Shown: piece by piece, positions 1-64,000 of the stretch
Position numbering within the stretch: the first letter of the stretch is position 1
How the letters are laid out: each line of letters starts with the position of its first letter
From: Syntrophales bacterium
GTDB taxonomy: Bacteria > Desulfobacterota > Syntrophia > Syntrophales > UBA2210
Direction of reading: 5' to 3'
Length of the DNA: 64,000 nucleotides
NCBI GenBank assembly: GCA_023230565.1
Contig: JALNXD010000015.1
Location: forward strand, 7,410-71,409
Position numbers and translations under genes: made by a program
The notes under the pieces: generated by a model
What the model saw: the letters and a program-made list of their open reading frames with translations, nothing else
Told to the model about the DNA's origin: nothing
Databases searched by the model: none

Positions 1-292
1 TGTTGGCCGCTTTCACCGCCTCAGCGGGGATATACTTGGAATCGTAGGAAAAGACCTTCCATTTATACGTTTTTCCATTCACCTTGAAGCCGCCCTTTTC
101 ATTCACCATTTCGGCTCCCATGGAAATCGACCGAAAATTAGGAATACCCCAGGGTGAAGCCGGTCCGGTAAGATAGCTAATAATTCCGAAGTTAATGGTT
201 TCAGCTTTCTCTGCAACCGCGGCTTGCGGGGCTAAAATCAGACCAAAAGCAAGAAAAAAAATACCAATTGCTGCAATACACTTTCCCTTCAT
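1..292 (-). CDS. ABC-transporter periplasmic substrate-binding protein, Leu/Ile/Val-binding family (N-terminal part only; gene runs off the window start)
   Basis: Not in the ORF track because there is no stop in the window. Reverse translation from ATG at 292 gives MKGKCIAAIGIFFLAFGLILAPQAAVAEKAETINFGIISYLTGPASPWG...NEKGGFKVNGKTYKWKVFSYDSKY. It has a signal peptide, and the LTGP and NxxGG(F/I)xVxGK motifs are typical of Peripla_BP_6-type binding proteins. A GAGGAG RBS lies 8 nt upstream. Confidence 0.6.
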   Translation of the reverse strand, partial: MKGKCIAAIGIFFLAFGLILAPQAAVAEKAETINFGIISYLTGPASPWGIPNFRSISMGAEMVNEKGGFKVNGKTYKWKVFSYDSKYIPAEAVKAAN

Positions 293-610
293 AAACTCAT
301 CTCCTCATTTTAATTAAGCTTTGGGACAGTCCGCCACAAAAAAATCCCGGCTATAAAAAATCAAGCCGATCCGAAACTGATCAACTTGGTATCTTCAATA
401 ATTTCCCGTGTATACGAGGTCCCGGTGAAATTACTACGGCTTCAACCCACGTCCCGCTTATTGCAGGGCTATTATAAGAATACGCCTTATCTGTCAAGCC
501 AATCTTCAGCAAAAAATGCAGATATATACTCCAAACAACAGTTGTCACAACGCCATAGTCCTATGAGAATTTCGGTTAATTCGCACCGTGACTCTGAACC
601 CCGGAATGAT

Positions 611-2104
611 TCAGTAATAATCGGCAAGACCTTTTTTATGTATCTCAAAGCGCTGTAAAGCAAAAATCGTGTTCCACACCCCTTTTTTCATATCTTCGCG
701 TGCGCTTGAAACATCCTTACCCTCCGGATCTTCATTGATAAAAGCCTGCCTGAAAGCTTCTATTTCACCCTTTTTGAGTTCTATTTCCGGTCCCAGAGGC
801 ATACGTTCTATATATATTCTTTTTCTTTTGTTCAGCTCTACTTCCTTGAAAACGTATCTGTAAGAAATTGCCTGTTTAATTGCCGTTACATCATATCTGA
901 CAAGAAGCGAAAGCTCCGCACAATCCATATGTTCCATAAGAGAAGAATGAATGTACAGCCGGTCCCTTGACGCCCCAAAAGCCCAGAGGTCCTTCTTACT
1001 CGGCAAAGTATCAAGGACACGTACGCAGGCAGCTAATTTTTCAGTCTCTCCCCTTACGGAAATATTTCTGATCAGCCCTGTCCGCGTGAGATCTTCATAA
1101 GGCTTCTTGATCATTTCAGCTCCCCTTCGTCTGGCTGCTGCTTTTTGATACATATTTTTATATATAAATGAGCAATAATTTACAGGCAGATCTATCTTTT
1201 TTTCGAAAATATGATGCATCACCTGCAACGCAGTGAGCTCGGATTCAAGAACGGTTACTTTTGGACCATGCAGAAACGTATAGTTTCGTTTTTGAAGTGC
1301 ATCGAAATTGTATGGAGTCAGTCGCAACTGGTGCAGATTAAGATAGCCGACACCTGCGTTTTTCAGAGTTCCTGCAAGCTCGCACAGGGTTTTCAAATCT
1401 TCCGGTATTGCGGGAATTTCTACCGTAACTGCATCAAATATTCCCGCAGCCAGAATCACCGGCTTCAGCCGGTATCCGATGGCGCCGATATCAAAGCGCA
1501 CTTCGTCTACTCCTTCTGCATGAAGTGCTGAAAGCCTTTCTTTCGTAGCCAGGGTACCGTTCGTATACATCCATATATATACGCGGTCTCCCATACGTTT
1601 TCTCACCGAACCTACAAAGCGGAGAGTTTTTTCATACGTCAGTAGCGGCTCTCCACCGCTCATGCTCACTCCTTCAAAACCCAGCCGCTCCACATAATCG
1701 GCATAGTCCCGTGAATCCGAAAAGGAAACCGTATTCGTTTGAGGGACATCTTCGGAATTCTGTTCGGCCGGGCAGTAAAAACAGTTCATATTACATATCC
1801 CGTTTACAAAAAGACAGGACCACTTTCCGTTTCCGCAGGCGCGGCAACCCGGAGACAGCCGGCGGACATCAAGCTTGCTGTCTCCATGACTTAAAAGCGC
1901 ACCGCAGGAGATAAGAGTTTTCATCAGTTCCGAACGCAAGACCTCCGCTCTTTCAGTCTCATCTGGTTTGATCCATTTTAATTGATTGTACGTATTCTTA
2001 TATTCACTTCTGTTTTTTTCTATATTACTCTCTCTTTCAGCCGATTCATTTATTTCGGCGGCTGCCTGCACTGGCGCTTTGCCATCTTCAATACTAGTTT
2101 TCAT
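611..2104 (-). CDS. Radical SAM domain protein (activase/PflX-like, function unknown)
   Basis: 497-aa ORF with a CNMNCFYC (CxxxCxxC) cluster motif. A second Cys-rich patch SPGCRACGNGKWSC precedes it, and the SGGEPLL SAM-binding motif follows. It is divergent from the sigma-54 regulator gene. Confidence 0.8.
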   Translation of the reverse strand: MKTSIEDGKAPVQAAAEINESAERESNIEKNRSEYKNTYNQLKWIKPDETERAEVLRSELMKTLISCGALLSHGDSKLDVRRLSPGCRACGNGKWSCLFVNGICNMNCFYCPAEQNSEDVPQTNTVSFSDSRDYADYVERLGFEGVSMSGGEPLLTYEKTLRFVGSVRKRMGDRVYIWMYTNGTLATKERLSALHAEGVDEVRFDIGAIGYRLKPVILAAGIFDAVTVEIPAIPEDLKTLCELAGTLKNAGVGYLNLHQLRLTPYNFDALQKRNYTFLHGPKVTVLESELTALQVMHHIFEKKIDLPVNYCSFIYKNMYQKAAARRRGAEMIKKPYEDLTRTGLIRNISVRGETEKLAACVRVLDTLPSKKDLWAFGASRDRLYIHSSLMEHMDCAELSLLVRYDVTAIKQAISYRYVFKEVELNKRKRIYIERMPLGPEIELKKGEIEAFRQAFINEDPEGKDVSSAREDMKKGVWNTIFALQRFEIHKKGLADYY

Positions 2105-2236
2105 ATTTCGTCCGCCTTTTCGGATTCACTCGAAATCGCAGGCAATTATATTGAAAAACCTTTAATTATCCATTAAATTTTTACTTGTCCTAACGAACAA
2201 AGAGGCATAAAGAAAGCCATTAGTTTTAAAATCTTT

Positions 2237-3667
2237 TTGAATCAAAAGGCCGTAATGAAGAAATTTCTTGCAGTGACAGAAGAACAGACAGTTTTCCAGC
2301 AAATCCAGACAAGTTTCAGATCGAAGAAAAGGGTCGATCAGGCACCGGATTTACAAAGCGCACTTGAAATGCTCCGGAAAAATCATTACGATTTTATTTT
2401 CATAGATCTTGAGATTTTGCGCCGATCTGCAGTTGACGTAGGGTATAAAGGAGCGCTTCAGTCTTTGTGGCTGGTGTATCCTGATGTGGAAGTAATTGTA
2501 ATGACTAATCAAAACATGATCAGAGAGGCTGTACTGGTTGTTAAGGCGGGAGCCAGCAATTATCTGACATATCCGCTGAACACGGACGAAATAAAGTATG
2601 TGGCTGAAAGTATTTATGAATCGATTATCGTCCAGTCCGCCCTTGATTATATGAGAGACAAATTCTGGGAGGGAGAGTCTCTCGAGATTGTGCAGACAAA
2701 AAGCCCTGCAATGAGAAAAGTCTTCGATAAAGTACGTTCAGTCGCGACGACTAAAAGCACTGTTCTGTTAGAAGGTGAAACAGGTACGGGCAAGGGAGTA
2801 CTGGCAAAACTTATCCACAAACACAGCAGCAGAAAGAAAGGGCAATTTATCAGCATTCATTGCGGTGCGATTCCGGATACTCTTATCGAAAGCGAGCTCT
2901 TCGGACATGAAAGAGGCGCCTTTACAGGTGCCGTGAGAAGGCAGATGGGAAAGTTTGAAATTGCAAAAGGCGGAACTATATTCCTTGATGAAATTGGAAC
3001 CATAACCCCTTCCGCACAGATAAAGCTTCTGCAGGTGCTTCAGGACGGTATTTTTCAGAGGGTAGGAGGAGAGGAAACGATAGAGGCTGACGTAAGAGTA
3101 ATCGCGGCCACCAATATCGACCTGAAGCTGCTTATACAGGAAGGGCGGTTCAGACGAGATCTTTATTACCGTTTGAATGTTTTCCCGATCGAAATTCCTC
3201 CTTTAAGGGAACGAAGCGAAGACATCCCCCTTCTGATAGAAATTTTTCTTAAAAAACTGAATAAGTTTTCGGTAAAAGAAATCCATGATGTACATCCCGA
3301 TGTAGTGACGGCCTTCCGCCGTTACGAATGGCCGGGGAATATCAGGGAGCTCCAGAACCTGATCGAGCGCGCCCACATAATAGAAACCTCATCGGTATTG
3401 ACACCCGAGAGTTTTCCGAGTGAGCTTTTCGATTCACTTATTCCATCACCCTCCTTCGAGGTTGATACTTTAAAAACTCTTGCCGAAACACGCCAGATTG
3501 CCTGGGAAAAAATAGAGAAGAAATATCTGAGAGAGATATTGGAAGAGGAAAAGGGAAGCATTAAAAAATCTGCTGAAAGAGCCGGGATTACAACACGGCA
3601 ATTATCAAAATTGATGAATAAATATAATCTGCAAAAAGAATTATTCAAATCTCCCCGCCATATTTGA
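2237..3667 (+). CDS. Sigma-54-dependent response regulator (NtrC/bEBP family: receiver + AAA+ + Fis-type HTH)
   Basis: Walker [15 protein letters not shown] loop ([15 protein letters not shown]), [10 protein letters not shown], and a C-terminal HTH ([20 protein letters not shown]). The receiver keeps a D in FIFIDLE but has TEE where the usual acidic DD pair sits. The start is TTG 2237 or ATG 2255. Confidence 0.9.
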
Positions 3668-3809
3668 TCATACTGCACTGCCAAATAAAAAAACGGAATT
3701 ATCAGTTCGTCTGCAGGTTAAAACGGAATTTTTTGTTCCGTTCCTGAAAAAATAATATTTACGGATAATTACTCTTTCCTTTCTTCCGACACCATAAAAA
3801 AGGGAAAGT

Positions 3810-3834
3810 AAACAGGAATCAGAAATTCCTGTTT
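3810..3834. promoter_or_regulatory. Perfect inverted repeat AAACAGGAAT-N5-ATTCCTGTTT, candidate enhancer (UAS) site for the adjacent bEBP
   Basis: Read directly from the sequence. The centre lies ~63 bp upstream of the -24 GG, about -88 relative to the predicted start site. That is within the usual bEBP UAS distance range. Confidence 0.5.
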
Positions 3835-3883
3835 TATCAGAGTGCTTAAATTGTATATCCCTGGTTTCAATGACTTATACGCA

Positions 3884-3898
3884 TGGCACATACATTGC
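3884..3898 (+). promoter_or_regulatory. Sigma-54 (RpoN) -24/-12 promoter
   Basis: TGGCAC-ATACA-TTGC is an exact match to the TGGCAC-N5-TTGC consensus. It lies 57 bp upstream of ATG 3955 and immediately downstream of a sigma-54 activator gene. Confidence 0.8.
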
Positions 3899-3954
3899 GT
3901 TTGACCTGCATCATATCGAATACGATCAGGCGTATATGTGCGCAAGGAGGCACG

Positions 3955-4254
3955 ATGAAAAAAAACAAATTAGCAATATACTTGATCCTTTCTATTTTTT
4001 TTCTGGCCATGAGTAATCAAAGTATCACGGCGGCGGAATCGATCACCGGCGAAGTAAATGATGATTTCCAGATAATTTCGGAAACCGGTGAGGCATATAA
4101 TGTCTATTCCAGTGAGGCAGGAAACGAAGTAGTCGAGCATGTCGGTGAAAAAATCACCGTCACAGGAGAAGTAGAGATTATCGAAGGCGAAAAATGGATA
4201 AATATAATTTCCTACACACTTCTGGAAGATAGAAGCGATAAAGATACACAGTAA
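3955..4254 (+). CDS. Small exported protein (99 aa, signal peptide), function unknown
   Basis: Internal ATG at 3955 is preceded by AAGGAGG. MKKNKLAIYLILSIFFLAMSNQSITAAES is a Sec signal. The ORF-track start 3883 lies inside the sigma-54 promoter and is unlikely. Confidence 0.6.
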   Translation: MKKNKLAIYLILSIFFLAMSNQSITAAESITGEVNDDFQIISETGEAYNVYSSEAGNEVVEHVGEKITVTGEVEIIEGEKWINIISYTLLEDRSDKDTQ

Positions 4255-4305
4255 TAATTCTGAAAATGATCCTGTATGTGCACGCAGAAAACGGGGAGGA
4301 GAAAA

Positions 4306-5616
4306 ATGGAGCCTGATTACATCATCGAAGAAACGGAGCCTCCCGGTAGTCGTTACCGGGGACATCGATTCGAACAAAAGCTAAGCCCGGAAAATGTATT
4401 TCCGTCAAAAACAGCGAAAGAGATCCTGAAACCGGCGCGAGGTCCTGGGTTTTTCATAAGTCCGGAAATACGGAAATTCAAACGACATTATTATAAAGGA
4501 GTCACAGATGCCGAATGGAATGACTGGCACTGGCAGATACGTCACAGAATTGCATCGGCCCCGGACCTTGAAAGAATCATCGAGATATCGGCAGATGAGA
4601 GTGAAGCTCTTTCTCATCAGACCGGCAGATTTCCTTTCCAGATAACCCCTTATTACGCAAGCTTACTTGATCCCGTTGATCCGCATCATCCGTTACGGCG
4701 CACAGTTGTTCCGGTCACTGCCGAAGAATTTCATTCCGCCGGAGAAGAAGATGATCCATTGGGAGAAGAAGCGGAAAGTCCCGTTCCCGGGATCGTACAC
4801 CGCTATCCTGATCGTGTGCTTTTTCTGGTATCTGATCTCTGTTCGACCTACTGCCGTTACTGCACAAGATCAAGACTCGTAGGAAGGACGCACTGCCAGG
4901 GGAGTATTCAGGAACGGATTGCCGGCGGAATCAAATATATAGCAGCAAACCGCCAAATAAGGGATGTGCTCGTTTCCGGAGGAGATCCACTTATGTTTTC
5001 CGACGAGAGGCTGGAATGGATTTTGGTGAATCTCCGCCGAATACCGCATGTAGAAGTGATCAGAATAGGGACGAAAACCCCGGCGGTGCTGCCTCAAAGA
5101 ATTACCGCAAATCTGGTCCGTATGCTCAGGCGATACAATCCCTTATGGATGAGTCTGCACTTTACACATCCTGAAGAGCTGACGGATGAAACAAATCAGG
5201 CATGTGAGCGACTTGCGGACGCAGGTATTCCTCTTCAGAGCCAGACTGTTCTTCTGTCAGGAATAAATGATTCGGCTGCCGTCATGATGGAGCTGTTTCA
5301 CAAACTGGTAAAAATCCGTGTAAGACCGTATTATCTCTATCAGTGCGATCCCATTTCAGGATCGTCTCATTTCCGCACTCCCGTGGCAACGGGAATTTCG
5401 ATCATTAAAGACTTAAGAGGGTATACGAGCGGATTCGCTGTTCCTCTCTATGTGATCGATACCCCCGGCGGAGGCGGCAAGGTACCGGTCATGCCGGAGT
5501 ATGTAATGGGACATGAAGGAAACACAATTCTGCTTAAAAATTATGAAGGAAAGATTTATCGATACGAGGATAATCCCGGACTTTCGAAAGCCATCTGCGA
5601 AAAGCCGCAGGAGTGA
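4306..5616 (+). CDS. kamA: Lysine 2,3-aminomutase (KamA-family radical SAM, beta-lysine forming)
   Basis: CSTYCRYC radical SAM motif, PYYLYQCD motif and GGGGK near the C-terminus. The length (~436 aa) fits KamA rather than the shorter EpmB. ATG 4306 has a GGAGGA RBS; the ORF-track start 4276 is an alternative. Confidence 0.85.
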   Translation: MEPDYIIEETEPPGSRYRGHRFEQKLSPENVFPSKTAKEILKPARGPGFFISPEIRKFKRHYYKGVTDAEWNDWHWQIRHRIASAPDLERIIEISADESEALSHQTGRFPFQITPYYASLLDPVDPHHPLRRTVVPVTAEEFHSAGEEDDPLGEEAESPVPGIVHRYPDRVLFLVSDLCSTYCRYCTRSRLVGRTHCQGSIQERIAGGIKYIAANRQIRDVLVSGGDPLMFSDERLEWILVNLRRIPHVEVIRIGTKTPAVLPQRITANLVRMLRRYNPLWMSLHFTHPEELTDETNQACERLADAGIPLQSQTVLLSGINDSAAVMMELFHKLVKIRVRPYYLYQCDPISGSSHFRTPVATGISIIKDLRGYTSGFAVPLYVIDTPGGGGKVPVMPEYVMGHEGNTILLKNYEGKIYRYEDNPGLSKAICEKPQE

Positions 5617-5618
5617 AA

Positions 5619-6620
5619 ATGAAAATCGGAATGACATATGATCTGAAAGATGATTACCTTAAGTCCGGGTACAACAAGGAAACCGCGGCGGAATTCGATA
5701 GTGAAGATACAATCTTCGCAATAGAAAACGCCCTTCGGGAGCAGGGACACCGGACCGATCGCATAGGCAATATAAAAGCCCTTACACGAAGACTCGCGGT
5801 GGGAGACAAGTGGGACCTGGTGTTCAATATTGCCGAAGGGGCAGCCGGCTTCGGACGGGAGGCCCAGGTGCCCGCTCTTTTAGATGCATACGGAATTCCC
5901 TACACCTTTTCCGACCCTCTCGTTTTGTCAATTACTCTTCATAAAGCAATGACAAAACATATCGTACGCGACCTCGGAATCAATACGCCTGATTTCACAG
6001 TTATTGAATCTGAAGCCGATGTAAAAAAAATCGGCCTGCCTTTTCCGCTTTTCGTGAAACCCGTTGCAGAAGGAACAAGCAAAGGAATTTCGGCTACTTC
6101 TATAGTTTCAGATATTCATGCACTAAAAAAAGAATGCACAAGAATTCTCAATTTATTTCATCAGCCGGTGCTTGTTGAAACGTACTTGCCGGGACGGGAA
6201 TTTACTATCGGCATTATCGGAACAGGTAAAAAGGCCGAATGTCTCGGAGTGCTGGAAGTTCTTCTCAATGGAAATGCTGAAGAGGGTGCCTATTCTTATC
6301 AAAACAAGGAGCACTTCAAGGAGCGTGTGATATACCGGCTCGCGAATGATTCAGGTGCACGGGAGGCAGCCCGCCTTGCCATTGACGTATGGCGAGGGTT
6401 GGGATGCCGCGATGGAGGACGTGTGGATGTGCGCAATGACGGCAATGGTGCACCGTCTTTCATAGAAGTAAACCCCCTGGCAGGCCTGCATCCTGAAAAT
6501 TCCGATCTTTGTATCCTCGCTTCCCATGCGGGAATTACTTACGGAACACTCATCGAACGGCTTGTGCGCGCAGCCCTGGACCGGATACCTTATAATTATA
6601 CTTGTAAAGAAGTCGGATGA
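5619..6620 (+). CDS. ATP-grasp ligase, D-alanine--D-alanine ligase-like (copy 1)
   Basis: Ddl-like layout: N-domain, then FPLFVKPVAEGTSKGI, LVETYLPGREFTIG and the C-terminal RVDVR...FIEVNPLAGL metal/ATP motifs. The start is GTG 5613 or ATG 5619 and overlaps or abuts the kamA stop. Confidence 0.8.
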   Translation: MKIGMTYDLKDDYLKSGYNKETAAEFDSEDTIFAIENALREQGHRTDRIGNIKALTRRLAVGDKWDLVFNIAEGAAGFGREAQVPALLDAYGIPYTFSDPLVLSITLHKAMTKHIVRDLGINTPDFTVIESEADVKKIGLPFPLFVKPVAEGTSKGISATSIVSDIHALKKECTRILNLFHQPVLVETYLPGREFTIGIIGTGKKAECLGVLEVLLNGNAEEGAYSYQNKEHFKERVIYRLANDSGAREAARLAIDVWRGLGCRDGGRVDVRNDGNGAPSFIEVNPLAGLHPENSDLCILASHAGITYGTLIERLVRAALDRIPYNYTCKEVG

Positions 6621-6624
6621 ATAT

Positions 6625-7641
6625 ATGCACATGCCACGGATAGCACTTGCGCATAACATACCTTCTGAATCGAATGATTCCCTTGATGTGCTCGATCAGG
6701 TGTGCGCCATTGAAGAAGCTCTTGACGATCTGGGGTTCGCCTCCCTGCGCATTCCCTTTACCAGGAATTTAAATTCTTTTTTGACTCAGATCAGGAAATC
6801 TCATGCGGATATTATTTTCAATCTCGTTGAAACTGTTGATGAAGAAGCAGCCCTGGCTTCACATCCAGCAGCGGTATTCGAACTGTTAGACCTGCCCTTC
6901 ACCGGTTCTTCAGCCTCTGCTCTGGCTTTGACCACAGATAAAGTCACGGCAAAGAGACTTATGCGGGCATGTGGAATAAGGACGCCCAATTATTTGATTT
7001 ATGAAGGAGCAGCATCCTTTAATGCCTCTCACCTCACGTTTCCGGTAATTTTGAAACCCCGCTTCGAGGATGCAAGCATCGGAATCGATCAGGACTCTAT
7101 ATACGAAGATGAACGGCACCTTCGAAAAAATATACAAAACCACTACGCCCGATACGGAAGTCTTCTTGTAGAAGAATATATTGACGGCCGGGAATTCAAT
7201 GTTTCGCTATTCGGCTACCCCGTTCCTCAGGTACTTCCCCTTACTGAAATCGATTTTTCTCATTTTCCGCATACATTATATCCCATTGTAGGCTATAAAG
7301 CGAAATGGGACACTTCATCCTTTGAATATACTCATACGCCGCGCCTGCTGTCGCGCGAAACAGAACCTTCGCTTGCCGGCGAAATAAACAAACTGGCGTT
7401 TGACTGTTTCCGTCTCTTCGGCCTGCGGGATTACGCAAGAGTGGACATACGGGCAACTGCGCATAATAAACCTTACGTACTGGAAGTAAACGCGAACCCC
7501 TGCCTCAGCCCCGATGCGGGCTTTGCAGTCGCAACGGCCAATGCGGGATTTTGTTATGCCGATATGGTGGATAAAATTGTTCGTTTCGCTCTCGCGCGCT
7601 CGAAAGACAAGGCTCACCATGGAGAAACAGGTTGTGCATGA
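6625..7641 (+). CDS. ATP-grasp ligase, D-alanine--D-alanine ligase-like (copy 2)
   Basis: FPVILKPRFEDASIGI, LVEEYIDGREFNVS and ARVDIR...VLEVNANPCLS motifs. ATG 6625 lies 5 nt after the previous stop; the ORF-track start 6526 would overlap copy 1 by ~95 nt. Confidence 0.8.
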   Translation: MHMPRIALAHNIPSESNDSLDVLDQVCAIEEALDDLGFASLRIPFTRNLNSFLTQIRKSHADIIFNLVETVDEEAALASHPAAVFELLDLPFTGSSASALALTTDKVTAKRLMRACGIRTPNYLIYEGAASFNASHLTFPVILKPRFEDASIGIDQDSIYEDERHLRKNIQNHYARYGSLLVEEYIDGREFNVSLFGYPVPQVLPLTEIDFSHFPHTLYPIVGYKAKWDTSSFEYTHTPRLLSRETEPSLAGEINKLAFDCFRLFGLRDYARVDIRATAHNKPYVLEVNANPCLSPDAGFAVATANAGFCYADMVDKIVRFALARSKDKAHHGETGCA

Positions 7642-8182
7642 CGCCGGACTCTTTAAGATCACACCTCTTTTACACTCCGATAAGGAAAAGATCCGCCGCA
7701 TTATCGAAAATACAGGCGTTTTCAACATATATGAAATCAATGTGGCCCTGGAGCTGATCGATTCTGCCCTTGCGCGAAATGAAGGGGATGATTACCGAAT
7801 TTACTGTCATCGAATCGAAAATGATGTAATTACCGGCTATATCTGCTTCGGTCCCATACCCATGACTCAGCAGTGCTTCGACATCTACTGGATTGCTGTT
7901 GATACAAAAATGAAAAGACATCATATAGGGACAAAACTTTTAGAATTCGCCGAATCTGAAATAGAAAGTGAAGGAGGAAGAAAAATTTTTATTGATACAT
8001 CTTCCACGCCGCCGTATGAGGCAGCCCGAAGCCTTTATGCAAAATCTGGATATATCCCTGTTGCCACATTCGAAGATTTTTACCGCCCCGGTGACGACAA
8101 GATCGTTTTCATGAAGGATCTCAAAAAAAACAGCCGACTTTTTTGCGTTTCAGAATTCCTAAGCACCTGCACAAATTATTGA
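7619..8182 (+). CDS. GNAT-family N-acetyltransferase
   Basis: IYWIAVDTKMKRHHIGTKLLEFAE is the GNAT motif A (acetyl-CoA pyrophosphate loop). The protein is 187 aa from ATG 7619 and overlaps the preceding gene by 23 nt. Confidence 0.7.
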   Translation: MEKQVVHDAGLFKITPLLHSDKEKIRRIIENTGVFNIYEINVALELIDSALARNEGDDYRIYCHRIENDVITGYICFGPIPMTQQCFDIYWIAVDTKMKRHHIGTKLLEFAESEIESEGGRKIFIDTSSTPPYEAARSLYAKSGYIPVATFEDFYRPGDDKIVFMKDLKKNSRLFCVSEFLSTCTNY

Positions 8183-8234
8183 AAGAAAAAGCGCATTAAT
8201 TACCTGTAAGTGATCGTAAAAAATGGGAAGTATT

Positions 8235-8912
8235 TTACTCCGAGGCTATGCGCATAAGAGCGTCGTAATCGCGAATAATTATTATTTTCCCTTCTACATC
8301 AAGAATGTTCTGAGCGGCAAATTTTTTGAAGACCCTGGAAAGACTCTCGGGAGTGGTCCCCATTATTTTCGATAATTCCCGATGAGAGAAACTCAGTTCG
8401 ACTACATAGCCGTCTTTCTGCAATATAGCGGAACGGGCCAGGAACGTTGCAAGCCTTTGAGGAAGCTCTTTTAATGAAATAGATTCAACGAGAGTGAGCA
8501 CTTCCTTAAGTCTTCTCGAAAATAATGACAGAAGATTAAAAAGAATCGACGGTTCCTCTCTGACTACCTTCTCGAGTATGCCCGCCGGGAAATAAATGAT
8601 TTTGGTATCATCGAGGGCCATTGCGCTCGCAGGAGATACTTCGTCCGTAAGCGCCGTCAGACAAAAAGGTTCACCCGGTCCAAAAATAAAAATAGTCTGT
8701 TCCTTGCCTTCGGCTGAACTTTTAAAGATTTTCACTTTTCCCCACACAATTACATAAAGAGACTTCGCCTCCTGCGAATCGAGAATAATCATTTTTCCCG
8801 CAGGAAAGTTCTTTTCTTTTGCGCTGACGGCAAGAATTTTTTTCTGCCCGGGAGGCAAACCCCGAAAGAGCGGCATATGTTCCAAAGCCCGAAGAATATC
8901 CATTTGATCCAT
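8235..8912 (-). CDS. Crp/Fnr-family transcriptional regulator
   Basis: N-terminal cNMP-binding-type beta-barrel (LFRGL...FPAGKMII...LYVIVWGKVKI) and a C-terminal HTH (SHRELSKIMGTTPESLSRVFKKF). No N-terminal Cys cluster of true FNR is evident. The start is moved to ATG 8912 because the ORF-track start would bury the TTGAT-N4-ATCAA box in coding sequence. Confidence 0.8.
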   Translation of the reverse strand: MDQMDILRALEHMPLFRGLPPGQKKILAVSAKEKNFPAGKMIILDSQEAKSLYVIVWGKVKIFKSSAEGKEQTIFIFGPGEPFCLTALTDEVSPASAMALDDTKIIYFPAGILEKVVREEPSILFNLLSLFSRRLKEVLTLVESISLKELPQRLATFLARSAILQKDGYVVELSFSHRELSKIMGTTPESLSRVFKKFAAQNILDVEGKIIIIRDYDALMRIASE

Positions 8913-8931
8913 TTCTGATTTGTTGATTTTG

Positions 8932-8945
8932 TTGATGTAGATCAA
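8932..8945. promoter_or_regulatory. FNR/CRP-type operator TTGAT-GTAG-ATCAA with downstream -10 (TACAAT 8967..8972)
   Basis: Perfect palindromic half-sites read directly. With the -10 at 8967..8972, the box centre sits about 41 bp upstream of the predicted start site, which is class II activator geometry. It faces the Fe-S gene at 9040. Confidence 0.6.
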
Positions 8946-9039
8946 TGCATTTTCTTATATCATGCATACAATGCTATTTAATTAAATACATACTATCTCA
9001 TGAGCCTCATGAATTGAAATAAATTATGAAGAGGAACAA

Positions 9040-10050
9040 ATGAAAGATAATCAAGGAAGCTTTTCGAGAAGGTCTTTTCTGAAAGTGACAGGCGGTCTTG
9101 CCCTTATGGCCGGGATACACATTCCGAAACCGGTTCAGGCAAGAAGCACGGGAATGTTGGCAACACTTATCGATCTGAGCCTTTGCGACGGGTGCCCTGA
9201 CCTCGATATTCCAGCGTGCGTCAAAGCCTGCAGAGCAAAAAACATGGCCGGCATACCCGATCCGGTCGATCCCATGCCGGCACTGCTTCCGCGGGGAGTA
9301 AGAGAAGATTGGTCAAAAAAGAAAGATGTCACTGACAGGCTCACACCTTACAATTGGATTTTTTTGCAAAAGGCGGAAGTCGAAAAGGACGGCGATACGA
9401 AGACTTTATTCATACCGAGAAGATGCATGCATTGTGATAATCCTGCCTGTGCGACGATCTGCCCTTTTTCCGCCAATCATAAGCACACAACCGGTGCGGT
9501 TATCATAGATAAAGATCTATGTTTCGGAGGCGCAAAATGCAGAACCGTGTGTCCCTGGAACATTCCCCAAAGACAATCCGGCGTGGGAATCTATCTGGAC
9601 ATCCTGCCCGAACTTGCAGGCAACGGTGTCATGTTTAAATGCGACCTCTGTCAGGACAGGATTCTCAACGGCGAAACGCCTGCCTGTATAGAGGCCTGCC
9701 CCAGAGGGGCGATGAGAATCGGCAGGCGCAATGAAATGTATGAAGAAGCCGAGGCAAGAGCGAAAGAAATAAATGGTTTTGTGTATGGAAAAAACGAAAA
9801 CGGAGGGACATCGACATTCTATATATCGCCGGTGTCATTCGAAACAATCGATGCCGCCATACATGCCAACCCGGGAAAACCTCATTTGAAACCGGTGAAA
9901 AGGGCACTGGCAAAAACGGATGGAACAGGCAAATCGGTTCTTCTTTCACCCGCTATAGGACTTGTAGCGGGTATTGCCGCTGCTGCAGGCACCCTGATGA
10001 AGAAGAGAATCGTGCGTGTAGAGGAGGAAAGAAAAAATGGGCGATCATAA
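9040..10050 (+). CDS. Tat-exported 4Fe-4S ferredoxin-type electron-transfer subunit (FdnH/HybA/DmsB-like) with C-terminal membrane anchor
   Basis: Twin-arginine signal SRRSFLKVTGGLALMAG, several CxxCxxCxxxCP-type clusters (CMHCDNPACATICP, CDLCQDR...CIEACP), and a hydrophobic C-terminal helix. Confidence 0.8.
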   Translation: MKDNQGSFSRRSFLKVTGGLALMAGIHIPKPVQARSTGMLATLIDLSLCDGCPDLDIPACVKACRAKNMAGIPDPVDPMPALLPRGVREDWSKKKDVTDRLTPYNWIFLQKAEVEKDGDTKTLFIPRRCMHCDNPACATICPFSANHKHTTGAVIIDKDLCFGGAKCRTVCPWNIPQRQSGVGIYLDILPELAGNGVMFKCDLCQDRILNGETPACIEACPRGAMRIGRRNEMYEEAEARAKEINGFVYGKNENGGTSTFYISPVSFETIDAAIHANPGKPHLKPVKRALAKTDGTGKSVLLSPAIGLVAGIAAAAGTLMKKRIVRVEEERKNGRS

Positions 10051-10813
10051 CCCGCAAGAAAAAGAAACGGTAGTGCGGCATGGCATCATTGAACTGGCGG
10101 AACACTGGATAATCGCTTTCTCCGGCATTTTGCTTGTCCTCACAGGCATTTTTCAGCTTCCCGTTGCAAAGAGGTATTTTATCACGGACATCCCCGGAAT
10201 GGCCTGGTCGGGAGACTTCATCTTTACACTGGAACTTCATTATGCCGCATCAATTCTTTTCATTGCAGCGGCTGTTTTCCATATCATCTATCATGGCATC
10301 CTGGGCGACAGGGAATTGATCCCCCGAAAGGGAGATGTCAGGGAATCGATTGCTGTAATAAAAAGTTTTTTTGGCAATTCAAAGGAACCGCCCTTTCACA
10401 AATATCTGCCGGAACAGCGTCTGGCCTATGCAGGCATGGCGGTTATCATTGCAGGCCTGATCATCTCCGGACTTGTTAAAGTCTATAAAAACATCTACTC
10501 CCCCGGCCTTTCGCCAGCAGTATTATGGTGGGCAACAACGGCACATAATATTTTCTTTGTTCTTTTTGTGCTTGCCATTATCGCTCACATCGGCGCGCTG
10601 ATTCTGAAACCTAACAGGCCAATGATACGTGGCATTTTTACCGGAAGCGTAAGCCGTGAATACGCACGAAGCCGCCATCCGCTGTGGATAAGGGAAACCG
10701 AACAAACAAGTGAACCTTCCGGCTCGGAAGAAGCCCGCCCCGAAAGCAGAGATCCTGTAACTGCGAATGAAAGCAGTGTACAGGACGGCAATGAAGAGAA
10801 TGGCGAAAAATAA
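10037..10813 (+). CDS. Membrane b-type cytochrome subunit (FdnI / Ni-Fe hydrogenase cytochrome b-like)
   Basis: Four predicted TM helices with conserved His (HWIIAFSG..., HYAASILFIAAAVFHIIYH, AHIGALI). It overlaps the Fe-S gene by 14 nt and has an acidic low-complexity tail. Confidence 0.6.
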   Translation: MGDHNPQEKETVVRHGIIELAEHWIIAFSGILLVLTGIFQLPVAKRYFITDIPGMAWSGDFIFTLELHYAASILFIAAAVFHIIYHGILGDRELIPRKGDVRESIAVIKSFFGNSKEPPFHKYLPEQRLAYAGMAVIIAGLIISGLVKVYKNIYSPGLSPAVLWWATTAHNIFFVLFVLAIIAHIGALILKPNRPMIRGIFTGSVSREYARSRHPLWIRETEQTSEPSGSEEARPESRDPVTANESSVQDGNEENGEK

Positions 10814-10850
10814 TGCAGTCCAGGCAATTACATTGATGCTTGAAAAATAA

Positions 10851-10878
10851 TTGGGTCAGCCGTTAACGACTGACCCAA
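10851..10878. terminator. Hairpin between convergent genes (possible bidirectional terminator)
   Basis: TTGGGTCAG-N10-CTGACCCAA is a 9-bp perfect stem. There is no strong T-run, so factor-independence is uncertain. Confidence 0.4.
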
Positions 10879-10909
10879 TCTGATGCGCAGATTTAATTAA
10901 ATAATTAAT

Positions 10910-11722
10910 TTATTCTTCCGATGCGTCCAGACCGCCTGAGAGCAAAACCCCTCCGTCCACTACAATTTCAGCTCCGGTGGTATAGCTTGACGCCTCTGAT
11001 GCCAGATAGAAGGCTGCTCCTACTATTTCATCGGGATCACCGATTCGCTTCATGGGAGTAATGCCGGCCAATTCTTCTTTCTCTTTCTTGGCCTCTTCTT
11101 CCGAAAGGTGGAACCAGTGAGAGTCGAGCATTTTCGTACTGATCGGTCCGGGAGCAATTGTATTCACCTGGATGTTATATGGCGCCAGCTCCATGGCAAA
11201 TGCCTTTGTAATCATCCGGACTCCGGCTTTCGAAATACTGTAAACGCTCACGCCCGGTTCCGGCTTGAACCCGTCGACGGATGCGACATTAATGATTTTT
11301 CCTCCGCCCTGGTTTTTCATGATTTTCGCAGCGGCCTGGCTTAAAAAATAAAGCCCCTTGATATTCAGGTTCATGATAGTATCCCAGAGCCGCTCATCTG
11401 AATCAAGAACAGTGCCCATGGCAGGGCTTGCGCCGGCATTATTGACCAGAATATCAATCCTTCCGTATTTTTCCATCACGGTATCGACCACTTTGCTGAT
11501 TTCTTCCATTTTGCCTAAGTGGGATTGAAGGGCAAGGGCTTCCCCTCCGAATGACTTGATCTCAGCAACGTTCGCCTCAAGATCGTTTATCTTGCGGCTG
11601 GTCAGTACAACCTTTGCGCCCGCCTTGGCAAACCCCAGGGCTATTGCTCTTCCAATCCCCCTGCTGCCTCCGGTGACAATCGCCACTTTTCCCTGTAAGG
11701 AAAACTTTGAAGCATCAAACAT
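10910..11722 (-). CDS. Short-chain dehydrogenase/reductase (FabG-like SDR)
   Basis: TGGSRGIG cofactor motif, NNAG, and the YSISKAG catalytic Y-x-x-x-K. ATG 11722 has an AAGGAG RBS. The ORF-track N-extension to 11839 is not SDR-like. Confidence 0.85.
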   Translation of the reverse strand: MFDASKFSLQGKVAIVTGGSRGIGRAIALGFAKAGAKVVLTSRKINDLEANVAEIKSFGGEALALQSHLGKMEEISKVVDTVMEKYGRIDILVNNAGASPAMGTVLDSDERLWDTIMNLNIKGLYFLSQAAAKIMKNQGGGKIINVASVDGFKPEPGVSVYSISKAGVRMITKAFAMELAPYNIQVNTIAPGPISTKMLDSHWFHLSEEEAKKEKEELAGITPMKRIGDPDEIVGAAFYLASEASSYTTGAEIVVDGGVLLSGGLDASEE

Positions 11723-12114
11723 AATTTTCAATCTCCTTTCATCTTTCTTATTTCTAAAAAAATAGTGCCATTTTTGAAAAGCAGAAACCAAATCTGCCTG
11801 AATACCGGATTTTGTCAAGCACAAATAATGAATGAGCACAAAATCGTCATTTATAAAACTATATGTGCTGTGTGCTCGTTTATTTCTCTACAGCAGAACT
11901 TTTCCCTATTTTCAAATCCAGCCTGCTTCGCGTAAGACTTCCACCGATACGGTATTGTATCTAATAGCCTACCGCTCTTACAGGGGCAATGAAAAAATGG
12001 ATGCAACCCGCAATTTTAATGTAAATAATCTGCCGTTTTTAACGCTGCTTGATGACTTCTATCAGATATTGATGCGAGTTACAACTTCTGACAATAAGAT
12101 TTTATAAAAAACAG

Positions 12115-12972
12115 CTACTGCGAAAGAATGTCTTCAAGAGCTTTCGGGATATGATTGATGATATCGCGGATCTGGGTCGCCGGTGTCGGTCTTGCATATG
12201 AACCCGCAAGACGGTTGGTTTTCATTGCGATGCGTGCCGCATCTTTTACATCCATTCCCGATGATATCAGTGCGGAAAGTATACCGGTCAAGGTATCCCC
12301 AGTCCCGCCGATCGCTTCCATTGCCTCCTCGACAGGACTATCGACTTCACAGAGTATTCCTTCACCGTCGGAAAGACAATCCTTGCGACCTTTTACCAAA
12401 AGAAAACGGGCTGCATTGCTATTTTTATAGGCCCGAGTGATGAGATCTTCAATCCGGTTTTCCTCATGAAGAATAAAACCCCGGGTATAAAACGGATGAG
12501 GCGCTGCTTCATCCGCCAAAAAGGCGAGCTCTCCGATGTCCGGTGTAAACAGATCATACATTCGGGCATACCCGCTCATTTTGGCCACATACATGAACCC
12601 GGCATCGGCTATCGTAAATGGTTTTCTTTTCATATCGCGTATAACATGCTGCAAGCGCGTATGACAGTGAACAATGGGCTGAAGATAATGAAAAGTGAAG
12701 GTATTAAAATACTCTTCGGAGAATACATCTATCATATATTTATACAGGCTTCTGCTTCCGAGCCCTCGACCGGTATCACCAGCTATATATGCTACGGGGG
12801 CGGGTATTCCAATCACTTCCGACGTTTTTGCCGCCGCACCGATCAAGGCCGCCGTTCCCCTTTCCACAGGAACATATTGATCATCGACAGTCAGGCGGCC
12901 GTCTCTCATCATGGCTCCGCCTCCAACAGTCGGCATGTCCTCTTTCGGTATAGTTCCCATTATTCCGAACAT
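12115..12972 (-). CDS. YjeF_C / NAD(P)H-hydrate dehydratase-like carbohydrate-kinase-fold protein
   Basis: C-terminal GGTGDTLTGILSAL motif, TPDIGELAFL (matching the family TPHxGE motif), and a VKGRKD strand. It is the last gene of the yeeE operon and overlaps the upstream gene by 13 nt. Confidence 0.5.
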   Translation of the reverse strand: MFGIMGTIPKEDMPTVGGGAMMRDGRLTVDDQYVPVERGTAALIGAAAKTSEVIGIPAPVAYIAGDTGRGLGSRSLYKYMIDVFSEEYFNTFTFHYLQPIVHCHTRLQHVIRDMKRKPFTIADAGFMYVAKMSGYARMYDLFTPDIGELAFLADEAAPHPFYTRGFILHEENRIEDLITRAYKNSNAARFLLVKGRKDCLSDGEGILCEVDSPVEEAMEAIGGTGDTLTGILSALISSGMDVKDAARIAMKTNRLAGSYARPTPATQIRDIINHIPKALEDILSQ

Positions 12973-13517
12973 CTGCGCTGTACCTCCTCATATGCCAACT
13001 GCAGTGCATATCCGCAAAGAGTGTGTCCGATCGAACGAGGGCTGGGGGCTTCGTTGAGATTACGCCCTACCATCCGGCTTGCCAGGAAAGGAACATCGGG
13101 GCATCCTCCCCCGGAAATATTTACTATTATTCCTGTTTTTTTCTCAACAGTGAGTTTCATATTGGCCGCTCTGACCATTATATAATCACCAAAATCCTTA
13201 GTATGAAATAAATTGACAGGCTGCAGGAGGGGGCCTGTGACGGGAACAATCCCGATGGGAATTATTCTTTCATTCTCAAGAACTCTGAGGATGTTCAATT
13301 CTTCAATGAGAGGGAATTCTATAACAAGATCGCACCCGGTACGGATCTCGGGCGGAGGTCCCATGACGCGAACCTCCCATCCCCCCTTTCTCAAGATATC
13401 CTCAGCTTGAATTACATCACCGGTATGATCGAACACCATTATTCCCCGGTCGGCGCATTCATTTGCCCCGGGCAAATTCCCCTTTTGCTTCCTTCTGAAT
13501 AAATCCTCTAAAAGCAT
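12960..13517 (-). CDS. DUF3343-like putative S/Se carrier domain protein with extra C-terminal domain
   Basis: The N-half MVFDHTGDVIQAEDILRKGGWEVRVMGPPPEIRTGCDLVIEF matches the DUF3343 pattern (beta-alpha-beta ending in P-x-P-x-x-x-x-x-C-G/D). The family is known as a YedE/YedF neighbour. Confidence 0.45.
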   Translation of the reverse strand: MLLEDLFRRKQKGNLPGANECADRGIMVFDHTGDVIQAEDILRKGGWEVRVMGPPPEIRTGCDLVIEFPLIEELNILRVLENERIIPIGIVPVTGPLLQPVNLFHTKDFGDYIMVRAANMKLTVEKKTGIIVNISGGGCPDVPFLASRMVGRNLNEAPSPRSIGHTLCGYALQLAYEEVQRRCSE

Positions 13518-13520
13518 TGT

Positions 13521-13748
13521 CTACTTCTTCCTGATTTTGACTCTGAAATTTCCTTCCTCTTCAAGGATATCTATCACACTCCAACCCTGACGTGCGGCGG
13601 AACGGACGACATTTTCCTTCGATGTCTCCGTATCTGTCAATATCTCGATTTCGTCCGCTTTCTCAGTTTTTATCGCATGGAGGGTCATCAGGACCGGCTG
13701 GGGACACGAAAGCCCTCTTGCATCGATCTTTGCGCTCATACTTTTCAC
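13521..13748 (-). CDS. TusA/SirA-family sulfurtransferase
   Basis: 75 aa with the canonical LDARGLSCPQPVL (CPxP) active-site motif. Confidence 0.85.
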   Translation of the reverse strand: MKSMSAKIDARGLSCPQPVLMTLHAIKTEKADEIEILTDTETSKENVVRSAARQGWSVIDILEEEGNFRVKIRKK

Positions 13749-13751
13749 TCC

Positions 13752-14837
13752 TTATATGTGTTTTCTTCTCATCGTGAATCCGATGAAAAGGCATACGATC
13801 ATACCTGTGATTACTGCCTCGATACCGTAGATACCGATACCTTCCGGCGAACTTGCCAAACCAAAGTTATGGGCAAAACCCGCCCCGACAACCATTCCAA
13901 TCACGAAGACGGCGGCATCTCCGTCACCTTCCCCCGCAAGAAAGAGCTGGCGTCCCGGACAGCCGCCCGCAAGGGCGAAAGCCAGGCCTGCCAGCGTCAT
14001 GCCGGCAAAATTCCAGAAATGCATGGTGTGAGCTATCGGCTGTTTCTCAAAGCCGGGATGAAACTGACCGAAAATGAGGTTGGTTGCAAAGGCCGCAGCA
14101 ATGAGTGCCACAACTCCCGACAGGAGATGCGCGTGCCGAAAGAGGATGAAATCGCGGAATGCTCCCATAGTGCAAAAACGGCTCCTTTGGGCTAAAAACC
14201 CGACAGCAAGTCCGATAATCAAGGCGATAACGAGCGGCGCATGCATAGACCCCGGACCTTTTACGCTATAGAAGAGAATACCGCTTTTATTCTGGCCGGC
14301 CACCTGAGGAAACGATATGAGAAGTGCCAAAAGACCCGCCATCATGAGCGGCATCATCAAGCCCGCGGTCCGGCCGGTTGTCTGCGTGCGTCCCAGATTG
14401 TATCCTTTCTTCAGAAACAGGGTCCCGATCCAGATTCCGAATATCAGACCGGCAATACCGAGAACGGCATTCCCGTCTCCGCCTGCAAGGCGCAGTGCGG
14501 CGCGCCAGGGACAGCCCAGAAAAACAAGCGCGCCGATCATTGCAAAAACACCTAAAACAAAACGGACAACGGGAGCGGAACCGAGGCGCGGGCGGAACTC
14601 TTTGAAAAGATACGCCGCAATGAGCGATCCCAGGACAAATCCGATAATCTCAGGACGGATATATTGGACGACTGATGCACGATGGAAGCCGACCCCCCCC
14701 GCAATATCACGTTCGAAACAGGCAACGCAGATTCCCATATTTCCAGGGTTGCCTAACTTCTGCAAAAGAGGGGCAAGAACACCGATTACGGCTCCTACAC
14801 CAATAATCCCGTACCTGGTGGCAAAAATATTTTTCAT
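13752..14837 (-). CDS. YeeE/YedE-family sulfur/selenium-compound transporter
   Basis: 361-aa polytopic membrane protein with two internal halves, each carrying a conserved Cys motif (GICVACF; SRFCTMGAF). It lies directly upstream of tusA. Confidence 0.75.
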   Translation of the reverse strand: MKNIFATRYGIIGVGAVIGVLAPLLQKLGNPGNMGICVACFERDIAGGVGFHRASVVQYIRPEIIGFVLGSLIAAYLFKEFRPRLGSAPVVRFVLGVFAMIGALVFLGCPWRAALRLAGGDGNAVLGIAGLIFGIWIGTLFLKKGYNLGRTQTTGRTAGLMMPLMMAGLLALLISFPQVAGQNKSGILFYSVKGPGSMHAPLVIALIIGLAVGFLAQRSRFCTMGAFRDFILFRHAHLLSGVVALIAAAFATNLIFGQFHPGFEKQPIAHTMHFWNFAGMTLAGLAFALAGGCPGRQLFLAGEGDGDAAVFVIGMVVGAGFAHNFGLASSPEGIGIYGIEAVITGMIVCLFIGFTMRRKHI

Positions 14838-15235
14838 TCCTCATATCCTTTCTTTTCGTTCCCTGCAATTCGTACCCGCATCCCCTCACATCCGATCTGA
14901 CTGACTTAAAGTTCATTTTGTTGCCTGAGGAATCTCAATAATAACCGATTTCTTTATCGGTCCTTGTATACCTTTAAATCCACAACCCAAGCCGTTAATA
15001 GTAAGTATTTGGTTATAAGTCAAATTCATTATTTGAATATAGCAAGAAACCGTATAAACGATGACCGGTATGGGTATCGCGTGATAGCAAGTGGTGTCCG
15101 AAACTCTCTTTTCTCGGCGACATCATAGAGCGAAACGTCATGTTCCATTCAACGTGACCGGTTATGATTGCATCCAAAAGGATTGTATGAGGACTTATGG
15201 CTATAACAAATGTATTGATTCCATGTTCATAAGCC

Positions 15236-15937
15236 TTGAAACAACAGAAAGATGGGTGTCGATTGGATCATTCGGTCTTTAAGGAGCTTGCAAAGATCGT
15301 GGTGTTTATCGCGATCTCGGCAACAACATTCTTCCTCTGCGCCGGCCGCGTGAATCTGATAATGGGATGGATCTATATAGGAGCGATCTTGGTCAGCACA
15401 TGTACAGTTTCACTATTGGTGGATCCGGCGTTAATTACCGAGCGCGCAAAGATTGGCAAAGACACCAAGTCATGGGACATAGTACCTGCATTTCTCATAG
15501 GACGGATTGGCCCGGTCGCCATTCTTGTTGTAGCTGGTCTGGACGTGAGGTTTGGATGGTCGCCGCAGGTTTCGCTTGCCCTTCAGATCGTCGCATTTGG
15601 TATAGCCCTTATCGGGATACTCGTAACCGACTGGGCGGTCATTTCAAATAGCTTTTTTTCTGGGGTAGTCAGAATCCAGAAAGATAGAAGCCATACTGTA
15701 GTCGACACCGGACCATATCGCTACGTCCGCCATCCGGGTTACGTCGGATCAATTATGCATTTTCTTGCAGCACCCGTGATTCTCGGTTCCGTGTGGGGCC
15801 TCTTTCCTGCCGGGATCGTGATATGCATTACAATTATACGTACGGTGCTTGAAGACGGGACATTGAGGGAAGAACTTGATGGTTACGCGTACTACGCAGA
15901 GCGAGTTCGCTACCGCCTAATGCCGGGTATCTGGTGA
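15236..15937 (+). CDS. Isoprenylcysteine carboxyl methyltransferase (ICMT/PEMT)-family membrane methyltransferase
   Basis: Multi-TM protein with the DTGPYRYVRHPGYVGS signature of the ICMT/PEMT family. The TTG start is uncertain. Confidence 0.6.
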   Translation: MKQQKDGCRLDHSVFKELAKIVVFIAISATTFFLCAGRVNLIMGWIYIGAILVSTCTVSLLVDPALITERAKIGKDTKSWDIVPAFLIGRIGPVAILVVAGLDVRFGWSPQVSLALQIVAFGIALIGILVTDWAVISNSFFSGVVRIQKDRSHTVVDTGPYRYVRHPGYVGSIMHFLAAPVILGSVWGLFPAGIVICITIIRTVLEDGTLREELDGYAYYAERVRYRLMPGIW

Positions 15938-15957
15938 CTTGCCGCAACTTATGATGC

Positions 15958-16644
15958 TTGTGTTCGCCAAGAAAGAAACTGAGAGGCGGGACCGTGGGTC
16001 TGAAGCCGACCTACGGCCTCTTGCCGGCTGAGGGAATTTTCCCGCTTGCCTATACGATGGATCATGTGGGACCGATGGCACGGACCGTCGAAGATGTCGC
16101 CTGCCTGTTCAAGGCCTTGCCCGATAGCCGCTCGAGGGCCTTGCTCGAAGAGAAATACCGGTCCCGAAATGAGATTGCGAAGGGAAAAATCCGGCGGCTT
16201 GAAGGCGTACGGGCAGGAATACTCAAGGATCATGTCATCAAAGAGTTGTGTCATGAAGCCATATGGAAAGGCTACCAGGAGGTTTTAAAGGCCGCTGAGG
16301 ATGAAGGGGCTAAGATCGTTGAGATTGCATTTCCCGATTTTGACGCGGTCTACACCACGGCTTTGATCCTTACCCTCGCACAGGCGAGTCAAATCCATCG
16401 TACGCGCATGGCGGATCATCCCGGGGGATTCGGTGAGGACGTGCGGTTGTTATTGGAAGCAGGGTATCTCGTTTCCGCCGTCGATTATGTGCAGGCGCAG
16501 AAAGTGCGCGCCAAACTGATTGAAACGGCACTTCTGTTGACGGAGAAGACCGAATGCTGGGTTATGCCGACCACGCCCAATCCGGCGATTCCCGTCGGCG
16601 GAACCGATCTTACCATAGCGCTTAACACTGCGCATTCCAGATAG
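15958..16644 (+). pseudogene. Amidase-signature (GatA-like) enzyme fragment
   Basis: It starts inside the AS-family core at GGTVGLKPTYGLLP...MDHVGPMARTVEDVA. The N-terminal ~1/3, including the Gly/Ser-rich signature, is missing. The C-terminus ends abruptly where methyltransferase homology begins. Confidence 0.65.
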
Positions 16645-17287
16645 GGGCCGGTTCCGGAATCGCCGATTTCGGCTGCGGGCCCGGACTGTATGCGGCGGCG
16701 CTGGCGAAACAGGGCGCTCAAGTGACGGGCATCGATTTTTCGTCGAGATCCATCGCATACGCAAAAGAAGCTGCGGCCCGCGAGCGGTTGAATATCCGTT
16801 ATGTGAATAGGAATTACATGGACTTCGAAACGGAAGACCGTTTCGACCTTGTCCTGATGATTATGTGCGATTTCTGCGCCCTCGGCCCGGCGAACGGAGA
16901 GAGCTTCTGAATAAGTTCCATGGAATTTTGAAACCGGATGGTTCGGTCCTTCTCGATGTATATTCGCTTGCGACATTCGAGCAAAGGGAAGAGGCCGCGA
17001 CATATGAGGCGAACCAGCTCGACGGCTTCTGGTCACCGAATAGCTATTACGGTTTTCTCAACACTTTCAAATATGAACAAGAAAAAGTAGTATCGGACAG
17101 GTACACCATTATCGAGCCCGGGCGCACCAAGCGGATATATAACTGGCTTCAGTATTTTGCGCCCGAAGATCTCGAGAGGGAATTTGAAGAGGCACACCTT
17201 TCCGTCAAGGCAGTAGATTCCGATGTCGCGGGTACGCCCTATGACCGGCAATCCAAGGAATTTGCGGTCATTGCCGGCAAAGTCTGA
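16641..17287 (+). pseudogene. Class I SAM-dependent methyltransferase, 5'-truncated and frameshifted
   Basis: An open frame without a start codon reads GAGSGIADFGCGPGLYAAALAKQGAQVTGIDFS (motif I). The frame is lost near 16890-16905, and the sequence continues as ...RRELLNKFHGILKPDGSVLLDVYS in ORF 16865..17287. Confidence 0.65.
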
Positions 17288-17361
17288 ATCGGCAGAGCGG
17301 GAAGGAAGACCTGGAACTGAATGCCGGCAATAGGGCAAAAAACCGGAAGGAGGGGAGCAAA

Positions 17362-17829
17362 ATGGGAGAGGTTGTTCATACGTCACGGATCAAAATATTC
17401 AAGGAACAGGGGCCGACCCGCAGGGCCATCATCGAAGGGTTTTCGGAACCGGTCTATTACGGCGTCCACGGCGGTATCAAGAAATTTTATAAAGTGGAGC
17501 CGGAAAAGGAGCACGCGGCGACCCTCGATCATATCGTCGCCGCGGTGGGCGGGTGAATGATGGGGACACTGGCCACGGTGCTGGCCGGAAAAAAGATTCC
17601 CACGCCGCAGCCCGATTACTGGGCCGATGTGGAAGGGGACATAGAAAACGTGGAGGGAATCCTCAAGATCGCCGCCATTCGTGTTCGCTACCACCTGAGA
17701 ATCACCGAAGACAAGGTTCGAGATGCGAAAGAATGCTTCCTGAACTACATCCAGTTTTGCCCCGCCGCCCAGACGGTGATCGGCTGCATCAAGATCGAAG
17801 ACGACCTGTGCTTTGAAGAAAAAAATTGA
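17362..17829 (+). CDS. OsmC/Ohr-family peroxiredoxin-like selenoprotein (in-frame UGA 17554..17556 read as Sec)
   Basis: ORFs 17362..17556 and 17557..17829 are in the same frame, separated only by TGA. The joined sequence reads ...LDHIVAAVGG-U-MMGTLATVLAGKK...VEGD...IRVRYHL...YIQFCPAAQTV. This matches the OsmC pattern LLxALxxC....tl and the second Cys in CP. A GGAGG RBS precedes ATG 17362. Confidence 0.7.
17569..17588 (+). promoter_or_regulatory. SECIS-like hairpin 12 nt after the UGA
   Basis: CUGGCCA-CGGUGC-UGGCCGG forms a 7-bp stem (one G-U pair) with a 6-nt loop containing GGU. Spacing and loop content resemble the bacterial SECIS upper stem-loop. Confidence 0.55.
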
Positions 17830-17914
17830 TGGAATTACTTGGAGGAGAGTATGCCTCTTGTGATAACCACGTGAACAGCACAGAAAGAGACTTCCCGGGA
17901 GAAAGGAGTCATCG

Positions 17915-18238
17915 ATGAATGTGTTAAAATAAGCCCTGGCAATCATCCTAATCCTTACCGGCATAATCTTCGTAAAGGATACCTACTCGGCCGGCCAGTT
18001 CGTTTCCAACTACTTCGCGGCGGGCGACTTTGCAAAAGGCGTGTTTGCGGCAGGTAATTTTTCGGCGGGCGTTTTCGCCGCCGGCACTTTCGCGATAGGG
18101 GCCTTCTCCGCCGGGATTTTCTCCGTCGGCATATTCTCTATCGGATTCTTTTCAATTGGGTTGTTCGGGCTCGGTTTCTTTGTGATAGCACTATACAAAA
18201 AAATCTTCTCCTCCAATGAGATACAGTGGCGCCCCTAA
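17915..18238 (+). pseudogene. Small hydrophobic (A/S)xGxF pentapeptide-repeat membrane protein with in-frame TAA at codon 6
   Basis: GAAAGGAG RBS, then ATG 17915, MNVLK, TAA (17930..17932), then the same frame continues as ALAIILILTGIIFVKD...FAAGDFAKGVFAAGNFSAGVFAAGTFAIGAFSAGIFSVGIFSIGFFSIGLFGLGFF. A single AAA-to-TAA change would explain the stop. Confidence 0.45.
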
Positions 18239-19011
18239 CCGACAAGGCCGGAGCGAGTCTTCGGCTCCAGAGGATCTTCGTTCTGATTGGAGTCCAATCG
18301 TCTTCGTGGCAGCCTGGATGCGAAAGAAAACGTGCAGCCGCTCTACCGGACGCGATATAGCTGCATGACTTCGTCAGCCATATGAACCCCGCACTATCGG
18401 TAGCCATACCCGCTCATAATGAGTAAAAGTACATCGGGAGATACATAGAAAGCATATTCGATTCGGCGCGCCTGTCGATGAGTCGCTTGTCAGCGTTGAT
18501 GACATGGACTTTGCGTTGCGCCTCAAGGCGTACGGCCGGGCCTGCGGAAAACGGTTCGGGACGATCAGGCACGCCGACACGACCTCTTGTCGGAAATTCG
18601 ATCAATTCGGCGACTGGTACCTCTTCCGCAACCCGCGCCTCGTAAGGGAAATCTTCGAGGGCACTAACAGGCGAGCGGCCGACAGCTTTTACTACGACAT
18701 CGAGCGGTGAGATGACAAAACTGCCGAAGTCAGCCGGCAAAGAATCGGCAATCAGATTTATGATTAAATAAAATAAAGTAATTGCAAAAAAGAGCTCTTT
18801 TTGTCATAAATGAGTCCATCCTGCCTAAAAGTTCGGACCCTCGCCGGTAAAGAGGGATAGGCTGTAAGATCATAATGGTGTCCGAACCTCACATACCTCG
18901 ACGACATCGGAAATATAAGAAGCCTTGTGAATTGTCGGCTAATGAGAAACCCGTCATCTCTTAAAGCAGTTGTATATCCAAAAGCGCTGCGAATAGAAAG
19001 GAGAAGGAATA

Positions 19012-19878
19012 ATGGAAATGAGCACCAACTATCCTGCACTTCCTTTAGAATCAGATATTCTTTTTTCGAATCATAAGAATGTGTACAAAAAAGGGATAGA
19101 AAAGCGGCAGAAAAAATTTATTCAGCAAATTTCTTTCCTTAAACCGTTTCTGAAAGAAGATGAAAAAATATTCCTTATAACGACAGGGTGCTCTCCCATG
19201 TCCTTTCTTGAGCAATTTCTGATGGGCTGGATTGTCTACTATCTCAAGAGGTCTCTATTTATTTTCACGAACAGGCGCATTTTTCACATTCCGTCGACAT
19301 TCAACTACAAGTACCGAAATTCGATCGCTCAAATCTTGTATTCCGATTGCAGGAATATAGAAATAAAAGGACGATCCCTTAATATTAAATATAAAAAGGG
19401 AAAAAAGGAAAAATTTTTCTATATTGCCAGAAAAGAAAAGAAAAAGGTGAAGACGTTGCTATCTGCTATTGCATTCGACGGTTCTCCGGGGAAATCGGGC
19501 GGAAGAGTCCATCTCTGCCCGCGTTGTGCCGAAGAATTAGTCCAAGATGAATATACATGTCCGGGATGCCGCCTCGAGTTTAAAAATAAAGCTGCCGCAA
19601 GAAAGATTTCTCTCCTATATCCAGGCGGCGGCTATTTCTACACAGGGCATTGGTGGCTCGGAATTTGTGACGCTTTTAGTGAAGCCATTCTTTTGGTTCT
19701 CGTAATCGTGTCATTGGTCGAAGTCATTCAGGGGGTAGAAGGCGGTATCGAATCGCTTGTGACCTTTGCAATAATATTGACACTTGAAAAGGCTCTTACG
19801 GTATACCACTCCAATCATTTCATAAAAGAGTATATGCCGGCCGCTAAGGAAATAGTTCCGATCCTTGCAACAAAGTAA
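19012..19878 (+). CDS. Hypothetical membrane protein with zinc-ribbon (CPRC...CPGC), possible bacterial PH-like N-domain
   Basis: 288-aa ORF in an AT-rich, Lys-rich stretch. It has two CxxC pairs 16 residues apart and C-terminal TM helices. No confident family assignment. Confidence 0.4.
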   Translation: MEMSTNYPALPLESDILFSNHKNVYKKGIEKRQKKFIQQISFLKPFLKEDEKIFLITTGCSPMSFLEQFLMGWIVYYLKRSLFIFTNRRIFHIPSTFNYKYRNSIAQILYSDCRNIEIKGRSLNIKYKKGKKEKFFYIARKEKKKVKTLLSAIAFDGSPGKSGGRVHLCPRCAEELVQDEYTCPGCRLEFKNKAAARKISLLYPGGGYFYTGHWWLGICDAFSEAILLVLVIVSLVEVIQGVEGGIESLVTFAIILTLEKALTVYHSNHFIKEYMPAAKEIVPILATK

Positions 19879-20187
19879 TTGAAAGGATTTTACAAGTATC
19901 ATCTTTTGACCGCCCCTGCCGGTAAATAAAATCGTCTTATCTTTACCCGGCCACTGGTTCCGCTTTTTCAGTCGTGCCCGGTACCACGTTTTTCATACCC
20001 AAATACACTCTCCCATTTATAGTCTTTCCTGCCGCGACTCATATACAATGTGAACGGTATCGGGAATTGTCCCCCTATAAAATCCAAGGCGAGTGTATCC
20101 TGCGGTTACCTTCTATTAACATTCCCATAATTTTTCTTTATCAAATTTTTCCTTCAGGATCCGTATAGATAAAATTAATCTGAACCC

Positions 20188-20222
20188 GTCCCCGATTTCT
20201 CCCCGATTTCTCCCGATTTCTT
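20188..20222. repeat. Short tandem repeat (CCCCGATTTCT x3, imperfect)
   Basis: Read directly. It lies just 3' of the stop of the truncated LamG paralogue. In an alternate frame it still aligns with the Ig-like domain 7 coding sequence of the long paralogue. Confidence 0.6.
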
Positions 20223-20223
20223 A

Positions 20224-21618
20224 TCAATAGTGCTCAAGGCAGCATTGATCGACGACCTTGCCAGCACGGACGAATTGTCCTTTTGTGAGGACCCGTGGCG
20301 CCGATTTCAGACTGACAAGAGGATGATAATAGGGTGATTCGGGCGGCAGGAAACAATCACTGCCTATTCTGTAAAGAAGATCAAGAGGATCCTGACTTCG
20401 AGCGATACCTTTCGATATGCGAATTTCATCAATATAGCCTTTAAAATAATTCCCACCATCCTGATCTACTCCGATTCTTAGATCACGGTTTCCATAAGAA
20501 TAGTAAGAACAAGTCCATGCGCAGATCTGGTGTATGCATTGTCCATTTACATAAAACCGCCATTGGCATTGCATGCGGGTGCTGTCAAGACGATACAGAC
20601 CTGTACGCTCAACTGCCAGATGTACCATTTCATCATGAGGAAGCGGCCATTTAATACTTTTACTAAAACCTACTCCATATTGCGTAAATATCAGACTGAA
20701 ATTGTAAGGCGCATAGAATGCTCTAATTTCGAATCCATAAGGATAATGCTTGTCTGAACGACTCATAAGACATCTTTCCGAACTACTTTCATCCGACCTA
20801 AACCATAGGTCAATTGTATAATTGAATGCGCCTGGTGAATTTAAGCTGCCGATGAAATCAAAATCAGATGAACAGGGAATTCTCAGGCAATCACCCTCTC
20901 CATCAAAATAAATTGAACTGCATCCGTATCGTGCCTTTGCAGTAGAGTGGTGCACATTGCCGTATCTGTAAATTGGATGTCCCTTTAAATCGGTAATAGT
21001 TGTGCTCCCGTCGACATCATCTGAATGAATGAGAAGCTTCGCATGTGAATCGATGATTGGGCTTGTCACATATACGGTTTCGGTATCCTGACCGGGCGGA
21101 TCCGTATCCGCAGCAGTAATGGTGTAGGTCGTGGTACCTGAGGGGTAAATCAGTGCAGTTCCCTGCGGACTGACTAAAGAGCCCTTCCCCGGTTCGTGCT
21201 CCGGACCTAGAGCAGGATCAGCTGGTTGTATATAGCATAATTCGGAATTTCCGGCATTCCAGCTCAGTCTTGCAGGCCCACCGGTCCGTGCATTGCTGCA
21301 CTTTAAACTCACTGCAGGGATAATTTCGATCTCTACACTCTCAATTGCCGTACCACCAGGACCTCGTGCCGTGATTGTATAAAGAGTCGGCTCTCTTACC
21401 GAAACCGTGCATGAACCACTGATATCTACATCGCCGATTCCAGGCTCTATCGAACAAGATGTCGCATTTGACGCGCTCCAGGTCAGTGTCGCCGACCCGC
21501 CAGGCAAAACAGCTGCCGGATAGGCGCTTATGCTTACCAGGGGCATACTTGCAAAAGAAGAAACAGCAATGCATAGAAGTGTTACTACAACCGGGATACC
21601 GAAAACCTTTTTTTTCAT
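20224..21618 (-). CDS. Secreted Ig-like x2 + LamG/ConA-like protein, truncated paralogue of the 1,442-aa surface protein
   Basis: Signal peptide MKKKVFGIPVVVTLLCIAVSSFA and two Ig-like repeats (SATLTWSASNATSCSIEPGIG...TLYTITARGPGGTA). LamG motifs are LIHSDDVDGSTT, FNYTIDLWFRSDE and GYIDEIRISKGIARS. It aligns with residues ~350-770 of ORF 34773..39146 at roughly two-thirds identity by eye. The frame is lost near 20275. Confidence 0.75.
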   Translation of the reverse strand: MKKKVFGIPVVVTLLCIAVSSFASMPLVSISAYPAAVLPGGSATLTWSASNATSCSIEPGIGDVDISGSCTVSVREPTLYTITARGPGGTAIESVEIEIIPAVSLKCSNARTGGPARLSWNAGNSELCYIQPADPALGPEHEPGKGSLVSPQGTALIYPSGTTTYTITAADTDPPGQDTETVYVTSPIIDSHAKLLIHSDDVDGSTTITDLKGHPIYRYGNVHHSTAKARYGCSSIYFDGEGDCLRIPCSSDFDFIGSLNSPGAFNYTIDLWFRSDESSSERCLMSRSDKHYPYGFEIRAFYAPYNFSLIFTQYGVGFSKSIKWPLPHDEMVHLAVERTGLYRLDSTRMQCQWRFYVNGQCIHQICAWTCSYYSYGNRDLRIGVDQDGGNYFKGYIDEIRISKGIARSQDPLDLLYRIGSDCFLPPESPYYHPLVSLKSAPRVLTKGQFVRAGKVVDQCCLEHY

Positions 21619-21834
21619 AATGTCTCCCTTCATTAATAACAATTAAGAATCGTTTCTGCCTGCAGAATCGGATCAGAGCCGCCTCTTCTTCATAATGCCT
21701 CATGGCATTTCAAATTCTTCTCACAGATAATGCAGTGTCGATAATTTCAGCCCACTGGGGGAAGCGGACAATACGCGCCTGCAATCCCTTTCGATCATCA
21801 CCAACAAAAACAAGGGCTCTGCGCAGCGTTTCAC

Positions 21835-22025
21835 AAACAAAAAATGAAATAAGGAGGATTAAGTGAAGAATACTTCGAAGTTTAAGTCGCAGAAGCAATC
21901 TTTAAAAAAAGCAGGATCGAAAACTCCTGGGATTGAAGATCGCTTTATCGTTAGAAACCAGTATATTCATATAAGTCAATTGTCAAGATAAATTACACTG
22001 CAGAAACAGGAATTTCCTATCTCGA
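21835..22025 (-). promoter_or_regulatory. Conserved ~190-bp upstream element, copy A (promoter/5' leader of the short LamG gene)
   Basis: It aligns with 39385..39600 at clearly higher identity than the flanking non-coding DNA. Shared blocks in gene sense are GGAAATTCCTGTTTC, TTGACA, the inverted repeat GCRATCTT...AAGATTGC, and ATTCTTCAC..AATCCTCC. Confidence 0.55.
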
Positions 22026-22061
22026 AGAAGGAAATGAAATTATAAATATGGGCCGCCGCCG

Positions 22062-22375
22062 TCAGGCCGAACATGGAGAACTGCTATGAAGCGTTTCAAT
22101 AACACTTCGCAGGGTAATGGGATCGAAGTCGCGTTCCACTTCGATGGAAAGCAGCGGCCCCATCTAGATGCGAATGCCAGCATACTCGGCTTCCGAGGAG
22201 GCAAGTTCGATAAACCCATGTTGTCCTTGCGGTTCACTGAGTTTTCGGCGCCACGAGTAGAAACTTGCGGTATTGATCTGATGCATCCGAACCAGGGCAA
22301 CCTACTCATCCCGTTTGCCGCCTGCCACTCTACGATGGCCGACCAGTGGGCGGTGCGCTCTTATTGTGTCATGTG
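22062..22375 (-). pseudogene. IS66-family accessory TnpA (orf1)-like remnant, frameshifted with an in-frame stop
   Basis: The minus strand reads RTAHWSAIVEWQAANGMS, then (after a frame change) VALVRMHQINTASFYSWRRKLSEPQGQHGFIELASSEAEYAGIRI, a stop, then MGPLLSIEVERDFDPITLRSVIETLHS. This fits the IS66 orf1 pattern (W..I..W..SG.S; FYxWRRKL; FxEL; final ...L..V...L). Confidence 0.45.
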
Positions 22376-22541
22376 TCATCCTCCAGCTATGAAAATTGGT
22401 TCATGGCTGGAGGGTATAATCGGAATCGCTTCTAAGGGAAAGATGACTTGGTGGTGCGGTTACTGACAACAGTCATTTCCCAATCTGAAGATTTTTAGAA
22501 GTGCAATTTTGTACCCAAAACTGAAGTTCTCCGGTCGGTCC

Positions 22542-23603
22542 CTATTCCGTCCAATCAGGATAGCTATCCGTAGACCATACTTTTCCTACATTGGTGGCGG
22601 GCAATACCAAAGACTCGTCGCTTCCATCCACATTTATTACAAAAAGTTCGGAATAGGCAAAGGGAAGGCCCTGTCGAAATCCCGTATAACAGATCTGCTT
22701 CCCATCAGGGGACCAGCACATCGCTCCTTTAGGAAAGTTACTTTCCGTCACTCTCATGATTTTGCCACTTTTAACCTCCTGTACATAGATTTGATTAAAT
22801 TTATCTCCTGAATTAAATGTAAGGAAAGCAATGAAGCAGCCATCTGGTGATAATGTGGGATATTGTTCTCCTGATACACCGTTTGTAAGCTGAATAATTT
22901 GGGGGTCATCTCCGTTTGCAATAGAATAAATATGTAGCTTTTTTCCTATTAAAGACATACCTTTCACCCAGCCAAATATTAAATTTTGCCCTTCCGGGGT
23001 AAAAGGTGATGGCCCAATGTATAAGGTGTGCCCGGCATGACTGTCATCGAGAATTCTTTTTAAACCCGTGCCGTCTCTATTTATTAAAAAAAGGCTCTCT
23101 ACAAGATCGACATGCATTCCCATATTCGATGCAAAAACTATTTTGTTACCATCCAGGCTGAAGGCAGGATAAGATAGTGTGTCTTTCGTCTTCAATATCT
23201 CTCGAACGAATGAACCTTCTTTATCAAGGATAGTAATGGTTTTGTAATTAGAATAAGGTATGACAGTCTTACAGACAATATATTCCCCATCAGGGGACCA
23301 CCGAGCACTGATGACATTTTCACGCAAGCGCTTTAATTTGCCTTGATTCAGCAGGTAAAGTTTCCTACTACTATCCTTCCCCTCTTCAATCCGATCGGAT
23401 ATGAAAAGGATTTTACCTTTCACAGGTGTCACTTTGTTGATCTCCATTCTCAAAGTTCCCTTTATTTTATCAAGGAAACTATTTTGGGCAAATGCATTTC
23501 CAAAAAACAAGAAGAGTATGCATAATGCGCTGAGCAAATACCGCAGAATTGTCGTCAGTTTTTGTTTATGGTTCAAAATCGACTCCCCATATATTCCGAG
23601 CAT
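22542..23603 (-). CDS. Periplasmic TolB-like beta-propeller (PD40 repeats); candidate immunity protein for the orphan toxin upstream
   Basis: N-terminal signal/anchor (LLSALCILFLFFGNAFA). Repeated SPDG motifs (ARWSPDGEYIV, AFSLDGNKIVF, TLSPDGCFIAF, CWSPDGKQICY). The start overlaps the last 38 nt of the toxin ORF. Confidence 0.6.
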   Translation of the reverse strand: MLGIYGESILNHKQKLTTILRYLLSALCILFLFFGNAFAQNSFLDKIKGTLRMEINKVTPVKGKILFISDRIEEGKDSSRKLYLLNQGKLKRLRENVISARWSPDGEYIVCKTVIPYSNYKTITILDKEGSFVREILKTKDTLSYPAFSLDGNKIVFASNMGMHVDLVESLFLINRDGTGLKRILDDSHAGHTLYIGPSPFTPEGQNLIFGWVKGMSLIGKKLHIYSIANGDDPQIIQLTNGVSGEQYPTLSPDGCFIAFLTFNSGDKFNQIYVQEVKSGKIMRVTESNFPKGAMCWSPDGKQICYTGFRQGLPFAYSELFVINVDGSDESLVLPATNVGKVWSTDSYPDWTE

Positions 23604-25062
23604 CGTAAAGATCGGCAGGTGAAATACGAACGTCTCTTTCTACACCCGGCAATAAATAACCAATGTTACTAAATGTATGCCATTGTAATTCACTGCAGAT
23701 AGCTCCATGATTAAGCGATTGGTTAAACAAGCCAAAAAGACCCCAGATATTATATCTTAATCCCGCAGGACTTAAGATGAGTTCACTTTGAATCCCCGCA
23801 GCTTCTTTGCCACCCAAAAGAGGCCTCACCCAAAATATATCATCATACCTTTTTGCAAAATCAGAAACATTAACGAATTGTCCTCCAGCACTGCCATAGG
23901 ATTCTGACAGACTATTATCTCCTTGATACATTCCTACATGATTAACAGTGCTTGTCGTCGCCCACTTTATCATAAGCGAAATAAATTCACGACCACTTCC
24001 GAAGAGTAGATCGCCTGGTTCACCATATATTTCCAGACCTATTAGAATTTTTTGTTTATGTGCTTCGATGACGGCTCCCGATCTCCGTCTTTCACCAATC
24101 AGAAGATGGAATAGTTTATTGATAACCGAGCCTTCATCATCCATAACAATCCAAGAGTTATACATACCATCGGCACTCGCAGCCTCTTCTGAAGGTGCAT
24201 AGCAGGGATCGTACAGCTGCCATAAACTCTTAAACATTTCCGGACCTTTATATATTTCACCCATCATGTTTGTGGTAAAATCGGTCGGATCAAATTTTCC
24301 ACTTACTGCCGTCAACCCCTCCGGATCAAGATACCGCAAGGGATTGTTCCTCACATAGGCGTAGAGGTTCAATCCATCCACGTAGCCTGCCGGATCGCAC
24401 TGCATGAAGCGGCCCAGTTTTGCAGAGTACATGCGGCTCCGGTAGTACCAGAGGCCCGATTCGCCATCCCAACGCCTGCCTGTGTAGCCGTAGGGGTTAT
24501 CGACTGTACTTTCACCGATCATAACTCCCTGGCCGTCCAAGATCGTCATCAGGCCGAAGGCGGTGTATTCGTAGGTCTCGACGATGTTCCCGTTCTCGTC
24601 AGTCAGGGCCGTCATACTGTACTGCCGGTCTTTGAGGTAGTAATATCGATTTCCGGCATCGTCTTCCATCATGATCGGGTCGTCGATGTAGAGGCCATAG
24701 ACGAAAGACCGCTGGAATTGGCTGTCTTCGTACTCTTCGATCACCTGGCCGCCATCGTAAATATAGGCAGTCGTGTGACCCCCATATGATTTTGTAACCC
24801 GCCTGTTCAGTGCATCGTACGTATATGTCGCAATAACAGATCCTGACAAGCCCTTGACCGCAACCAGCCGATTCGCCCAGTCATACTCGTATCGTTTGGA
24901 CGCATCACGCGTCATGTTACCCCTGTCGTCATAGCTCGGTTCGAAGCCTGCAATGTTTGTATATTCGTTCACTCCATTTGCCGTGCGCGATTCCTGATTT
25001 CCGTTCTGATTCGTGTATGTCCAGTTCCCCTCAGGATCATGCTGCCACTGAATCGTATCCAT
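23566..25062 (-). CDS. Orphan Rhs C-terminal cassette: last ~250 aa of Rhs core + DPxGL + 248-aa permuted papain-like (YiiX/C92, NlpC/P60-superfamily) toxin domain
   Basis: Residues 1-250 are ~90% identical by eye to the end of the main Rhs core, up to PLRYLDPEGL. Similarity ends there. The tip has GEPGDLLFGSG...STVNHVGMYQG followed later by AICSELQW, which is the His-before-Cys order of permuted papain-fold amidases. Confidence 0.75.
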   Translation of the reverse strand: MDTIQWQHDPEGNWTYTNQNGNQESRTANGVNEYTNIAGFEPSYDDRGNMTRDASKRYEYDWANRLVAVKGLSGSVIATYTYDALNRRVTKSYGGHTTAYIYDGGQVIEEYEDSQFQRSFVYGLYIDDPIMMEDDAGNRYYYLKDRQYSMTALTDENGNIVETYEYTAFGLMTILDGQGVMIGESTVDNPYGYTGRRWDGESGLWYYRSRMYSAKLGRFMQCDPAGYVDGLNLYAYVRNNPLRYLDPEGLTAVSGKFDPTDFTTNMMGEIYKGPEMFKSLWQLYDPCYAPSEEAASADGMYNSWIVMDDEGSVINKLFHLLIGERRRSGAVIEAHKQKILIGLEIYGEPGDLLFGSGREFISLMIKWATTSTVNHVGMYQGDNSLSESYGSAGGQFVNVSDFAKRYDDIFWVRPLLGGKEAAGIQSELILSPAGLRYNIWGLFGLFNQSLNHGAICSELQWHTFSNIGYLLPGVERDVRISPADLYDARNIWGVDFEP

Positions 25063-25121
25063 CGTACCTTGCTGTTCAATGATCAGACGGTTTAAATCGT
25101 CATATTCATATTGCTTTTCAA

Positions 25122-25964
25122 TTAGTTCTGACGTGAGAGAAGGTAAGGTAAGGTAGTAATGGCGCGTTCAATAGTTTCTGAAAATATGTTGCCTCTTCCA
25201 GTATAGTCTGTTTCCATGGCATAAAGGGTGGTATTGTTAATGTCCGTATAGATCCGATTCCCTTCCATACCACAATCATTATAAGAAAGGCTTTTTTCTA
25301 TCCCATTGCCCAATGTCATGGCGGCAACGCGGCCGTTCAGGTTGTAGGTAAAGTCGGCAATACTGACTTCGGACTGATCCTTGATCGAATCGGGAAGGTT
25401 AAGGCCGTTGTATGTGCGGTGAACCACAAATCCTCCCGTATCGGGGTATACGAGGTCTTCCGGATTCCCGTTCGTATCATAAAATTTTTCAACCCGTTTC
25501 CCGTCCTGCATCTCAGCCGTCACTTCATTGAATGCGTTGTACTCGAATAACACGGAATGCGTTGCATTGCCTTCATTGTAATCATCGGCAACAATCATTC
25601 TGGAAAGCGAATCGTATTCAAAATGCCGGACTTCCTGATTATTCGCATATACATCCGTAAGTCGATTCATATCGTCATACCATTTAGTTATCATGCTCCC
25701 GTCGGGACGTGTTTCCTGAACTATATTACCTGCCTCATCATAGTCGTACGTTGTCACATCGCCTGCCGCATCTTCCACGCCCACGGGACGGTTCAGGGCG
25801 TCGTAATAGGTGCGCGTCTCATTGCCCCGGAGATCTATCACGGCGGTTACGTTGCCATTCGCATCGTAGCGCCATGCCGTTGTGTGTTCCAATGCATCGA
25901 CGGTCCTGATACGGCGTTTGGCCATATGTAAAAATGTTTTATCACTCTCCCTTGTTAGTGTCAT
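25122..25964 (-). pseudogene. 5' portion of the same orphan Rhs cassette (YD repeats), separated from 23566..25062 by a frameshift
   Basis: AKRRIRTVDALEHTTAWRYDANGN...YYDALNRPVGVEDAAGDVTTYDYDEAGNIVQETRPDG is near-identical to main Rhs residues around KRRIKTIDALEQ. Reading ~25063..25140 in another frame restores LIEKQYEYDDLNRLIIEQQGTMDTIQWQ. Confidence 0.75.
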
Positions 25965-26166
25965 TTGTCTCGACGATAAGATGAAAATGGTTGTTCATGA
26001 GGACGTAGCCATGAAGTGACACGTCGAAGTTTTTCAGGCTTGCACCAAGAATATCGAGAAATTTGTAGCGATCAACATCATCCTGAAAGATGAGCCTGCG
26101 CTCATTTCCCCGGCAGGTTACATGATAAAAGGCACCGGGGTATTCTATGCGAATCGCTCGTGCCAT
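25942..26166 (-). pseudogene. Y1 (HUH) transposase fragment, IS200-like/REP-associated type, N-terminal 74 aa only
   Basis: MARAIRIEYPGAFYHVTCRGNERRLIF...NNHFHLIVET carries the HUH motif. The catalytic Tyr region is absent. The 3' end is cut by the start of the orphan Rhs cassette. Confidence 0.65.
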
Positions 26167-26216
26167 AGTGTCCGTATATACACCCCCTTCTCAGTCAATA
26201 GACAACGACTGTCCCC

Positions 26217-26462
26217 TTACTGACTCCTTTCATTAGCTGCCAGGCTGCCTTCCTCAATGCCGGGATCGACAATGAGGTGAATATGATTCGTCATCAGGCA
26301 ATAGGCATAAACCCGGCAGCCCAGCTTCTCTTTCCATTCCCCCAGATTGTCAAGGTAATACAAATAGTCGTCGTCGGAAACAAAGACAACCTGCCTGTTG
26401 TGCCCTCGCTGTATTATGTGGTGTGGGTATCCGCTTATGACAATACGGGATTTTCTGGACAT
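26217..26462 (-). pseudogene. Second Y1 (HUH) transposase fragment, N-terminal 81 aa only
   Basis: SGYPHHIIQRGHNRQVVF...TNHIHLIVDPG carries the HUH motif. It is a divergent paralogue of the neighbouring fragment and is truncated before the Tyr motif. Confidence 0.65.
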
Positions 26463-26510
26463 GGCACCTTCATTATCACAGCAACTTCTATTTCTAAGAA
26501 TAAATAAATC

Positions 26511-26558
26511 TGTCCCCTTTTACTCTCCCTTTTACTCTCCTGTCCCCTTTTACTCTCC
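26511..26558. repeat. Tandem repeat TGTCCCCTTTTACTCTCC / CTTTTACTCTCC / TGTCCCCTTTTACTCTCC
   Basis: Read directly. A related single copy TGTCCCCTTACTGACTCC is at 26210..26227. Each lies ~45 bp upstream (gene sense) of one Y1 fragment start. Confidence 0.7.
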
Positions 26559-26810
26559 GAGAAGAGCAAAAATTATCCCCCAAATGCCTGACAAAAGGAG
26601 TATGCTTGAAAACACTTTCAAAACGAATGGCGGCATCCAATTGAAATCGACACCGAATCGATTGCTCCATGAAACTATCCTAGCTTTCCATAGTTCAGCA
26701 CCTTTCCTAAAACATACCCAATACCATCCAGCGAATACACAGATGAAGTAAGCTATTGCAAACACTAAAGGCGGCGTACTCATAAGTCTCGACGATGTTT
26801 CCGTTCTCAT
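26550..26810 (-). CDS. Small two-TM protein, possible remnant immunity gene of a deleted toxin tip
   Basis: Hydrophobic helices FAIAYFICVFAGWYWVCF and SILLLSGIWGIIFALLG. It sits where the third Rhs fragment loses homology. The real start is unclear and it may be an N-terminally truncated remnant. Confidence 0.3.
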   Translation of the reverse strand: MRTETSSRLMSTPPLVFAIAYFICVFAGWYWVCFRKGAELWKARIVSWSNRFGVDFNWMPPFVLKVFSSILLLSGIWGIIFALLGE

Positions 26811-27480
26811 CGGTCAGGGCCGTCACACTGTACTGCCGATCTTTGAGGTAGTAGTAACGGTTCCCGGCATTGTCTTCCATCATGATCGGGTCATCGATGT
26901 AGAGGCCATAGACAAAGAACCGCTGGAACTGACCGTTCTTGTACTCTGCGATCACCTGGCCCCCGTCGTAAACGTAAGTAATTATTTGACCGGTATTTTC
27001 AAGAAACTTTGAAACCAGCCTGTTCAGGGCATCGTACCTGTATGTCGCAATGACGGATCCTGACAAGTCCTTGACCGCAACCAGCCGATTCGCCCAGTCG
27101 TACTCGTAGGTCTTAGCGCCATCTGAAGTCATGTTGCCCCTTGCGTCATAGCCCGGGGTCATGCACGTAACATTTGAATATTCGTTTACCTCGTTCGGAA
27201 CCCGCTCCTCCGGACTGCCGTTCTGATTCGCATAGGCCCAGTTTTCCACAGGATCATGCTGCCATTGCACGGTATCTGCAGTTCCTTTCTGTTCAAATGT
27301 CAGACGATTCAGGTCGTTTTAGGTCTTTTCGATCCGCCTGCCGTCCTGCGTTTCGGCAATGACCCTGTGGAGCGGGTCGTATTCGAATGCCGCGGCATGG
27401 GTCTGACGGCCTTCATTGGCATTGGCGGCGCCCGTCATACGGGAGAGCGCATCGTACTGGCAAAAAGCAAGACCTGACCC
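26765..27480 (-). pseudogene. Third Rhs core fragment (internally deleted, 3'-truncated, contains a stop)
   Basis: ORF 26707..27270 reads QWQHDPVENW...YEYDWANRLVAVKDLSGSVIATYRYDALNR...YYYLKDRQYSVTALTDENGNIVETYEYAAF, then homology stops. Upstream, 27270..27480 encodes YDALSRM...FEYDPLHRVIAETQDGRRIEK, a stop, then NDLNRLTFEQ. This implies a deletion relative to the main gene. Confidence 0.7.
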
Positions 27481-27866
27481 TAACTGCTCTCCGGCTTCGG
27501 TTTTTTTCTGAAAATCGTCGCCCTGTTGCCAGCAAACGCAGGATTGACAACCCGCTTACGCCAGTTTTTATCAAACCGCGAATCCTGCGTAAATTGAGAG
27601 ACAAGATCCGAAAATCCCTCCATTTCTTCATTAACCTCGACATTCTGACCACTTTCAAGCGTAATTTCAAAACAGATCAGATCAACTGTTCCAAGATCTC
27701 TTTTGAATGCCGAAATTTTTTTTACTTCAACATAAGGAATCGAAACTATGATATTACCATTTTGAGAAATGGCGAACATCTCTCCCTTAACTTGAATGCA
27801 TGTTTGACTCAATTTGAAAACCCTACTAGCAAAGTGGTATAGTTTGCTTATCAATTTCGTTAGCAT
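27480..27866 (-). CDS. Candidate cognate immunity protein of the main Rhs toxin (128 aa, no recognised family)
   Basis: It is the first ORF after the Rhs stop (18-nt gap), on the same strand, and AT-rich like the toxin tip. The call is positional only. It has no TM segment. Confidence 0.45.
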   Translation of the reverse strand: MLTKLISKLYHFASRVFKLSQTCIQVKGEMFAISQNGNIIVSIPYVEVKKISAFKRDLGTVDLICFEITLESGQNVEVNEEMEGFSDLVSQFTQDSRFDKNWRKRVVNPAFAGNRATIFRKKPKPESS

Positions 27867-27884
27867 AGAATGACTTTCATAAAT

Positions 27885-30800
27885 CTAAGGGTTGTTGATA
27901 AAATCGTAAATCGCTATTCCAAGTTTTCTACCTAAATAACCGCCCGCAGTTGCCCCAGCAACACTACCAGCTGCAGTTCCTGCAACTGGCGTGACAAAAC
28001 TACCCCCAATCGCACCAACAATTCCACCACCTACACAACCCAAAAGCCCAATGCTTACTTCAGCAAGTTCTCGATAAGGATTCGGCGAAGCGTATACTTG
28101 ATAAGCATCGTATCCTACACCTGCTATCAGAAGAACCGGACCAGCAATTCTAAATGCACCCCCTACACTGTTTACAATATTATTGCTGATATTCGCCGAC
28201 CCCAGAGAGTTCGGATGGGGGCCAAGGCCCGGACGGATGGCCTCAATTGGCCTGCGAACTAAGGGTGGTGTTTGTTCTCGAATTGCCTGTTTGAGTGCTG
28301 TCCGTCCTAATGAGTCATTTGGATCAAGCAAAGCTACTCCAGTTTCATATCGAGCTCTTGCAAGGCCGGCATCGCTGATTTGCTGTCCAATTGAAATTGC
28401 AATATCGGCAACTGCATCAAGAGCTATATTTCCAGTTAATGATTCTCTATACTCATCATTCCAATATAAAGATTGATATTCATTCACCGCCGTCAACCCC
28501 TCCGGATCAAGATACCGCAAGGGATTGTTCCTCACGTAGGCATAGAGGTTCAGTCCGTCCGCATAGCCTGCGGGGTCGCGCTGCATGAAGCGGCCCAGTT
28601 TTGCCGAGTACATGCGGTTCCGGTAGTACCAGAGGCCCGATTCGCCATCCCAGCGCCTGCCCGTGTAGCCGTAGGGATTGCCGACTGTACTTTCAATGAT
28701 CGTACCTCCCTGGCCATCAAGGATCGTCATCAGGCCGAAGGCGGTGTATTCGTAGGTCTCGACGATGTTCCCGTTCTCATCAGTCAGGGCCGTGATGCTG
28801 TACTGCCGGTCTTTAAGGTAGTAGTAACGGTTCCCGGCATTATCTTCCATCATGATCGGGTCATCGATATAAATGCCATAAACGAAGGACTGCCGGAACT
28901 GGCCGTCTTCGTATTCCTCGATCACCTGGCCGCCGTTGTAAATGTAGGCGGTCGTGTGACCCCCATATGATTTTGTAACCCGCCTGTTCAGTGCATCGTA
29001 CGTGTATGTCGCAATGGTCGATCCATACAAGGTGTTTACCTTGATCAGTCTGTTGGCCCAGTCATACTCGTATCGTTTCGACGCATCCCGTGTCATGTTA
29101 CCCCTGTCGTCATAGGTTGGAGTTGCGGCCGTTATGCTCGTATATTCATTTACTGCGTTTGCCGTGCGCGATTCCTGATTTCCGTTCTGATTCGTGTATG
29201 TCCAGTTCCCCTCAGGATCATGCTGCCACTGAATCGTATCCATCGTACCTTGCTGTTCAATGATCAGACGGTTTAAGTCGTCATATTCATATTGTTTTTC
29301 GTATTGTTCTATCCCAATGAAGGGTATTGTGGAAATAGCACGTTCAATAGCTTCTGAAAGTATGTTGCCCATGCCGTCATAGGTTGTTTCCATACTGTAA
29401 AGGGTGGTGGTGTCAATGTCCGCATAGATCCGATTCCCTTCCATGCCCCGGTCATTATAGGAAAGACTCTTTTCTATCCCGTTGCCCAATGTCATGGCGG
29501 CAACGCGGCCGTTCAGGTTGTAGGTAAAGCCGGCGATACTGTTTTGGGACTGATCCTTGATTGAATCGGGAAGGTTAAGGCCGTTGTATGTGCGGTGAAC
29601 CACAAATCCTCCCGTATCGGGGTATACGAGGTCTTCCGGATTCCCGTTCGCGTCATAAAATTTTTCAACCCGTTTCCCGTCCTGCACCTCGGCCGTCACT
29701 TCATTGAATGCATTGTACTCGAACAATACGGAATGCGTTGCATTGCCTTCATTGTAATCATCGGCAACAATCATTCTGGAAAGCGAATCGTATTCAAAAT
29801 GCCGGGCTTCCTGATTATTCGCATATACATCCGTAAGTCGATTCATATCGTCATACCATTTAGTGATCGTGCTCTCGTCGGGACGTGTTTCCTGAACTAT
29901 ATTACCTGCCTCATCATAGTCGTACGTTGTCACGTCGCCTGCCGCATCTTCCACTCCCACGGGACGGTTCAGGGCATCGTAATAGGTGCGCGTTTCGCTA
30001 CCTCCAGGATCGATCACTGATTTCAGATTACCGTTTGCATCATACGTGTACACTGTCGTTTGCTCTAATGCGTCTATCGTCTTGATCCGGCGTTTGGCCA
30101 AATCATAAAAATGTTTTGTCACTCCGCCCTCCTGGTCCGTCTCCATAACCAGATTGCCAACCCAATCGTATGCGTAACTGCTGCAATTACCGGCAGGATC
30201 GCATTCGAAAATCTTTCGGCCTAGTGCATCGTATTCAAACAGCCACTCTCGTCCTTCGGCATCTTTTCGCTTTTTCAGCAGATTGCGTGAATCATATTCA
30301 TAGGACTTCTCGGCCATCTTTATCCCATCGCTGCCGTACATTTCGACTTTTGTTTTGTTTCCGTTCTTGTCATATTGATTTACTGTGTAATTTCCCTTGG
30401 GTTCGATGAATTCAACGAGTCTGCCCAGCGGATCATACCGGTATTGATAGGTCCGAGCGCCGGTGACGCCATAGTCGAGAGTCTTGGCAACAGGACGGTT
30501 CAGGTTATCATATTCATAGTGCGTTACAACAGGAATGTCGCTGCTCGCATCCTTCAAGGTTCGTATTTCATCGGTCAGGTTGCCGTTGGCATCGTAGAGA
30601 TAGCTGGTGGTGGCGCCTTCCGCATCCGTAATGCTTGTCTTGCGGTTGGCCGCATCATAGGTGTAACTCGTCCTGTTGCCCCTTTTATCTTCTTTCGCTT
30701 CGAGGTTCCCATTTCCATCGTAACTATAGAGGATGGAGTTCTGGTAAGGATCCATCTCCTCGACGAGCCGGTTCATCCCGTCATAGAAGTATCGGAATAC

Positions 30801-33800
30801 GTTGCCGTTTTTATCTTTTTTTCTGATCATGTTGCCCGCCTCGTCGTAGTCGAAGTACTCGCTGCTTCCGAGGGAATCGATTTTTTCGATTACTTCGGCC
30901 CCAGAAACGATGTCCCGGGCCGTATCGTAGATGTTTTCCGTAACGGCACCGTCTGCTGTCACGGTTCTGATCAGTTTCCGGTTCGCGTCATAGTCAAAGA
31001 TCGTTTCATTGCCCAACGCATCGATCACCGCCGTTTTTTGGTTGTAATTATTATACTCGTAGTTCGTCATATACCCAGCGGGGTCTTTTTTGCTTATCAG
31101 ATTGCCATACTCATCGTAACTGAAATATGTCACTTTTCCATTCTTGTCCCTATAGAAGTAAATATTTCCGGAAGAGTTGAACGCTTTATATATCGAGGTG
31201 TATTCATATCCGTAATCGATATTGTAATTATTACCGTATGAATCGTAGGAAAGAGTCGTTATGTTGCCGAGCGCATCGGTTATTATCGTCGGGCTTCCTT
31301 TGTCATTGTAGGCAAGCGATGTGGTGATACCCTTCGGATCGGTAATGGAAGTTGGCTTGTTGATCGCGGCGTCGTATACATAGGTCCAGGCTTCCCCCAG
31401 CGCATTGGTTTTTGAAGTCATGTTACGGTGTGCGTCGTACGTAAAGACAGTAGTGTTGCCGTTCGCATCGGTATGAGAGATCACATTGTGGTTGACGTCA
31501 TAGTCGCTGCACTCGATTGTCCCGTTTTCATTGGTTACCCGGATCACGTCATGCGAGCCGTTCCAGAAAATCTTACGATAATAGCCCTTTTCATTCCAGG
31601 TTTCGGCATAACGGTTGAACCGGCTATATTGAAAATTGAAAGTATTTCCTTTGGCATTGGTATGGTAAGCAACCGTGTCGTTCTTATAGTATCCGATTTC
31701 CAGAAAGTCACCCTTCGGTAGGATGTATTTAATCATATTGTGGTTGTTCGAAGTATTTTCCTGATTCATTAGATACTGATATTCGGTCGTGTTCTCTTCC
31801 AGATCAACAAAAAATCGCAGATCGTCGCCATTACCGTAGGCATCCACGTTATAGTAGTAATAACAAGATCGCCCCGTGAAATCGGTCACGCATTCGATCT
31901 TTCCCCGGGGATTGTAGGCAAAGGTCAATGTGCGGTTAAGTGAATCCTTTATTGCCGATAACCGGTCCGGATGCGCCGCATTGTGATATTCAAAAGACAG
32001 TGAATTGCCATAAGGGTCTTCCTTCTTCACCAACAACCCATCGGCGCTGAACCGATACTTAATCATCGATTTAAAGGCTATCTCAAAGGTACTGTCAACA
32101 TTTTTTACGAGCCTGAAGGTAGTGCCGGCCGGGTATGTATAGCTTCCATCAATAGCCACGGTGCAATAGTGGGGTGCAAGATCCTCATCAAGATACACGA
32201 CATCGCCGTTAACCAGCAGAATCAACGTATCCGCATGATTCCACGCCCACCCGTAACCAAATGGTCCGTTGTAGATCAGCTTACTCATATATTTTCTTTT
32301 CACGGAGAGATCAAAACCACGGGATTTGATTTGAATGTCGGGTTGCTCGTCCTGGTAGAACTCGCCGGTAACGAGATCGACGGGATCGCCCCAGGGCGAC
32401 TGCAGGGCCTCCACGTTTTGATTTACTATATCGATTTTCGCAATATTTGTGCAATCCTCAATCCCGTGTATATTCAGCATATTTTCATGCAAATCTAAAA
32501 TTTCCATATCATTATAAAAGATGCCTTCACTGCTGACGATTTCAACTGGCTCCGCACCGTAATTCGAATCATAGAAATATTCATTTCCCAATAGATCAGT
32601 ATAATTATCAATATAGTATAAATTATCTCCGGCTCCACCGCCGTTATCTCCCCCGAAATTGTAGGCATCGTAATCAGGTCCATTACTTATAAAAAGATAT
32701 CTGTCAATCCCATTGCAAAAAACAGTCTGCACGGGAGTTATAACTGTGGCCCCTCCTTGTAATTCCGAAATTACCGCATCAATGGCAGCCATTTCTGCCC
32801 CGGTACGGTCGGAACCTGTATTTTTATGATAAAAATTCGCAATACTACTCAATTGATTGACATCCGTTAGCTCAACAACCTGAATCCCCTGTTCACGCGC
32901 AAGCATGAGACCTTTTACCGTGCTCAGACTCGGTGTATCCTGCCAATCCTCAAAAATTCGAGCTTCATTATACGAGGAGGGATACATTACGAGGTCCCGG
33001 AAAAAACGATTGAGAGGATCATCCCAGCAAATCTTTTTATAATCCATTATTTTTATAGGCCATCCGGTATTTCCATCATTGTATTCGGCTAATTCAGCCT
33101 TAAAAAAATTCCCAAAGGATTGGGTATCTATACTCCAGCGGGGGTGTACAAGAAATTTTGACTCGCTATCGGAAGAAAATGAATCGGGAGACACATAGAT
33201 CATGGTTGGAGAAAAAGACCAGTTAATTCTTCCATGGAGAAATCCGGTCGATTTCATGACTGCTTCCCGATGCCGCATGAGATATGTCTCCGCCAGAATC
33301 GCCCCTGCGGGCCCCAAAAATGCTTCCCGCATACTCCCCGGCAATGCACCGGAGTCGGACGCCTGAAGGGAGGAAACTGTTTCAAGAGCTTGTTTTAATT
33401 TTGTGACAGTTTTTTCAGATGCGGCGAGCGGGTCGAAGGCCAACGTCATAAAAGTTCCGGCTTTTCTTGACGGCCTGGGACAAAATGCATTGTTATTGTG
33501 ATCAGGCCAATTACAGCCCGGGACAAAAGATTCATTGGATGAAATAGGCTGCCCTTCGGTATCTTGTATATCACCATCAACCATCAGAACAGGTTTGAGC
33601 TGGGCTACTGCCGATATATCGCCACCACTGAAGGCTGCCTGAATTCCTGAGATTCCTCCATACCATGTGATCAGATCTGCATCATTTTGAGTCGCAGGGA
33701 TAAAATCAAGACAAAGGCGCTTCCCGGCAATTTCCGGAAGGTAGAAGATTTGTTGCACTAGAGGGTTCGTGTAACCGGTATCACTCTGGCGATATATGGA

Positions 33801-34688
33801 GAACGTTATGTGGGCACGATCATCATTCCCGATAACCTGCAAATCTTCTTTATTCAAATTATAATTGAAGGAAAAAGGTAAATTACCCGGCAGGATAGAT
33901 GACAGTCGTTTTTCCATATTTTCTTCATAACCTACATCGGCCAATGTTTTACCGGGATGATTCGAGTTCAGGTAAGTCTGAATCTGTTCTTCGTAACGTT
34001 CAAGGGCATTCTTTTGATAATCAACCTCGCCGGCTTTTACCGACCAGTCGCTGTTAAACCCCAGATATCCTTTAAAATCGAAATTGACGTCTATTGGTAT
34101 TTTCCAGCCTGAAGGGGTGGCCCAGACGTTTTGGTCCTGTGTCTCTATCAGTGTTACCGGGAAAAGGTCGATTCCTTGCCCATACCGGATTCTTTTATAC
34201 CATGGCGCCAGGGGAACCCAGCCTTTTCCCTTGTCTCCGCCGTCATCAATCCCCCGATAATTTACCAGTGAAACCCAGGCAATTGCATACGTGCCGCAAT
34301 AGACAACTGAGCCGCTTCCATCAAGAAAGGTCATTTTTACATAACGAGCCGGAATATTTGATATACGAAAAAGAGTTATAATGAGCGAGGAAATATCCCA
34401 ACTGTTACCCCTCTTAGTGAGATATGTCCCGTAAGCACCCAACCGCGAATAATCATATCCATCTTCATATTCTATATTTTCATAGACCCAGTTATAAATC
34501 TTGACGGGATCATTTTCCAATTCCGCAGCCAGCCCTTCAAGTTCCGGGGTAAATTGGCACTCTACGGTTTCCTGAGTATCGGCAGCATCAGGGGGCAAAA
34601 AGGCGAAGACTATTGACGGCATGAGACATATTACTAATAGAAGCGCCACGATTGATACCATTTGTGCATGCAGAAAAAGTTTCCTCAT
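27885..34688 (-). CDS. Rhs/YD-repeat polymorphic toxin, 2,267 aa, Sec signal peptide, degenerate transglutaminase-like N-domain, glycine-zipper C-terminal tip
   Basis: Signal peptide MRKLFLHAQMVSIVALLLVICLMPSIVFA. A transglutaminase-like core lies at ~aa 58-165. The Rhs plug GDPVDLVTGEF (~32350..32405) is followed by many YD repeats (YxYDxxGN/R) and PLRYLDPEGL ending at 28494. The 202-aa tip (27888..28493) ends in GLLGCVGGGIVGAIGGSFVTPVAGTAAGSVAGATAGGYLG. Confidence 0.9.
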   Translation of the reverse strand: MRKLFLHAQMVSIVALLLVICLMPSIVFAFLPPDAADTQETVECQFTPELEGLAAELENDPVKIYNWVYENIEYEDGYDYSRLGAYGTYLTKRGNSWDISSLIITLFRISNIPARYVKMTFLDGSGSVVYCGTYAIAWVSLVNYRGIDDGGDKGKGWVPLAPWYKRIRYGQGIDLFPVTLIETQDQNVWATPSGWKIPIDVNFDFKGYLGFNSDWSVKAGEVDYQKNALERYEEQIQTYLNSNHPGKTLADVGYEENMEKRLSSILPGNLPFSFNYNLNKEDLQVIGNDDRAHITFSIYRQSDTGYTNPLVQQIFYLPEIAGKRLCLDFIPATQNDADLITWYGGISGIQAAFSGGDISAVAQLKPVLMVDGDIQDTEGQPISSNESFVPGCNWPDHNNNAFCPRPSRKAGTFMTLAFDPLAASEKTVTKLKQALETVSSLQASDSGALPGSMREAFLGPAGAILAETYLMRHREAVMKSTGFLHGRINWSFSPTMIYVSPDSFSSDSESKFLVHPRWSIDTQSFGNFFKAELAEYNDGNTGWPIKIMDYKKICWDDPLNRFFRDLVMYPSSYNEARIFEDWQDTPSLSTVKGLMLAREQGIQVVELTDVNQLSSIANFYHKNTGSDRTGAEMAAIDAVISELQGGATVITPVQTVFCNGIDRYLFISNGPDYDAYNFGGDNGGGAGDNLYYIDNYTDLLGNEYFYDSNYGAEPVEIVSSEGIFYNDMEILDLHENMLNIHGIEDCTNIAKIDIVNQNVEALQSPWGDPVDLVTGEFYQDEQPDIQIKSRGFDLSVKRKYMSKLIYNGPFGYGWAWNHADTLILLVNGDVVYLDEDLAPHYCTVAIDGSYTYPAGTTFRLVKNVDSTFEIAFKSMIKYRFSADGLLVKKEDPYGNSLSFEYHNAAHPDRLSAIKDSLNRTLTFAYNPRGKIECVTDFTGRSCYYYYNVDAYGNGDDLRFFVDLEENTTEYQYLMNQENTSNNHNMIKYILPKGDFLEIGYYKNDTVAYHTNAKGNTFNFQYSRFNRYAETWNEKGYYRKIFWNGSHDVIRVTNENGTIECSDYDVNHNVISHTDANGNTTVFTYDAHRNMTSKTNALGEAWTYVYDAAINKPTSITDPKGITTSLAYNDKGSPTIITDALGNITTLSYDSYGNNYNIDYGYEYTSIYKAFNSSGNIYFYRDKNGKVTYFSYDEYGNLISKKDPAGYMTNYEYNNYNQKTAVIDALGNETIFDYDANRKLIRTVTADGAVTENIYDTARDIVSGAEVIEKIDSLGSSEYFDYDEAGNMIRKKDKNGNVFRYFYDGMNRLVEEMDPYQNSILYSYDGNGNLEAKEDKRGNRTSYTYDAANRKTSITDAEGATTSYLYDANGNLTDEIRTLKDASSDIPVVTHYEYDNLNRPVAKTLDYGVTGARTYQYRYDPLGRLVEFIEPKGNYTVNQYDKNGNKTKVEMYGSDGIKMAEKSYEYDSRNLLKKRKDAEGREWLFEYDALGRKIFECDPAGNCSSYAYDWVGNLVMETDQEGGVTKHFYDLAKRRIKTIDALEQTTVYTYDANGNLKSVIDPGGSETRTYYDALNRPVGVEDAAGDVTTYDYDEAGNIVQETRPDESTITKWYDDMNRLTDVYANNQEARHFEYDSLSRMIVADDYNEGNATHSVLFEYNAFNEVTAEVQDGKRVEKFYDANGNPEDLVYPDTGGFVVHRTYNGLNLPDSIKDQSQNSIAGFTYNLNGRVAAMTLGNGIEKSLSYNDRGMEGNRIYADIDTTTLYSMETTYDGMGNILSEAIERAISTIPFIGIEQYEKQYEYDDLNRLIIEQQGTMDTIQWQHDPEGNWTYTNQNGNQESRTANAVNEYTSITAATPTYDDRGNMTRDASKRYEYDWANRLIKVNTLYGSTIATYTYDALNRRVTKSYGGHTTAYIYNGGQVIEEYEDGQFRQSFVYGIYIDDPIMMEDNAGNRYYYLKDRQYSITALTDENGNIVETYEYTAFGLMTILDGQGGTIIESTVGNPYGYTGRRWDGESGLWYYRNRMYSAKLGRFMQRDPAGYADGLNLYAYVRNNPLRYLDPEGLTAVNEYQSLYWNDEYRESLTGNIALDAVADIAISIGQQISDAGLARARYETGVALLDPNDSLGRTALKQAIREQTPPLVRRPIEAIRPGLGPHPNSLGSANISNNIVNSVGGAFRIAGPVLLIAGVGYDAYQVYASPNPYRELAEVSIGLLGCVGGGIVGAIGGSFVTPVAGTAAGSVAGATAGGYLGRKLGIAIYDFINNP

Positions 34689-34772
34689 CGCTTACCTCTT
34701 CGTGATGTTATTGGTTTTGATCATTTTTTAAAGATAACTTCTTATATCTCACTGGTTTGTAGATGATGTTAT

Positions 34773-37700
34773 TTAATCAATTGCCGACAAAATGGCTTCG
34801 AGGCAAAGGCTCGTCACATAAGAGTCATTGTTCCAACTGCCGTTTAAATCCTGATGAGCGATCAAGTAATTGCAGGCATAATTTTTTTCATAATGATCGA
34901 GACCGATGATCCATGAATATAAAGACAATAGCTCGTTATCACTTAATGGAGGATCGGGATTCATCATGGCGCGTAATATGTCTGCCGGTCCCTCTGTTAC
35001 TAAATATTTAATCCACAAAAGCACTGCTGCGGTATCAATCAAAGAGGTCGCAGAGTTTATTGCCTCCTCGCTGCAATAGTATATCTCCGTAGCGGTTACT
35101 TCGTGCTTTTGATTTGCTATCCATGCATCAATACCTGTTAACGCCGAGAGCACCACATTTCCTATCAGCCCTGAAACCAGCGAAGAAACATATACACTGG
35201 GGGCATCGCCGGGCATCCAGCCGTAACAGTCGGGTTCGGTGCTTTCCAATATATTTTGGACCATATTGAACCGGAAATAATCAGTATGTTCAATATCCCG
35301 TGAAGTACACTTAAGGGCCATCGATGCCAGAACCGTATCGATCGGATCCGGGGCAAAATGTATCTGCGTTCCCCATACCCGGGTCGGTATAGGATCGGAA
35401 TCTGGAATATGGACATTATGCAGCTGACCCATTGACTGCAATCGATAGACAAAGTCATCTACATTCTGTCCGTATTTGTGGAGTGTTAAAATCTTCCTTG
35501 CCAAATAATCGTTGTTATCTGCAGGAGTTCCCCTTAAGTAGAGGAGGGCCTGGCGCAGGGCAGGGCTGATTGACCCAGCCGCATTGAATGCATTTAGCGC
35601 CTGACTGGTACTGAGCAGCCTTCTGCTCTCTTTTTCATCCCAGTATCCCTTCTTATTCTGAGTCATCTCCAGATAGGCCTTTGCTCTTGCGATTGCCTCA
35701 TTACATGTCTGTGCGGGGCTGGTTGCGTCTATAGAAACACTGACCAGTTCCGATACAGGGCTTTCTATGCCATTATCGGTTACATAGGTAGCTCCATACC
35801 AATACGTGACACCAGCCATGGCAGTCCCATCAGAAAAGCTGGTTCCGGCTAAAGGGTTCTGAGATATTCGCAGACGTGATGGTGGCGCATAGCCGCCTTG
35901 ATGGCTCTTGTTCAGGATTTCACGGTCGAAATCGCTTATGCATCGGTAGATATAATAGCCGGTAACAGTAGCGCCAGTGTAATCCTCAGGAGTCGTCCAA
36001 GTAAGGTCGACCTGGTGTGTTTGTTCGTTGTATATGGACGCAATGATGGCAGCCAGCCACTCCGGCTGTCTTTCACCAACCAAATATATTTCGCTCTTGA
36101 TATTTTCCCTGTTTCCGGCTGCATCCAACGCAAAAAACTGAAGATTGGTGCACTTATCAATCACCAGTTGAATAGGTCCTTTAAAGGCAATGGTGTTCGG
36201 GGCACCCTCATAGGGCGGATCGCCGTCTGTAGAATAGTAGATTGTGGCGTCTTCTGAACAGGTCAGTTCGACAGTCAATGGAGACGCATATTCTCCCGAG
36301 AGCATACTTGCGGTGGTGACGGGTACGGTCGTATCAGCTGTAAATACAAAAACATAGGTGTTCGTACTTCCGGAACTGTCTTCTACATCGAGGGCATAGT
36401 GATATTCCTTCCCGTCTACGGGGGATGCTATGGTTAATATAACCGCACTTTCTGTAACCGTTGCTTGATCTGTAATATCGATGCCTACTTCGTCGCGGAG
36501 CTTTACCGAGGAAATTCCCGCACCGCCGCCAGGGAGATTGATTGTGAACGTTATCTCTCCCGACCCGCCATCGTCAGTTTTTACAAGCGATCCATATCCC
36601 GGAGTGCTGTTGCTCAAGGTAACAGGTACGGTGATGCTGTCGGATGCATTGCCGTATTGGCCGATCGATGAAATGGTGTAGGTTGTGGTTCCTTGCGGCG
36701 TTAAGACCACCGAGCCTGTTCCATTGGGTCCGACAGTCCCCACACCCTGATCGATGGTAGTTGAGGTAGCATTGCCGGATGACCGCCATACTAGAGTGGC
36801 AGATTCTCCTTTAGCAAGGACCTGCGGCACAGCTTCAAGACTCACAACCGGATGATAATGAGGTGATTCGGGCGGCAGAAAACAGTTATTTCCTACCCTA
36901 TAGAGAAGATCAAATGGATCCTGGCTTCGCGCGATTCCTTTAGATATGCGAATTTCATCGATATAGCCTTTAAAATAATTCCCCCCGAATTGGTCTACAC
37001 CAATTCTTAGATAGCGATCTTGGTAGCTAAGTGGGGAAACGGTTGTATAGGCATATGTTTGATATAGAATAGAACCATTGAAATAAATCGTCAAAAGACA
37101 CATCATTCTGTAATAATCAAGGCGGTACAAGCCTCTGCGTTCAATTGTCAAATGGCCAAATCCACTATTCTCAACAGAATAGTCTGAAGGCACAGATGAC
37201 ATTCCTATCGAAACTGAATATTGATAAAATCTAATATAGATACTACCTGTAGCAGGATTATAAGCGGCTGTGATATCAAATCCATCGGGATAGTATCGAT
37301 TCCCTTTGCTTATAAGACACTTCTCTGAGGTACCTTCATCAGAGCGAAACCATAAATCAATTGTGTAATTGAAGGCACTCGGAGAATTTAAATTGCCAAT
37401 AAAATCAAAGTCGGATGAATAAGGAATTCTAAGGCAATCTCCCTGTCCATCAAGATAAAGAGAACTATGTCCGTATCGTGCTTTGGTAGTCGAGTGATGT
37501 ACATCGCCATACCTGTAAACAGAATGCCCTTTTAGGTCATGTATGGTCGTGCTGCCTTCAATGTCATCGGAATGGATGAGAAGTTTTGTGAAACCATCGA
37601 GAAAAGGTTCTGATACGTAGACTGTTTCGGAATCTTGTGATGGCGGATTCGTACCTGTTGCCGAAACAGTGAAGTACTCAGGGTATTCTAGATAAACGAG

Positions 37701-39101
37701 AGCAGTGCCCTGTGGACTGGCTGAAGAACCTTGTCCGGAGATTTCTTCTGGACCGAACGCAGGATCTGCCGGTTGTATATAACATAATTCAGAATTACTG
37801 GCAGTCCAGCTCAGACGTACCGGCCCACCAGCCCGTGCGTTACTGCACTTGAGGTTCACTGAAGGAATTACTCTAACTTCTTTGCTCTCTGTTGCCGTAC
37901 CACCGGGGCCTCGTGCCGTGATAGTGTATGTAGTAGGTTCTGTTACCGATTCTAGTGTATATGTATCATTTGCATCGACTTCACCGATGCCAGGTTCGAT
38001 TGAACATGAAGTAGCATTTGTTGCGCACCACGTCAGGATCGCCGAACCACCTGACGACACGGCTTCCGGATACACACTCAAGTTCACAACGGGGGGCAGT
38101 TTCACCATCACCGATGCGCGTGTGGTACCACCGGGACCTGTCGCCGTTATTTCATAAGTAGTATTTTCCAGAGGGGTAACATCAATTGTCCCGGACACAG
38201 GGTCCAATTCTGTGATCCCATTGACGGCGGGTTGGATAGAGCATGTATCGGCATTTAAGACACTCCAACTGAGCGTAGCTGAATCGCCAGATTGAATGAT
38301 TTCGGGATATGCGCTAAGAATTATAGCAGGCGCGACAGCAATTGTAACAGAGGCTGTTGCTTCTTGCCCAAAGGCATTTGTTGCCGTTATTAAGTAGGTT
38401 GTTGTTTCGGTTGGCGCAATTTCCCTTGCACCTCTTGCACCGACCGCTCCCAAACCTGGTTCTATAACACAGGAGCTGGCACATCCGGAATTCCACTCCA
38501 ATGTCGTTTTACCGCCGAACGGTATCATTTCATCATCTACGGAAAGAGTAACAGTCGGAATTACGTTTATCTCCACAGTATCGGTCGCTGTTCCTCCCGA
38601 ACCGGTTGCCGTAATCGTATAAGTGGTGCGGCCGCTCGGCGAAATGGACCGTGAGCCACTCTCATCCACCGAACCTATTCCATTATCAATAGTACAGGTA
38701 GTTGCGTTGGTGGAGGTCCACGTCAGCAGCGCAGTATCCCCGCAACTAATAGTGGATGTATTAACAGTAATATCGACTGCAGGTGGTGTAGGTGGCGGCA
38801 GAACTGTTACGGTTACCGTGCGTAAGGCTGGAGCACCCCATATATCATCCACGTGAAGTGTATATGTTGCAGTGGGTATTGTATCAGGATAAACAGTCGT
38901 GGAACCAAACAAAGAAACAGACCCGACATCAGGATAAATATATGCAGTAAAACCACCGGCTGACCAGCTCAAAGTCGTGGGGGAACCCTGCGTTACAGTA
39001 GAAGGACTTGCATTGAAGTAATAAACATCTGCTGAAAAAACAAGGCAGGGAATACAAGATATAAATAGAAAGAATAATATACTCAAAATCGCTTTTTTCA
39101 T
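34773..39101 (-). CDS. Giant secreted/surface protein: ~7 Ig-like repeats + LamG/ConA-like + chitobiase-C-like + FN3-like + C-terminal alpha/alpha-toroid (prenyltransferase/TED-like) repeats
   Basis: ATG 39101 with an AGGGAGGA RBS, then signal peptide MKKAILSILFFLFISCIPCLVFSA. Repeats follow the pattern SATLSW..NA.SC.I.PG.G...TTYTITATGPGGT. LamG motifs are as in the short paralogue. Also present are TIYYSTDGDPP, VDLTWTTPEDYTGATVTGYYIYR, and terminal KKGYWDE / HQDLNGSWNND repeats. Confidence 0.8.
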   Translation of the reverse strand: MKKAILSILFFLFISCIPCLVFSADVYYFNASPSTVTQGSPTTLSWSAGGFTAYIYPDVGSVSLFGSTTVYPDTIPTATYTLHVDDIWGAPALRTVTVTVLPPPTPPAVDITVNTSTISCGDTALLTWTSTNATTCTIDNGIGSVDESGSRSISPSGRTTYTITATGSGGTATDTVEINVIPTVTLSVDDEMIPFGGKTTLEWNSGCASSCVIEPGLGAVGARGAREIAPTETTTYLITATNAFGQEATASVTIAVAPAIILSAYPEIIQSGDSATLSWSVLNADTCSIQPAVNGITELDPVSGTIDVTPLENTTYEITATGPGGTTRASVMVKLPPVVNLSVYPEAVSSGGSAILTWCATNATSCSIEPGIGEVDANDTYTLESVTEPTTYTITARGPGGTATESKEVRVIPSVNLKCSNARAGGPVRLSWTASNSELCYIQPADPAFGPEEISGQGSSASPQGTALVYLEYPEYFTVSATGTNPPSQDSETVYVSEPFLDGFTKLLIHSDDIEGSTTIHDLKGHSVYRYGDVHHSTTKARYGHSSLYLDGQGDCLRIPYSSDFDFIGNLNSPSAFNYTIDLWFRSDEGTSEKCLISKGNRYYPDGFDITAAYNPATGSIYIRFYQYSVSIGMSSVPSDYSVENSGFGHLTIERRGLYRLDYYRMMCLLTIYFNGSILYQTYAYTTVSPLSYQDRYLRIGVDQFGGNYFKGYIDEIRISKGIARSQDPFDLLYRVGNNCFLPPESPHYHPVVSLEAVPQVLAKGESATLVWRSSGNATSTTIDQGVGTVGPNGTGSVVLTPQGTTTYTISSIGQYGNASDSITVPVTLSNSTPGYGSLVKTDDGGSGEITFTINLPGGGAGISSVKLRDEVGIDITDQATVTESAVILTIASPVDGKEYHYALDVEDSSGSTNTYVFVFTADTTVPVTTASMLSGEYASPLTVELTCSEDATIYYSTDGDPPYEGAPNTIAFKGPIQLVIDKCTNLQFFALDAAGNRENIKSEIYLVGERQPEWLAAIIASIYNEQTHQVDLTWTTPEDYTGATVTGYYIYRCISDFDREILNKSHQGGYAPPSRLRISQNPLAGTSFSDGTAMAGVTYWYGATYVTDNGIESPVSELVSVSIDATSPAQTCNEAIARAKAYLEMTQNKKGYWDEKESRRLLSTSQALNAFNAAGSISPALRQALLYLRGTPADNNDYLARKILTLHKYGQNVDDFVYRLQSMGQLHNVHIPDSDPIPTRVWGTQIHFAPDPIDTVLASMALKCTSRDIEHTDYFRFNMVQNILESTEPDCYGWMPGDAPSVYVSSLVSGLIGNVVLSALTGIDAWIANQKHEVTATEIYYCSEEAINSATSLIDTAAVLLWIKYLVTEGPADILRAMMNPDPPLSDNELLSLYSWIIGLDHYEKNYACNYLIAHQDLNGSWNNDSYVTSLCLEAILSAID

Positions 39102-39384
39102 GTGGGAACATCCTCCCTTGAAAAGTTTGAAACATTCCAATTTCACTTCAGACCTATAGAATTTGCATACTGCCCCTTAATCATTTACTTCATTTCATAT
39201 GGCAGATTCATACCAGGCATGTCATTGTATTGACGAAGCTTTCGAAATAAATGATGACATCAGATTCGATGCAGATAACCCGGAATCGGATAAGGGAGTC
39301 ATCTCCCTCAAAAATTAAAATTATAGGCCTGACGTAGCAGGCTCAAATCCTTTCTATTGAAGCGGATTTTTTGCACTGTGCAAT

Positions 39385-39600
39385 CTTTAAGAAACATAAA
39401 AAAATGAATTAAGGGAGGATTCGGTGAAGAATGCTATGAAGTTTCGGTCGCGGAAGCAATCTTCAGGAAAAAGAAAGGATATCGAAAACTGTTGAGGATT
39501 GAAGATTGCGTTTTATTGTTGTTTACAATTCACTATATGTACTACAAATGTCAAGACAATTTTACACTGCGGAAACAGGAATTTCCAAATTGAAAGGAAT
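39385..39600 (-). promoter_or_regulatory. Conserved ~190-bp upstream element, copy B (promoter/5' leader of the long surface-protein gene)
   Basis: Homologous to 21835..22025. It contains AAACAGGAAT (39573..39582), TTGACA in gene sense, the inverted repeat GCAATCTT (39456..39463) / AAGATTGC (39502..39509), and ATCCTCCCTT complementary to this gene's RBS AAGGGAGGAT. Confidence 0.55.
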
Positions 39601-39843
39601 CGTACTGCAGGAATCAGGATATCTCTTCTTTTTTACTTTTAAAGCATGCATTTTCGATTGCGAATGGCACGCAACAAGTATAACATTGGTGCATTCGCAA
39701 AAAGCCCTAAAGTTTCAGTTCGGAGACGCAAAATGTTTTCCAGGGAATACGACCCGCCTCTGTCGAACTAATTAATTTTAAAAGAAGCTTAAAGGTTTTT
39801 TGCATAAATAATTATTTTTGATTACCGGAAAAAAGGAGGAACA

Positions 39844-40863
39844 ATGATGAAAGGCAAAACGAATGCAGGATTGATTATCATTGCGGTTTTTTTCTTGGCA
39901 ATCATGGCCGGTGTGGCGCCAGTCGCGTCCGCCGAATGGTCGAATGTCAAAAACATTGTTGCCGAACCCTGGCTGAAGGTATCTGATGATCCTCATGTCG
40001 CACTCGAGGGATTGGCCTTCGACAGAGAGGGTAATCTTTTTGTGAGCAGTATATGGACAGGAGAAATATGGAAGATTTCTCCTGACAAAAAAATGACTTC
40101 CATCTTTAAAGATCCCCGCGTGCCTCAATGTTCAAGCATTGTCGTCCACAAAGACGGAAGGCTTTTTCTCTGCACCCTTCTTGATGGAAAAATAGTAAGC
40201 ATAAAACCGGACGGAAGCGATTATAAGGAAATATTGACAAAGCTGCCCCTGTTGGAGGCCTTTGTACCCGATGATGGAGTGTTCGATTCGGAAGGAAACT
40301 ATTATTTTACGAATATCGTCGGATCTCCAGCCAAACCGGTGGGCGGGATCTATCGTATTTCCGCAGATTTAAAAAAGGTCGACCTGGTACAGGGCGATCT
40401 CGCCGCACCGAACGGCATTGATATCGCAACCGGAACATACGGGAAAGAAACTCGCCTTTTGGTAACCGAACATGCAGCCAACAGATTGATGAGAATAGAT
40501 CTTCTTCCGGACAAGGTAACGCCGATGATGCACGTGTTAGGACTGGGCGTTGCCGCATATTTTCACGGATACGGCCCTGATTCTGCACGAATCGATGAAG
40601 CCGGCAATCTCTATATCTGCAGTTATAAAGGCGGGCGGATATTCGTTATGGCTACGGCGGACAGTTATTTCGAACCTGTTGCCCAGATTCTCACGCCGGG
40701 AAGAGATAAAGGGGTACAGCGCGAAGTTCCCAGCGTGGTCATTAAGCCCGGGACCGATGAAGGGTATATGACAGTCGCATCTCACGGTAAAGAAGGTGAA
40801 GGCGCCTGGATCATGAAATTCAAGGCCCTTGGCAACGCCCGGACTCCTTATTCGCACCAGTAG
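39844..40863 (+). CDS. Exported SMP-30/gluconolactonase/LRE-like six-bladed beta-propeller protein
   Basis: Signal peptide (AGLIIIAVFFLAIMAGVAPVASA). Motifs LEGLAFDREGNLFV, DSEGNYYFTN, PNGIDI and DEAGNLYI are typical of the SGL/strictosidine-synthase-like propeller. Confidence 0.55.
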   Translation: MMKGKTNAGLIIIAVFFLAIMAGVAPVASAEWSNVKNIVAEPWLKVSDDPHVALEGLAFDREGNLFVSSIWTGEIWKISPDKKMTSIFKDPRVPQCSSIVVHKDGRLFLCTLLDGKIVSIKPDGSDYKEILTKLPLLEAFVPDDGVFDSEGNYYFTNIVGSPAKPVGGIYRISADLKKVDLVQGDLAAPNGIDIATGTYGKETRLLVTEHAANRLMRIDLLPDKVTPMMHVLGLGVAAYFHGYGPDSARIDEAGNLYICSYKGGRIFVMATADSYFEPVAQILTPGRDKGVQREVPSVVIKPGTDEGYMTVASHGKEGEGAWIMKFKALGNARTPYSHQ

Positions 40864-40899
40864 GAAAAAAAGATATTCGAGAGCGCCCCAGGTGATTAA

Positions 40900-41277
40900 A
40901 TGCCTCTTCCAGTTACGATTATTTTTAACGACATCAGTGTAAAAGGCGAGCTTTTCGACTCCCCCTGCTCACAGGCAATTGCGGGACGCCTTCCCATAGA
41001 ATCGGTTTTTGAGCAATGGGGGGACGAATTCTATTTCCCAGTGAACGCGAACTTGTCCCTTGACGAAAGCGCTACGACAAACGTTAACACCGGGGATATA
41101 GGATATTGGCCACCCGGGGACGCTCTCTGTATCTTCTTCGGACCAACACCAATGAGTACCGGGCCGAAACCTGTCCCGGCCGGCAAGGTCAATCTGATCG
41201 GCCGCATATTTGGTGATGCATCCGAACTTAAAAATGCAAAATCGGCGGCTGTAATACGGATTGCGGCAGTTGAATAG
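40900..41277 (+). CDS. Cyclophilin-like fold protein (PF04126-type, function unknown)
   Basis: 125 aa with GDIGYWPPGDALCIFFGPTP, the hallmark of the small cyclophilin-like family. Confidence 0.55.
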   Translation: MPLPVTIIFNDISVKGELFDSPCSQAIAGRLPIESVFEQWGDEFYFPVNANLSLDESATTNVNTGDIGYWPPGDALCIFFGPTPMSTGPKPVPAGKVNLIGRIFGDASELKNAKSAAVIRIAAVE

Positions 41278-41289
41278 TTATCAAAACAA

Positions 41290-42120
41290 ATGAAGCGACT
41301 TACGATTGTCAAAACGGTGGAAGCGGGAGTTTCGGTGACTGCCGTCGATTTAATTGCAGATGCGTCGTGTCTTTCCAGGACACGGATCAAAGATGCAATG
41401 CAAAAAGGAGCATTCTGGCGGACTTCGGGGAACGGGAAATCGATGCGGCTTCGCAAAGCCAAAACCCTGCTTCATCCCGGAGAGCGTATCTCATTTTATT
41501 ATGACGAGAGTTTGCTGGCCGTTATTCCGCCTGAGGCAAAACTGATAGAAGACCGAGGACAGTATTCGGTATGGGATAAACCGGCCGGCATGCTCAGCCA
41601 GGGTACACGCTATGGCGATCATTGTTCATTGCTCCGCCAGGTCGGGCAGTACTTCGATCCTCCCCGCGAGGTCTTTCTCATCCATCGTCTTGACCGCGAA
41701 GCATCAGGTCTGATGATACTTGCCCACAGCAAAAATACCGCGAGCCGTTTTTCAAAATTATGGCATGAGGGAAAAGTGGAAAAGATCTACCATATTCTCG
41801 TGTGCGGAAATCTTTTGAGAGACCGTCCTCAAGGAATTATCGATACTCCACTTGACGGGAAAACGGCGTACACATACTACCATGCTGTTTCTTATATTCC
41901 AGAAAAAAATGCCACTTCTGTAGAAGCGGTAATCAAAACCGGACGCCTTCACCAAATCCGGCGACACTTCGACAGCATCGGGTTTCCGGTTATGGGAGAT
42001 CCCCGTTATGGAAAAGGCAATAAAAATACTGATGGACTTAAGCTTCAGGCGCAAGAGTTGCGATTCGAATGCCCCTTAAGCGGCCGTTTTGAATCTTTTT
42101 CTCTGGAAAGAACGTTTTAA
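41290..42120 (+). CDS. RluA-family pseudouridine synthase
   Basis: HRLDREASGLMILA catalytic-Asp motif, a KxY motif (EKIYHILV), and HQIRRHF near the C-terminus. Confidence 0.8.
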   Translation: MKRLTIVKTVEAGVSVTAVDLIADASCLSRTRIKDAMQKGAFWRTSGNGKSMRLRKAKTLLHPGERISFYYDESLLAVIPPEAKLIEDRGQYSVWDKPAGMLSQGTRYGDHCSLLRQVGQYFDPPREVFLIHRLDREASGLMILAHSKNTASRFSKLWHEGKVEKIYHILVCGNLLRDRPQGIIDTPLDGKTAYTYYHAVSYIPEKNATSVEAVIKTGRLHQIRRHFDSIGFPVMGDPRYGKGNKNTDGLKLQAQELRFECPLSGRFESFSLERTF

Positions 42121-42130
42121 CCAAGAATTA

Positions 42131-42634
42131 TCAAAATTCTCCTATCAATACATCGGCAAGAGGAAGCCTGCTTGGGGCATGTCCCCGATCCGCGGGATGG
42201 CCGACAGCCACGACTGCCATCAGTTCCATCTCACTTCCAACGTTAAGAAGGGAAGAAACTTCTTCAGCCCGATTCAAAATTTCGCCAAGCCATACAGCAC
42301 CCAACTCCAGACCGTGAGCGGCAAGAAGCATATTCTGGAGACAGGCGCCAATGCTTTGATGGTCTTTGGTCTCATGATACATTACTTTATGGTCCAGAAA
42401 AACTGCAATGCATGCGGAAGCAGTTTCTATAATTTGCCTGTATTTTGTTAAAGCCGAAAGCCGGAGACGCATCGTCTCATTCTGAACAAGCACAAAACGC
42501 CACGGTTGATTATTCAGCCCCGAGGGTGCCCATGTACCGGACTCCATAATTTTTAAAAGATCCTCCCGGCTCACTGGTGCGTCAGTAAAATTCCTCACGC
42601 TGCGTCTCGAGTAAATTCCTTTAATGATTTCCAC
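42131..42634 (-). CDS. Nitroreductase-family flavoprotein
   Basis: RRSVRNFTDAPVSREDL...APSGLNNQPWRFVLV is the canonical nitroreductase N-terminus; 167 aa. Confidence 0.85.
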   Translation of the reverse strand: MEIIKGIYSRRSVRNFTDAPVSREDLLKIMESGTWAPSGLNNQPWRFVLVQNETMRLRLSALTKYRQIIETASACIAVFLDHKVMYHETKDHQSIGACLQNMLLAAHGLELGAVWLGEILNRAEEVSSLLNVGSEMELMAVVAVGHPADRGHAPSRLPLADVLIGEF

Positions 42635-43063
42635 TGCTTTTTCCTCCCTGATTATACTCTTTTATGGTTTAAGCGGGCACACATACATAGACCCCTATGC
42701 GTTTTTTCATTAAGAAATCGCTATTTTCACTTAACAGCAGGCAAAATCCTTTTAATTTTGTATCCCATTTATGCAGTCTGCGCTTAAATAAGAAGAGGTT
42801 TACTTTACCCATACCCGAGGCAAAACAATTAATCAAGTTTAACTCATTGCTGTTCCCGCGAGAATTGCACTTCAAAGTAAGAAAAGCACCTCTGAAGGCT
42901 TTTCAATCCTTCTCGGTCTTTTGAAAAGATTCATTCGGCTCAGGCATGCGGAACATGTAATTTTTTTACTTTATGCGAGTGAATCAATTTTGATATAAAT
43001 AAGTATTAAAAAATGAATGAAAGTTTCAAAATATGTCACATTATAATATGAAAGGAACAGCAA

Positions 43064-43633
43064 ATGTCTTTTCTTCAAAAGAGCATCAGCCGCCGCTCTT
43101 TTATCAGATGGACATTTTCGCTTGCACTGGCATCACAATTTCCGATAAAGGCTTTGGAGGCTCATTCGCCGGCCCTTCATGTTGCAGAAAAGTCAATCTC
43201 GCTTTTTCATATACGTACAGGGGAACATTTTCATGACCTATATTGGGCAGAAGGAGAATTTATTCCCGAAGCACTCGAGGCAATCACTTTTCTATTTCGC
43301 GATTACCACACAGGAGAAGTCAAGAGCATAGACAACAAATTGATTGATTTCCTCTATGGAATTCAGACACACACGTCTTCCACTGAACCCATACATGTGA
43401 TTTCAGGATATCGTTCTCGAAAAACCAACGAGCTGCTCAGGGAAAAAGGGCGCTGCGCTGTCCGGAACAGTTTTCACTTACATGGCAGAGCGGTAGATAT
43501 CACATTGCCCAGTGTGCTTCTATCTGATTTAAAGAAAACGGCAGCCCGGCTTAAAACCGGAGGGGTAGGCTACTATCCGCATTTTCATTTCGTCCATGTC
43601 GATACAGGCCCTGTGCGGTTTTGGCAGAAGTGA
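43064..43633 (+). CDS. Tat-exported DUF882/YcbK-like peptidase M15A-family protein
   Basis: Twin-arginine signal SRRSFIRWTFSLALA. SGYRSxxTN and HLHGRAVDI metal-binding motifs. Ends in VHVDTGP. Confidence 0.75.
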   Translation: MSFLQKSISRRSFIRWTFSLALASQFPIKALEAHSPALHVAEKSISLFHIRTGEHFHDLYWAEGEFIPEALEAITFLFRDYHTGEVKSIDNKLIDFLYGIQTHTSSTEPIHVISGYRSRKTNELLREKGRCAVRNSFHLHGRAVDITLPSVLLSDLKKTAARLKTGGVGYYPHFHFVHVDTGPVRFWQK

Positions 43634-43695
43634 TAGTTACAAGAGAAAAAACGTTTTTCAAGAACTGATAACCCCTCGTTTCTGGCTGTTTTGTA

Positions 43696-44460
43696 TCAGA
43701 ATTCCACCTCAACCAGATAAGGAAAATGGTCGGATGGGTATGCTCCTTTCTCATTGTCACGAATAATTGCGGCATCTGATATTGTGAAATGGGAACTTGC
43801 CAGTATCCAATCCATTCTGCTTTGCTGCGGAGATCCCTTGAAACCATGGTGAGTGAAGCTTTCCGGTCCTTCACCACCGCCTGATTTCTCCCATGTATCT
43901 ATCAGCCCTGTTTCAGGAGCAGTGAGCATTTTATAAAGACAAGATCCAGGGTTGTCATTAAAGTCGCCCATAAGGATGACCGGCTCTTTTTTTGATCTTA
44001 CCCACTGCGCCAGAAGACGTCCTTGCTCATATCTGGCCTTTGCCCCCACATTATCAAGATGTGTGACAACCACCCATAATGATCTCTTGTTTTCTTTTAC
44101 CTGGAGTCGAGCATAATTCATCATCCGGGGAAATGCACTGCCCCAGTCTTTACTTAGATGAACAGCGGGAGTTTTGGAAAGCCAGAATTCTCCGTTTTCC
44201 TTTACTTCGAATTTGTTTTCCTCGGTAAAGAGTGTAGGATATTGTGAATTATCATCCCACAGTCTGTCTTTTGAACAAAGCCTGTAGCTCGACAGACTGG
44301 AGACAAGATACAAAAGCTGTGACCTTTTCCCCTCCTGCGTGCCTAAAACATCGGGCGTGTATCGATTTATAAGCCGAACAACCTGGGTCCGCCTTTGTTC
44401 CCATCCGTTTGAACCGTCTATTTCATTTTCGTAACGAATGTTAAAAGTCATTACTTTCAT
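43696..44460 (-). CDS. Endonuclease/exonuclease/phosphatase (EEP) family protein
   Basis: MKVMTFNIRY...LGTQEG, VVTHLD, GDFN and SDHFP motifs in the canonical EEP order. Confidence 0.75.
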   Translation of the reverse strand: MKVMTFNIRYENEIDGSNGWEQRRTQVVRLINRYTPDVLGTQEGKRSQLLYLVSSLSSYRLCSKDRLWDDNSQYPTLFTEENKFEVKENGEFWLSKTPAVHLSKDWGSAFPRMMNYARLQVKENKRSLWVVVTHLDNVGAKARYEQGRLLAQWVRSKKEPVILMGDFNDNPGSCLYKMLTAPETGLIDTWEKSGGGEGPESFTHHGFKGSPQQSRMDWILASSHFTISDAAIIRDNEKGAYPSDHFPYLVEVEF

Positions 44461-44806
44461 TTGTATTTCATATCCTCCTGACTATTCTATTCCTTTCCTG
44501 GGATACCTTTTCGGTTTCTGAAGTATTCATTTCAGTTTATTTTTTCATATCTCTTATTTTTTTAGAAGTTTTTTCCTTGACATTTAAAAAGAATAGGTTT
44601 TCTATAGTATTTCTGAGATTTTGTTAGCTCATTTTCCAAAAAACTTTCGGTTCATACCAGCGCTGCTGCAGTTCTTTCAGAAACTCGTTTGCCCTTTGAA
44701 GTCTCTATTTTGGTTCACAAAATCAGTTGCTTAGGAAAGAACGGGTACCCGCGCAGATGTGGCAAGGGGACATTTATTCGCATACGGAGGAAAGGAGGGA
44801 AGTTTA

Positions 44807-45007
44807 TTGGCTGAAGGAGTAGTTAAATGGTTTAGCGATAAAAAAGGGTACGGTTTTATTGAGGGGGAGAACGGCCAGGACCTATTTGTTCATTTTTCAT
44901 TTATTAATGCACAGGGATTTAAGACCCTTTCCGAGGGAGATCAGGTAACGTTCGACATAGAAGAAGGAGACCGGGGCCCGGTCGCAAAGAACGTTACCAA
45001 GGGTTGA
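44807..45007 (+). CDS. Cold-shock protein (CspA family)
   Basis: [15 protein letters not shown] (RNP1) and DLFVHFS (RNP2). The likely TTG start at 44807 lies after AAGGAGGGA. The ORF-track N-extension from 44759 is not Csp-like. Confidence 0.9.
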
Positions 45008-45130
45008 AAAAAAACAAGCACCGGGAGTATACTCCGGGGGCTAGCCATCTATACTGTTTTAGGCGGGAAACCGCCACGTATGCCGATGTCCTTTCGTAAC
45101 CTGACATATATCAGGTTGCACCACATGAAA

Positions 45131-45156
45131 GGCGGGATATACTCCCGCCTTTTTTT
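45131..45156 (+). terminator. Rho-independent terminator
   Basis: GGCGGGA-TATAC-TCCCGCC followed by TTTTTTT. It sits between the convergent csp and gspE ends and touches the gspE stop codon. Confidence 0.65.
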
Positions 45157-46840
45157 AAATCCTCGTTACTCTGAATACTTCCTCGATGGTAGTAATTCCA
45201 TCCAGGACTTTTCTTGCACCATCCTGCACCAATGTCACCATTCCCTCTTTTACCGCCTCCTTGCGTATCTGATTTGAATCGGACGTGCCGAGGACAAGTT
45301 TTTTGAGTTCATCACTGAAAGGCATCATTTCAAATATCGCACTTCTTCCTCTGAAGCCGGTGTTCATGCAGGCGGAACAGCCGGCACTTCTATATACAGT
45401 CGGCAATTCGCTCTCTTTGGCACCTATTCCTATTTTCATGAGAGAATGGCTGTCCGGAACGTATGGCTCTTTGCAATGGGGGCACAGGACCCTTACAAGA
45501 CGCTGGGCTATTACTGCCAATACTGATGACGATACTAAAAAAGGCTCTATTTCCATATCGATGATCCGGGTAATTGCACTTGCCGCATCATTCGTGTGCA
45601 GAGTGGAAAAAACAAGATGTCCTGTAAGTGATGATTGTATGGCAATCTCGGCAGTTTCCTTGTCCCGGATTTCTCCGACAAGAATCACGTCCGGATCCTG
45701 CCGCACGATTGATCGCAATCCTCGGGCGAACGTCAGATCTATCTTAGGATTTACCTGGATCTGCCCGATTCCTTCCATCTGATATTCAACCGGATCTTCA
45801 ATAGTAATGATATTGATCTCCGGATTATTTATTGTCGAAAGTGCGGCATAAAGCGTTGTCGTCTTTCCGCTTCCCGTTGGCCCTGTCACCAGAATTATTC
45901 CGTGGGGAGAAGTAATAAGATCCATAAAAAGAACAAGCCTGCCTTCGTCTATGCCGAGATCATTCAACTTGAAAATCATTCCCGTCTTGTCCAGAAGCCT
46001 CAGCACTACCCGCTCGCCAAAGGAGGTGGGTATTACCGATACACGAATATCGATTGATTTGTCGCCGATTTTAATGTCTATTCTTCCATCCTGGGGAAGC
46101 CTTTTTTCGGCAATATTGAGTTTCGCCATTACTTTGACTCTTGATACGAGCGATGACTGAATCTTCTTCGGAAGGTTGAGAATATTATAAAGAACCCCGT
46201 CTATCCGGTATCTTACAATGAGAGTATTCTGATACGGTTCGATATGGATATCGCTTGCTCTCTCTTTTACGGCGCGGGACAGCATGATATTGACAAGCTT
46301 GACCAAAGGAGCATCACTTGTATCATCAAGAAGGTCCGCCGTTTCTTCGATTTCGGAAATAATGCTGTCCGGTGATTCTTCATTTATATCCTGGATAAAT
46401 TCTTCCGCTGATTGCCCCCCCTGATCATAGGCTTGATTGATAGCGGATAGAATCGCCACCTGTGTCGACAAGATCACCGGTGCCTCTTCCCATTCAAGGA
46501 TATGCCTCAGATCATCGATAGGCTGGAGATCTGTCGGATCAAGTACTGCGATATACTTTTCTTCTGAATTTTCCAGCGGCATCATTTTATGTTTTTTCAG
46601 ATATTGTATGGATACTTTTCTTGTAAAATCAGTTTTAATATCGGACGCGGGAATTTCTTGTTTAACAGAAATCCCGAAACGGCGGCTCATTGCTTTTAAA
46701 AAATCGTGCTCCGACACATTTTTTTTCGAAATAAGTACATCGGCCACACTGATGCCCTGGTTACGGCTGATCTCCCGCGCTTCATCGATTACGGCATCTA
46801 TGGAATTATCAGCTTTTTGCAACTCAATACGTTCCGCCAT
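45155..46840 (-). CDS. gspE: Type II secretion ATPase GspE
   Basis: Walker A GPTGSGKTT, Asp box, Walker B DPDVILVGEIRD, His box, and tetracysteine CPHC...CSAC. The N-terminal GspE_N-type domain is present. Confidence 0.9.
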   Translation of the reverse strand: MAERIELQKADNSIDAVIDEAREISRNQGISVADVLISKKNVSEHDFLKAMSRRFGISVKQEIPASDIKTDFTRKVSIQYLKKHKMMPLENSEEKYIAVLDPTDLQPIDDLRHILEWEEAPVILSTQVAILSAINQAYDQGGQSAEEFIQDINEESPDSIISEIEETADLLDDTSDAPLVKLVNIMLSRAVKERASDIHIEPYQNTLIVRYRIDGVLYNILNLPKKIQSSLVSRVKVMAKLNIAEKRLPQDGRIDIKIGDKSIDIRVSVIPTSFGERVVLRLLDKTGMIFKLNDLGIDEGRLVLFMDLITSPHGIILVTGPTGSGKTTTLYAALSTINNPEINIITIEDPVEYQMEGIGQIQVNPKIDLTFARGLRSIVRQDPDVILVGEIRDKETAEIAIQSSLTGHLVFSTLHTNDAASAITRIIDMEIEPFLVSSSVLAVIAQRLVRVLCPHCKEPYVPDSHSLMKIGIGAKESELPTVYRSAGCSACMNTGFRGRSAIFEMMPFSDELKKLVLGTSDSNQIRKEAVKEGMVTLVQDGARKVLDGITTIEEVFRVTRI

Positions 46841-46841
46841 G

Positions 46842-49079
46842 CTATTTGCCCTTCCGGTTGCTTTTGATTATCCCTTCTTCCATCGTATCGATACTGATCT
46901 TTTTCTCATCATAGATGCTCTTGGCTTCCAAGGGGTTTTCAACAATATGGGGTGTGATGAAGATGAAGAGATTTCTCTTCTCTTTGCGCTCTGAGCGATA
47001 CCTGAAAAGATTACCCAGATATGGAATATTGCCCAGACAGGGAACCTGATATTTCGTATTTGTGACATCATCTCCTATAAGGCCGCCAATGACAATGGTA
47101 TTATTATCTTTGATAGTCACAGCTGTCTTGGCCGTCCGTTTCAAGGTGGTCGGCCTGAATGCCACACTTTCTCCCGACGTAACCACTTTCGTGAGTTCCT
47201 GATAAATATTGAGCCTGACGAACCTCTCCTGGCTTATCTGGGGCGTCAGCCTCAGCGTGACACCCACGTCCTTATATTCGTAAGAACTGTAGTCGACGAG
47301 AGCTGATGAAGTTTCCGATCTGGTTTGATACGGAATATTCTCGCCTACATGTATTTCCGCCTCTTCATTATCGAGGGTCATGATTTGCGGAGTTGAAAGA
47401 ATATGGACATCCTGATCTCTTTCAAATGCCTGAAATATGGCCCCTAAATTCGGAAAAAAAAGATCGCCGATTTTGATAGTCTCTCCAAGAACCCCCAATG
47501 AAAATCCCTGGGGAAAGTTGATAACCCCGGTTGAGTCTGGTTTTGGTATTATGCCTCCGCTTTTGAAGGCTCCCCCGAAAACTTTTGTTCGTCCGTCTGA
47601 ACTCAAGTAGTCGCCGGCGGTCCATTCGACTCCCAGGTCGAAATCCCTGTTTACATTGACTTCCATAATAAGGGCTTCTATGAAAACCATCGGGCGGGGG
47701 ATATCAAGTTTTCTGATTACATCTTCCAAAACGAGGTAATCGTCTCGATCGGCCGTGATAATGAGCGAATTCGTTGACTTGTCGGACACAACGTTCACAT
47801 CCTTCGATACAACAGGAGCCATACCCTTTTCAGCCGTTTTTTCATCCTGCTTCGAAGGAAGATTCATGAGAACCTTCGTCAGTTCTTCCGCATCGGCATT
47901 TTGCAATCTGTATACCCTGATTTTATCTTCTCCTCTGGGGATTTCCCTGTCCAGAAGCTTTAAAAGCTGCCGAATTCTTTCCGTATCGTTTTCGCTGGCA
48001 ACGGCGATAAGGGAATTGGTCCGTTCATCAGCTACAATCTTGACCGGCGGTTCGATCGATCCTTTCTGATCCTTTGCAGTTTTCTGAAATATCTGGTTCA
48101 TCGATTTAGTGATATCTTCCGCCGCCGCATATTTCAGCGGAATAACGGCAATCTGTTCTTCTATCCCTTCAATATCCAGAGCGTCAATGATAGTAAGAAG
48201 CCTTTGTATATTTGAAAGCACATCAGTCACCACCATCATCCCTGTAGGAGGATAAGAAAGAATAACGCTCTCCCTCGAAACAAGAGGAGTCAGAACCTTC
48301 TTCATCTCATTCGGATTCGCGTATTTAAGGGAGATGATCTGGGTCACGACTCTGTCTTCCGGAGTAATCGACCCTTCCTTCAGCCGTGTTTCCACACTTT
48401 TTTCCCGCGCATCTTTCACAGGTATTATCTTAGTAATATCTCCTGCATCGACAGCCGTATAGCCGTGCACCTCCAGAACCGATTCAAATACTTTATATGC
48501 CTCTTTTACTGAAATTTTTCTAGGCGAAACAATGGTCACATTTCCCTTTACGGCTCTGTCGACTACAAAGTTTTTCCCCGCCAATTCGCTCATAAATTTG
48601 ATAAAAACCCGGATATCGACATCGTCAAAATCAATTGTAACAAACTGACCTTCTTTAGATGAGCCTTCGGATACCGTTTTTCCATCATTTTTCCCTGCAC
48701 TTTCACCAGGCGGGGAACTCTTTTTCACCTGCTCAACCGGGGGTTTTGCGAAAGGGGTTACAGGCGCCGTTTTGGCACTCTGAGGAACACCAGGTCTGGC
48801 TGCCGGCCTGGCTGTTCGAGACGGAGGCGGTGCAGGCTGCCTTGAAGTCCTCTCTTTCATTTGAGGTTGTATCTCCGGCGCAACAGATTTTCCTTCTTCC
48901 GTGGTAGGAACAACCGAATCTTCTCCCGTCACCCGCGCGGCTCCTGCATCTTTTACAGTCAGGCAAAAGAAAATACACACCACCGTCACTAAAGAAATCA
49001 GATATATTCTTGTATGTTTACTCACAACATGGGCTCCTGTATGTTTCGTTTTTCGACCGAAGTGCACCATTAAATGCAC
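46842..49079 (-). CDS. gspD: Type II secretion secretin GspD
   Basis: N0 domain (VTIDFDDVDIRVFIKFMSELAGKNFVVDRAVKGNVTIVS), N1-N3 repeats, and a C-terminal secretin core (...TIVIGGLI...VPCLGNIPYLGNLFR). A Pro-rich linker follows the signal/anchor. Confidence 0.9.
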   Translation of the reverse strand: MHLMVHFGRKTKHTGAHVVSKHTRIYLISLVTVVCIFFCLTVKDAGAARVTGEDSVVPTTEEGKSVAPEIQPQMKERTSRQPAPPPSRTARPAARPGVPQSAKTAPVTPFAKPPVEQVKKSSPPGESAGKNDGKTVSEGSSKEGQFVTIDFDDVDIRVFIKFMSELAGKNFVVDRAVKGNVTIVSPRKISVKEAYKVFESVLEVHGYTAVDAGDITKIIPVKDAREKSVETRLKEGSITPEDRVVTQIISLKYANPNEMKKVLTPLVSRESVILSYPPTGMMVVTDVLSNIQRLLTIIDALDIEGIEEQIAVIPLKYAAAEDITKSMNQIFQKTAKDQKGSIEPPVKIVADERTNSLIAVASENDTERIRQLLKLLDREIPRGEDKIRVYRLQNADAEELTKVLMNLPSKQDEKTAEKGMAPVVSKDVNVVSDKSTNSLIITADRDDYLVLEDVIRKLDIPRPMVFIEALIMEVNVNRDFDLGVEWTAGDYLSSDGRTKVFGGAFKSGGIIPKPDSTGVINFPQGFSLGVLGETIKIGDLFFPNLGAIFQAFERDQDVHILSTPQIMTLDNEEAEIHVGENIPYQTRSETSSALVDYSSYEYKDVGVTLRLTPQISQERFVRLNIYQELTKVVTSGESVAFRPTTLKRTAKTAVTIKDNNTIVIGGLIGDDVTNTKYQVPCLGNIPYLGNLFRYRSERKEKRNLFIFITPHIVENPLEAKSIYDEKKISIDTMEEGIIKSNRKGK

Positions 49080-49141
49080 TACACTTACAATTCTTTGGCT
49101 TCATGCGGCCTTCTCAATTTCGACCGCGAAATTCATATCTT

Positions 49142-49840
49142 CTATTCGGCAACCGGCAGATCAACGAGATTTTTAAAATCTTTTGAATCGCGAAATGTTT
49201 CCAGGTCTCTATCATTTCTTGCCCAGTTTTTCACATCATCATTAAGCCGGATTGCCTTTTTTAAATATTCCAGACTTTTTCCCGTATTCCCCGCTCCTGC
49301 ATAAAAACAAGCCAGATTGTAGAAAGGGTCAGCATAATCCGGGTTGAGGCCGATTGCTTTTTCAAAGAGTGCTTTCGCCAATTCCCTCTTTTCCCCTGCG
49401 AGATATACTACACCGAGGTTATTAACCGCAAAGACATGGTCCGGATCTTTTTCAAGGATTTCATTATAGAGAGCTTCCGCTTTTTTCAGGGATCCTTTTT
49501 TATGGCTGGAAAGCGCATTCTGATAAAGTATCTCGACTTCATTTCCGAGATTTTCCCGGTCCATCTTTTCCACCGCCTTATCAGTTTGCCTGCTGATCGC
49601 CGGAGCCGGCACTTGCCCTCCCCTTTCCGTCTTCGCATTCCATTGAAAATGATATCCTAGCAGCCCCAAAGCAGACAAGGAAAGCAAAATAAAAGAAAAT
49701 ACCGAAAGCTTTCGTATAAAATATCTGTGCTTTTTAAACCCCGGTCCCGAAATAATACCGCTATATTCCCCATAGAGACTATCCTTCTCTTTTTGCGCTT
49801 TCTTTAAAGCATCATGAATATAGCTCACGGGCGCCCCCAC
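49142..49840 (-). CDS. gspB: GspB-like N-terminus + TM + TPR-repeat protein
   Basis: The N-terminal SYIHDALKKAQKEKD matches the GspB/ExeB SYILDALKK motif. It has a single TM followed by TPR repeats, and it overlaps gspA by 16 nt. Confidence 0.55.
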   Translation of the reverse strand: MGAPVSYIHDALKKAQKEKDSLYGEYSGIISGPGFKKHRYFIRKLSVFSFILLSLSALGLLGYHFQWNAKTERGGQVPAPAISRQTDKAVEKMDRENLGNEVEILYQNALSSHKKGSLKKAEALYNEILEKDPDHVFAVNNLGVVYLAGEKRELAKALFEKAIGLNPDYADPFYNLACFYAGAGNTGKSLEYLKKAIRLNDDVKNWARNDRDLETFRDSKDFKNLVDLPVAE

Positions 49841-50787
49841 AAGAGAAAAAGAGAAAGCCCGCGTATTATGGCATCATGAAATAAGGTGAAACACAGGGCA
49901 CACAGCATACCTGTCAGGGAAATAAAGAGAACCAACGGTGCTTTTCTCTTTTTGAACCCCTCCCTTCCTAAATATCCCGGGCCGATATCGGCGACTGCCT
50001 TATTGAGCACGTTTTTATCTATAACCGAAAGATTATCTGCATAGGCAATGAGAAGCGCTCTGTCACAGATCACATTGATCCTGCGGGGATTTCCTTGCGA
50101 GTATCGATAGATAATCTTGCGGGCGCTGCCGGCGAAACTCACATACTCTTCTTCTCCGCAGGCCACTTTCATACGATGATCTATATAGGAAACCACCTGG
50201 TCCTTGCCGAGTGCCGTCAATTCATATCGCACGGCAATCCGCTCATTGAGCTGACTGAGAGATGGCGCCCCGAGAATATCCGTCAATTCCGGCTGACCTA
50301 TCAGAACAATTTGAAGGAGCTTTTCACGTTCAGTTTCAAGATTTGAGAGCATCCGGATCTGCTCCATTACGGGCGGGGACAAATTTTGGGCCTCGTCAAT
50401 CAACAAGAGTGCATTTCTTCCTTCTGCAAAATTTCTCAGCAGAAAGCGGTTCAGGGCATCGAGATACCGTTTTCGCGTCGGTTTTCCGCGTCCCATTTTT
50501 ATCCCGAATTCCTGCCCGATCATCCCCAGTAGTTCTATAGCGGATATCGCGGGATTGAAAATGAGCGCCGTATCGACATTTGTATCCATTGTTGCCAGAA
50601 GAGATCTGCAGATAGTGGTTTTCCCCGTACCGATCCCGCCTGTAATCACTATAAACCCTTTTCTTTCTTTAATCCCGTAAATGAGATAGTTCAGCGCATC
50701 ACGATGCTGCGGGCTCAGGTAGAGATACCGAGGATCGGGAGTCAGATTAAAGGGATTTTCTTTTAGACCGAAAAATGATCCGTACAT
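49825..50787 (-). CDS. gspA: ExeA/GspA-type AAA ATPase
   Basis: FFGLKENPFNLTPDPRYLYLS N-terminus, Walker A GGIGTGKTT and Walker B LLIDEAQ, typical of ExeA/MshM. A C-terminal TM is present. Confidence 0.8.
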   Translation of the reverse strand: MYGSFFGLKENPFNLTPDPRYLYLSPQHRDALNYLIYGIKERKGFIVITGGIGTGKTTICRSLLATMDTNVDTALIFNPAISAIELLGMIGQEFGIKMGRGKPTRKRYLDALNRFLLRNFAEGRNALLLIDEAQNLSPPVMEQIRMLSNLETEREKLLQIVLIGQPELTDILGAPSLSQLNERIAVRYELTALGKDQVVSYIDHRMKVACGEEEYVSFAGSARKIIYRYSQGNPRRINVICDRALLIAYADNLSVIDKNVLNKAVADIGPGYLGREGFKKRKAPLVLFISLTGMLCALCFTLFHDAIIRGLSLFLLWGRP

Positions 50788-50797
50788 GAGAATGCTT

Positions 50798-51649
50798 TTA
50801 TTTGTTGAACGTATACTGCAGGGTCTCCTGCCTTCCTCGACGTTTAATATTGAGAGTTATCTCGGAGCCTGTCTCCAGTTTTCCGTACATATCTATTACC
50901 TCCTTCGGGCTGCCCAAAGGATCGCCGTTTATTCCCTGAATAACATCGCCGTTTTGAAGTCCCATCTTTTGGAAGAGGCTTCCCGGCGCGATCCTGCTGA
51001 CCATGAAACCGTCAGGCTTCCCACCCGAAAAATATGGACGCACACGCACCTGGGACATTATTTTTGTCACATCCTTCAGTGCCTCATCAATAACATCTTT
51101 ATCTACTGAAATTTTCCGGGGCACTTCCGATTCCGCCGGACGGCCGCCTGCAGTTTTGGGACGTTCCTTTTTCTGATCTTCCATAGCAAGAATTTCATCC
51201 TTGTCCCCGACCCGAAGTATCACGCGCGTCCGCATTATCTTCTTTATCGTCGCATCACTCACGATATCACCGACTCGAAAGAGCCCCTGGTTCCGTTTAC
51301 CCTGCTCCTCAATTACGGCATAATCGAATTTATCACTTCCCGAAACAGTACCTAAAAGGGCGAGTTTCAGCTTGGTCGGTTCCAATTCGTCCACATCGAT
51401 CGCCGCCTCTTCTTCTTGCGCCTCTTTTTTTTCCGCGGAACCGAACAGATTTCTTGCCGAGATAATTTCAAATGCATCAAGCGGCTCTTTATTAAAAATC
51501 CGGTCGGCAGAGCTCTTTTCAACAATCCTTTCCTGTTTTTTTACCGAAGAAACTGTCCTCAGAATCACGCTATAAAAAATATCCACCGTCAGGTAAGAGA
51601 TTGCCGTGATCGCGAAGAGAATAAATACTATACGATATGACGATTTCAT
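50798..51649 (-). CDS. gspC: Type II secretion protein GspC (TM + HR + PDZ)
   Basis: N-terminal TM and a C-terminal PDZ (GFMVSRIAPGSLFQKMGLQNGDVIQGING...). It lies upstream of gspA/B/D. Confidence 0.7.
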   Translation of the reverse strand: MKSSYRIVFILFAITAISYLTVDIFYSVILRTVSSVKKQERIVEKSSADRIFNKEPLDAFEIISARNLFGSAEKKEAQEEEAAIDVDELEPTKLKLALLGTVSGSDKFDYAVIEEQGKRNQGLFRVGDIVSDATIKKIMRTRVILRVGDKDEILAMEDQKKERPKTAGGRPAESEVPRKISVDKDVIDEALKDVTKIMSQVRVRPYFSGGKPDGFMVSRIAPGSLFQKMGLQNGDVIQGINGDPLGSPKEVIDMYGKLETGSEITLNIKRRGRQETLQYTFNK

Positions 51650-52473
51650 CAGTTTTTCCTTATATTTATCGCAGGCCCGGCCATGGTGCCGCCGACAGAC
51701 AGAGGAATTTTTCTATTCAGAGCAGGCACATGAATAAAGCCTTTCAGAGCGATCCTCGTCCTTTCGGCACTGCCGTCGAGATAGATGTTTCCATTTAATT
51801 CAGCGTTCATGTCATTTCCGATCATTGTAAGCGAATTCACTTTCAACGTCCTCGTCTGCAGATCGCCCTTAGCTTCAATTCGATCGAATGCAACCGTATC
51901 GAAGCCGAGAATATTTTCAATGAGTTCTATATTACCGTTAAAAAGGGTCCCTTCAAAGCGTCCTGAACCGTCAAGCAGGCCACCCGTAACTCCTTCGAAA
52001 TCGCCGGTCCCTTTAAAGTTTCCTTCCAATCTTCTTCCAAAGGCCTTTTGAATCCAATCGCACTTCCCTATGTCGATATTTTGGAAATCGCCCGTAAATG
52101 TAACCGGCCCCGAAAGCGAAAAACGGTTTCTCATTATCATGCGTGCCTTTATGCTGCCGCCGTACGCGCTTCCTTCTATTCTCACAGCAGCTTTCCCTTT
52201 CAGCAGGTTTTTAATCGAAGGCACTACTTTCATGGCATCTATTATTACCGGTGCATGCGTTCTTCCATTAAAGTGTATTTTGCAGTTCTTCAGGCTGACG
52301 GTCGAAGGGAATATGAGTGAGGAGGAATCAATTGTGACGCCGGCATTTATGTATTTCATTGCCGCCGATTCCAGATAACTTTTAAAAAGCCCTGAGGGAA
52401 ATAGAAAGAAAAGAAAAAATACCGTAATGGCAATCCCGTAGAGCGTATATCCGATCCACCCTCTTATTCTCAT
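51649..52473 (-). CDS. gspN: GspN-like type II secretion protein
   Basis: N-terminal TM followed by a Gly-rich beta-rich body (GNFKGTGDFEGVTGGLLDGSGRFEGTLFNGNIEL), resembling the Leptospira/deltaproteobacterial GspN variant. It overlaps gspC by 1 nt. Confidence 0.5.
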   Translation of the reverse strand: MRIRGWIGYTLYGIAITVFFLFFLFPSGLFKSYLESAAMKYINAGVTIDSSSLIFPSTVSLKNCKIHFNGRTHAPVIIDAMKVVPSIKNLLKGKAAVRIEGSAYGGSIKARMIMRNRFSLSGPVTFTGDFQNIDIGKCDWIQKAFGRRLEGNFKGTGDFEGVTGGLLDGSGRFEGTLFNGNIELIENILGFDTVAFDRIEAKGDLQTRTLKVNSLTMIGNDMNAELNGNIYLDGSAERTRIALKGFIHVPALNRKIPLSVGGTMAGPAINIRKN

Positions 52474-52484
52474 AATCAGTCTCT

Positions 52485-52556
52485 TTGTTTCGTCCGGTTC
52501 ACTGTTTCGTCCGGTTCACTGGTTCATCCGCTTCATCTCGTTCATCCGGTTTGTTT
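52485..52556 (-). repeat. Array of four ~17-18-bp direct repeats, gene-sense core A(C/G)CGGA(T/C)GAA(A)C, upstream of gspN
   Basis: The plus strand reads TGTTTCGTCCGGTTCAC x2, then degenerate GGTTCATCCGCTTCATC / TCGTTCATCCGGTT. It sits 12-85 bp upstream of the gspN start. Confidence 0.6.
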
Positions 52557-52712
52557 GAACTTCAAACGGTGCTCCAAAATATTCAGCGTTCCTTGCAAAT
52601 ATCGAGCTTTTAATCAAATATTTTTGTCACCTTATACAAGGAAAGGGTAATCTATGTCAAGGACAGATGGCGGGTGGCAACAGGACCCTGATTCGGGAAG
52701 AAATTCTTCTCT

Positions 52713-55121
52713 TTAATCCCTTATACCGGAGATTCGCTGCAAAATCAGAAGAACGTCGGATAAATCTATCTTTCCGTTGCAGGTAATGTCGATCCGGCCG
52801 GGGGATTGACCGAGAGGAAAGCCCGACAGGAAACGCAACGCTTCAATAGCCTCGGCAAGTCCTACCGGCTCGATACCGGCAAGATCGATATCGAGAAGGG
52901 ATGCGACATCGGATGTATTCATGATCAAATCTGGACATTTGACAAAAAGATAATATGAATCGTTTTCATTTTCAATAAGCTCGTAATATCCGCCGGCACC
53001 GCCCGGGTTTTCTTCAAGCGAAGCTCCGATATTATAGATATCCCTGCTGAAAGGATGTTCAATGCACTCGTCCGCTAGAGGAGAAACAGGTGATATAATA
53101 AATGAATTATCGGATGTTGAAACAGAGCTGTAAAAACCTTGATTTGCATACCCGTTCTTTCCCTTGATCGTAGAGGTGCCTTCCAATATGACCCTGAAGG
53201 TATCGAACTGGTCTCGTGCAGCAAAAAGTCCCCTTAAAACGAATTCGCTGCCGTAGACAGTCTTTTCATCGGACACCATTACCACAAAGGACTTTTCAAC
53301 ACTCTTTCCTCCTGCAGTGGCCGTTACGGTAATTGTCGCCGCTTTATTCAGACTTCCCGTCAGAGGAGTGACAGTCAAGAGATCTCCCGTAAAGGCCGCC
53401 GCAACGGCTGAAGGATTGGTGGAACTGACTTCAAGGGTCAGATCGTCGCCGTTGCAGTCTCTGGCATCGATGCGGATGACCTGAGAGGACGGCGGCTCTC
53501 CGTCCAGGACGATATCGGGCAGATCACTCAGAATTGCGGGCGGGCTGTCCAGAGAGGCATCGATAGTCGCAACTTCTTCGGAAGTCATGGAAGTCGTCGC
53601 AATTTCAACCGTATAGGAATTATTCCCCTGCTCGAAGGGCCAGTAGCTGCTCCCTTCGTGAAGAGAAACGACCATGCGATACTTTCCGGAAGGCAGGGTA
53701 ACCGGGGCGGCGGCGATTCCGGACGCCTGTGTTCCGTCCAATCGAAGGATAAGAGCGCCGTCGAAAAGGTCATAGAGAGAAATGAAAAATCCGACATTGC
53801 CGTACTCCCAGCCGCGCACGGCCGTAATAGCGGTTTCCCCCTTCAGGTACACCTCGAAACGGTCTGCGTCGAGACCGCTGTCAAACTGTCCGGTGACGGT
53901 AAAACCCTCCATTCCGTCCCCATCTTCCAGATTGCGGCAGCAGTCGCCTGCGATTTCGCTGCATGGAATCACATTTGTATAGATTTTCAGAACAGGCGCA
54001 AAATCATACCCTCCGGTCTCCACTACTCTGTCAAGATAGTAGAAGTTGTCATCTGTTCCGCCCCATCCCATATTGACATGTATCTTGTCTCCTTCAGAAC
54101 CGGAGCTGTAACCATCGGCAACGACCATGTGCGCAGCCGGATATTCCGGGGAACCGAGAAAAGACAACAGTACCGGATTATCCCGGCCGATCTCGCTTTT
54201 CAGCGCATTCAGGAATGCTTCTGCATCAGAATTATTAATTTCCGCAACCGCCGAGGAATACCCGAAGTGTTCCTGGAGGGCGGCAATATGGGGAGAGGCC
54301 GACGACCCGGAGATGCCGAAGGATGTTTCATTAATTATTGCAAGATCCAGAAGCAGAAGAGCGATTTCATCGACCTCATGTTCAGGCGTATTGCCTGCAA
54401 TAATCGAGGGCATACGGTCCCAGTCGAAAGACCTGTCGAGGACCGCTTCCAGCGGCTCTCCGTTCCACATATGAACGGCCGCCCCGGACCCGCGCGCTGG
54501 AAAGCGGTAATACCGCATCAGCTGGGCCATAGCGACATTGACGCACCCTGCCGCGACCCGCTCACCTTCTATCCTCGGGAGGAACTTGTTATAGGGATAG
54601 CCCTGAGCCCATTTCGTCTGCAGCAGCCACTGATCGGGCGCCGGGATATAAAGGGGCGACTTCATCAAGTGGTATGTCAAAAGGAAGTCCCATCGCGCCT
54701 CCGTTTCAGTCGATCCTGCGCCCTGCACGGTTACAAGAGAAGCCGCGGCCCGGGCGTTATACTCCATCTCATTTAATAGATACTCGCGGTACCAACCCGG
54801 AAGCTCGGTAAAATTGGCTGAAAGCGAGTAGGCCTTAACAGGCGTGAAATGCCGTGAAGCGGCGACAAGGACATAACCGCCTCCTGCAAGATGCGCGAGA
54901 AATGCCGTCTCTATCTCAGGTAACAATGGGGCTGTTTCATTTCTGAAAATCAGTTCTGCGGCAAGAATTTCCTTGCCGCTTTTTATATAGGAAAGAAAAT
55001 TCTCAACTATTATAGTGTAATCTTCGGATTCGGCACAGGCATGATGAACACCGGAAAAAGAAAAAATAAGAAGTGTAAGAACCGTAGAAAAAATAATCGT
55101 TCTGCGAATCGTGTTCTTCAT
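52713..55121 (-). CDS. Secreted C10-family (streptopain-like) cysteine peptidase with I69-type propeptide, Ig/cadherin-like modules and dockerin-like tail
   Basis: Signal peptide from ATG 55121 (MKNTIRRTIIFSTVLTLLIFSFSG). Propeptide GGGYVLVAASRHFTPVKAYS. Catalytic Cys context WAQGYPYNKFLP...AAGCVNVAMAQLMRYY and His context AAHMVVADGY. The tail is DITCNGKIDLSDVLLILQRISGIRD. Confidence 0.8.
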   Translation of the reverse strand: MKNTIRRTIIFSTVLTLLIFSFSGVHHACAESEDYTIIVENFLSYIKSGKEILAAELIFRNETAPLLPEIETAFLAHLAGGGYVLVAASRHFTPVKAYSLSANFTELPGWYREYLLNEMEYNARAAASLVTVQGAGSTETEARWDFLLTYHLMKSPLYIPAPDQWLLQTKWAQGYPYNKFLPRIEGERVAAGCVNVAMAQLMRYYRFPARGSGAAVHMWNGEPLEAVLDRSFDWDRMPSIIAGNTPEHEVDEIALLLLDLAIINETSFGISGSSASPHIAALQEHFGYSSAVAEINNSDAEAFLNALKSEIGRDNPVLLSFLGSPEYPAAHMVVADGYSSGSEGDKIHVNMGWGGTDDNFYYLDRVVETGGYDFAPVLKIYTNVIPCSEIAGDCCRNLEDGDGMEGFTVTGQFDSGLDADRFEVYLKGETAITAVRGWEYGNVGFFISLYDLFDGALILRLDGTQASGIAAAPVTLPSGKYRMVVSLHEGSSYWPFEQGNNSYTVEIATTSMTSEEVATIDASLDSPPAILSDLPDIVLDGEPPSSQVIRIDARDCNGDDLTLEVSSTNPSAVAAAFTGDLLTVTPLTGSLNKAATITVTATAGGKSVEKSFVVMVSDEKTVYGSEFVLRGLFAARDQFDTFRVILEGTSTIKGKNGYANQGFYSSVSTSDNSFIISPVSPLADECIEHPFSRDIYNIGASLEENPGGAGGYYELIENENDSYYLFVKCPDLIMNTSDVASLLDIDLAGIEPVGLAEAIEALRFLSGFPLGQSPGRIDITCNGKIDLSDVLLILQRISGIRD

Positions 55122-55307
55122 GGGAACCAAGTACCTTTCTTGTAAAACGTGCGCGAATTGAGGCATCTTATGCGGGAGAAGAGGAAAAAGCAAGATATAA
55201 ATCAGGTGTTTATGTAAATGATTATGATGTATTTCACAGTAACTCTCTTTTTCTTTGGCAGTGATCTTCAAGGGATAATCTGGTAAAGTGGCTCTGATTT
55301 TTTATCC

Positions 55308-57707
55308 ATGCCATGCCTTAAAAAGGGAATAAAAGAAATGAAAGATTCAAAAAGAAAAATCATTGCTGCCGGATCGATCAGCCTTATTTTTTCCTTTCTC
55401 CTTTTCTTTACTTCTTATTCAGCTGCTGGCGATAACGGGACAACCTGCCCGGATTTTCAGATTGAAGTATCAAAAGGCCTCATAAACATTGATGTCAGGG
55501 AAGCAGACCTGGTATGTCTTTTAAGGGATATCTCGTACAAATCCGGAATATCCGTCACTTCGGGACCGGAAGTGACGGGCACCGTAACCATAAGGGCGGT
55601 CGATGCGCCTCTGGAAGAGGTTTTAAAAAAAATATGCGCAAATCGGGCGATGGTATTCAAATATAATGAGGAGACGGGCGGCTACAGAATTCTGCGCTTC
55701 GTTGCATTTGAAACGAAAAAAAATTCCGAAAAACCCGATGTTGAAGTAATAATGCGAGACAATGATAACGCCTCTCATGCAAAGGAGTCGCCGGCATTGC
55801 CTGTATTTGCCGATTCGGGAAGTGATCTTCACACTGAACCGGAAATGCAGTCTGCCGGACCAGTGTCGCCGCAGCCACTCGACAGCAAAGGCCGCCCTCT
55901 TTTTAAAGATCGGGAGCTGATAATCGAGTTCAAGGAAACGATTACAGAGGAACAGATAGAGGCGCTCCACCGAAGGGTCGGCATACTTTCGGCAAAAAAG
56001 ATTTTTCATGGCAAATTTCAAAATATTGTCATCCCCTATGGCGGGTCCGAAGAAGCGGTCATGGAGGAATACAGGCGATCGGACATCGTCCGGTTTGTGG
56101 AACGGAATGCCCTGCGGTACCCGCTCTCGACCGTTCCCGACGATTTCCGTTATCCGGAGCAGTGGGCACCGCCGAAGATATCTCTTCCCGAGGCCTGGGA
56201 TATCACCCTGGGAATTCCAGACGTTCTTGTTGCCGTAATCGATACGGGCGTGAATTATCTTCATCCAGATCTTTCTCCCAATATCTGGATCAATACGGCC
56301 GAAGCGGAGGGACTCGCCGGTATCGACGATGACGGCAACGGTTACATCGATGACATATACGGCTGGGATTTTGCCGATAACGATTCAAATCCTGCGAGTC
56401 CTTCCGCTTTAACCGAATACTACGAGCACGGAACTCATGTCGCCGGGATCATTGCTGCAAAAGGAAACAATGGTACAGGAATAACCGGCGTGGCACCACA
56501 CATCAGGATTTTACCGCTGAAAGTGCTTGCAGAAAACAGCAGTTCCATTGCCACAAGTGATGTACTCATGGCTTATGAATATGCGAGAAACGCGGGGGCC
56601 CGCATTATAAATTGCAGTTTCGGAGGATCAGAAGAGAACAATGCCGAATATGAAGCAATTTCAGCGCTTAAAACCGCCGGCATCCTGATTGTATGTGCAG
56701 CGGGAAATGACGGCACGACAGCTCTCGAATATCCCGCAGGCTACGATCTGGAAAATATCATATCCGTCGCATGGTCGAAAAGCGATGACACACTGTCGCC
56801 ATCTTCCAATTTCGGCCTTCCTGACGTGGATCTGATGGCCCCCGGCAATAATATTCTTTCTACTGTTCCTAATTTTTCCGGCTATACCGAGGCATCGCTC
56901 ACTGTATTTTTTCACGACGGTACTGAAACGGCATGCGGCGCATTGCCGCTCGAATACGGCGCAGTGACGGAAAACGGAGGATTGGGCGGACCCCTTTACG
57001 ATTGCGGGCTGGGGTATCCCGAAGATTTTCCGTCCAATATCTCCGGGTATATCGCCCTGATCGAGCGGGGGATACTTTATTTTTCAGAAAAGACGACGAA
57101 CGCCCTCGACCGCGGCGCCTCCGCCGTGGTGATCTATAATAACGAACCGGGAAATTTCGACGGCACTCTGGGTTCAGCCTCTACGGCATGGCCCCCTGTT
57201 ATCGCCGTTTCCCGGGAAAGCGGCCTCGCCCTCAAATCGGCAATGGCAGATGATCCCTTCCCCCCTTCGGCAGCAGTATACAACATTGTAAGCGATTCCC
57301 CGTCATCATACGGACTGCTGAGCGGCACCTCCATGGCTGCACCCCATGTAACGGGCGTGGCCGGACTCATTCTATCCATCCGGCCGGATTTACGATATGA
57401 TGAGGTCAAGTCGGCAATTCTTGATACCGTGGACCGCTTCGACACTCTCTCGGACAAGCTCGTTTCCGGCGGAAGAGTGAATGCATTTGCCGCTTTGAAA
57501 TCAGTCCTCGATACCACAGGAGATATTTCAGGCAACGGAATGCCTGGATTGGAAGATGCAATCCTGGCATTGAGTGTAGCAACGGGGAGTACTTCTTCAG
57601 AAATACGAACGGATTATGCCGGATCCGAAGATGACATCGGGCAAAGCGGCAAAATCGGACTTGAGGATGCCCTGTACATTCTTCAAAAGTCGGCAGGGGT
57701 CAGGTAA
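55308..57707 (+). CDS. Secreted S8 subtilisin-family serine peptidase with N-terminal secretin-N0/STN-like domain, I9 propeptide, PA insert and dockerin-like tail
   Basis: Catalytic triad contexts VAVIDTGV, HGTHVAGIIAA and SGTSMAAPHVTGVAG. PA-type insert (YIALIERG...ASAVVIYNN). The N-domain and tail are described in the findings. The start is ATG 55308 or 55338. Confidence 0.85.
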   Translation: MPCLKKGIKEMKDSKRKIIAAGSISLIFSFLLFFTSYSAAGDNGTTCPDFQIEVSKGLINIDVREADLVCLLRDISYKSGISVTSGPEVTGTVTIRAVDAPLEEVLKKICANRAMVFKYNEETGGYRILRFVAFETKKNSEKPDVEVIMRDNDNASHAKESPALPVFADSGSDLHTEPEMQSAGPVSPQPLDSKGRPLFKDRELIIEFKETITEEQIEALHRRVGILSAKKIFHGKFQNIVIPYGGSEEAVMEEYRRSDIVRFVERNALRYPLSTVPDDFRYPEQWAPPKISLPEAWDITLGIPDVLVAVIDTGVNYLHPDLSPNIWINTAEAEGLAGIDDDGNGYIDDIYGWDFADNDSNPASPSALTEYYEHGTHVAGIIAAKGNNGTGITGVAPHIRILPLKVLAENSSSIATSDVLMAYEYARNAGARIINCSFGGSEENNAEYEAISALKTAGILIVCAAGNDGTTALEYPAGYDLENIISVAWSKSDDTLSPSSNFGLPDVDLMAPGNNILSTVPNFSGYTEASLTVFFHDGTETACGALPLEYGAVTENGGLGGPLYDCGLGYPEDFPSNISGYIALIERGILYFSEKTTNALDRGASAVVIYNNEPGNFDGTLGSASTAWPPVIAVSRESGLALKSAMADDPFPPSAAVYNIVSDSPSSYGLLSGTSMAAPHVTGVAGLILSIRPDLRYDEVKSAILDTVDRFDTLSDKLVSGGRVNAFAALKSVLDTTGDISGNGMPGLEDAILALSVATGSTSSEIRTDYAGSEDDIGQSGKIGLEDALYILQKSAGVR

Positions 57708-57740
57708 GAAGCTAAGCTCCTCATGCCGGCAAGAAACCTG

Positions 57741-58322
57741 TTACTCCGTCCTCTGGCTTCTTATTTCCGGCGGCGGCTGCATTCCTCCTCCGATTGTATA
57801 GGTCACCATCTGCAATACTACAGAAAGATACCCCGAACCCTCCTTACTCTGCTTGACCGAAATTCTTTTCACCGCTACGAGATCGGAAGGTGATTCAACA
57901 CGGTGAAGGTATTCTGTCAGCTGATTCAAGGTAACATTTTCGAGCTTCATCTCCACCGACGATTCTCTGTAAGGCCCCTCAATTTTCGAATCGGAAGGTT
58001 TCATGTATGTAATGTTAGGCTTGATACCGGCATTTCCCGCCTCTTGTTCAAGGAAAGAAAAAAGGGTAAAATCCGAAGGCCTTTGGAGCAGCATCTTCTT
58101 CATCTGGCCCGAATCAGCTTTGATCAGGCGGTATTCTTCGGCTAATAGAGAAATCTCTTTCAGTACTTTTTTATTCTGTGCGATCGACCGTTTTATTTGA
58201 TCCCTGGAATCAAGAAAAGGAAAAATCGCAAATTGAACAATGATGAAAATGGTTACAGCCGAAATACCTGCAATAAGGGAATACCTCTCCCGTTTGTTTA
58301 ACTTTAATTTTATTCCTTTCAT
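57741..58322 (-). CDS. gspM: Type II secretion protein GspM-like
   Basis: 193 aa with a single N-terminal TM after a basic stretch, then a coiled-coil and a ferredoxin-like C-domain layout. It overlaps gspL by 4 nt. Confidence 0.55.
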   Translation of the reverse strand: MKGIKLKLNKRERYSLIAGISAVTIFIIVQFAIFPFLDSRDQIKRSIAQNKKVLKEISLLAEEYRLIKADSGQMKKMLLQRPSDFTLFSFLEQEAGNAGIKPNITYMKPSDSKIEGPYRESSVEMKLENVTLNQLTEYLHRVESPSDLVAVKRISVKQSKEGSGYLSVVLQMVTYTIGGGMQPPPEIRSQRTE

Positions 58323-59848
58323 AATACCGGCTCCATTTTCAAATCGAAGCTGACTCGGCCTCCTGTCTTCATGAGTTTGGCGGAACTGATCGTCACGCTT
58401 TGAAACGTGCGCCCTTTTTCAAGGGCGCTTTTTATCGCGTCCACTGTATTAAAGTTATCCGTTTCTCCTTTAATTCTTATCGAGTCTTCATCATACGTAA
58501 AACTCGTAATGAGGAAAACGACCGATTGCGGCACAAGTCTTGACATATCCCTCAACACCGACAGAACTTTGGTCTCTCCCGCAACCATCGCCCTTCCGGT
58601 TCCAGCCTTTTTCGTTTCCGCAATTTTCGTCTTCATCTGGTGAACGGGATCGACGATCCTCGTTACATCCGGAACCGCCGTTGTAAAAACTTCTCTTATC
58701 TCTCTCCGCAAATCCCCAAGCTGTCTCTGGTCATATCGGTAATCCAGGTAAAAATTCACGAATAACAATATACAGATTACCGCTGCAACGGCTCCTGCCC
58801 ATTTGATCTCGCGCCGGTACTTTTCCATTACGCCCCCTGAATCGGCGCCCTCCGGCAGAAAGTTAAAGCCGGCGTTTCCCTTTGATTCACGAATCGCCAG
58901 AGCCAGAGCTTGATTCATTACCAGCGGTTCCCACGGCTTTCTTGCCGTCTCCCTGAATTGAACGGCACCGCTTTGGACAATATCGATTTCATATGCGGGA
59001 ATTTTTAAAAATGACTCAATTCCTTTCCTCAGCGGGATGAAAAGCGCTCCTCCTCCGGTAATATGCATGCATGGAAATTGTGTGTCCAAATCTCCCCGGA
59101 ATGCAAGAAGATCGAGAGTTTCTTTTATCTGCCCGGAAAAAGATTCGATCAGACCGTCTATTTCCTCCCGGCATTTTTCAATTTCCCCTGCGAGCTTCAT
59201 CCGCTCGGCCTCGGCGAAGTCTACTCCACATACCCGGGCTATTGTTTCGGTTATGCGATCTCCTCCGAAACCGAATGCTCTGATATGGCTGATTCTACCT
59301 TTTAGTATAAAAATGCACTCGGTCTGCTTCGCCCCGATGTCCAGGATAATGGACGATTCCTCGGGACGATCCGCGGCGAATAGCGCCGCAACCGGAACGG
59401 ATCCCGCGTCAATGGCCGCTATTTCTGAAGCCGAAGAATTCAGAATATCCACTCTCTCATCAACGATGTTTCTCGGAACGGCGCCCGCCAAAAGGTCGGC
59501 TTTGCCTGTTCGATCCACTGTCAAGTAGTCCACAACTGCCGCATCTATCGGAAATGGAATCGACTGCTCCAACTCGTAAGGCAGGGTCTGCCGTATTTTT
59601 TTCCTGTCCGTGAAAGGCAGGCGCACCATTCTGAATGAACATTGTTTAAAAGGCAGGGCTGTTATTACAGCACTGCCATGGAATCCGGCTTTCCTGAATA
59701 TTTGTTCAACTGCGGGTTTTATTCCTCCAGCCTCTGCAATATTGACCACCAGTGCATCTATAATGTGATAGCCCTTCAAACCGGCAGATACCGAAACCGA
59801 TTTTATATGGCGTTCTCCTATATCAATTCCCGTTATTTTTTCCGGCAT
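58319..59848 (-). CDS. gspL: Type II secretion protein GspL (actin-like/PilM-type cytoplasmic domain + TM + periplasmic domain)
   Basis: The N-terminal ITGIDIGERHIKSV is an actin-like ATPase fold start. It has a mid-protein TM (WAGAVAAVICILLFVNFYL) and lies between gspK and gspM. Confidence 0.6.
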   Translation of the reverse strand: MPEKITGIDIGERHIKSVSVSAGLKGYHIIDALVVNIAEAGGIKPAVEQIFRKAGFHGSAVITALPFKQCSFRMVRLPFTDRKKIRQTLPYELEQSIPFPIDAAVVDYLTVDRTGKADLLAGAVPRNIVDERVDILNSSASEIAAIDAGSVPVAALFAADRPEESSIILDIGAKQTECIFILKGRISHIRAFGFGGDRITETIARVCGVDFAEAERMKLAGEIEKCREEIDGLIESFSGQIKETLDLLAFRGDLDTQFPCMHITGGGALFIPLRKGIESFLKIPAYEIDIVQSGAVQFRETARKPWEPLVMNQALALAIRESKGNAGFNFLPEGADSGGVMEKYRREIKWAGAVAAVICILLFVNFYLDYRYDQRQLGDLRREIREVFTTAVPDVTRIVDPVHQMKTKIAETKKAGTGRAMVAGETKVLSVLRDMSRLVPQSVVFLITSFTYDEDSIRIKGETDNFNTVDAIKSALEKGRTFQSVTISSAKLMKTGGRVSFDLKMEPVL

Positions 59849-59867
59849 TTCTTCTCACCTTATTTAC

Positions 59868-60836
59868 TTACCCTACGTTCCATGAAATTATTACAGGCAG
59901 TGTATCGCCCGATTCTCTTGTTACCACTGCGGTAATCGTCCGCATCATATTCCCGGTGCGACCGGTAGACTTGATTTCAAAAATACTGCTTGCAGCGGAT
60001 ATAAGGTCCGAATCTATCACAATACCCGCCATTCCCGGAACTGATGTATACCACGAAGGATTCGACAGATCATTATCTTCGCTCTTCCGGTATTCGTCCA
60101 TTTCAGCGACCATTTCTCCGGTGATCTCACCCGACAGCGCTTTCAAGATCGGCAAAGGAGCCGTATTTATGTTTATCCTGCCTTTTCCGTATACCGTCAG
60201 ATATGATGCAATCCCTCGCCTTTCATCAGTTCCGTAAAAAAGTTCGCGTGTGACCCCTTTAACCATCAGAAGCTCTTCAATCCGGTCCATAGGTGCATTT
60301 TTGCATGGATAAGGGTTTTCAAGCCCTTGATAGTAGCTGTTTTCGGCACCGAAACCGGTAATTTCATCATCTCCGTCTATCCAGTCTTTTACTGCATCTG
60401 CAAGATCGTTCGCCTCTTCTTCCGACAAACCGAATTCGGGCAAAAGCAAAAAGCGGATAAAAAGCTCCCGAATTTTCTCATTTTCATGATTATCTTTCAC
60501 GAGATGGTTGACAGGAATCTTGCCCGATTCGTCGGTGATCGTCAGCTCAAAAAAACCCCCATCAAAAAGAGCGGCGGACTGGGCACTGAGTTCACGCGCC
60601 TTTGCCCAGTCTTCAAGAAACGAATCCACTGCGGCATCATCCTCTTTAAGTGCGCTTCTTCCGATATAAATACCGGATTTTGCTATATACTCAAGTTTTA
60701 TACCATCCCGCGCGTTTGCCGATTCGTAGATCTGCATCCGGGACGCACGATTAAATTCGAGCGTAACGGCCACAATTATACTCATAATGAGAATCACCAC
60801 AATCAAGGCAACTCCGTCTTCTTTCCGCAAATCCAT
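59868..60836 (-). CDS. gspK: Type II secretion minor pseudopilin GspK
   Basis: GVALIVVILIMSIIVAVTLEF N-terminus and an RININTAPLPILKAL helix-hairpin-helix-like motif characteristic of GspK. Confidence 0.8.
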   Translation of the reverse strand: MDLRKEDGVALIVVILIMSIIVAVTLEFNRASRMQIYESANARDGIKLEYIAKSGIYIGRSALKEDDAAVDSFLEDWAKARELSAQSAALFDGGFFELTITDESGKIPVNHLVKDNHENEKIRELFIRFLLLPEFGLSEEEANDLADAVKDWIDGDDEITGFGAENSYYQGLENPYPCKNAPMDRIEELLMVKGVTRELFYGTDERRGIASYLTVYGKGRININTAPLPILKALSGEITGEMVAEMDEYRKSEDNDLSNPSWYTSVPGMAGIVIDSDLISAASSIFEIKSTGRTGNMMRTITAVVTRESGDTLPVIISWNVG

Positions 60837-61564
60837 TATTTCTGGGACTCCGATGCAGGAATAAATATTTTTGTTTCAAAACGATACGGGTTTTCCGGAT
60901 TGGAAGGATTCTCGAAATCAATTTGCACACCTGCGACCGAGGGTATACGCCCTTTCTGTTCGGATGCTCCCGATTGCGAATCCCATTTTTCGTATTTCTC
61001 TCCACGGACATCCCAAAAAAACCATTTTACTTCTTTTATATTAGTGCAAATACCATATCCCCCTTCTGAAGAAAGAAATTCCTCTCCGTATTCTTCTTCT
61101 TGTGCCTCTTTTCTCTGAAGAAGTTCGTCTTTTCTCACCAGCAAATACCCTTGATCATCTTCATTTACTGTATAGTAGGAAATTTCGGCGATTCCGCCGT
61201 CCTTGCCATGAAAACCGAGATGACGGGATGATATGAACCGAAGGCTCATGAACAAGTGTTCTCCCATGTCCTGTTCTTCCGAAACGAATGTAAACGCCCC
61301 TTCGAAACTGCACGCCGATTCGAGATCCCTCGTAATCTGCTCAAATGCAGTACGGGCCATGCCGTATATTTCGTCCGCATAATCGGTATCACCGACAATT
61401 CGAAATGTCGCTGTATAGGCGCCGTACACAGTCGCAAGAACGATTCCCATAATCACAATTGCGAGAAGTATTTCAAGCAGGGTGAATCCCCTCCGGCGAT
61501 CAAGCGCGGACACAGAACCTTTAAACATGTAATTTTTTATTTTATTACGCATTGCGGATTTCAT
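60836..61564 (-). CDS. gspJ: Type II secretion minor pseudopilin GspJ-like
   Basis: Prepilin-type N-terminal cleavage/methylation motif RRGFTLLEILLAIVIMGIV. Size and position fit GspJ. Confidence 0.6.
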   Translation of the reverse strand: MKSAMRNKIKNYMFKGSVSALDRRRGFTLLEILLAIVIMGIVLATVYGAYTATFRIVGDTDYADEIYGMARTAFEQITRDLESACSFEGAFTFVSEEQDMGEHLFMSLRFISSRHLGFHGKDGGIAEISYYTVNEDDQGYLLVRKDELLQRKEAQEEEYGEEFLSSEGGYGICTNIKEVKWFFWDVRGEKYEKWDSQSGASEQKGRIPSVAGVQIDFENPSNPENPYRFETKIFIPASESQK

Positions 61565-61666
61565 GAAAATGATAAATTTTCCAAACCGTCCGGTATACCC
61601 GGAAATGGTTCTTTCCCCTTTTATATCAGCCAGATCTCATATCATAGCGGCTTTAAATAAATTTGT

Positions 61667-62095
61667 CTACGATACCGTGGATCTGTAAAGCTCGAGCCGG
61701 TATGTATTGTTTTTTGCCATTCTCTCGTTTCTGACAACAAGTACTATTTTCACAACGTACTCCAGTTCCGTATCCTCCACTTCAGCCTCCCATACGTACT
61801 CCTTGAAATCGTCTCCGAAATCCCCGTTTCCCGATGACAGTTCCCCGGCAGCTACCGCTTCCAACTCGGCCATTTTCAATTTTGCCAGAAATGCCGCTGT
61901 CGTCTCGAAACGGGAACCGGTTATCATTGAGATGCTTTGAGATTGCGACTGGAAAACCGCCGCCATTGTGACCGCAAGCACGGCCATTGCAATCATGACC
62001 TCAAGGAGGGTAAACCCGGACGTACCGGCCTTTTTTACTGTTATTTTATTGAATGTACCGCTCATTACATACATATCCCAACCCTCTCCCCTCAA
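61667..62095 (-). CDS. gspI: Type II secretion minor pseudopilin GspI-like
   Basis: Prepilin motif SGFTLLEVMIAMAVLAV. About 130 aa from an internal Met. It does not match the highly conserved GspG sequence. Confidence 0.55.
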   Translation of the reverse strand: MRGEGWDMYVMSGTFNKITVKKAGTSGFTLLEVMIAMAVLAVTMAAVFQSQSQSISMITGSRFETTAAFLAKLKMAELEAVAAGELSSGNGDFGDDFKEYVWEAEVEDTELEYVVKIVLVVRNERMAKNNTYRLELYRSTVS

Positions 62096-62876
62096 AGGAC
62101 AGGGAGTTTTTTTGTGATCCGTTCCTTTCAGTAAGCAGAAAATCGGTTTCCAGATATTGTCCTGTCACGACTTTCTCCTTTGTCTGCAATACAAACCGGC
62201 TCTTTACCGTTACGGCTCCCGTTTCCGTACTGAGGAAGAGGCGCTCGGTCCGGAGTTCTTTTTCCTCTGCGTTCAGTCGAACATTTCCCTCAAAAAGAAA
62301 ACCGTCCCCCTTCGCACCCGTTTTCGCCTTTGCGGCTTCGATTCCTGCGATATGAGATTTGTCACGGTGCAATCTTATACATACCGGTGCCAGCACACAA
62401 TCCGTGAGCGGATCCTTCAGAATGCCCGGAAGCATGTCATTCCATACCGCAGGCATGATTTTCCCTTCCTTCTGCGAAAATTCACCTTTAGCCCGGAACT
62501 GCAACGGTATTGCGTGCTTCTTATCAAAGCGCGACATCCCGTATATATCCACCCTGGCATTTTCCACGGTTATTTCTTTCAAAAGGCGAATTCGAAAGGG
62601 TCCTATTTTTTTTGTCTGTTTGATAATCGAATCGGCTTTAAGTGAAAATGAAGGGGTTCCATCATTTATAAAATAATATTTCAATCCCTGAAGCTTTATT
62701 TCCCCTTTCCGCATAATGCCCGGATCAATCCTTTCCATCGGCAGCGGGTCAGGAGCGTATACAATATAAATCATTGCCGCGCCGCAACACAGCACAGAAG
62801 CGATAACCAGCGGAATTTTGTAGCACCTTTCATGAAACATGGGGCGAATTGTAGGCGGCCTTAAAAATAAAATCAA
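62046..62876 (-). CDS. Membrane-anchored hypothetical protein, first gene of the pseudopilin operon (weakly LptC/OstA-like beta-rich body)
   Basis: 276-aa ORF with one N-terminal TM (IPLVIASVLCCGAAMIYIVY). It has no prepilin motif. It overlaps the gspI-like ORF. Confidence 0.4.
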   Translation of the reverse strand: MILFLRPPTIRPMFHERCYKIPLVIASVLCCGAAMIYIVYAPDPLPMERIDPGIMRKGEIKLQGLKYYFINDGTPSFSLKADSIIKQTKKIGPFRIRLLKEITVENARVDIYGMSRFDKKHAIPLQFRAKGEFSQKEGKIMPAVWNDMLPGILKDPLTDCVLAPVCIRLHRDKSHIAGIEAAKAKTGAKGDGFLFEGNVRLNAEEKELRTERLFLSTETGAVTVKSRFVLQTKEKVVTGQYLETDFLLTERNGSQKNSLSFEGRGLGYVCNERYIQ

Positions 62877-63178
62877 TGGTTATTTGATGGATCCGTAAAA
62901 AGCGCCTTTTTACCGGTATATCGGCAACATAATAGAAAGAATCTGAGACTGCCGCATTGTTTTTCATCGCGTGTTCAGATAAAGGAACATTGACAAAATT
63001 TCTTTACATGGTATGATCCGCGGCCGAAGGGACTGATTCGGAATACAAATACATCCACCTCGTAATACCCAATCAATGTAAGTAGTGTATTCAAAAATTG
63101 CGGCGCAGTGATGCGCTTTGATGCTCGTTTGGCATTTACTTGATTTTGAGCGGAAAACGCCCAGGGGGAAATAAAACT

Positions 63179-64000
63179 ATGGATCTGAAACGACCGTTCG
63201 TGTTCCTTTTCGTTCTTTTTTGTATTCAGACAGGCTGGACAGGCGCCGTTCATGCTCTGAGTGCCGCAGGATTTATTCAGGAAGGAAGACAAGAGCTTGC
63301 TCTCAATACTATGCCGGGAATCAATAATGCGAAAGCGTGTTTTCTTTCCGCTCTCGATCTGGAGCCTCTGAATCAAGAAGCAAATCTCTTTTACGCCTTC
63401 ACAAGAATTCTGGCGCTTGCTGATAACGATGCTTCCTGCACTTCAGGACCTCCAATTGAAAACATGAGAGAATTCCTTGATGGCTTCGGCTTTTCGGAAG
63501 AGGGGAGAAATATCTTCAACTGGACCTCGGAGGCACCCACTGATTATGAAGGAAACTTGCAGTTGCCCCCGAGTGTTCCCGCCGCAAGAGATGTCCAGGA
63601 TTTTATCAGAACGATTTTAATTGAAGAAATTAACGGTGCTCTTGCAAATCTCGAATGTGTTCAAAGCTCTTTCACTGTTATGCTTCTGCCTTCGGAGACG
63701 GGAGACGTTGCCGAAACAGAGGTGGATTACGGCGATATTCTTCTCTTCCGCTCTTTTCTTTACACTCTGAAGACATATCTTCTTTTGTTTGTTTCTTACG
63801 ATCCGGGCAATTTTAATATTCATGATCTGGTTTCAAAAATTAATCAGGATGCCCTTAACATCAATAATGATATCCTAAATGCCTGTCCGCAGCTTCTGAA
63901 ACTGGCGGAAAACGGCACCATGCGGATCGCTGAAGCCCGAACGGCTCTTGTCTCCGGTATCGATAACTACCTGGCCGCTTCACAGTTCATAAGGAAAGAA
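63179..64000 (+). CDS. Exported hypothetical protein (N-terminal 274 aa; runs off the window end)
   Basis: Not in the ORF track because there is no stop. ATG 63179 is followed by MDLKRPFVFLFVLFCIQTGWTGAVHA (signal peptide) and an uninterrupted frame to 64000. It is divergent from the T2SS pseudopilin operon. Confidence 0.55.
   Translation, partial: MDLKRPFVFLFVLFCIQTGWTGAVHALSAAGFIQEGRQELALNTMPGINNAKACFLSALDLEPLNQEANLFYAFTRILALADNDASCTSGPPIENMREFLDGFGFSEEGRNIFNWTSEAPTDYEGNLQLPPSVPAARDVQDFIRTILIEEINGALANLECVQSSFTVMLLPSETGDVAETEVDYGDILLFRSFLYTLKTYLLLFVSYDPGNFNIHDLVSKINQDALNINNDILNACPQLLKLAENGTMRIAEARTALVSGIDNYLAASQFIRKE

What the first reader, a model, noticed from the sequence alone, without database searches (positions are those of the whole stretch)
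3810..8182. Sigma-54-controlled operon combining lysine 2,3-aminomutase, two Ddl-like ATP-grasp ligases and a GNAT: candidate pathway for an acetylated beta-lysine peptide
Seen in sequence: an exact TGGCAC-N5-TTGC promoter with an upstream perfect inverted repeat lies next to an NtrC-type activator. It is followed by tightly packed or overlapping genes for a 99-aa exported protein, KamA, two ATP-grasp ligases and a GNAT. Established knowledge: KamA plus a GNAT (AblA/AblB) makes the osmolyte N-epsilon-acetyl-beta-lysine. The dipeptide osmolyte NAGGN is made by Ngg, which combines a GNAT with a Ddl-like ATP-grasp domain. Inference: adding two ATP-grasp ligases to an AblAB-like pair suggests ligation of beta-lysine to one or two further amino acids plus acetylation. 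The product would be a small beta-lysine-containing peptide, acting as a compatible solute or signal. I do not know of a characterised example with this gene set. A divergent radical SAM gene (611..2104) may or may not belong to it.
Basis: partly seen in the sequence, partly recalled or inferred. Interest (0 to 1): 0.6.

Follow-up and report, generated by a model that had tools for sequence, protein, structure and literature searches.

The report
Conserved orphan beta-lysine peptide-ligase operon
This is a real sigma-54-controlled operon whose four core genes (a lysine 2,3-aminomutase, two D-Ala-D-Ala-ligase-like enzymes and an acetyltransferase) stay together in bacteria of at least six phyla, so it most likely makes a still unidentified small acetylated beta-lysine peptide.

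Summary
TGGCAC-N5-TTGC (3884-3898) is the only such site in 64 kb. The inverted repeat at 3810-3834 is one of two GGAAY-N5-RTTCC palindromes, the only two in the window, 90 bp apart.

The promoter, the palindromes and their spacing recur beside orthologous activators in Syntrophales and Desulfovibrio loci. The core KamA, ligase 1, ligase 2, GNAT is syntenic in about 40 loci from at least six phyla.

- **KamA:** keeps every lysine 2,3-aminomutase catalytic and lysine-binding residue.
- **Ligases:** both keep all Ddl ATP, Mg and catalytic residues, but differ from Ddl and from each other at specificity positions.
- **Fusions:** ligase 1-ligase 2 fusions are common, and one KamA-ligase 1 fusion was seen.
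- **GNAT:** not AblB-like. Its closest solved relative is the uncharacterised PDB 2R7H.
- **Accessory genes:** a deacetylase (HDAC fusion or M20) is a recurrent extra gene.
- **Lineage-specific:** the 99-aa protein is an exported OB-fold protein found only in Desulfobacterota. The divergent radical SAM gene is not part of the system.

I found no paper or curated family that assigns a product. Best reading: Lys to beta-Lys, two ATP-dependent amide ligations, then N-acetylation. The product's identity and any osmolyte role remain inference.

The parts
2237..3667 (+). Dedicated sigma-54 enhancer-binding activator: degenerate receiver, AAA+ domain with GAFTGA, and a Fis-type HTH.
   Evidence: PF00158 E 1.5e-68, PF25601 and PF02954. 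No NCBIfam equivalog cut-off is reached. Orthologues of 50-85% identity sit directly upstream of the cassette in 15 Desulfobacterota loci. In the receiver, D54 is kept, K104 is Tyr in all 11 orthologues, and D11/D12 are not kept.
3722..3742 (.). Distal upstream activator site: palindrome AACGGAA-N7-TTCCGTT, centred about 165 bp upstream of the -12 element.
   Evidence: A palindrome at the same distance (164-178 bp) occurs in most related loci, including Desulfovibrio.
3810..3834 (.). Proximal upstream activator site: perfect inverted repeat AAACAGGAAT-N5-ATTCCTGTTT, centred about 75 bp upstream of the -12 element.
   Evidence: A palindrome at the same distance (75-87 bp) occurs in about half of the related loci, including Desulfovibrio.
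3884..3898 (+). Sigma-54 promoter (-24/-12), TGGCAC-N5-TTGC.
   Evidence: Unique in 64 kb, with 0.06 expected. The consensus xGGCAY-N5-TTGCT is conserved upstream of the operon in all 12 bEBP-linked loci examined.
3955..4254 (+). Accessory first gene: exported 99-aa OB-fold protein with an acidic C-terminal tail. It is lineage-specific and not part of the core.
   Evidence: It has a signal peptide and a conserved domain of about 70 aa in 9 Syntrophales loci. The AF2 model has core pLDDT above 90 and beta1-3/alpha/beta4-5 topology. All top Foldseek hits are OB folds, including periplasmic YgiW 1nnx, but their E-values are weak, 0.02-0.2. There are no Pfam or NCBIfam hits. Exported and non-exported relatives occupy the same position in other Desulfobacterota.
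4306..5616 (+). Lysine 2,3-aminomutase (KamA/AblA-type radical SAM/PLP enzyme), predicted to convert L-lysine to beta-lysine.
   Evidence: TIGR03820 AblA scores 499.8 bits, below the 525.4 cut-off. The TIGR00238 KamA family scores 342.7, above 199.2. PDB 2A5H matches at E 1.1e-137 with D293, D330, K337 and CxxxCxxC aligned. These residues are invariant in 38/38 cassette KamAs.
5613..6620 (+). Ddl-type ATP-grasp ligase 1 (AG1). An alternative ATG start lies at 5619.
   Evidence: PF07478 E 2.6e-24. The best NCBIfam hit, Ddl subfamily PRK01372, scores 147 bits against a cut-off of 243. The AF2 model has pLDDT 88.8, and its top 50 PDB matches are all Ddl or Ddl-type D-Ala:D-Lac ligase, TM 0.64-0.82. 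All ATP, Mg and catalytic residues are kept. The specificity positions are Y216E, L282D and S150T.
6625..7641 (+). Ddl-type ATP-grasp ligase 2 (AG2), a paralogue about 28% identical to AG1.
   Evidence: PF07478 E 6.4e-23. PRK01372 scores 128.6 bits against a cut-off of 243. Catalytic residues are kept. The specificity positions are Y216W, L282G, S150A and G276C. It always follows AG1. AG1-AG2 fusions occur in both orders.
7619..8182 (+). GNAT acetyltransferase of the 2R7H family. An alternative GTG start lies at 7634.
   Evidence: PF00583 E 1.1e-10. It has no AblB (TIGR03827) hit, and its weak RimI hit (35 bits) is below the 86 cut-off. PDB 2R7H, 'putative D-alanine N-acetyltransferase', matches at E 8.8e-28. 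It is the last gene of the cassette in most loci but is absent in three Rhizomicrobium/alphaproteobacterial loci.

Best explanation
The region is a single sigma-54 transcription unit, 3884 to 8182. A dedicated enhancer-binding activator (2237-3667) switches it on by binding two GGAAY-N5-RTTCC palindromes about 75 and 165 bp upstream of the -12 element.

The conserved four-enzyme core is a cytoplasmic small-molecule pathway:
1. KamA isomerises free L-lysine to beta-lysine.
2. The two paralogous Ddl-type ATP-grasp ligases each form one amide bond through an acyl-phosphate intermediate.
3. The GNAT acetylates a remaining amine, most likely the epsilon-amino group of the beta-lysine moiety.

The most economical chemistry is that each of the three enzymes caps one of beta-lysine's three functional groups (beta-NH2, COOH, epsilon-NH2). 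That would give a small, charge-reduced N-acetyl-beta-lysine di- or tripeptide. The product would stay in the cell as a stress protectant (compatible solute). In Desulfobacterota it would be co-induced with an exported OB-fold protein.

**What is shown:** the promoter and palindrome architecture and its conservation, the gene content, the synteny, the fusions, and the retention of catalytic residues.

**What is inferred:** co-transcription, the lysine to beta-lysine step (from residues), the order and partners of the ligations, the acetylation site, and the physiological role.
For: **Regulation**
- The promoter is unique in the window, and the palindrome motif is found only here.
- The promoter recurs in all 12 bEBP-linked loci examined, and the palindromes with their spacing in most of them, across Syntrophales and Desulfovibrionales.
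- No strong internal terminator or promoter was found, and the genes overlap or abut.

**Pathway unit**
- The order KamA-AG1-AG2-GNAT holds in about 40 loci from Desulfobacterota, Fibrobacterota, Bacteroidota, Spirochaetota, Pseudomonadota and Planctomycetota. Only these four genes are shared across the 32 loci clustered.
- AG1-AG2 fusions are numerous and occur in both orders. One KamA-AG1 fusion exists.

**Chemistry**
- The KamA lysine-binding D293 and D330, the PLP-binding K337 and the cluster cysteines are invariant.
- Both ligases keep K97, K144, E180, E187, K215, R255, D257, E270 and N272 of DdlB.
- They diverge at specificity sites. AG1 has acidic E216 and D282, suited to a cationic nucleophile. 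AG2 has W216 and G282.
- The AG1 model has a full-length Ddl fold.

**Acetylation of a lysine-type side-chain amine**
- A deacetylase gene recurs inside the cassette: a GNAT-like/HDAC-domain protein of about 580 aa in six loci from five lineages, 56% identical between Desulfovibrio and Cytophagales, and an M20 peptidase in L036.
- From general knowledge, HDAC-type enzymes deacetylate N-epsilon-acetyl-lysine-like or acetylpolyamine amines.

**Intracellular product**
- No exporter is conserved with the core, and none of the three lineage-specific neighbours scanned is a transporter.
- There is no defence-system match.

**Precedents**
- AblA/AblB makes N-epsilon-acetyl-beta-lysine (PMC3543383, PMC2821294).
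- The negamycin cluster combines beta-lysine formation with an ATP-grasp enzyme (10.1101/2025.05.27.656397).
Against: - No metabolite, transcript or enzyme assay exists for any member.
- The partner amino acids are unknown. Ddl homology could mean D-amino acids.
- The GNAT is missing in the Rhizomicrobium-type loci, and deacetylases are present in some. The acetyl group may therefore be a transient protecting group rather than part of the final product.
- The source environments named in the record titles (peat, digester sludge, a sulfidic spring, soils) are not obviously saline. Nothing links the operon to osmotic stress.
- Transporter genes do occur sporadically near or inside the cassette: DMT_6 in L012, MFS in L036 and an amino-acid permease in L041. 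Export is therefore not excluded.
- The active-site reading (acidic pocket means cationic nucleophile) rests on a sequence alignment, not on a complex structure.
- The literature index lacks most subscription journals. Iyer et al. 2009 (PMC3268129) could not be read.
Confidence: 0.4

Rival explanations
1. The enzymology is the same, but the product is exported and bioactive. It would be a beta-lysine peptide antibiotic, signal or metallophore, comparable to negamycin or to the beta-lysine chain of streptothricin. The acetyl and deacetyl steps would serve self-protection or prodrug handling.
For: - The negamycin cluster combines beta-lysine formation with an ATP-grasp enzyme.
- GNAT plus deacetylase pairs fit a protect/deprotect logic.
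- Transporters appear sporadically next to or inside the cassette: DMT_6, MFS and an amino-acid permease.
- The cassette has spread horizontally. The HDAC fusion is 56% identical between Desulfovibrio and Cytophagales.
Against: - No exporter, resistance gene or further tailoring enzyme is conserved with the core in the loci compared.
- The cassette is very widespread. The representative library holds 777 clusters at E<=1e-30, and more than 2,000 GNAT homologues were found. It sits in ordinary chromosomal contexts, which is unlike a typical specialised antibiotic cluster.
Confidence: 0.15
2. The ligases polymerise beta-lysine, with or without another amino acid, into an oligo- or poly-cationic chain. 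One ligase initiates and the other elongates. The GNAT and the deacetylase set the charge. The product would be a nitrogen store or a polycation that interacts with the envelope or with nucleic acids.
For: - Two paralogous ligases act together and are often fused.
- AG1 has an acidic nucleophile pocket.
- Control is by sigma-54.
- From general knowledge, ATP-grasp enzymes can polymerise (RimK, cyanophycin synthetase).
- Acidic-tailed exported proteins are co-encoded.
Against: - Ddl-type enzymes are known as single-turnover dipeptide ligases.
- There is no primer-binding or Mur-ligase-like domain of the kind found in CphA.
- No evidence points to a polymer.
Confidence: 0.1
3. The cassette remodels the cell envelope. 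The Ddl-like enzymes make alternative D-Ala-D-X or beta-lysine-containing dipeptides for peptidoglycan or another envelope polymer, and the GNAT acts on D-alanine, as the deposited name of PDB 2R7H suggests.
For: - The ligases show full-length Ddl homology, and AG2 has a weak hit to an archaeal pseudomurein ATP-grasp family.
- 2R7H is named 'putative D-alanine N-acetyltransferase'.
- An exported OB-fold protein is co-transcribed.
- Sigma-54 is often linked to the cell exterior (PMC3162934, title and abstract only).
Against: - The Ddl specificity residues Y216, S150 and L282 are all replaced, and the curated Ddl cut-offs are missed by about 100 bits.
- No mur, van or dlt genes are adjacent in any locus.
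- The PDB name is an unverified annotation that probably derives from the neighbouring 'Ddl' genes.
Confidence: 0.08
4. The cassette modifies or uses a carrier protein. The small OB-fold proteins with acidic C-terminal tails would be substrates or amino-group carriers for the ATP-grasp ligases, by analogy with LysW/LysX or RimK/S6, and would become decorated with beta-lysine.
For: - Small OB-type proteins sit between the promoter and KamA in many Desulfobacterota, in exported and non-exported forms.
- Their acidic C-terminal tails resemble the targets of ATP-grasp tail ligases.
- L029 carries an exported acidic-tail protein inside the cassette.
Against: - The core cassette lacks any such protein in most phyla.
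- Most of these small proteins carry Sec signal peptides, whereas the enzymes are cytoplasmic.
- The ligases are Ddl-type, not RimK/LysX-type.
Confidence: 0.06
5. It is a graspetide (microviridin-like) RiPP cluster, in which a precursor peptide is cross-linked by two ATP-grasp ligases and N-acetylated by a GNAT.
For: Microviridin clusters combine ATP-grasp ligases, a GNAT and a precursor peptide (the reviews listed, for example PMC7823629, hold all of these terms; the count of two ligases is from my own knowledge). In this window a small ORF precedes the enzymes.
Against: - Both ligases match Ddl families and structures only. At E<=0.001 the PDB sequence search found Ddl, Van-type ligases and one L-amino-acid ligase, with no graspetide ligase. 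Among Pfam families at E<=0.001 only Dala_Dala_lig_C reaches its cut-off in both ligases, plus ATP-grasp_3 in AG2, and no MvdC/MvdD-type family appears.
- The small ORF encodes a Sec-exported folded OB domain, not a leader-core peptide.
- No small ORF is conserved outside Desulfobacterota, and Desulfovibrio loci have no room for one.
- KamA keeps the residues for binding free lysine.
Confidence: 0.03
6. It is a lysine catabolism (fermentation) operon in which KamA catalyses the first step.
For: KamA catalyses the first step of lysine fermentation. PMC2821294 groups ablA clusters under lysine degradation.
Against: - None of the downstream fermentation enzymes is present or adjacent (no beta-lysine 5,6-aminomutase, dehydrogenase or cleavage enzyme).
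- ATP-consuming ligases are biosynthetic.
Confidence: 0.02

Closest known systems
AblA/AblB pathway for N-epsilon-acetyl-beta-lysine (methanogens; predicted in Pelobacter and Syntrophus)
   Same: - A KamA/AblA-type lysine 2,3-aminomutase is followed in the same operon by a GNAT.
- It is the nearest curated family: TIGR03820 scores 499.8 bits.
- The product is a cytoplasmic acetylated beta-lysine derivative (PMC3543383, PMC2821294).
   Different: - Two Ddl-type ligases lie between the aminomutase and the GNAT.
- The GNAT is a single-domain protein of about 165-187 aa from the 2R7H family. It has no AblB (TIGR03827) match.
- KamA misses the AblA equivalog cut-off.
- Control is by sigma-54 and a bEBP.
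- The salt induction known for ablAB has not been tested here.
Ngg/AsnO pathway for the dipeptide osmolyte N-acetylglutaminylglutamine amide
   Same: The logic is shared: a GNAT acetylation plus an ATP-grasp peptide ligation yields a small N-acetylated peptide solute, and the cluster has no exporter.
   Different: - Ngg is one GNAT-ATP-grasp fusion protein. Here the genes are separate, and the fusions observed are ligase-ligase and KamA-ligase.
- No amidotransferase is conserved with the core.
- The building block here is beta-lysine.
D-alanine--D-alanine ligase (Ddl) and the Van ligases
   Same: - The full-length fold is shared (TM 0.64-0.82).
- All ATP, Mg and transition-state residues are kept.
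- Dipeptide-forming acyl-phosphate chemistry is expected.
   Different: - Identity is only about 25%.
- Scores are about 100 bits below the curated cut-offs.
- The Pfam N-terminal domain (PF01820) is not detected.
- Specificity residues 150, 216 and 282 are replaced differently in the two paralogues.
- The genomic context contains no cell-wall genes.
PDB 2R7H, 'putative D-alanine N-acetyltransferase of GNAT family' (orphan structural-genomics entry)
   Same: - It matches the window GNAT at E 8.8e-28 over the whole domain.
- Its 99%-identical protein sits in the same layout: bEBP, KamA, ligase, ligase, GNAT.
   Different: No function has been shown. The deposited name is a guess and does not mention beta-lysine.
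Negamycin biosynthetic cluster (Kitasatospora)
   Same: It is reported to co-localise beta-lysine formation with an ATP-grasp amide-forming enzyme.
   Different: - It is an actinomycete antibiotic cluster with hydroxylase, N-methyltransferase and hydrazine-forming haem enzymes.
Microviridin/graspetide clusters (two ATP-grasp ligases plus a GNAT plus a precursor peptide)
   Same: The gene-count pattern is shared: two ATP-grasp ligases followed by a GNAT, with a small ORF upstream.
   Different: - The ATP-grasp clade is different (Ddl-type).
- There is no leader-core precursor.
- An aminomutase that acts on free lysine is present.

Membership tests
Lysine 2,3-aminomutase (KamA/AblA, radical SAM + PLP) | CxxxCxxC radical SAM cluster motif | tested here: met
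   CSTYCRYC is present. All three Cys are invariant in 39/39 cassette homologues.
Lysine 2,3-aminomutase (KamA/AblA, radical SAM + PLP) | PLP-binding Lys337, and Asp293/Asp330 that bind the epsilon-ammonium of lysine (numbering of PDB 2A5H) | tested here: met
   All three align in the phmmer alignment to 2A5H and are invariant in 38/38 homologues. The roles of these residues are from my knowledge of the 2A5H literature.
Lysine 2,3-aminomutase (KamA/AblA, radical SAM + PLP) | Curated family score thresholds | tested here: inconclusive
   The KamA family TIGR00238 scores 342.7, above 199.2, so it is met. The AblA equivalog TIGR03820 scores 499.8, below 525.4, so it is narrowly missed. The Glu-, Arg- and EpmB-type models score far below their cut-offs.
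Lysine 2,3-aminomutase (KamA/AblA, radical SAM + PLP) | Conversion of L-lysine to beta-lysine | not testable with these tools
   This needs an enzyme assay.
D-alanine--D-alanine ligase proper (Ddl) | ATP-grasp Ddl fold with the ATP, Mg and catalytic residues | tested here: met
   K97, K144, E180, E187, K215, R255, D257, E270 and N272 are invariant in 29 AG1 and 30 AG2 sequences. The top 50 PDB matches of the AG1 model are all Ddl or Ddl-type D-Ala:D-Lac ligase.
D-alanine--D-alanine ligase proper (Ddl) | Curated score cut-off and the D-Ala specificity residues (S150, Y216, S281/L282) | tested here: not met
   The scores are 147.1 and 128.6 bits against a cut-off of 243. Y216 becomes E in AG1 and W in AG2. 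L282 becomes D and G. S150 becomes T and A.
AblAB N-epsilon-acetyl-beta-lysine system | AblB-type beta-lysine acetyltransferase (TIGR03827) | tested here: not met
   The GNAT has no hit at E<=0.001. Its only NCBIfam hits are three weak ones, to RimI, AAC(6')-Ii and PRK03624, all below cut-off.
AblAB N-epsilon-acetyl-beta-lysine system | Two-gene aminomutase-acetyltransferase unit | tested here: not met
   Two ligase genes always lie between them.
Ngg-type NAGGN synthesis | GNAT fused to an ATP-grasp domain, with a partner amidotransferase | tested here: not met
   The genes are separate. No GNAT-ligase fusion occurs among the fused representatives scanned or in the Pfam columns of 120 homologues. 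No amidotransferase is conserved. No direct sequence comparison with Ngg was made.
Graspetide (microviridin-type) RiPP cluster | Graspetide-type ATP-grasp ligases and a leader-core precursor peptide | tested here: not met
   Among Pfam families at E<=0.001 only Ddl-C passes its cut-off in both ligases, plus ATP-grasp_3 in AG2, and no MvdC/MvdD-type family appears. The PDB sequence matches are Ddl, Van-type ligases and one L-amino-acid ligase. The upstream ORF is a Sec-exported OB domain and is absent outside Desulfobacterota.
Sigma-54 promoter with enhancer-binding protein | -24 GG / -12 GC elements with the correct spacing | tested here: met
   TGGCAC-N5-TTGC at 3884-3898 is unique in the window. 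It is conserved in 12 loci.
Sigma-54 promoter with enhancer-binding protein | Adjacent activator with a sigma-54 interaction AAA+ domain (GAFTGA) and upstream palindromic sites | tested here: met
   PF00158 E 1.5e-68, and GAFTGA is in the translation. Two palindromes sit at conserved distances.
Sigma-54 promoter with enhancer-binding protein | RpoN- and activator-dependent transcription | not testable with these tools
   This needs RNA-seq, 5'-RACE, EMSA and mutants.
NtrC-type two-component response regulator | Receiver domain with the phospho-acceptor Asp, the acidic Mg pocket and the conserved Lys | tested here: not met
   The D54 equivalent is kept, but K104 is Tyr in 11/11 orthologues and D11/D12 are not conserved. 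No histidine kinase is adjacent in the window. The Pfam receiver hit is weak or absent in orthologues.
Periplasmic OB-fold (BOF/YgiW-like) proteins | Signal peptide plus a five-strand OB barrel | tested here: inconclusive
   The signal peptide is evident. The single-sequence AF2 model has OB topology. All Foldseek matches are OB folds, including YgiW, but their E-values are only 0.02-0.2. There is no Pfam hit.

The most novel reading that the evidence does not exclude
The cassette makes a metabolite class that has not been described: a beta-lysine-centred pseudo-tripeptide in which ligase 1, ligase 2 and the GNAT each cap one of beta-lysine's three functional groups.

It would be a widespread stress metabolite of anaerobic and soil bacteria in at least six phyla. 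In Desulfobacterota it would be controlled by a dedicated sigma-54 activator with a phosphorylation-independent pseudo-receiver, and co-induced with an exported acidic OB-fold protein.

A bolder variant is also not excluded: the OB-fold proteins could themselves be carriers or targets of the ligases.
Probability: 0.3. Interest if true: 0.7.

Novelty: new variant of a known kind. Interest (0 to 1): 0.58.

Why it matters
- **Known uses of beta-lysine:** it is known as an osmolyte precursor, an EF-P modifier, a fermentation intermediate and an antibiotic building block. A fifth, widespread use would add a metabolite family to the biochemistry of syntrophs, sulfate reducers, planctomycetes and Bacteroidota. 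These groups dominate digesters, peat and sediments.
- **Annotation:** two large sets of proteins are currently annotated as 'D-alanine--D-alanine ligase' or 'RimI-like acetylase' in public databases. This work would give them a function. It would also explain the orphan crystal structure 2R7H.
- **Regulation:** it would supply a clean model of a dedicated sigma-54 regulon with a defined operator.
- **Testability:** the same operon occurs in cultured Desulfovibrio species.

Tried and rejected
**Rejected on evidence**
- Divergent radical SAM gene 611-2104 as a member. It is conserved next to the cassette only in the closest relative L001. It has only generic radical SAM hits.
- Crp/Fnr gene 8235-8945 as the regulator. 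It is convergent and is not conserved in other loci.
- Graspetide RiPP reading.
- Anti-phage defence. PADLOC has no hit for any core protein.
- Mobile or plasmid origin. There is no tblastn match in 72,556 plasmids.
- RNA elements. There are no Rfam matches in the window.
- Glutamate or arginine 2,3-aminomutase. Those models score well below cut-off, and the lysine-binding Asp residues are kept.

**Searched without result**
- Literature. Ten full-text searches found no paper describing this gene combination.
- The D. vulgaris sigma-54 regulome paper does not mention lysine, aminomutase or these ligases.
- Iyer et al. 2009 on amidoligases could not be opened.
- Kuehl et al. 2014 list a sigma-54 promoter 'Dde_3398 (at codon 13 within the ORF)'. 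In locus L033 the promoter also lies inside the called KamA ORF. I could not verify that Dde_3398 is the KamA homologue, because no supplement is held.

**Search for further conserved genes**
- A conserved extra gene such as a transporter or amidotransferase was sought by all-against-all clustering of neighbouring ORFs. Only the four core genes are shared across phyla.

Full report
**1.

Promoter and palindromes:
- The sequence at 3884-3898 reads TGGCAC-ATACA-TTGC. It is the only match to TGGCAC-N5-TTGC on either strand of the 64-kb window, where shuffles give 0.06.
- The inverted repeat at 3810-3834 is perfect: 10-nt arms and a 5-nt spacer.
Both share GGAAY-N5-RTTCC, which occurs exactly twice in the window, 90 bp apart.

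Gene content matches the description:

| Coordinates | Gene |
|---|---|
| 2237-3667 | Sigma-54 activator (PF00158 E 1.5e-68, GAFTGA, HTH_8) |
| 3955-4254 | 99-aa protein with a Sec-type signal peptide |
| 4306-5616 | KamA homologue |
| 5613/5619-6620 | Ddl-type ATP-grasp ligase AG1 |
| 6625-7641 | Ddl-type ATP-grasp ligase AG2 |
| 7619/7634-8182 | GNAT |

The genes abut or overlap. Independent gene calls on public contigs carrying the identical ligase give the same set. The simple scans find no convincing internal promoter or terminator on the coding strand. The source is a Syntrophales MAG.

**2. Regulation is supported by phylogenetic footprinting**

- In nine related Syntrophales loci the same layout recurs: the activator, then one to three GGAAY-N5-RTTCC palindromes in most of them, then xGGCAY-N5-TTGCT, then the operon.
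- The same layout occurs in Desulfovibrio mangrovi and in the Desulfovibrio-type contigs that carry the 2R7H protein. There the activator is only 50-52% identical.
- The palindrome centres lie at nearly fixed distances from the -12 element. These are about 75 and 165 bp in the window and most Syntrophales, 75 and 164 bp in D. mangrovi, and 87 and 178 bp in L033.
- Activator orthologues precede the cassette in 15 Desulfobacterota loci overall.
- The activator is therefore a dedicated regulator of this operon.
- Its N-terminal domain is a degenerate receiver. The phospho-acceptor Asp is kept, but the conserved Lys is Tyr in all 11 orthologues and the acidic pair is lost. No kinase is adjacent in the window. 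'NtrC-type' describes the architecture, not necessarily the signalling.

**3. The four enzymes form a conserved unit**

- A scan of species-representative genomes with AG1 returned 31 loci. Look-ups of GNAT homologues added more.
- The order KamA-AG1-AG2-GNAT holds in Syntrophales, Smithella, Desulfomonilia, Desulfovibrionales, Fibrobacterota, Bacteroidota, Leptospirales, Alphaproteobacteria and other Pseudomonadota, and Planctomycetota. An Acidobacteriota locus carries a decayed copy.
- All-against-all clustering of neighbouring ORFs shows that only these four genes are shared across phyla. The activator and the small protein are confined to Desulfobacterota. The divergent radical SAM gene is adjacent only in the window and its nearest relative.
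- In the 50%-identity representative library, 777 clusters match AG1 at E<=1e-30.
- About 40 of the best 150 representatives are proteins of roughly 500-790 aa with two matched Ddl-like stretches. The scanned examples are AG1-AG2 fusions, and both orders occur.
- Single examples also exist: a KamA-AG1 fusion (P0367) and a CxxCxxCC-AG1 fusion (P0376).
- These fusions argue that the aminomutase and both ligases act in one pathway.

**4. What each enzyme is**

KamA:
- It matches the Clostridium subterminale lysine 2,3-aminomutase structure at E 1.1e-137.
- The cluster cysteines, the PLP lysine and the two aspartates that bind the lysine side chain are aligned. All are invariant in 38 cassette homologues.
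- It passes the KamA family threshold. It narrowly misses the AblA equivalog threshold, and it is far from the glutamate, arginine and EpmB models.

AG1 and AG2:
- Both keep every ATP-, Mg- and transition-state residue of E. coli DdlB.
- They miss the Ddl thresholds by about 100 bits and lack a detectable Ddl N-terminal Pfam domain.
- They replace the specificity residues in family-specific ways. AG1 has E at 216 and D at 282. AG2 has W and G.
- The AG1 model (pLDDT 88.8) superposes on Ddl structures over its whole length.
- I read both as active amide ligases with different, non-D-Ala/D-Ala substrates. That AG1's acidic pocket receives a cationic nucleophile such as beta-lysine is inference.

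GNAT:
- It is not AblB-like.
- Its closest solved relative is PDB 2R7H, an uncharacterised structural-genomics entry. The near-identical protein of that entry sits in the same operon.

**5. Accessory genes give hints**

- A protein of about 580 aa, with a GNAT-like N-terminus and an HDAC-type deacetylase domain, is inserted at different positions of the cassette. It occurs in Cytophagales, two Desulfovibrio-group genomes, a Planctomycetota MAG and another lineage. It is 56% identical between Desulfovibrio and Cytophagales.
- One locus has an M20 amidohydrolase instead.
- HDAC-type enzymes act on acetylated lysine-like or polyamine amines (general knowledge). This fits acetylation of the epsilon-amine of the beta-lysine moiety. 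It also means the acetyl group may be removable.
- Three Rhizomicrobium/alphaproteobacterial loci lack the GNAT.
- Transporters appear only sporadically.
- The 99-aa protein is a conserved exported OB-fold protein with an acidic tail. Exported and non-exported relatives occupy the same position in other Desulfobacterota.

**6. Mechanism and rivals**

The best-supported reading has these steps:
1. The activator binds the two palindromes and opens the sigma-54 promoter.
2. KamA makes beta-lysine.
3. The two ligases each add one amide bond.
4. The GNAT acetylates the remaining amine.

The product would be a small acetylated beta-lysine peptide kept in the cytoplasm. I put the confidence in this full reading at 0.4.

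A protective (compatible solute) role is suggested only by two points: the AblAB and NAGGN precedents, and the absence of a conserved exporter.

| Rival | Confidence | Note |
|---|---|---|
| Exported bioactive peptide | 0.15 | Same chemistry, different fate |
| Beta-lysine oligomer | 0.10 | Same chemistry, different fate |
| Envelope or peptidoglycan role | 0.08 | |
| Modification of the OB-fold proteins | 0.06 | |
| Microviridin-like RiPP | 0.03 | Tested and largely excluded |
| Lysine fermentation | 0.02 | Tested and largely excluded |

**7. Novelty**

- No curated family, defence catalogue or paper in the searchable library assigns this cassette a product (the ten searches listed under Tried and rejected).
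- Public names for its proteins are generic or misleading.
- All enzyme families are known, and the logic resembles AblAB and Ngg. I therefore class it as a new variant of a known kind, not as categorically new.
- **Limits:** the literature index omits most subscription journals, and nothing here is experimental.

Noticed in passing
L025:8247-9989; L032:8629-10386; L035:5250-7004; L037:5211-7004; L041:5265-7004: A protein of about 580 aa, with a GNAT-like N-terminus fused to an HDAC-type deacetylase domain, is a recurrent fifth gene of the cassette. It sits at varying positions and is 56% identical between Desulfovibrio mangrovi and a Cytophagales MAG. L036 has an M20 peptidase at the equivalent place.
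   Followed up: partly
P0361, P0389, P0406 (and many others of roughly 500-790 aa); P0367; P0376; P0457: Fusion proteins occur in the representative library. There are many double Ddl-like AG1-AG2 proteins in both orders, one KamA-AG1 fusion, one CxxCxxCC-AG1 fusion, and one 980-aa protein with leucine-rich repeats plus a Ddl-like domain that looks eukaryotic.
   Followed up: partly
L035:1568-1906; L039:2751-3407; L042:2723-3238; L029:8376-8975: Small proteins related to, or patterned like, the window's exported OB-fold protein lie between the sigma-54 promoter and KamA in other Desulfobacterota. Some have no signal peptide. A Pseudomonadota MAG has an exported protein with an acidic tail between KamA and ligase 1. 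Their role is unknown.
   Followed up: partly
L020, L022, L023: Rhizomicrobium/alphaproteobacterial copies of the cassette have KamA and both ligases but no adjacent GNAT.
   Followed up: partly
window 611-2104 (-): A 497-aa radical SAM protein lies divergent from the activator. It has only generic radical SAM hits (MoaA, viperin-like, E about 1e-8 to 1e-12) and a long uncharacterised C-terminal half. It is conserved next to the cassette only in L001.
   Followed up: partly
window 8235-10813: A Crp/Fnr-family regulator (-) is followed by a 4Fe-4S dicluster protein with a possible Tat-like N-terminus and a cytochrome b561-type membrane protein (+). This looks like a small membrane redox module unrelated to the finding.
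   Followed up: no
window 27885-39146 (-): There is a 2267-aa RHS-repeat protein with an N-terminal transglutaminase core and DUF6531. It is followed by a 1457-aa LamG/CHB_HEX-domain protein. This may be a polymorphic toxin or surface-protein locus.
   Followed up: no
window 45155-49079 (-) and 52713-57707: The window also carries a type II secretion ATPase (GspE-like) and secretin (GspD-like), then a peptidase C10 family protein and a subtilase with a PA domain.
   Followed up: no
L033:4465-4515: In the contig that carries the 2R7H protein, the sigma-54 promoter lies inside the called KamA ORF, so that start codon is probably mis-called. Kuehl et al. 2014 (PMC4045070) report a sigma-54 promoter 'Dde_3398 (at codon 13 within the ORF)' in D. 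alaskensis G20. I could not check whether this is the same gene.
   Followed up: partly

What the first reader, a model, noticed from the sequence alone, without database searches (positions are those of the whole stretch)
17362..17829. OsmC/Ohr-like peroxiredoxin with UGA (selenocysteine) at the first redox Cys position, plus a SECIS-like hairpin
Two ORFs of 64 and 90 aa are in the same frame, separated only by TGA (17554..17556). The joined 155-aa sequence is a complete OsmC-fold protein: ...HIVAAVGG-[UGA]-MMGTLATVLAGKK ... VEGD ... IRVRYHL ... YIQFCPAAQTV. The UGA falls exactly where OsmC/Ohr proteins have their first conserved Cys (LLxALxxC), and the second conserved Cys (CP) is retained. 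Twelve nt after the UGA lies a 7-bp stem CUGGCCA/UGGCCGG with a GGU-containing loop, matching the geometry of bacterial SECIS upper stem-loops. OsmC-like selenoproteins have been reported from comparative and metagenomic surveys. A YeeE/TusA/DUF3343-like operon, a family set linked to selenium handling, lies 2.5 kb away.
Basis: partly seen in the sequence, partly recalled or inferred. Interest (0 to 1): 0.6.

Follow-up and report, generated by a model that had tools for sequence, protein, structure and literature searches.

The report
Selenocysteine OsmC-type peroxidase gene with SECIS
This is one gene for a small antioxidant-type (OsmC-fold) enzyme whose catalytic cysteine is replaced by selenocysteine, encoded by an internal UGA and a conserved RNA hairpin; the kind is already known, but this widespread clade is missed by curated models and is routinely mis-annotated as two fragments.

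Summary

- **One gene.** Window 17362..17829 (+) is a single 155-codon gene with an in-frame TGA at 17554-17556.
- **OsmC fold.** The joined protein passes Pfam OsmC (35.6 bits, cutoff 27.5). A homologue's AlphaFold model matches only OsmC/Ohr crystal structures.
- **Catalytic position.** The UGA column aligns with E. coli OsmC Cys59, and the retained Cys133 aligns with Cys125.
- **Conservation.** 124 related loci from Syntrophales and other Thermodesulfobacteriota carry TGA at this exact codon. Eight relatives carry TGC. More distant relatives are mostly Cys/Cys at the two columns.
- **Both halves are coding.** Both sides of the TGA are under purifying selection. TGA also ends 42 of 119 of these genes, so it is a normal stop there.
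- **SECIS hairpin.** The 7-bp hairpin (17569-17588) starts 12 nt after the UGA. It is intact in 107 of 124 Sec forms, shows compensatory changes, keeps a loop G at a synonymous site, and holds the six most constrained synonymous sites of the gene. It is mismatched or absent in 7 of 8 Cys forms.

**Not shown:** selA, selB, selC and selD (none in the window), selenium incorporation, and enzyme activity.

**Side claim:** the neighbouring YedE/TusA/DUF3343 cluster is real and selenium-type, but its proximity is not conserved.

**Novelty:** OsmC-like selenoproteins have been known since 2005. This clade fails the curated NCBIfam model (13.9 bits, cutoff 95). I rate it a new member of a known kind.

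The parts
17347..17353 (+). Shine-Dalgarno-like AAGGAGG, 8 nt upstream of the start codon
   Evidence: Read directly from the sequence. An SD-like motif lies within 20 nt of the start codon in 125 of 128 homologous loci.
17362..17829 (+). Single 155-codon gene for an OsmC-fold selenoprotein (64 codons + UGA/Sec65 + 90 codons, ending at a terminal TGA)
   Evidence: Same-frame translation. Pfam OsmC scores 35.6 bits against a cutoff of 27.5. Full-length Cys homologues of 153-159 aa exist. Purifying selection acts on both halves: position 1+2 against position 3 divergence is 0.104/0.548 for the N-terminal half and 0.234/0.533 for the C-terminal half. Many cluster representatives end at profile position 64 or start at 66, which is a gene-caller artefact.
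17554..17556 (+). In-frame UGA read as selenocysteine (residue 65), at the position of the peroxidatic Cys of OsmC/Ohr
   Evidence: TGA occupies the identical codon in 124 related loci, and TGC in 8. Database proteins with 'W' here have TGA in their DNA. The column aligns to E. coli OsmC Cys59 and to the first Cys of Ohr 6d9n and OsmC 1ukk.
17569..17588 (+). SECIS-like hairpin: 7-bp stem (17569-17575 paired with 17582-17588), 6-nt loop CGGUGC (17576-17581), starting 12 nt after the UGA
   Evidence: Local MFE is -11.5 kcal/mol. 99.4% of cells pair. C-G changes to U-A in 4 sequences and all single changes keep pairing. RNAalifold predicts the same stem. One locus (L119) has a G-C to C-G flip, and many loci have U16-A35. 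107 of 124 Sec forms have 7/7 pairs. The second loop nucleotide is G in 123 of 124. The hairpin is mismatched or absent in 7 of 8 Cys forms. The six lowest synonymous entropies of the gene lie in codons 70-76.
17758..17760 (+). TGC codon for Cys133 (C-P-A-A-Q motif), the presumed resolving cysteine
   Evidence: Present in all 81 Sec-form sequences and nearly invariant in A1/A2. It aligns to E. coli OsmC Cys125 and to the C-P of Ohr and OsmC structures.
17827..17829 (+). Terminal TGA stop codon of the same gene
   Evidence: Read directly from the sequence. Among Sec-form homologues the terminal stops are TAA 48, TGA 42 and TAG 29. TGA is therefore an ordinary stop in these genomes, and only the internal one is recoded.

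Best explanation
Window 17362..17829 encodes one 155-residue selenoprotein of the OsmC/Ohr superfamily.

**How the UGA is read (inferred mechanism).** During translation, the UGA at 17554-17556 is read as selenocysteine rather than stop. The mRNA forms a 7-bp hairpin 12 nt downstream (17569-17588) with a conserved G in its loop. I infer that this hairpin acts as a bacterial SECIS element, recruiting SelB-GTP-Sec-tRNA(Sec) to the ribosome.

**What the protein does (inferred by homology).** Sec65 sits at the N-terminal end of the long helix, where OsmC and Ohr carry their peroxidatic cysteine. Cys133 (C-P motif) sits where they carry the resolving cysteine.
- The selenolate would attack a hydroperoxide (or another oxidised substrate) to give a selenenic acid.
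- That would condense with Cys133 to form a selenenylsulfide.
- A cellular dithiol would then reduce it. The identity of this reductant is unknown.

**Shown here:**
- a single conserved reading frame across the UGA;
- the Sec/Cys correspondence at the catalytic column;
- the OsmC fold;
- selection acting on the hairpin.

**Inferred, not shown:** SelB-dependent Sec insertion, peroxidase chemistry, and the reductant.

**Evolution (inferred).** The Sec clade is nested within Cys/Cys relatives. A few close relatives have TGC with a decaying hairpin. This suggests Cys changed to Sec once, followed by occasional reversion to Cys.
For: **Gene structure**
- The frame, RBS and internal TGA are as described.

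**OsmC membership and catalytic columns**
- Pfam OsmC is above its gathering score.
- The AF2 model of the 77%-identical homologue P0001 has pLDDT 84.9, and its top 50 PDB matches are all OsmC/Ohr.
- U65 and C133 align to E. coli OsmC Cys59 and Cys125 and to the two Cys of Ohr 6d9n and OsmC 1ukk.

**Conservation of the UGA**
- All 80 GTDB species loci retrieved have TGA at this column.
- 42 of 44 metagenome loci from a scan seeded with Cys forms also have TGA.
- Homologues listed with 'W' have TGA in their DNA, and those checked with 'C' have TGC.
- 35 of 48 distant relatives are Cys/Cys at the two columns.

**Both halves are coding, and TGA is otherwise a stop**
- Substitutions fall mainly on third positions on both sides of the TGA.
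- TGA is the ordinary terminator in 42 of 119 of these genes.

**Hairpin**
- 99.4% of cells pair, with C-G to U-A covariation, and RNAalifold agrees.
- 107 of 124 Sec forms keep 7/7 pairs, and the loop G is conserved in 123 of 124.
- It is disrupted in 7 of 8 Cys forms.
- Synonymous-site entropy is 0.39 against 1.65 bits, p = 1e-5.

**Selenium use by the organism and its lineage**
- The window encodes TIGR04112 seleno_YedE at 487 bits (cutoff 200). That family was reported to occur only in Se-utilising organisms (PMC5322559).
- Syntrophus and Syntrophobacter carry 19 and 31 selenoproteins including SelD (PMC1794560).
Against: - No selA, selB or selD homologue and no tRNA(Sec) lies in the 64-kb window or in 1.49 Mb of related flanks. 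The machinery in this genome is therefore unverified.
- On the single sequence the hairpin is not thermodynamically exceptional (z = +0.48), and the 62-nt MFE structure does not use it.
- Rfam gives no match, even at permissive thresholds.
- Covariation is limited because the stem is so conserved. Only 1 of 7 pairs shows double changes in the GTDB set. A few Sec forms carry a mismatch (15 have 6/7 pairs, and L078 needs a shifted register).
- The Cys-form control has only 8 members, 5 of them from one clade.
- Sequence similarity to characterised OsmC and Ohr is weak: PDB profile E = 0.0035, hhalign probability 33%.
- A catalytic Arg/Glu equivalent was not established.
- There is no conserved operon partner to indicate a substrate or reductant.
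Confidence: 0.88

Rival explanations
1. Two naturally separate small genes, encoding a 64-aa and a 90-aa protein, that abut by coincidence. This is how public annotation treats them.
For: Gene callers list about 88-aa C-terminal halves and N-terminal pieces as separate proteins. ATG-ATG follows the TGA directly, giving a plausible start codon.
Against: - The two halves are always in the same frame with zero spacing and no indels in 124 loci.
- Cys-form homologues are single uninterrupted ORFs that also carry the Met-Met after the Cys.
- Neither half alone forms the OsmC fold. The model needs residues 3-33 together with 55-152.
- The SD-like motif was checked, and found, only upstream of the first ATG.
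Confidence: 0.03
2. A pseudogene or a sequencing or assembly error that created a premature stop in an ordinary Cys-containing OsmC gene.
For: A single-base change from TGC or TGT gives TGA. Only one window was examined at the first stage.
Against: - The same TGA occurs in 124 independent assemblies from many species.
- Purifying selection is strong downstream of it as well: position 1+2 divergence 0.234 against position 3 0.533.
- The conserved hairpin has no explanation under decay.
Confidence: 0.01
3. The UGA is recoded, but not as selenocysteine. It could be read as Trp or Gly (genetic code 4 or 25) or by near-cognate readthrough as Trp or Cys. The hairpin would then stimulate readthrough rather than bind SelB.
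For: Some pipelines translated the codon as W. Sec machinery was not found in the DNA available. No experiment shows selenium in the protein.
Against: - TGA terminates this very gene in the window, and terminates 42 of 119 homologues. The genomes therefore do not use code 4 or 25.
- The homologous residue is Cys, the catalytic one. It is never a genuine Trp codon in any homologue whose DNA was checked.
- The host lineage is selenoprotein-rich, and the window carries selenium-type YedE.
Confidence: 0.06
4. It is a genuine selenoprotein, but its function is not hydroperoxide reduction. It could act in selenium or sulfur trafficking, or as a thiol-disulfide oxidoreductase linked to the nearby YedE/YedF/DUF3343 cluster.
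For: Selenium-type YedE, a TusA/YedF-like protein and a DUF3343 protein lie 2.5-4.6 kb upstream. Many OsmC-superfamily members have no proven peroxidase activity, and similarity to characterised OsmC and Ohr is weak.
Against: - The proximity is not conserved in any of the 80 related loci, and no gene is consistently adjacent.
- The cluster is on the opposite strand, with unrelated genes in between.
- The two-Cys architecture and the fold match the peroxidase members.
Confidence: 0.2

Closest known systems
'OsmC-like protein' selenoprotein family from the Sargasso Sea survey (Zhang, Fomenko and Gladyshev 2005, PMC1088965), listed in the 2026 review PMC13188914 as PF02566, motif UxxT, representative MCS5647933.1
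   Same: It has the same Pfam domain (PF02566). It is a predicted thiol-type redox selenoprotein with a Sec/Cys pair and a bacterial SECIS hairpin downstream of the UGA, and it was found by comparative analysis rather than experiment.
   Different: - The published family is described as COG1765 with motif UxxT. Here the motif is U-M-M-G-T (UxxxT).
- Here the clade is Syntrophales and other Thermodesulfobacteriota from peat, fen, groundwater and sediment assemblies, not surface-ocean bacteria.
- I could not obtain a published member to check whether the Sec columns coincide.
NCBIfam NF041052 'OsmC_like_Se', OsmC-related (seleno)protein
   Same: It is an OsmC-superfamily model built to name selenoprotein and Cys members. 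The weak match covers the same domain region (residues 53-149 against profile positions 41-140 of 144).
   Different: The window protein scores 13.9 bits against a cutoff of 95. Cys-form homologues score 16-28 bits. The best of 44 wider relatives reaches E = 9.8e-7. The window protein is not a member.
E. coli OsmC (PDB 1qwi, 1nye) and Ohr (such as 6d9n, 1zb9, 1n2f), the two-Cys thiol-dependent hydroperoxide reductases
   Same: They share the fold: all top 50 Foldseek matches are OsmC/Ohr. They share a peroxidatic residue at the start of the long helix and a resolving Cys in a C-P motif, with U65 = Cys59 and C133 = Cys125 of E. coli OsmC.
   Different: - Sec replaces Cys at the first position.
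- Identity is only about 12-17%.
- The window protein gives no match at all to NCBIfam TIGR03562 (OsmC) or TIGR03561 (Ohr), and its relatives score far below those cutoffs.
- It has a distinctive conserved N-terminal region (MGEVVHTSRI...YYGVHGGIKKFYK).
- Catalytic Arg/Glu equivalents were not established.
E. coli fdhF-type bacterial SECIS element
   Same: It is a hairpin inside the coding sequence just 3' of the UGA, with G (and usually U) in a small apical loop. From my own knowledge, a minimal fdhF upper stem-loop placed about 11 nt after the UGA suffices for Sec insertion. Here the spacing is 12 nt.
   Different: The sequence differs. No bulged U is evident. SelB binding is untested. There is no Rfam model match.

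Membership tests
Bacterial selenoprotein gene (UGA decoded as Sec through SECIS and SelB) | In-frame UGA conserved at the same codon in orthologues, with coding-type conservation on both sides | tested here: met
   TGA is at the identical codon in 124 loci. Position 1+2 against position 3 divergence is 0.104/0.548 upstream and 0.234/0.533 downstream.
Bacterial selenoprotein gene (UGA decoded as Sec through SECIS and SelB) | Homologues with Cys aligned to the UGA (a Sec/Cys pair) | tested here: met
   Eight close homologues have TGC in their DNA. 35 of 48 distant full-length relatives are Cys/Cys at the two columns.
Bacterial selenoprotein gene (UGA decoded as Sec through SECIS and SelB) | Stem-loop shortly downstream of the UGA with a small apical loop containing G (bacterial SECIS as described in PMC1088965) | tested here: met
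   A 7-bp stem starts 12 nt after the UGA, with a 6-nt loop whose second nucleotide is G in 123 of 124 Sec forms. 99.4% of cells pair, with compensatory changes. Synonymous sites are suppressed, p = 1e-5. bSECISearch itself could not be run.
Bacterial selenoprotein gene (UGA decoded as Sec through SECIS and SelB) | selA, selB, selC (tRNA-Sec) and selD present in the same genome | tested here: inconclusive
   ARAGORN finds no tRNA in the window. tblastn with E. coli SelA, SelB and SelD finds nothing in the window or in 1.49 Mb of related flanks. Indirect support comes from seleno_YedE in the window and a selenoprotein-rich lineage.
Bacterial selenoprotein gene (UGA decoded as Sec through SECIS and SelB) | Selenium actually incorporated at the UGA position | not testable with these tools
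   This needs 75Se labelling or mass spectrometry.
OsmC/Ohr superfamily (Pfam PF02566) | Pfam HMM score above the gathering threshold | tested here: met
   35.6 bits against 27.5, covering residues 56-146.
OsmC/Ohr superfamily (Pfam PF02566) | OsmC fold | tested here: met
   The AF2 model of P0001 (77% identical) has pLDDT 84.9 and pTM 0.81. All top 50 Foldseek PDB matches are OsmC/Ohr, with probability 1.00 and TM about 0.5-0.6.
OsmC/Ohr superfamily (Pfam PF02566) | Two conserved redox cysteines (peroxidatic on the helix, resolving in the C-P motif) | tested here: met
   U65 and C133 align to E. coli OsmC Cys59 and Cys125 and to the two Cys of 6d9n and 1ukk. The alignments are statistically weak: E = 4.5e-4 and 3.5e-3.
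OsmC/Ohr superfamily (Pfam PF02566) | Thiol-dependent hydroperoxide reductase activity, with catalytic Arg/Glu | not testable with these tools
   Conserved Arg residues (R9, R14, R20) and Glu residues (E91, E95) exist. Their spatial relation to residue 65 could not be measured, and activity needs an enzyme assay.
NCBIfam NF041052 OsmC_like_Se | Whole-protein score at or above the curated cutoff of 95 bits | tested here: not met
   The window protein scores 13.9 bits. Homologues score 16-28 bits. The best of 44 wider relatives has E = 9.8e-7.
NCBIfam TIGR03562 (OsmC) and TIGR03561 (Ohr) peroxiredoxin subfamilies | Score at or above the curated cutoff (85.8 bits for TIGR03562) | tested here: not met
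   The window protein gives no hit. Homologues score 17-20 bits on TIGR03562. The best E-values among relatives are 1.1e-8 and 5.2e-5.
Published 'OsmC-like protein' selenoprotein family (PMC1088965, PMC13188914) | PF02566 domain with the Sec-related motif UxxT | tested here: inconclusive
   The domain criterion is met. The literal motif is not: the sequence is U-M-M-G-T, so Thr is at +4. No published member sequence was available to compare Sec columns.

The most novel reading that the evidence does not exclude
This may be a selenoprotein subfamily that has not been catalogued. It would be a Sec-dominant branch of the OsmC superfamily (at least 124 Sec loci against 8 Cys loci in the clade sampled here). 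It is spread across more than 80 species-level genomes of syntrophic and sulfate-reducing Thermodesulfobacteriota. It has its own highly conserved SECIS. No curated model recognises it, so public databases systematically split it into two 'hypothetical' fragments. If so, it would add to the catalogue of about 119 prokaryotic selenoprotein families and subfamilies. It also offers an unusually clean natural series (Cys to Sec, then back to Cys with a decaying SECIS) for studying how SECIS elements arise and decay inside coding sequence.
Probability: 0.45. Interest if true: 0.45.

Novelty: new member of a known kind. Interest (0 to 1): 0.35.

Why it matters
**Annotation.** More than a hundred species-level genomes and many metagenome contigs list this gene as an 88-aa 'hypothetical protein' plus an unannotated or separately called N-terminal piece, or translate the codon as Trp. 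A model for this clade would correct all of these. It would also add a member to the selenoproteomes of Syntrophales and related anaerobes, where selenium supply shapes syntrophic metabolism.

**Biology.** The data show that the catalytic cysteine of an OsmC-type redox enzyme has been replaced almost completely by selenocysteine in one lineage.

**SECIS evolution.** Conservation of a SECIS overlapping eight codons can be read directly from synonymous sites. The few Cys revertants show the hairpin decaying.

None of this changes the understanding of Sec decoding. The kind of protein and the mechanism are both established.

Tried and rejected
- **Single-sequence thermodynamics.** The 62-nt fold downstream of the UGA is no better than shuffles (z = +0.48) and picks a different structure. 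I set this aside as a criterion, because short GC-rich hairpins in GC-rich coding sequence are not distinguishable this way. I used comparative data instead.
- **Rfam.** No match at gathering thresholds over the whole window, and none at E <= 10 on 17500-17660.
- **PDB by single sequence.** phmmer found nothing. A profile was needed.
- **Operon and synteny clues.** tblastn of all window ORFs against the 80 loci found only the gene itself and its antisense shadow. Clustering of neighbours across 122 loci gave no partner in more than 18 loci. I rejected a functional link to YedE/TusA/DUF3343.
- **Other selenoprotein genes in the window.** A scan for same-frame ORF pairs split by TGA gave no other convincing candidate.
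- **Sec machinery.** ARAGORN found no tRNA. tblastn with E. coli SelA, SelB and SelD against the window and all loci found nothing.
- **Promoter and terminator scan of 16800-18300.** Nothing on the + strand exceeded chance.
- **Genetic code 4 or 25, and the pseudogene or split-gene readings.** Considered and rejected (see the rival explanations).
Full report
**1. The observation**

- An ATG at 17362, preceded by AAGGAGG at 17347-17353, opens 64 codons.
- These end at TGA 17554-17556.
- Ninety further codons follow in the same frame, ending at a second TGA at 17827-17829.
- The hairpin is present: 12 nt after the UGA come CUGGCCA (17569-17575), the loop CGGUGC (17576-17581) and UGGCCGG (17582-17588).

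Taken alone, the hairpin is not statistically remarkable. A 62-nt fold is no better than shuffles (z = +0.48) and does not choose this stem. A 36-nt local fold does give it, at -11.5 kcal/mol. The case therefore had to be made by comparison with related sequences.

**2. What the protein is**

With Cys in place of the stop, the 155-residue product passes Pfam OsmC (35.6 bits, gathering score 27.5, residues 56-146). Single-sequence search of the PDB finds nothing.

A profile of 19 full-length homologues aligns the UGA column to the first Cys, and the C-P motif to the second Cys, of Ohr 6d9n and OsmC 1ukk. hhalign against E. coli OsmC puts U65 on Cys59 and C133 on Cys125 (E = 4.5e-4, probability only 33% because the template is a single sequence).

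An AlphaFold model of P0001, a Cys-containing homologue 77% identical to the window protein, is confident (pLDDT 84.9, pTM 0.81). Its top 50 Foldseek matches in the PDB are all OsmC or Ohr structures.

**3. Is the UGA read through?**

*Protein databases.* A database search returned about 20 full-length homologues and hundreds of proteins of about 88 aa that start just after the UGA. In the full-length ones, the UGA column holds C or W. At the DNA level, a 'W' homologue has TGA (a gene caller applied another code), and a 'C' homologue has TGC.

*Genomes.* A scan of one genome per GTDB species found at least 400 relatives. All of the best 80 loci have TGA at this codon. They come from Syntrophales, Smithellaceae, Syntrophobacteraceae, Desulfomonilia and a few bins with other labels.

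*Metagenomes.* A metagenome scan seeded with the Cys clade still returned 42 TGA and 2 TGC.

*Totals.* In all there are 124 Sec-form and 8 Cys-form loci.

*Coding signal.* Compared with the window, divergence at codon positions 1+2 against position 3 is 0.104 against 0.548 upstream of the TGA. Downstream it is 0.234 against 0.533. Both parts are therefore coding and under purifying selection, the upstream part even more strongly.

*TGA as a stop.* Terminal stops of these genes are TAA 48, TGA 42 and TAG 29, and the window gene itself ends in TGA. TGA is an ordinary stop in these organisms, which rules out genetic codes 4 and 25.

*Mis-annotation signature.* The exhaustive representative search shows it plainly. 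Dozens of cluster representatives end exactly at profile position 64, and dozens begin at 66.

*Wider family.* Among more distant full-length relatives (23-53% identity), 35 of 48 carry Cys at both columns, within the same C-x-x-G-T ... C-P framework. The Sec clade is thus nested in a Cys-using redox subfamily.

**4. The hairpin**

*Pairing.* Across 77 distinct sequences, 99.4% of the 7 x 77 cells form standard pairs. Sliding the partner by 1-3 columns drops this to 55% or less.

*Substitutions.* Every one-sided change preserves pairing: G-C to G-U nine times, A-U to G-U nineteen times, U-G to U-A twice, and C-G to U-G once. The basal pair switches C-G to U-A in four sequences. RNAalifold independently predicts the same stem. 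In the metagenome set, U16-A35 recurs in several amino-acid contexts, and L119 shows a G18-C33 to C18-G33 flip.

*Integrity.* Of 124 Sec forms, 107 keep 7/7 pairs and 121 keep the upper four pairs. The mean hairpin energy is -10.2 kcal/mol. The second loop nucleotide is G in 123 of 124.

*Synonymous sites.* That loop G is the third base of a Thr codon (ACG in 57 of 58 Thr codons at that position in the GTDB set), so it is constrained at a synonymous site. Third-position entropy among four- and six-fold codons averages 0.39 bits in codons 69-76, against 1.65 (sd 0.26) in the other 67 such codons. The six lowest values in the whole gene all lie in codons 70-76 (Mann-Whitney p = 1e-5). The same amino acids elsewhere in the same gene vary freely, so codon usage does not explain the pattern.

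*Natural control.* Seven of the eight Cys forms have at least one mismatch. Four of those mismatches fall in core pairs that almost never vary among Sec forms. The three most divergent Cys forms have no hairpin at all, with energies of +8.9, +6.4 and -0.1 kcal/mol.

*Caveats.*
- The stem was proposed from one of these sequences.
- Covariation is limited by the very high conservation.
- The Cys control set is small, with five of its eight members from one clade.
- L078 needs a shifted register.

[quoted passage not shown] From my own knowledge, a spacing of about 11 nt for a minimal fdhF hairpin is close to the 12 nt seen here.

**5. Does the organism use selenium?**

The window has no tRNA gene, no SelA, SelB or SelD homologue and no other convincing TGA-interrupted gene. 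The Sec machinery is therefore unverified.

Indirect evidence is positive.
- The 361-aa protein at 13752-14837 (-) is TIGR04112 'YedE family putative selenium transporter' at 487 bits against a cutoff of 200.
- It is followed by a TusA/YedF-like protein and a PF11823 Se/S-carrier (DUF3343) protein.
- YedE was reported as exclusive to Se-utilising organisms, and DUF3343 as widespread in them (PMC5322559).
- Syntrophus aciditrophicus and Syntrophobacter fumaroxidans were reported to carry 19 and 31 selenoproteins, including SelD (PMC1794560).

**6. Context and function**

None of the window's neighbours recurs next to this gene in the 80 GTDB loci. No gene is adjacent in more than 18 of 122 loci.

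The mechanism is inferred by homology with OsmC and Ohr. The Sec65 selenolate would attack a peroxide. The resulting selenenic acid would form a selenenylsulfide with Cys133. A dithiol would then reduce it. Neither the substrate nor the reductant can be named from these data.

**7. Comparison with what is known**

OsmC-like selenoproteins have been known since the Sargasso Sea survey (three sequences, COG1765, motif UxxT). They are listed once in the 2026 catalogue of 119 families and subfamilies (PF02566, UxxT).

NCBI curates a model for them, NF041052 OsmC_like_Se.
- The window protein scores 13.9 bits against its cutoff of 95.
- Its Cys-form homologues score 16-28 bits.
- The best of 44 wider relatives reaches only E = 9.8e-7.
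- OsmC proper (TIGR03562) and Ohr (TIGR03561) are equally remote.

The motif here is U-M-M-G-T. NCBI-sourced members seen in the search are all 87-88-aa fragments, and those that carry a name are called 'hypothetical protein'. The 2006 selenoproteome lists for Syntrophus and Syntrophobacter include no OsmC-type entry.

I could not obtain a published family member to compare Sec columns. The accurate statement is therefore that this works like the known OsmC-like selenoproteins and shares their Pfam domain, but it fails the curated family model and appears to be an uncurated clade.

**8. Verdict**

- Confidence is about 0.88 that this is a Sec-encoding OsmC-fold gene with a functional SECIS.
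- Confidence is about 0.6 that its chemistry is peroxide reduction.

It is a new member of a known kind. It is useful for annotation and as a clear example of SECIS constraint and decay, but it would not surprise a specialist. Interest: 0.35.

Noticed in passing
window 12960-14837 (- strand): 13752-14837, 13521-13748, 12960-13517; also 12115-12972: A selenium-type gene cluster. It comprises YedE (TIGR04112, 487 bits against a cutoff of 200), a 75-aa TusA/YedF-like protein (TIGR03527, 52.5 bits, below its cutoff of 110) and a 185-aa PF11823 Se/S-carrier (DUF3343) protein. These are followed by a weak Carb_kinase/YjeF-C-like protein. The model for YedF (TIGR03527) is 194 positions long, but here its N-terminal part matches a separate 75-aa TusA-domain protein, next to a separate DUF3343 protein.
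   Followed up: partly
window 17383-17964 (- strand): A 193-aa antisense ORF overlaps the whole OsmC gene. It gives tblastn hits in all 80 related loci at about 43% identity. This is the shadow of the conserved sense-strand gene, not an independent gene.
   Followed up: partly
proteins P0002, P0003, P0004, P0010, P0012, P0013, P0016, P0024, P0025 and locus L081:344-346: Public metagenome gene calls (JGI, ENA, Logan) list full-length versions of this protein with Trp at the Sec position. The one locus checked (L081, encoding P0002) has TGA in its DNA. The 'W' is therefore an artefact of calling the contig under an alternative genetic code. It could mislead alignments of Sec/Cys columns.
   Followed up: partly
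L082:9363-12025, L133:365-1956 and L134:123-1272: In the Cys-form clade (P0005, P0009, P0011), the gene is preceded by a MarC-family membrane protein gene. In L082 and L133, a second, ordinary 132-aa OsmC gene lies downstream on the opposite strand. This local context was not seen around the Sec forms.
   Followed up: no
window 15236-16644 (+ strand): A PEMT/ICMT-type methyltransferase ORF (15236-15937) is followed by a 228-aa ORF that matches only positions 163-385 of the 445-position Amidase model. The second may be a truncated or frameshifted amidase gene.
   Followed up: no
L126:1058-1512: One metagenome copy (41% identity by tblastn) keeps the TGA, but a one-base shift just after the hairpin loop breaks the frame and the stem (3 of 7 pairs). 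This is probably a degraded copy or an assembly error.
   Followed up: no
L078:4085-4144: One Sec-form locus has GCG instead of GCC in both arms. This breaks two pairs of the standard hairpin but allows an alternative 6-bp stem shifted by 4 nt, with a GGGU loop. It may be a case of SECIS register drift.
   Followed up: partly

Follow-up and report, generated by a model that had tools for sequence, protein, structure and literature searches.

YiiX (PDB 2if6) and BcPPNE (3kw0) are small standalone enzymes in which the catalytic residues follow each other in the order His, Glu, Tyr, Cys, and a hydrophobic S1 pocket is known from both (PMC3142127). The physiological role of the YiiX/C92 clade is unknown, and its members have so far been regarded as enzymes of lipid metabolism, not as toxins (PMC12994826). 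[quoted passage not shown]

Regarding immunity, a census of polymorphic toxins published in 2012 found no propellers among immunity proteins (PMC3482391), and the examples that came after it are either partial or only predicted. In Pseudomonas aeruginosa, the T6SS effector Tse1, a peptidoglycan amidase with the canonical Cys-then-His order, is paired with the immunity protein Tsi1, a three-sheet fragment or partial propeller (PMC3391265); the topology of the X-Tfi protein XAC2610 is similar (PMC10933484); and PefE, a T6SS immunity protein of Proteus mirabilis, is predicted to form a full bladed propeller, the regions that set its specificity all lying on the same face (PMC5714391). A sequence-only reading of the locus described here had called a full propeller an uncommon architecture for immunity; it is indeed rare, but with these three precedents propeller-like immunity itself is not unprecedented.

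In a 64,000-nucleotide stretch of DNA from a Syntrophales bacterium (hereafter the window), we describe a locus that is probably an orphan Rhs toxin-immunity cassette, in which a cysteine-hydrolase tip of the YaeF/YiiX lineage is accompanied by an exported propeller that would serve as its binding inhibitor (Table 1). Like Tox-Act1 and TseH, the tip has a permuted NlpC/P60 His...Cys core, but it groups with YiiX/C92, whereas Tox-Act1 is sister to DUF4105 and TseH corresponds to DUF6695; moreover, these two toxins depend on T6SS, whereas the tip would be delivered by Rhs, no T6SS genes being seen nearby. The immunity protein of Tox-Act1 is membrane-associated, with no propeller mentioned (PMC12994826), whereas a propeller is the partner of the tip. 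YiiX and BcPPNE, which share its residue order, are its best matches in sequence and structure; unlike them, the tip is fused to delivery modules, scores below the Pfam and NCBIfam thresholds and has an additional N-terminal helix motif, xFxGxxxR[ST]DEEI, and while three standalone C92 genes have no propeller neighbour, tip genes do. Compared with Tse1/Tsi1, the tip is permuted where Tse1 is canonical, and the window protein is a predicted full PD40 propeller where Tsi1 is a fragment. PefD, here compared by description only, is a PAAR effector of unknown activity, unlike the C92-type tip. Finally, the window propeller resembles TolB of the Tol-Pal system in being a predicted periplasmic PD40 propeller, but has neither an N-terminal TolB domain nor a tol-pal operon around it.

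The cassette ORF contains RHS repeats (PF05593, E=1.1e-5) and, over residues 178-250, the Rhs-associated core (TIGR03696, E=5.5e-23), a match that ends at residue 250. DPEGL occupies residues 246-250, and the 248 aa that had been read as following it are confirmed by translation (23569-24312). At the DNA level, positions 24305-25947 are 88% identical over 1652 nt to positions 28486-30124 of a full-length rhs gene, whose product has a signal/TM segment, a Transglut_core domain, DUF6531 and RHS repeats; this homology stops 7 nt into the tip, just past PLRYLDPEGL. The locus has both hallmarks of a Rhs orphan cassette, namely a core ending in PxxxxDPxGL followed by a tip, and core homology to a full-length rhs up to the junction. 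The ORF begins at an internal Met, the reading frame being disrupted between 25062 and 25122, and since the N-terminal delivery part is lacking and the upstream core is frame-shifted, the cassette may be silent in this genome. A promoter and terminator scan of positions 22000-27900 gave nothing beyond the shuffled expectation. Next to the cassette lie fragments of IS200/Y1 transposases and a piece of Rhs that has no tip.

Table 1. Features of the orphan Rhs cassette, its propeller gene and the related full-length rhs gene (positions in the window).
Feature	Position	Strand	Basis or remarks
PD40 beta-propeller gene, putative immunity protein	22542..23603	(-)	353 aa if started at ATG 23603, 344 aa if started at TTG 23576
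Propeller N-terminal export signal: basic n-region, hydrophobic core, AFA|Q	23487..23603	(-)	sequence and hydropathy
Orphan Rhs cassette ORF, 498 aa	23566..25062	(-)	last ~250 aa of Rhs core and 248-aa toxin tip
Catalytic domain, tip residues 62-248: predicted divergent YaeF/YiiX (Peptidase_C92-like) permuted papain fold	23569..24129	(-)	profiles, AF2 model, Foldseek
Likely true propeller start: GGGGAG Shine-Dalgarno, 6-nt spacer, TTG, within the last codons of the toxin ORF	23574..23590	(-)	sequence and P0001 annotation
Predicted catalytic Cys in ICSE, tip Cys206 / ORF Cys456	23695..23697	(-)	invariant in all alignments; aligns with ICSEF of 3kw0; codon checked
Conserved tip Tyr187, fourth catalytic residue of the NlpC/P60 signature	23752..23754	(-)	invariant in alignments A1, A2 and A4; role per PMC3142127
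Predicted third triad residue, tip Glu137	23902..23904	(-)	codon checked; nearly invariant; counterpart of Glu64 in BcPPNE and YiiX (PMC3142127)
Predicted catalytic His, tip His125 / ORF His375	23938..23940	(-)	invariant in alignments A1, A2 and A4; aligns with the SHTG His of 3kw0; codon checked
Non-conserved linker, tip residues 1-61, ending in VMDDEG	24130..24312	(-)	AF2 pLDDT <50 for residues 1-52
PLRYLDPEGL = PxxxxDPxGL junction, Rhs C-terminal autocleavage motif marking off the tip	24313..24342	(-)	translation check
Frame-disrupted upstream part of the orphan cassette	25122..25964	(-)	RHS_repeat E=3.8e-25; part of the stretch 24305-25947 with 88% identity
Full-length Rhs toxin (2267 aa) with a different tip of its own; recombination partner of the orphan	27885..34688	(-)	DNA homology with the orphan

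Profile and structure comparisons agree on the permuted papain fold of the YiiX/C92 type that the sequence-only reading had proposed for the tip. The NCBIfam YaeF model PRK11479 recognizes it at E=1.4e-9, with 37.5 bits against an equivalog cut-off of 279 and a match that stops before the Cys, whereas Pfam PF05708 (Peptidase_C92) stays below threshold (12 bits against a gathering score of 27, E=0.23); the Pfam family is matched by 7 of 11 aligned members. A profile of five sequences from the tip subfamily retrieves PDB 3kw0 (E=7.2e-7), NHVG and ICSE falling on the SHTG and ICSE of that structure, and hhalign against 14 bona fide C92 proteins gives a probability of 98.9% (E=3e-17). When 1.84 billion proteins were searched exhaustively with phmmer, C92-like relatives alone were returned, with 14 matches at E<=0.001; a word-index homologue search with the tip and a phmmer search of its single sequence against the PDB gave no match, and tip alignment A6 yielded no relatives in JGI metagenomes nor, by pattern scan, in 185,579 species genomes. 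The AF2 model of the tip reaches a pLDDT of 78.6 overall and above 85 over residues 80-248, from a shallow alignment of 19 sequences that includes true C92 proteins and may bias the model toward the C92 fold; the single-sequence prediction has a pLDDT of 32. With the former model, Foldseek gives 3kw0 and 2if6 as best matches (probability 1.0, target-normalised TM 0.60-0.62), and the model also matches phage and viral C92 proteins and poxvirus OPG091 (tabulated as vaccinia G6R homologues). The tip is a divergent relative of Peptidase_C92 within the YaeF/YiiX lineage, and not a family member by curated cut-offs. A canonical NlpC/P60 amidase was also considered and rejected, the Cys lying C-terminal to the His and canonical members aligning only partially. 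In the linker that precedes the catalytic domain, VMDDEGSVINK aligns with LIDPEGLCAVNK of P0122, and its VMDDEG is a putative degenerate relic of a second DPEGL junction.

Every motif quoted for the tip in the sequence-only reading was found, in the His-then-Cys order that it had given: GEPGD at 347, NHVGM at 374 and HGAICSE at 452 of the ORF, with 105 residues between the starts of the first and the last of these and 81 from His to Cys. The succession His125, Glu137, Tyr187, Cys206 in the tip is permuted, as in C92/YaeF-YiiX enzymes, and matches the four catalytic residues of BcPPNE and YiiX (PMC3142127). In one tip homologue the triad Glu is replaced by Gln, and two Omnitrophota copies have no aligned Tyr at the position of Tyr187.

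The gene that comes next encodes, as anticipated, a protein with PD40 repeats (PF07676, E=4.5e-18). Read from its ATG, it overlaps the toxin ORF by the 38 nt first proposed; however, the true start is probably TTG 23576 and the overlap 11 nt, because a GGGGAG Shine-Dalgarno stands 6 nt upstream of this TTG, which is also where the public MAG annotation P0001 begins (344 aa, 100% identical to the propeller). With its predicted start within the last codons of the toxin ORF, the propeller is likely to be translationally coupled to it. The protein had been described as signal-anchored and 353 aa long; an export signal is present, apparently a cleavable Sec signal (AFA|Q) and not an anchor, and the length may be 344 aa. 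All nine propellers examined carry a signal peptide, a TM anchor or a lipobox at the N-terminus, for instance TM anchors in L003, L004 and L006, lipoboxes in L132 and L133 (LFGC, LSGC) and a signal peptide in P0003. That the gene might be a housekeeping TolB paralogue was considered and rejected: it scores 69.4 bits with TIGR02800 against a cut-off of 343, over profile positions 181-406 and hence the propeller part only, a search for the TolB_N domain gave no match, and its neighbours are Rhs cassettes and unrelated genes, with no tol-pal operon. Against the PDB, the propeller profile finds TolB chains at about 1e-35, and no Tsi1 chain is among the best 60 of its 167 matches (E<=10), these 60 lying at E<=0.00095.

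Beyond the window, an exported PD40 propeller gene (333-360 aa) comes directly after the tip in all six other distinct loci (L002, L003, L004/L005, L006, L132 and L133), its start being offset from the toxin stop by -38 to +19 nt; the pairing is hence seen in 7/7 distinct loci, L005 being a second assembly of L004 that was counted once. The architectures that carry the tip in these seven loci are diverse: Rhs proteins (two), a signal-peptide enzyme (one), 630-aa modules (two) and Omnitrophota giant proteins (two). In the second Rhs locus, L002, the tip domain follows NNPVLLIDPEGL; in Omnitrophota, it terminates giants of at least 1254 aa, the contig end cutting the protein, and of 3260 aa; and P0123 is a plain signal-peptide enzyme with a propeller, adjoining a TPR protein. 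Whatever the N-terminal architecture, the propeller gene shares the strand of the toxin domain and comes next on its 3' side, as is expected of an immunity gene. Conversely, no C92-like ORFs were found in 120 generic PD40 loci (about 830 kb, around relatives of 22-41% identity from the search with propeller alignment A7), nor any propeller gene beside three standalone C92 genes; the propeller relatives P0003 and P0019 have no adjacent toxin. Because the pairing occurs in Syntrophales, Omnitrophota and several metagenome contigs, it suggests an exchangeable module and not a local oddity. No description of a YiiX-like tip paired with a propeller was found in the literature that could be searched; the sequence-only reading had likewise taken the pairing for undescribed. 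That reading is borne out as an observation and largely supported in its interpretation, and the co-occurrence check that it had suggested turned out positive. Over the seven pairs, toxin and propeller identity matrices show no significant correlation (Spearman -0.29, the L002 propeller being truncated), and a single pair of paralogues dominates the Pearson value. L133 adjoins rpmF-plsX-fabH-fabD, and orphan-like tip modules have mobile-element surroundings that include integrases and a methylase.

Taken as a toxin-immunity cassette, the locus could work as follows. The tip, released after the PxxxxDPxGL junction, would be a toxic, circularly permuted cysteine hydrolase of the NlpC/P60 group whose His125, Glu137, Tyr187 and Cys206 would cut a bond of the acyl, amide or ester type in the target cell's envelope, presumably from the periplasmic side. 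By analogy with YiiX and its bound fatty acid, with LRAT/PLAAT and with the T6SS phospholipase Tox-Act1, a lipid or lipoprotein acyl chain is a likelier substrate than peptidoglycan. From the coupled downstream gene, an exported propeller of about six PD40 blades would be made and located in the periplasm of the producer; given the gene context, it is most likely the antidote of the tip toxin and would neutralise it, most likely by binding and blocking the active-site cleft. By homologous recombination across the 1.65 kb of core that it has in common with the full-length rhs, the cassette would be able to take the place of that gene's resident tip.

A strict pairing would fit any obligate partner, and the propeller could be an accessory factor instead of an inhibitor, acting as a chaperone, as an activator or by binding or shielding the substrate, with the linkage reflecting co-function. 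TolB-type propellers bind lipoproteins such as Pal, which would suit such a role. Moreover, PefD activity is lost when pefE, a predicted-propeller gene, is disrupted, and one Tle lipase is activated by its own Tli immunity protein (bioRxiv 10.1101/2023.03.28.534661). However, propellers with Sec, lipobox or TM signals of their own stay in the envelope of the producer, while a Rhs tip would be encapsulated and exported apart from them; PefE itself confers immunity (PMC5714391), and in polymorphic toxin systems the gene that comes next on the 3' side of a tip generally encodes the immunity protein (PMC3482391), so that an accessory role appears quite unlikely. A housekeeping role, with C92 enzyme and propeller as a periplasmic module for envelope remodelling (lipid or lipoprotein processing, for instance) that Rhs and giant proteins merely captured, is in our view also very unlikely. 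The simple arrangement of P0123, the gene neighbourhood of L133 and the general view of the YiiX clade as lipid metabolism (PMC12994826) would agree with it, but wide distribution and vertical conservation would be expected of a housekeeping module, whereas this family is extremely rare (the 14 matches among 1.84 billion representatives, and 0 in the species genomes); its tip domain occurs twice at Rhs tips, and its orphan-like modules lie in a mobile-element setting.

Decay has to be weighed as well: both ORFs could be remnants of a relic without present function in this genome, as the frame disruption of the upstream Rhs core, the transposase and Rhs fragments alongside and the outcome of the promoter and terminator scan would allow. 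Yet both ORFs are intact, with 498 and 353 codons, and have kept all catalytic residues, a good Shine-Dalgarno and an export signal, and Rhs orphan cassettes are typically silent reserves that retain their immunity genes (PMC3482391), which makes a decaying relic highly improbable.

If the toxin-immunity reading is correct, the YiiX/C92 clade would join the repertoire of interbacterial toxin domains and a full PD40 propeller would be established as an immunity fold; a toxic phenotype together with a specific inhibitor would also be a natural handle for finding the long-sought substrate of YiiX-type enzymes. A bolder version, unlikely in our view, is that these loci represent a cross-phylum class in which the YiiX-type enzyme would strip or transfer acyl chains on envelope lipoproteins or lipids, and the propeller would be a decoy trapping the toxin on its top face, or a shield for the substrate, and not a simple active-site plug. 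Compared with the targets documented so far for Rhs toxins, acyl chains of the envelope would then be a new class.

Regarding the tip, the motifs quoted in the sequence-only reading are present in the orphan ORF (GEPGD at residue 347, NHVGM at 374 and HGAICSE at 452), and the permuted papain fold proposed there, with His before Cys, is borne out. Pfam Peptidase_C92 itself matches the tip at E=0.23 only, and neither phmmer against the PDB nor a word-index homologue search with the tip returned a match; the expected relation to C92 proteins appears instead through the NCBIfam YaeF model (ORF residues 348-443, E=1.4e-9, far under the equivalog cut-off) and a subfamily profile. Exhaustive phmmer retrieved 14 proteins at E<=0.001 among 1.84 billion representatives, namely four close relatives (P0122, P0123, P0128 and P0130), small standalone proteins (7 among 11 aligned members match Pfam Peptidase_C92) and two proteins with tandem YiiX-like domains. 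The five-member tip-subfamily profile matches the BcPPNE structure 3kw0 (E=7.2e-7; NHVG aligned to SHTG, ICSE to ICSE), and in hhalign the subfamily aligns with 14 C92 proteins at 98.9% probability (E=3e-17). The tip alignments show no variation at G100, D101, H125, Y187, C206, S207, E208 and P232, and hardly any at E137; the catalytic order His, Glu, Tyr, Cys is that of the permuted tetrad known for BcPPNE (Cys154, His49, Glu64, Tyr127) and YiiX (PMC3142127). The AF2 model, from a 19-sequence alignment, has pLDDT 78.6 and pTM 0.72, with residues 80-248 above 85 and residues 1-52 unmodelled. Foldseek with this model ranks 3kw0 and the YiiX structure 2if6 on top (probability 1.0, target-normalised TM 0.60-0.62), with canonical NlpC/P60 proteins and PLAAT/HRASLS enzymes as lower, partial matches. 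Profile, hhalign, fold and residue evidence thus place the tip in the YaeF/YiiX lineage, as a predicted, divergent permuted papain-like enzyme. A viral library gave matches to C92 proteins of phages and to OPG091 (vaccinia G6R-type) proteins of poxviruses. PHROG 1128 (phrog_1128) also matches the tip and its homologues over the catalytic region (E=2e-8 to 3e-4); its name, "enoyl-CoA hydratase/carnithine racemase-like", probably misdescribes this portion of the family.

The orphan ORF contains RHS repeats (PF05593) and matches the Rhs-associated core TIGR03696 at residues 178-250 (E=5.5e-23). Over 1652 nt its DNA shares 88% identity with the 2267-aa main Rhs gene upstream (24305-25947 versus 28486-30124), the identity stopping 7 nt inside the tip, and the reading frame is interrupted between 25062 and 25122, so that the 498-aa ORF opens with a Met located inside the Rhs core. 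With identity ending near the tip junction and a broken frame, the cassette is a true orphan. The first ~61 tip residues form a non-conserved linker. The VMDDEG at its end lines up with LIDPEGL in P0122; the surrounding NSWIVMDDEGS aligns with NNPVLLIDPEGL of P0122 and looks like a degenerate relic of a second Rhs/tip junction. Such a relic would imply that the cassette arose through a previous recombination and that the tip starts with ~55 aa of residual linker.

Features of the toxin-propeller loci and of the Rhs island
Feature	Locus	Position	Strand	Remark
Propeller ORF, 353 aa	window	22542-23603	-	ORF list; 38-nt overlap with toxin ORF if ATG used
Orphan Rhs ORF, 498 aa	window	23566-25062	-	ORF list
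Tip, 248 aa	window	23569-24312	-	remainder of ORF after PLRYLDPEGL
Apparent junction relic	window	24130-24147	-	within tip
PLRYLDPEGL junction	window	24313-24342	-	translation
Truncated transposase ORFs	window	25942-26166 and 26217-26462	-	PF01797, E=1.8e-6 each
Second orphan Rhs fragment	window	26707-27270	-	76% identical to main rhs 28738-29281
128-aa ORF	window	27480-27866	-	after main Rhs tip
Main Rhs resident tip	window	27885-28500	-	after own DPEGL junction
Large secreted proteins	window	20224-21642 and 34773-39146	-	flank Rhs island
T2SSE and GspD genes	window	45155-49079	-	T2SSE, E=4e-142
ORF after P0122	L002			38-nt overlap; family motif VKGRIVFNSDR; ended by contig edge
PD40 gene, 346 aa, after P0128	L003			3 nt past toxin stop
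PD40 gene, 333 aa, after P0130	L004, L005			3 nt past toxin stop
PD40 gene, 334 aa, after P0123 (signal-peptide enzyme)	L006			2 nt past toxin stop
Giant protein, at least 1254 aa (contig end), and propeller	L132	2-3766 and 3782-4864
Giant protein, 3260 aa, and propeller	L133	1-5982 and 6001-7083

The gene next to the tip indeed encodes a PD40 propeller (E=4.5e-18, plus a DPPIV_N match). It is not a housekeeping TolB, since TolB models match the propeller part alone (69 bits versus a 343-bit cut-off) and domain models found no TolB N-domain in its product. Five [WFLY][STC][PL][DE][GD] motifs (residues 102, 148, 201, 251 and 297), with the strands at both termini added, point to a propeller of about six blades. 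Export stands, but seemingly not by the signal anchor first proposed: the basic n-region, hydrophobic core and AFA|Q look like a cleavable Sec signal. Likewise, the 38-nt overlap with the toxin ORF holds for the ATG start; the identical public protein P0001, from a Syntrophales MAG, begins at TTG 23576, with GGGGAG 6 nt upstream, which reduces it to 11 nt. With both starts the ORFs overlap, and they are translationally coupled.

Co-occurrence was examined on the contigs carrying P0122, P0123, P0128 and P0130, the nearest homologues of the tip, and from two Omnitrophota propellers, and a propeller gene lies directly downstream in every case (L002-L006, L132 and L133). L002 repeats the order of the window: first the end of an Rhs core, with a glycine-rich tip of its own, then a small ORF, then an orphan NNPVLLIDPEGL with a C92 tip, and last the propeller. 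In the Omnitrophota MAG GCA_043798215.1, the genes of the 360-aa propellers P0056 and P0114 each begin 15-18 nt after the gene of a giant protein whose last ~240 aa match the tip-subfamily profile (1e-17 to 3.5e-17); the final 650 aa of these giants have homologues in P0128 and P0130. A signal peptide, TM anchor or lipobox is found at the N-terminus of 9/9 propellers examined. As controls, 120 generic PD40 loci (about 830 kb) contained no C92-like ORF, and no propeller was found beside the standalone C92 genes P0125, P0127 and P0132 (3 loci). On the propeller side, there are counter-examples: P0003, a 33% identical relative, has no toxin upstream, and P0019 comes after an HGD-D gene; either could be an orphan immunity gene or simply a PD40 protein with no relation to the pair. 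An exported PD40 propeller following a permuted papain-fold catalytic domain is thus a conserved two-gene module, whatever delivers the domain.

The Omnitrophota giants are paralogous (82% identical in their common part), each followed by a lipobox PD40 propeller, and towards the N-terminus they give no confident Pfam match; one giant-propeller pair adjoins rpmF-plsX-fabH-fabD. The P0130 pair in L004 (1-5900) is in a mobile-island context: upstream of it lie two integrases of phage type, a gene for a DNA cytosine methylase and an HTH gene.

Rhs orphan toxin-immunity cassettes with a papain-superfamily toxin are already well known, and the closest analogue of the pair is Tse1/Tsi1, a canonical NlpC/P60 amidase neutralised by a periplasmic partial propeller resembling DPP-IV propellers (PMC3391265); the propeller profile has 167 PDB matches, and the 60 listed include no Tsi1 chain. 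A full propeller is predicted for PefE, the immunity protein of a PAAR effector in Proteus mirabilis (PMC5714391). Tox-Act1 and TseH are permuted NlpC/P60 domains acting as toxins but belong to clades other than the YiiX lineage of the tip, a clade treated as lipid metabolism (PMC12994826). Zhang et al. 2012 list a canonical Tox-NlpC/P60 domain, do not mention YaeF and state that beta-propellers were not found among immunity proteins (PMC3482391). Literature searches linking PD40 to immunity proteins, or Peptidase_C92 to Rhs, gave nothing relevant. The combination of YiiX-lineage tip and full PD40 propeller hence appears undescribed in the literature searched, as had been suggested; propeller immunity is uncommon, yet Tsi1 and PefE are precedents. 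The observation is confirmed and its interpretation, corrected for start codon, export-signal type and precedents, is supported.

In the proposed mechanism, the catalytic domain would be a toxin that attacks the envelope from within the periplasm. The propeller would be its immunity protein, probably binding it directly so that the active site is blocked; an inserted loop serves to block the enzyme in the case of Tsi1 and PliI-Ah and, by prediction, of X-Tfi (PMC10933484; for the structure of Tsi1, PMC3391265). As to the substrate, three analogies bear on it: the hydrophobic S1 pocket of permuted NlpC/P60 enzymes, the fatty acid bound in YiiX (PMC3142127), and the phospholipase activity of Tox-Act1, a permuted effector of T6SS (PMC12994826). 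From these we lean slightly to an acyl bond in a lipid or lipoprotein, peptidoglycan being only somewhat less probable. For delivery, the main Rhs carries a signal/TM segment, a transglutaminase-like domain and DUF6531; neither PAAR nor VgrG was found in the full-length Rhs, and no T6SS genes were seen in the window ORFs scanned. A type II secretion ATPase and a GspD secretin, encoded on the strand of the Rhs gene and ~10 kb upstream of it, may provide the export route for this signal-peptide Rhs. This set of features fits the Sec/T2SS class of Rhs toxins (PMC3482391).

Elsewhere in the Rhs island, two truncated IS200/Y1-type transposase ORFs between the orphan fragments suggest rearrangement by a mobile element. 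The second orphan fragment, tipless and ending short of the DPEGL junction, is a decayed cassette. The resident tip of the main Rhs, Gly/Ala-rich and hydrophobic, looks like a glycine-zipper and possibly a membrane-inserting toxin; the resident tip in L002 is likewise Gly-rich. The 128-aa ORF that follows, without Pfam match, is probably its immunity gene. The two flanking secreted proteins carry Laminin_G_3/concanavalin-like domains, the larger one also CHB_HEX_C and Fn3_assoc, with a PilX match just under the cut-off.
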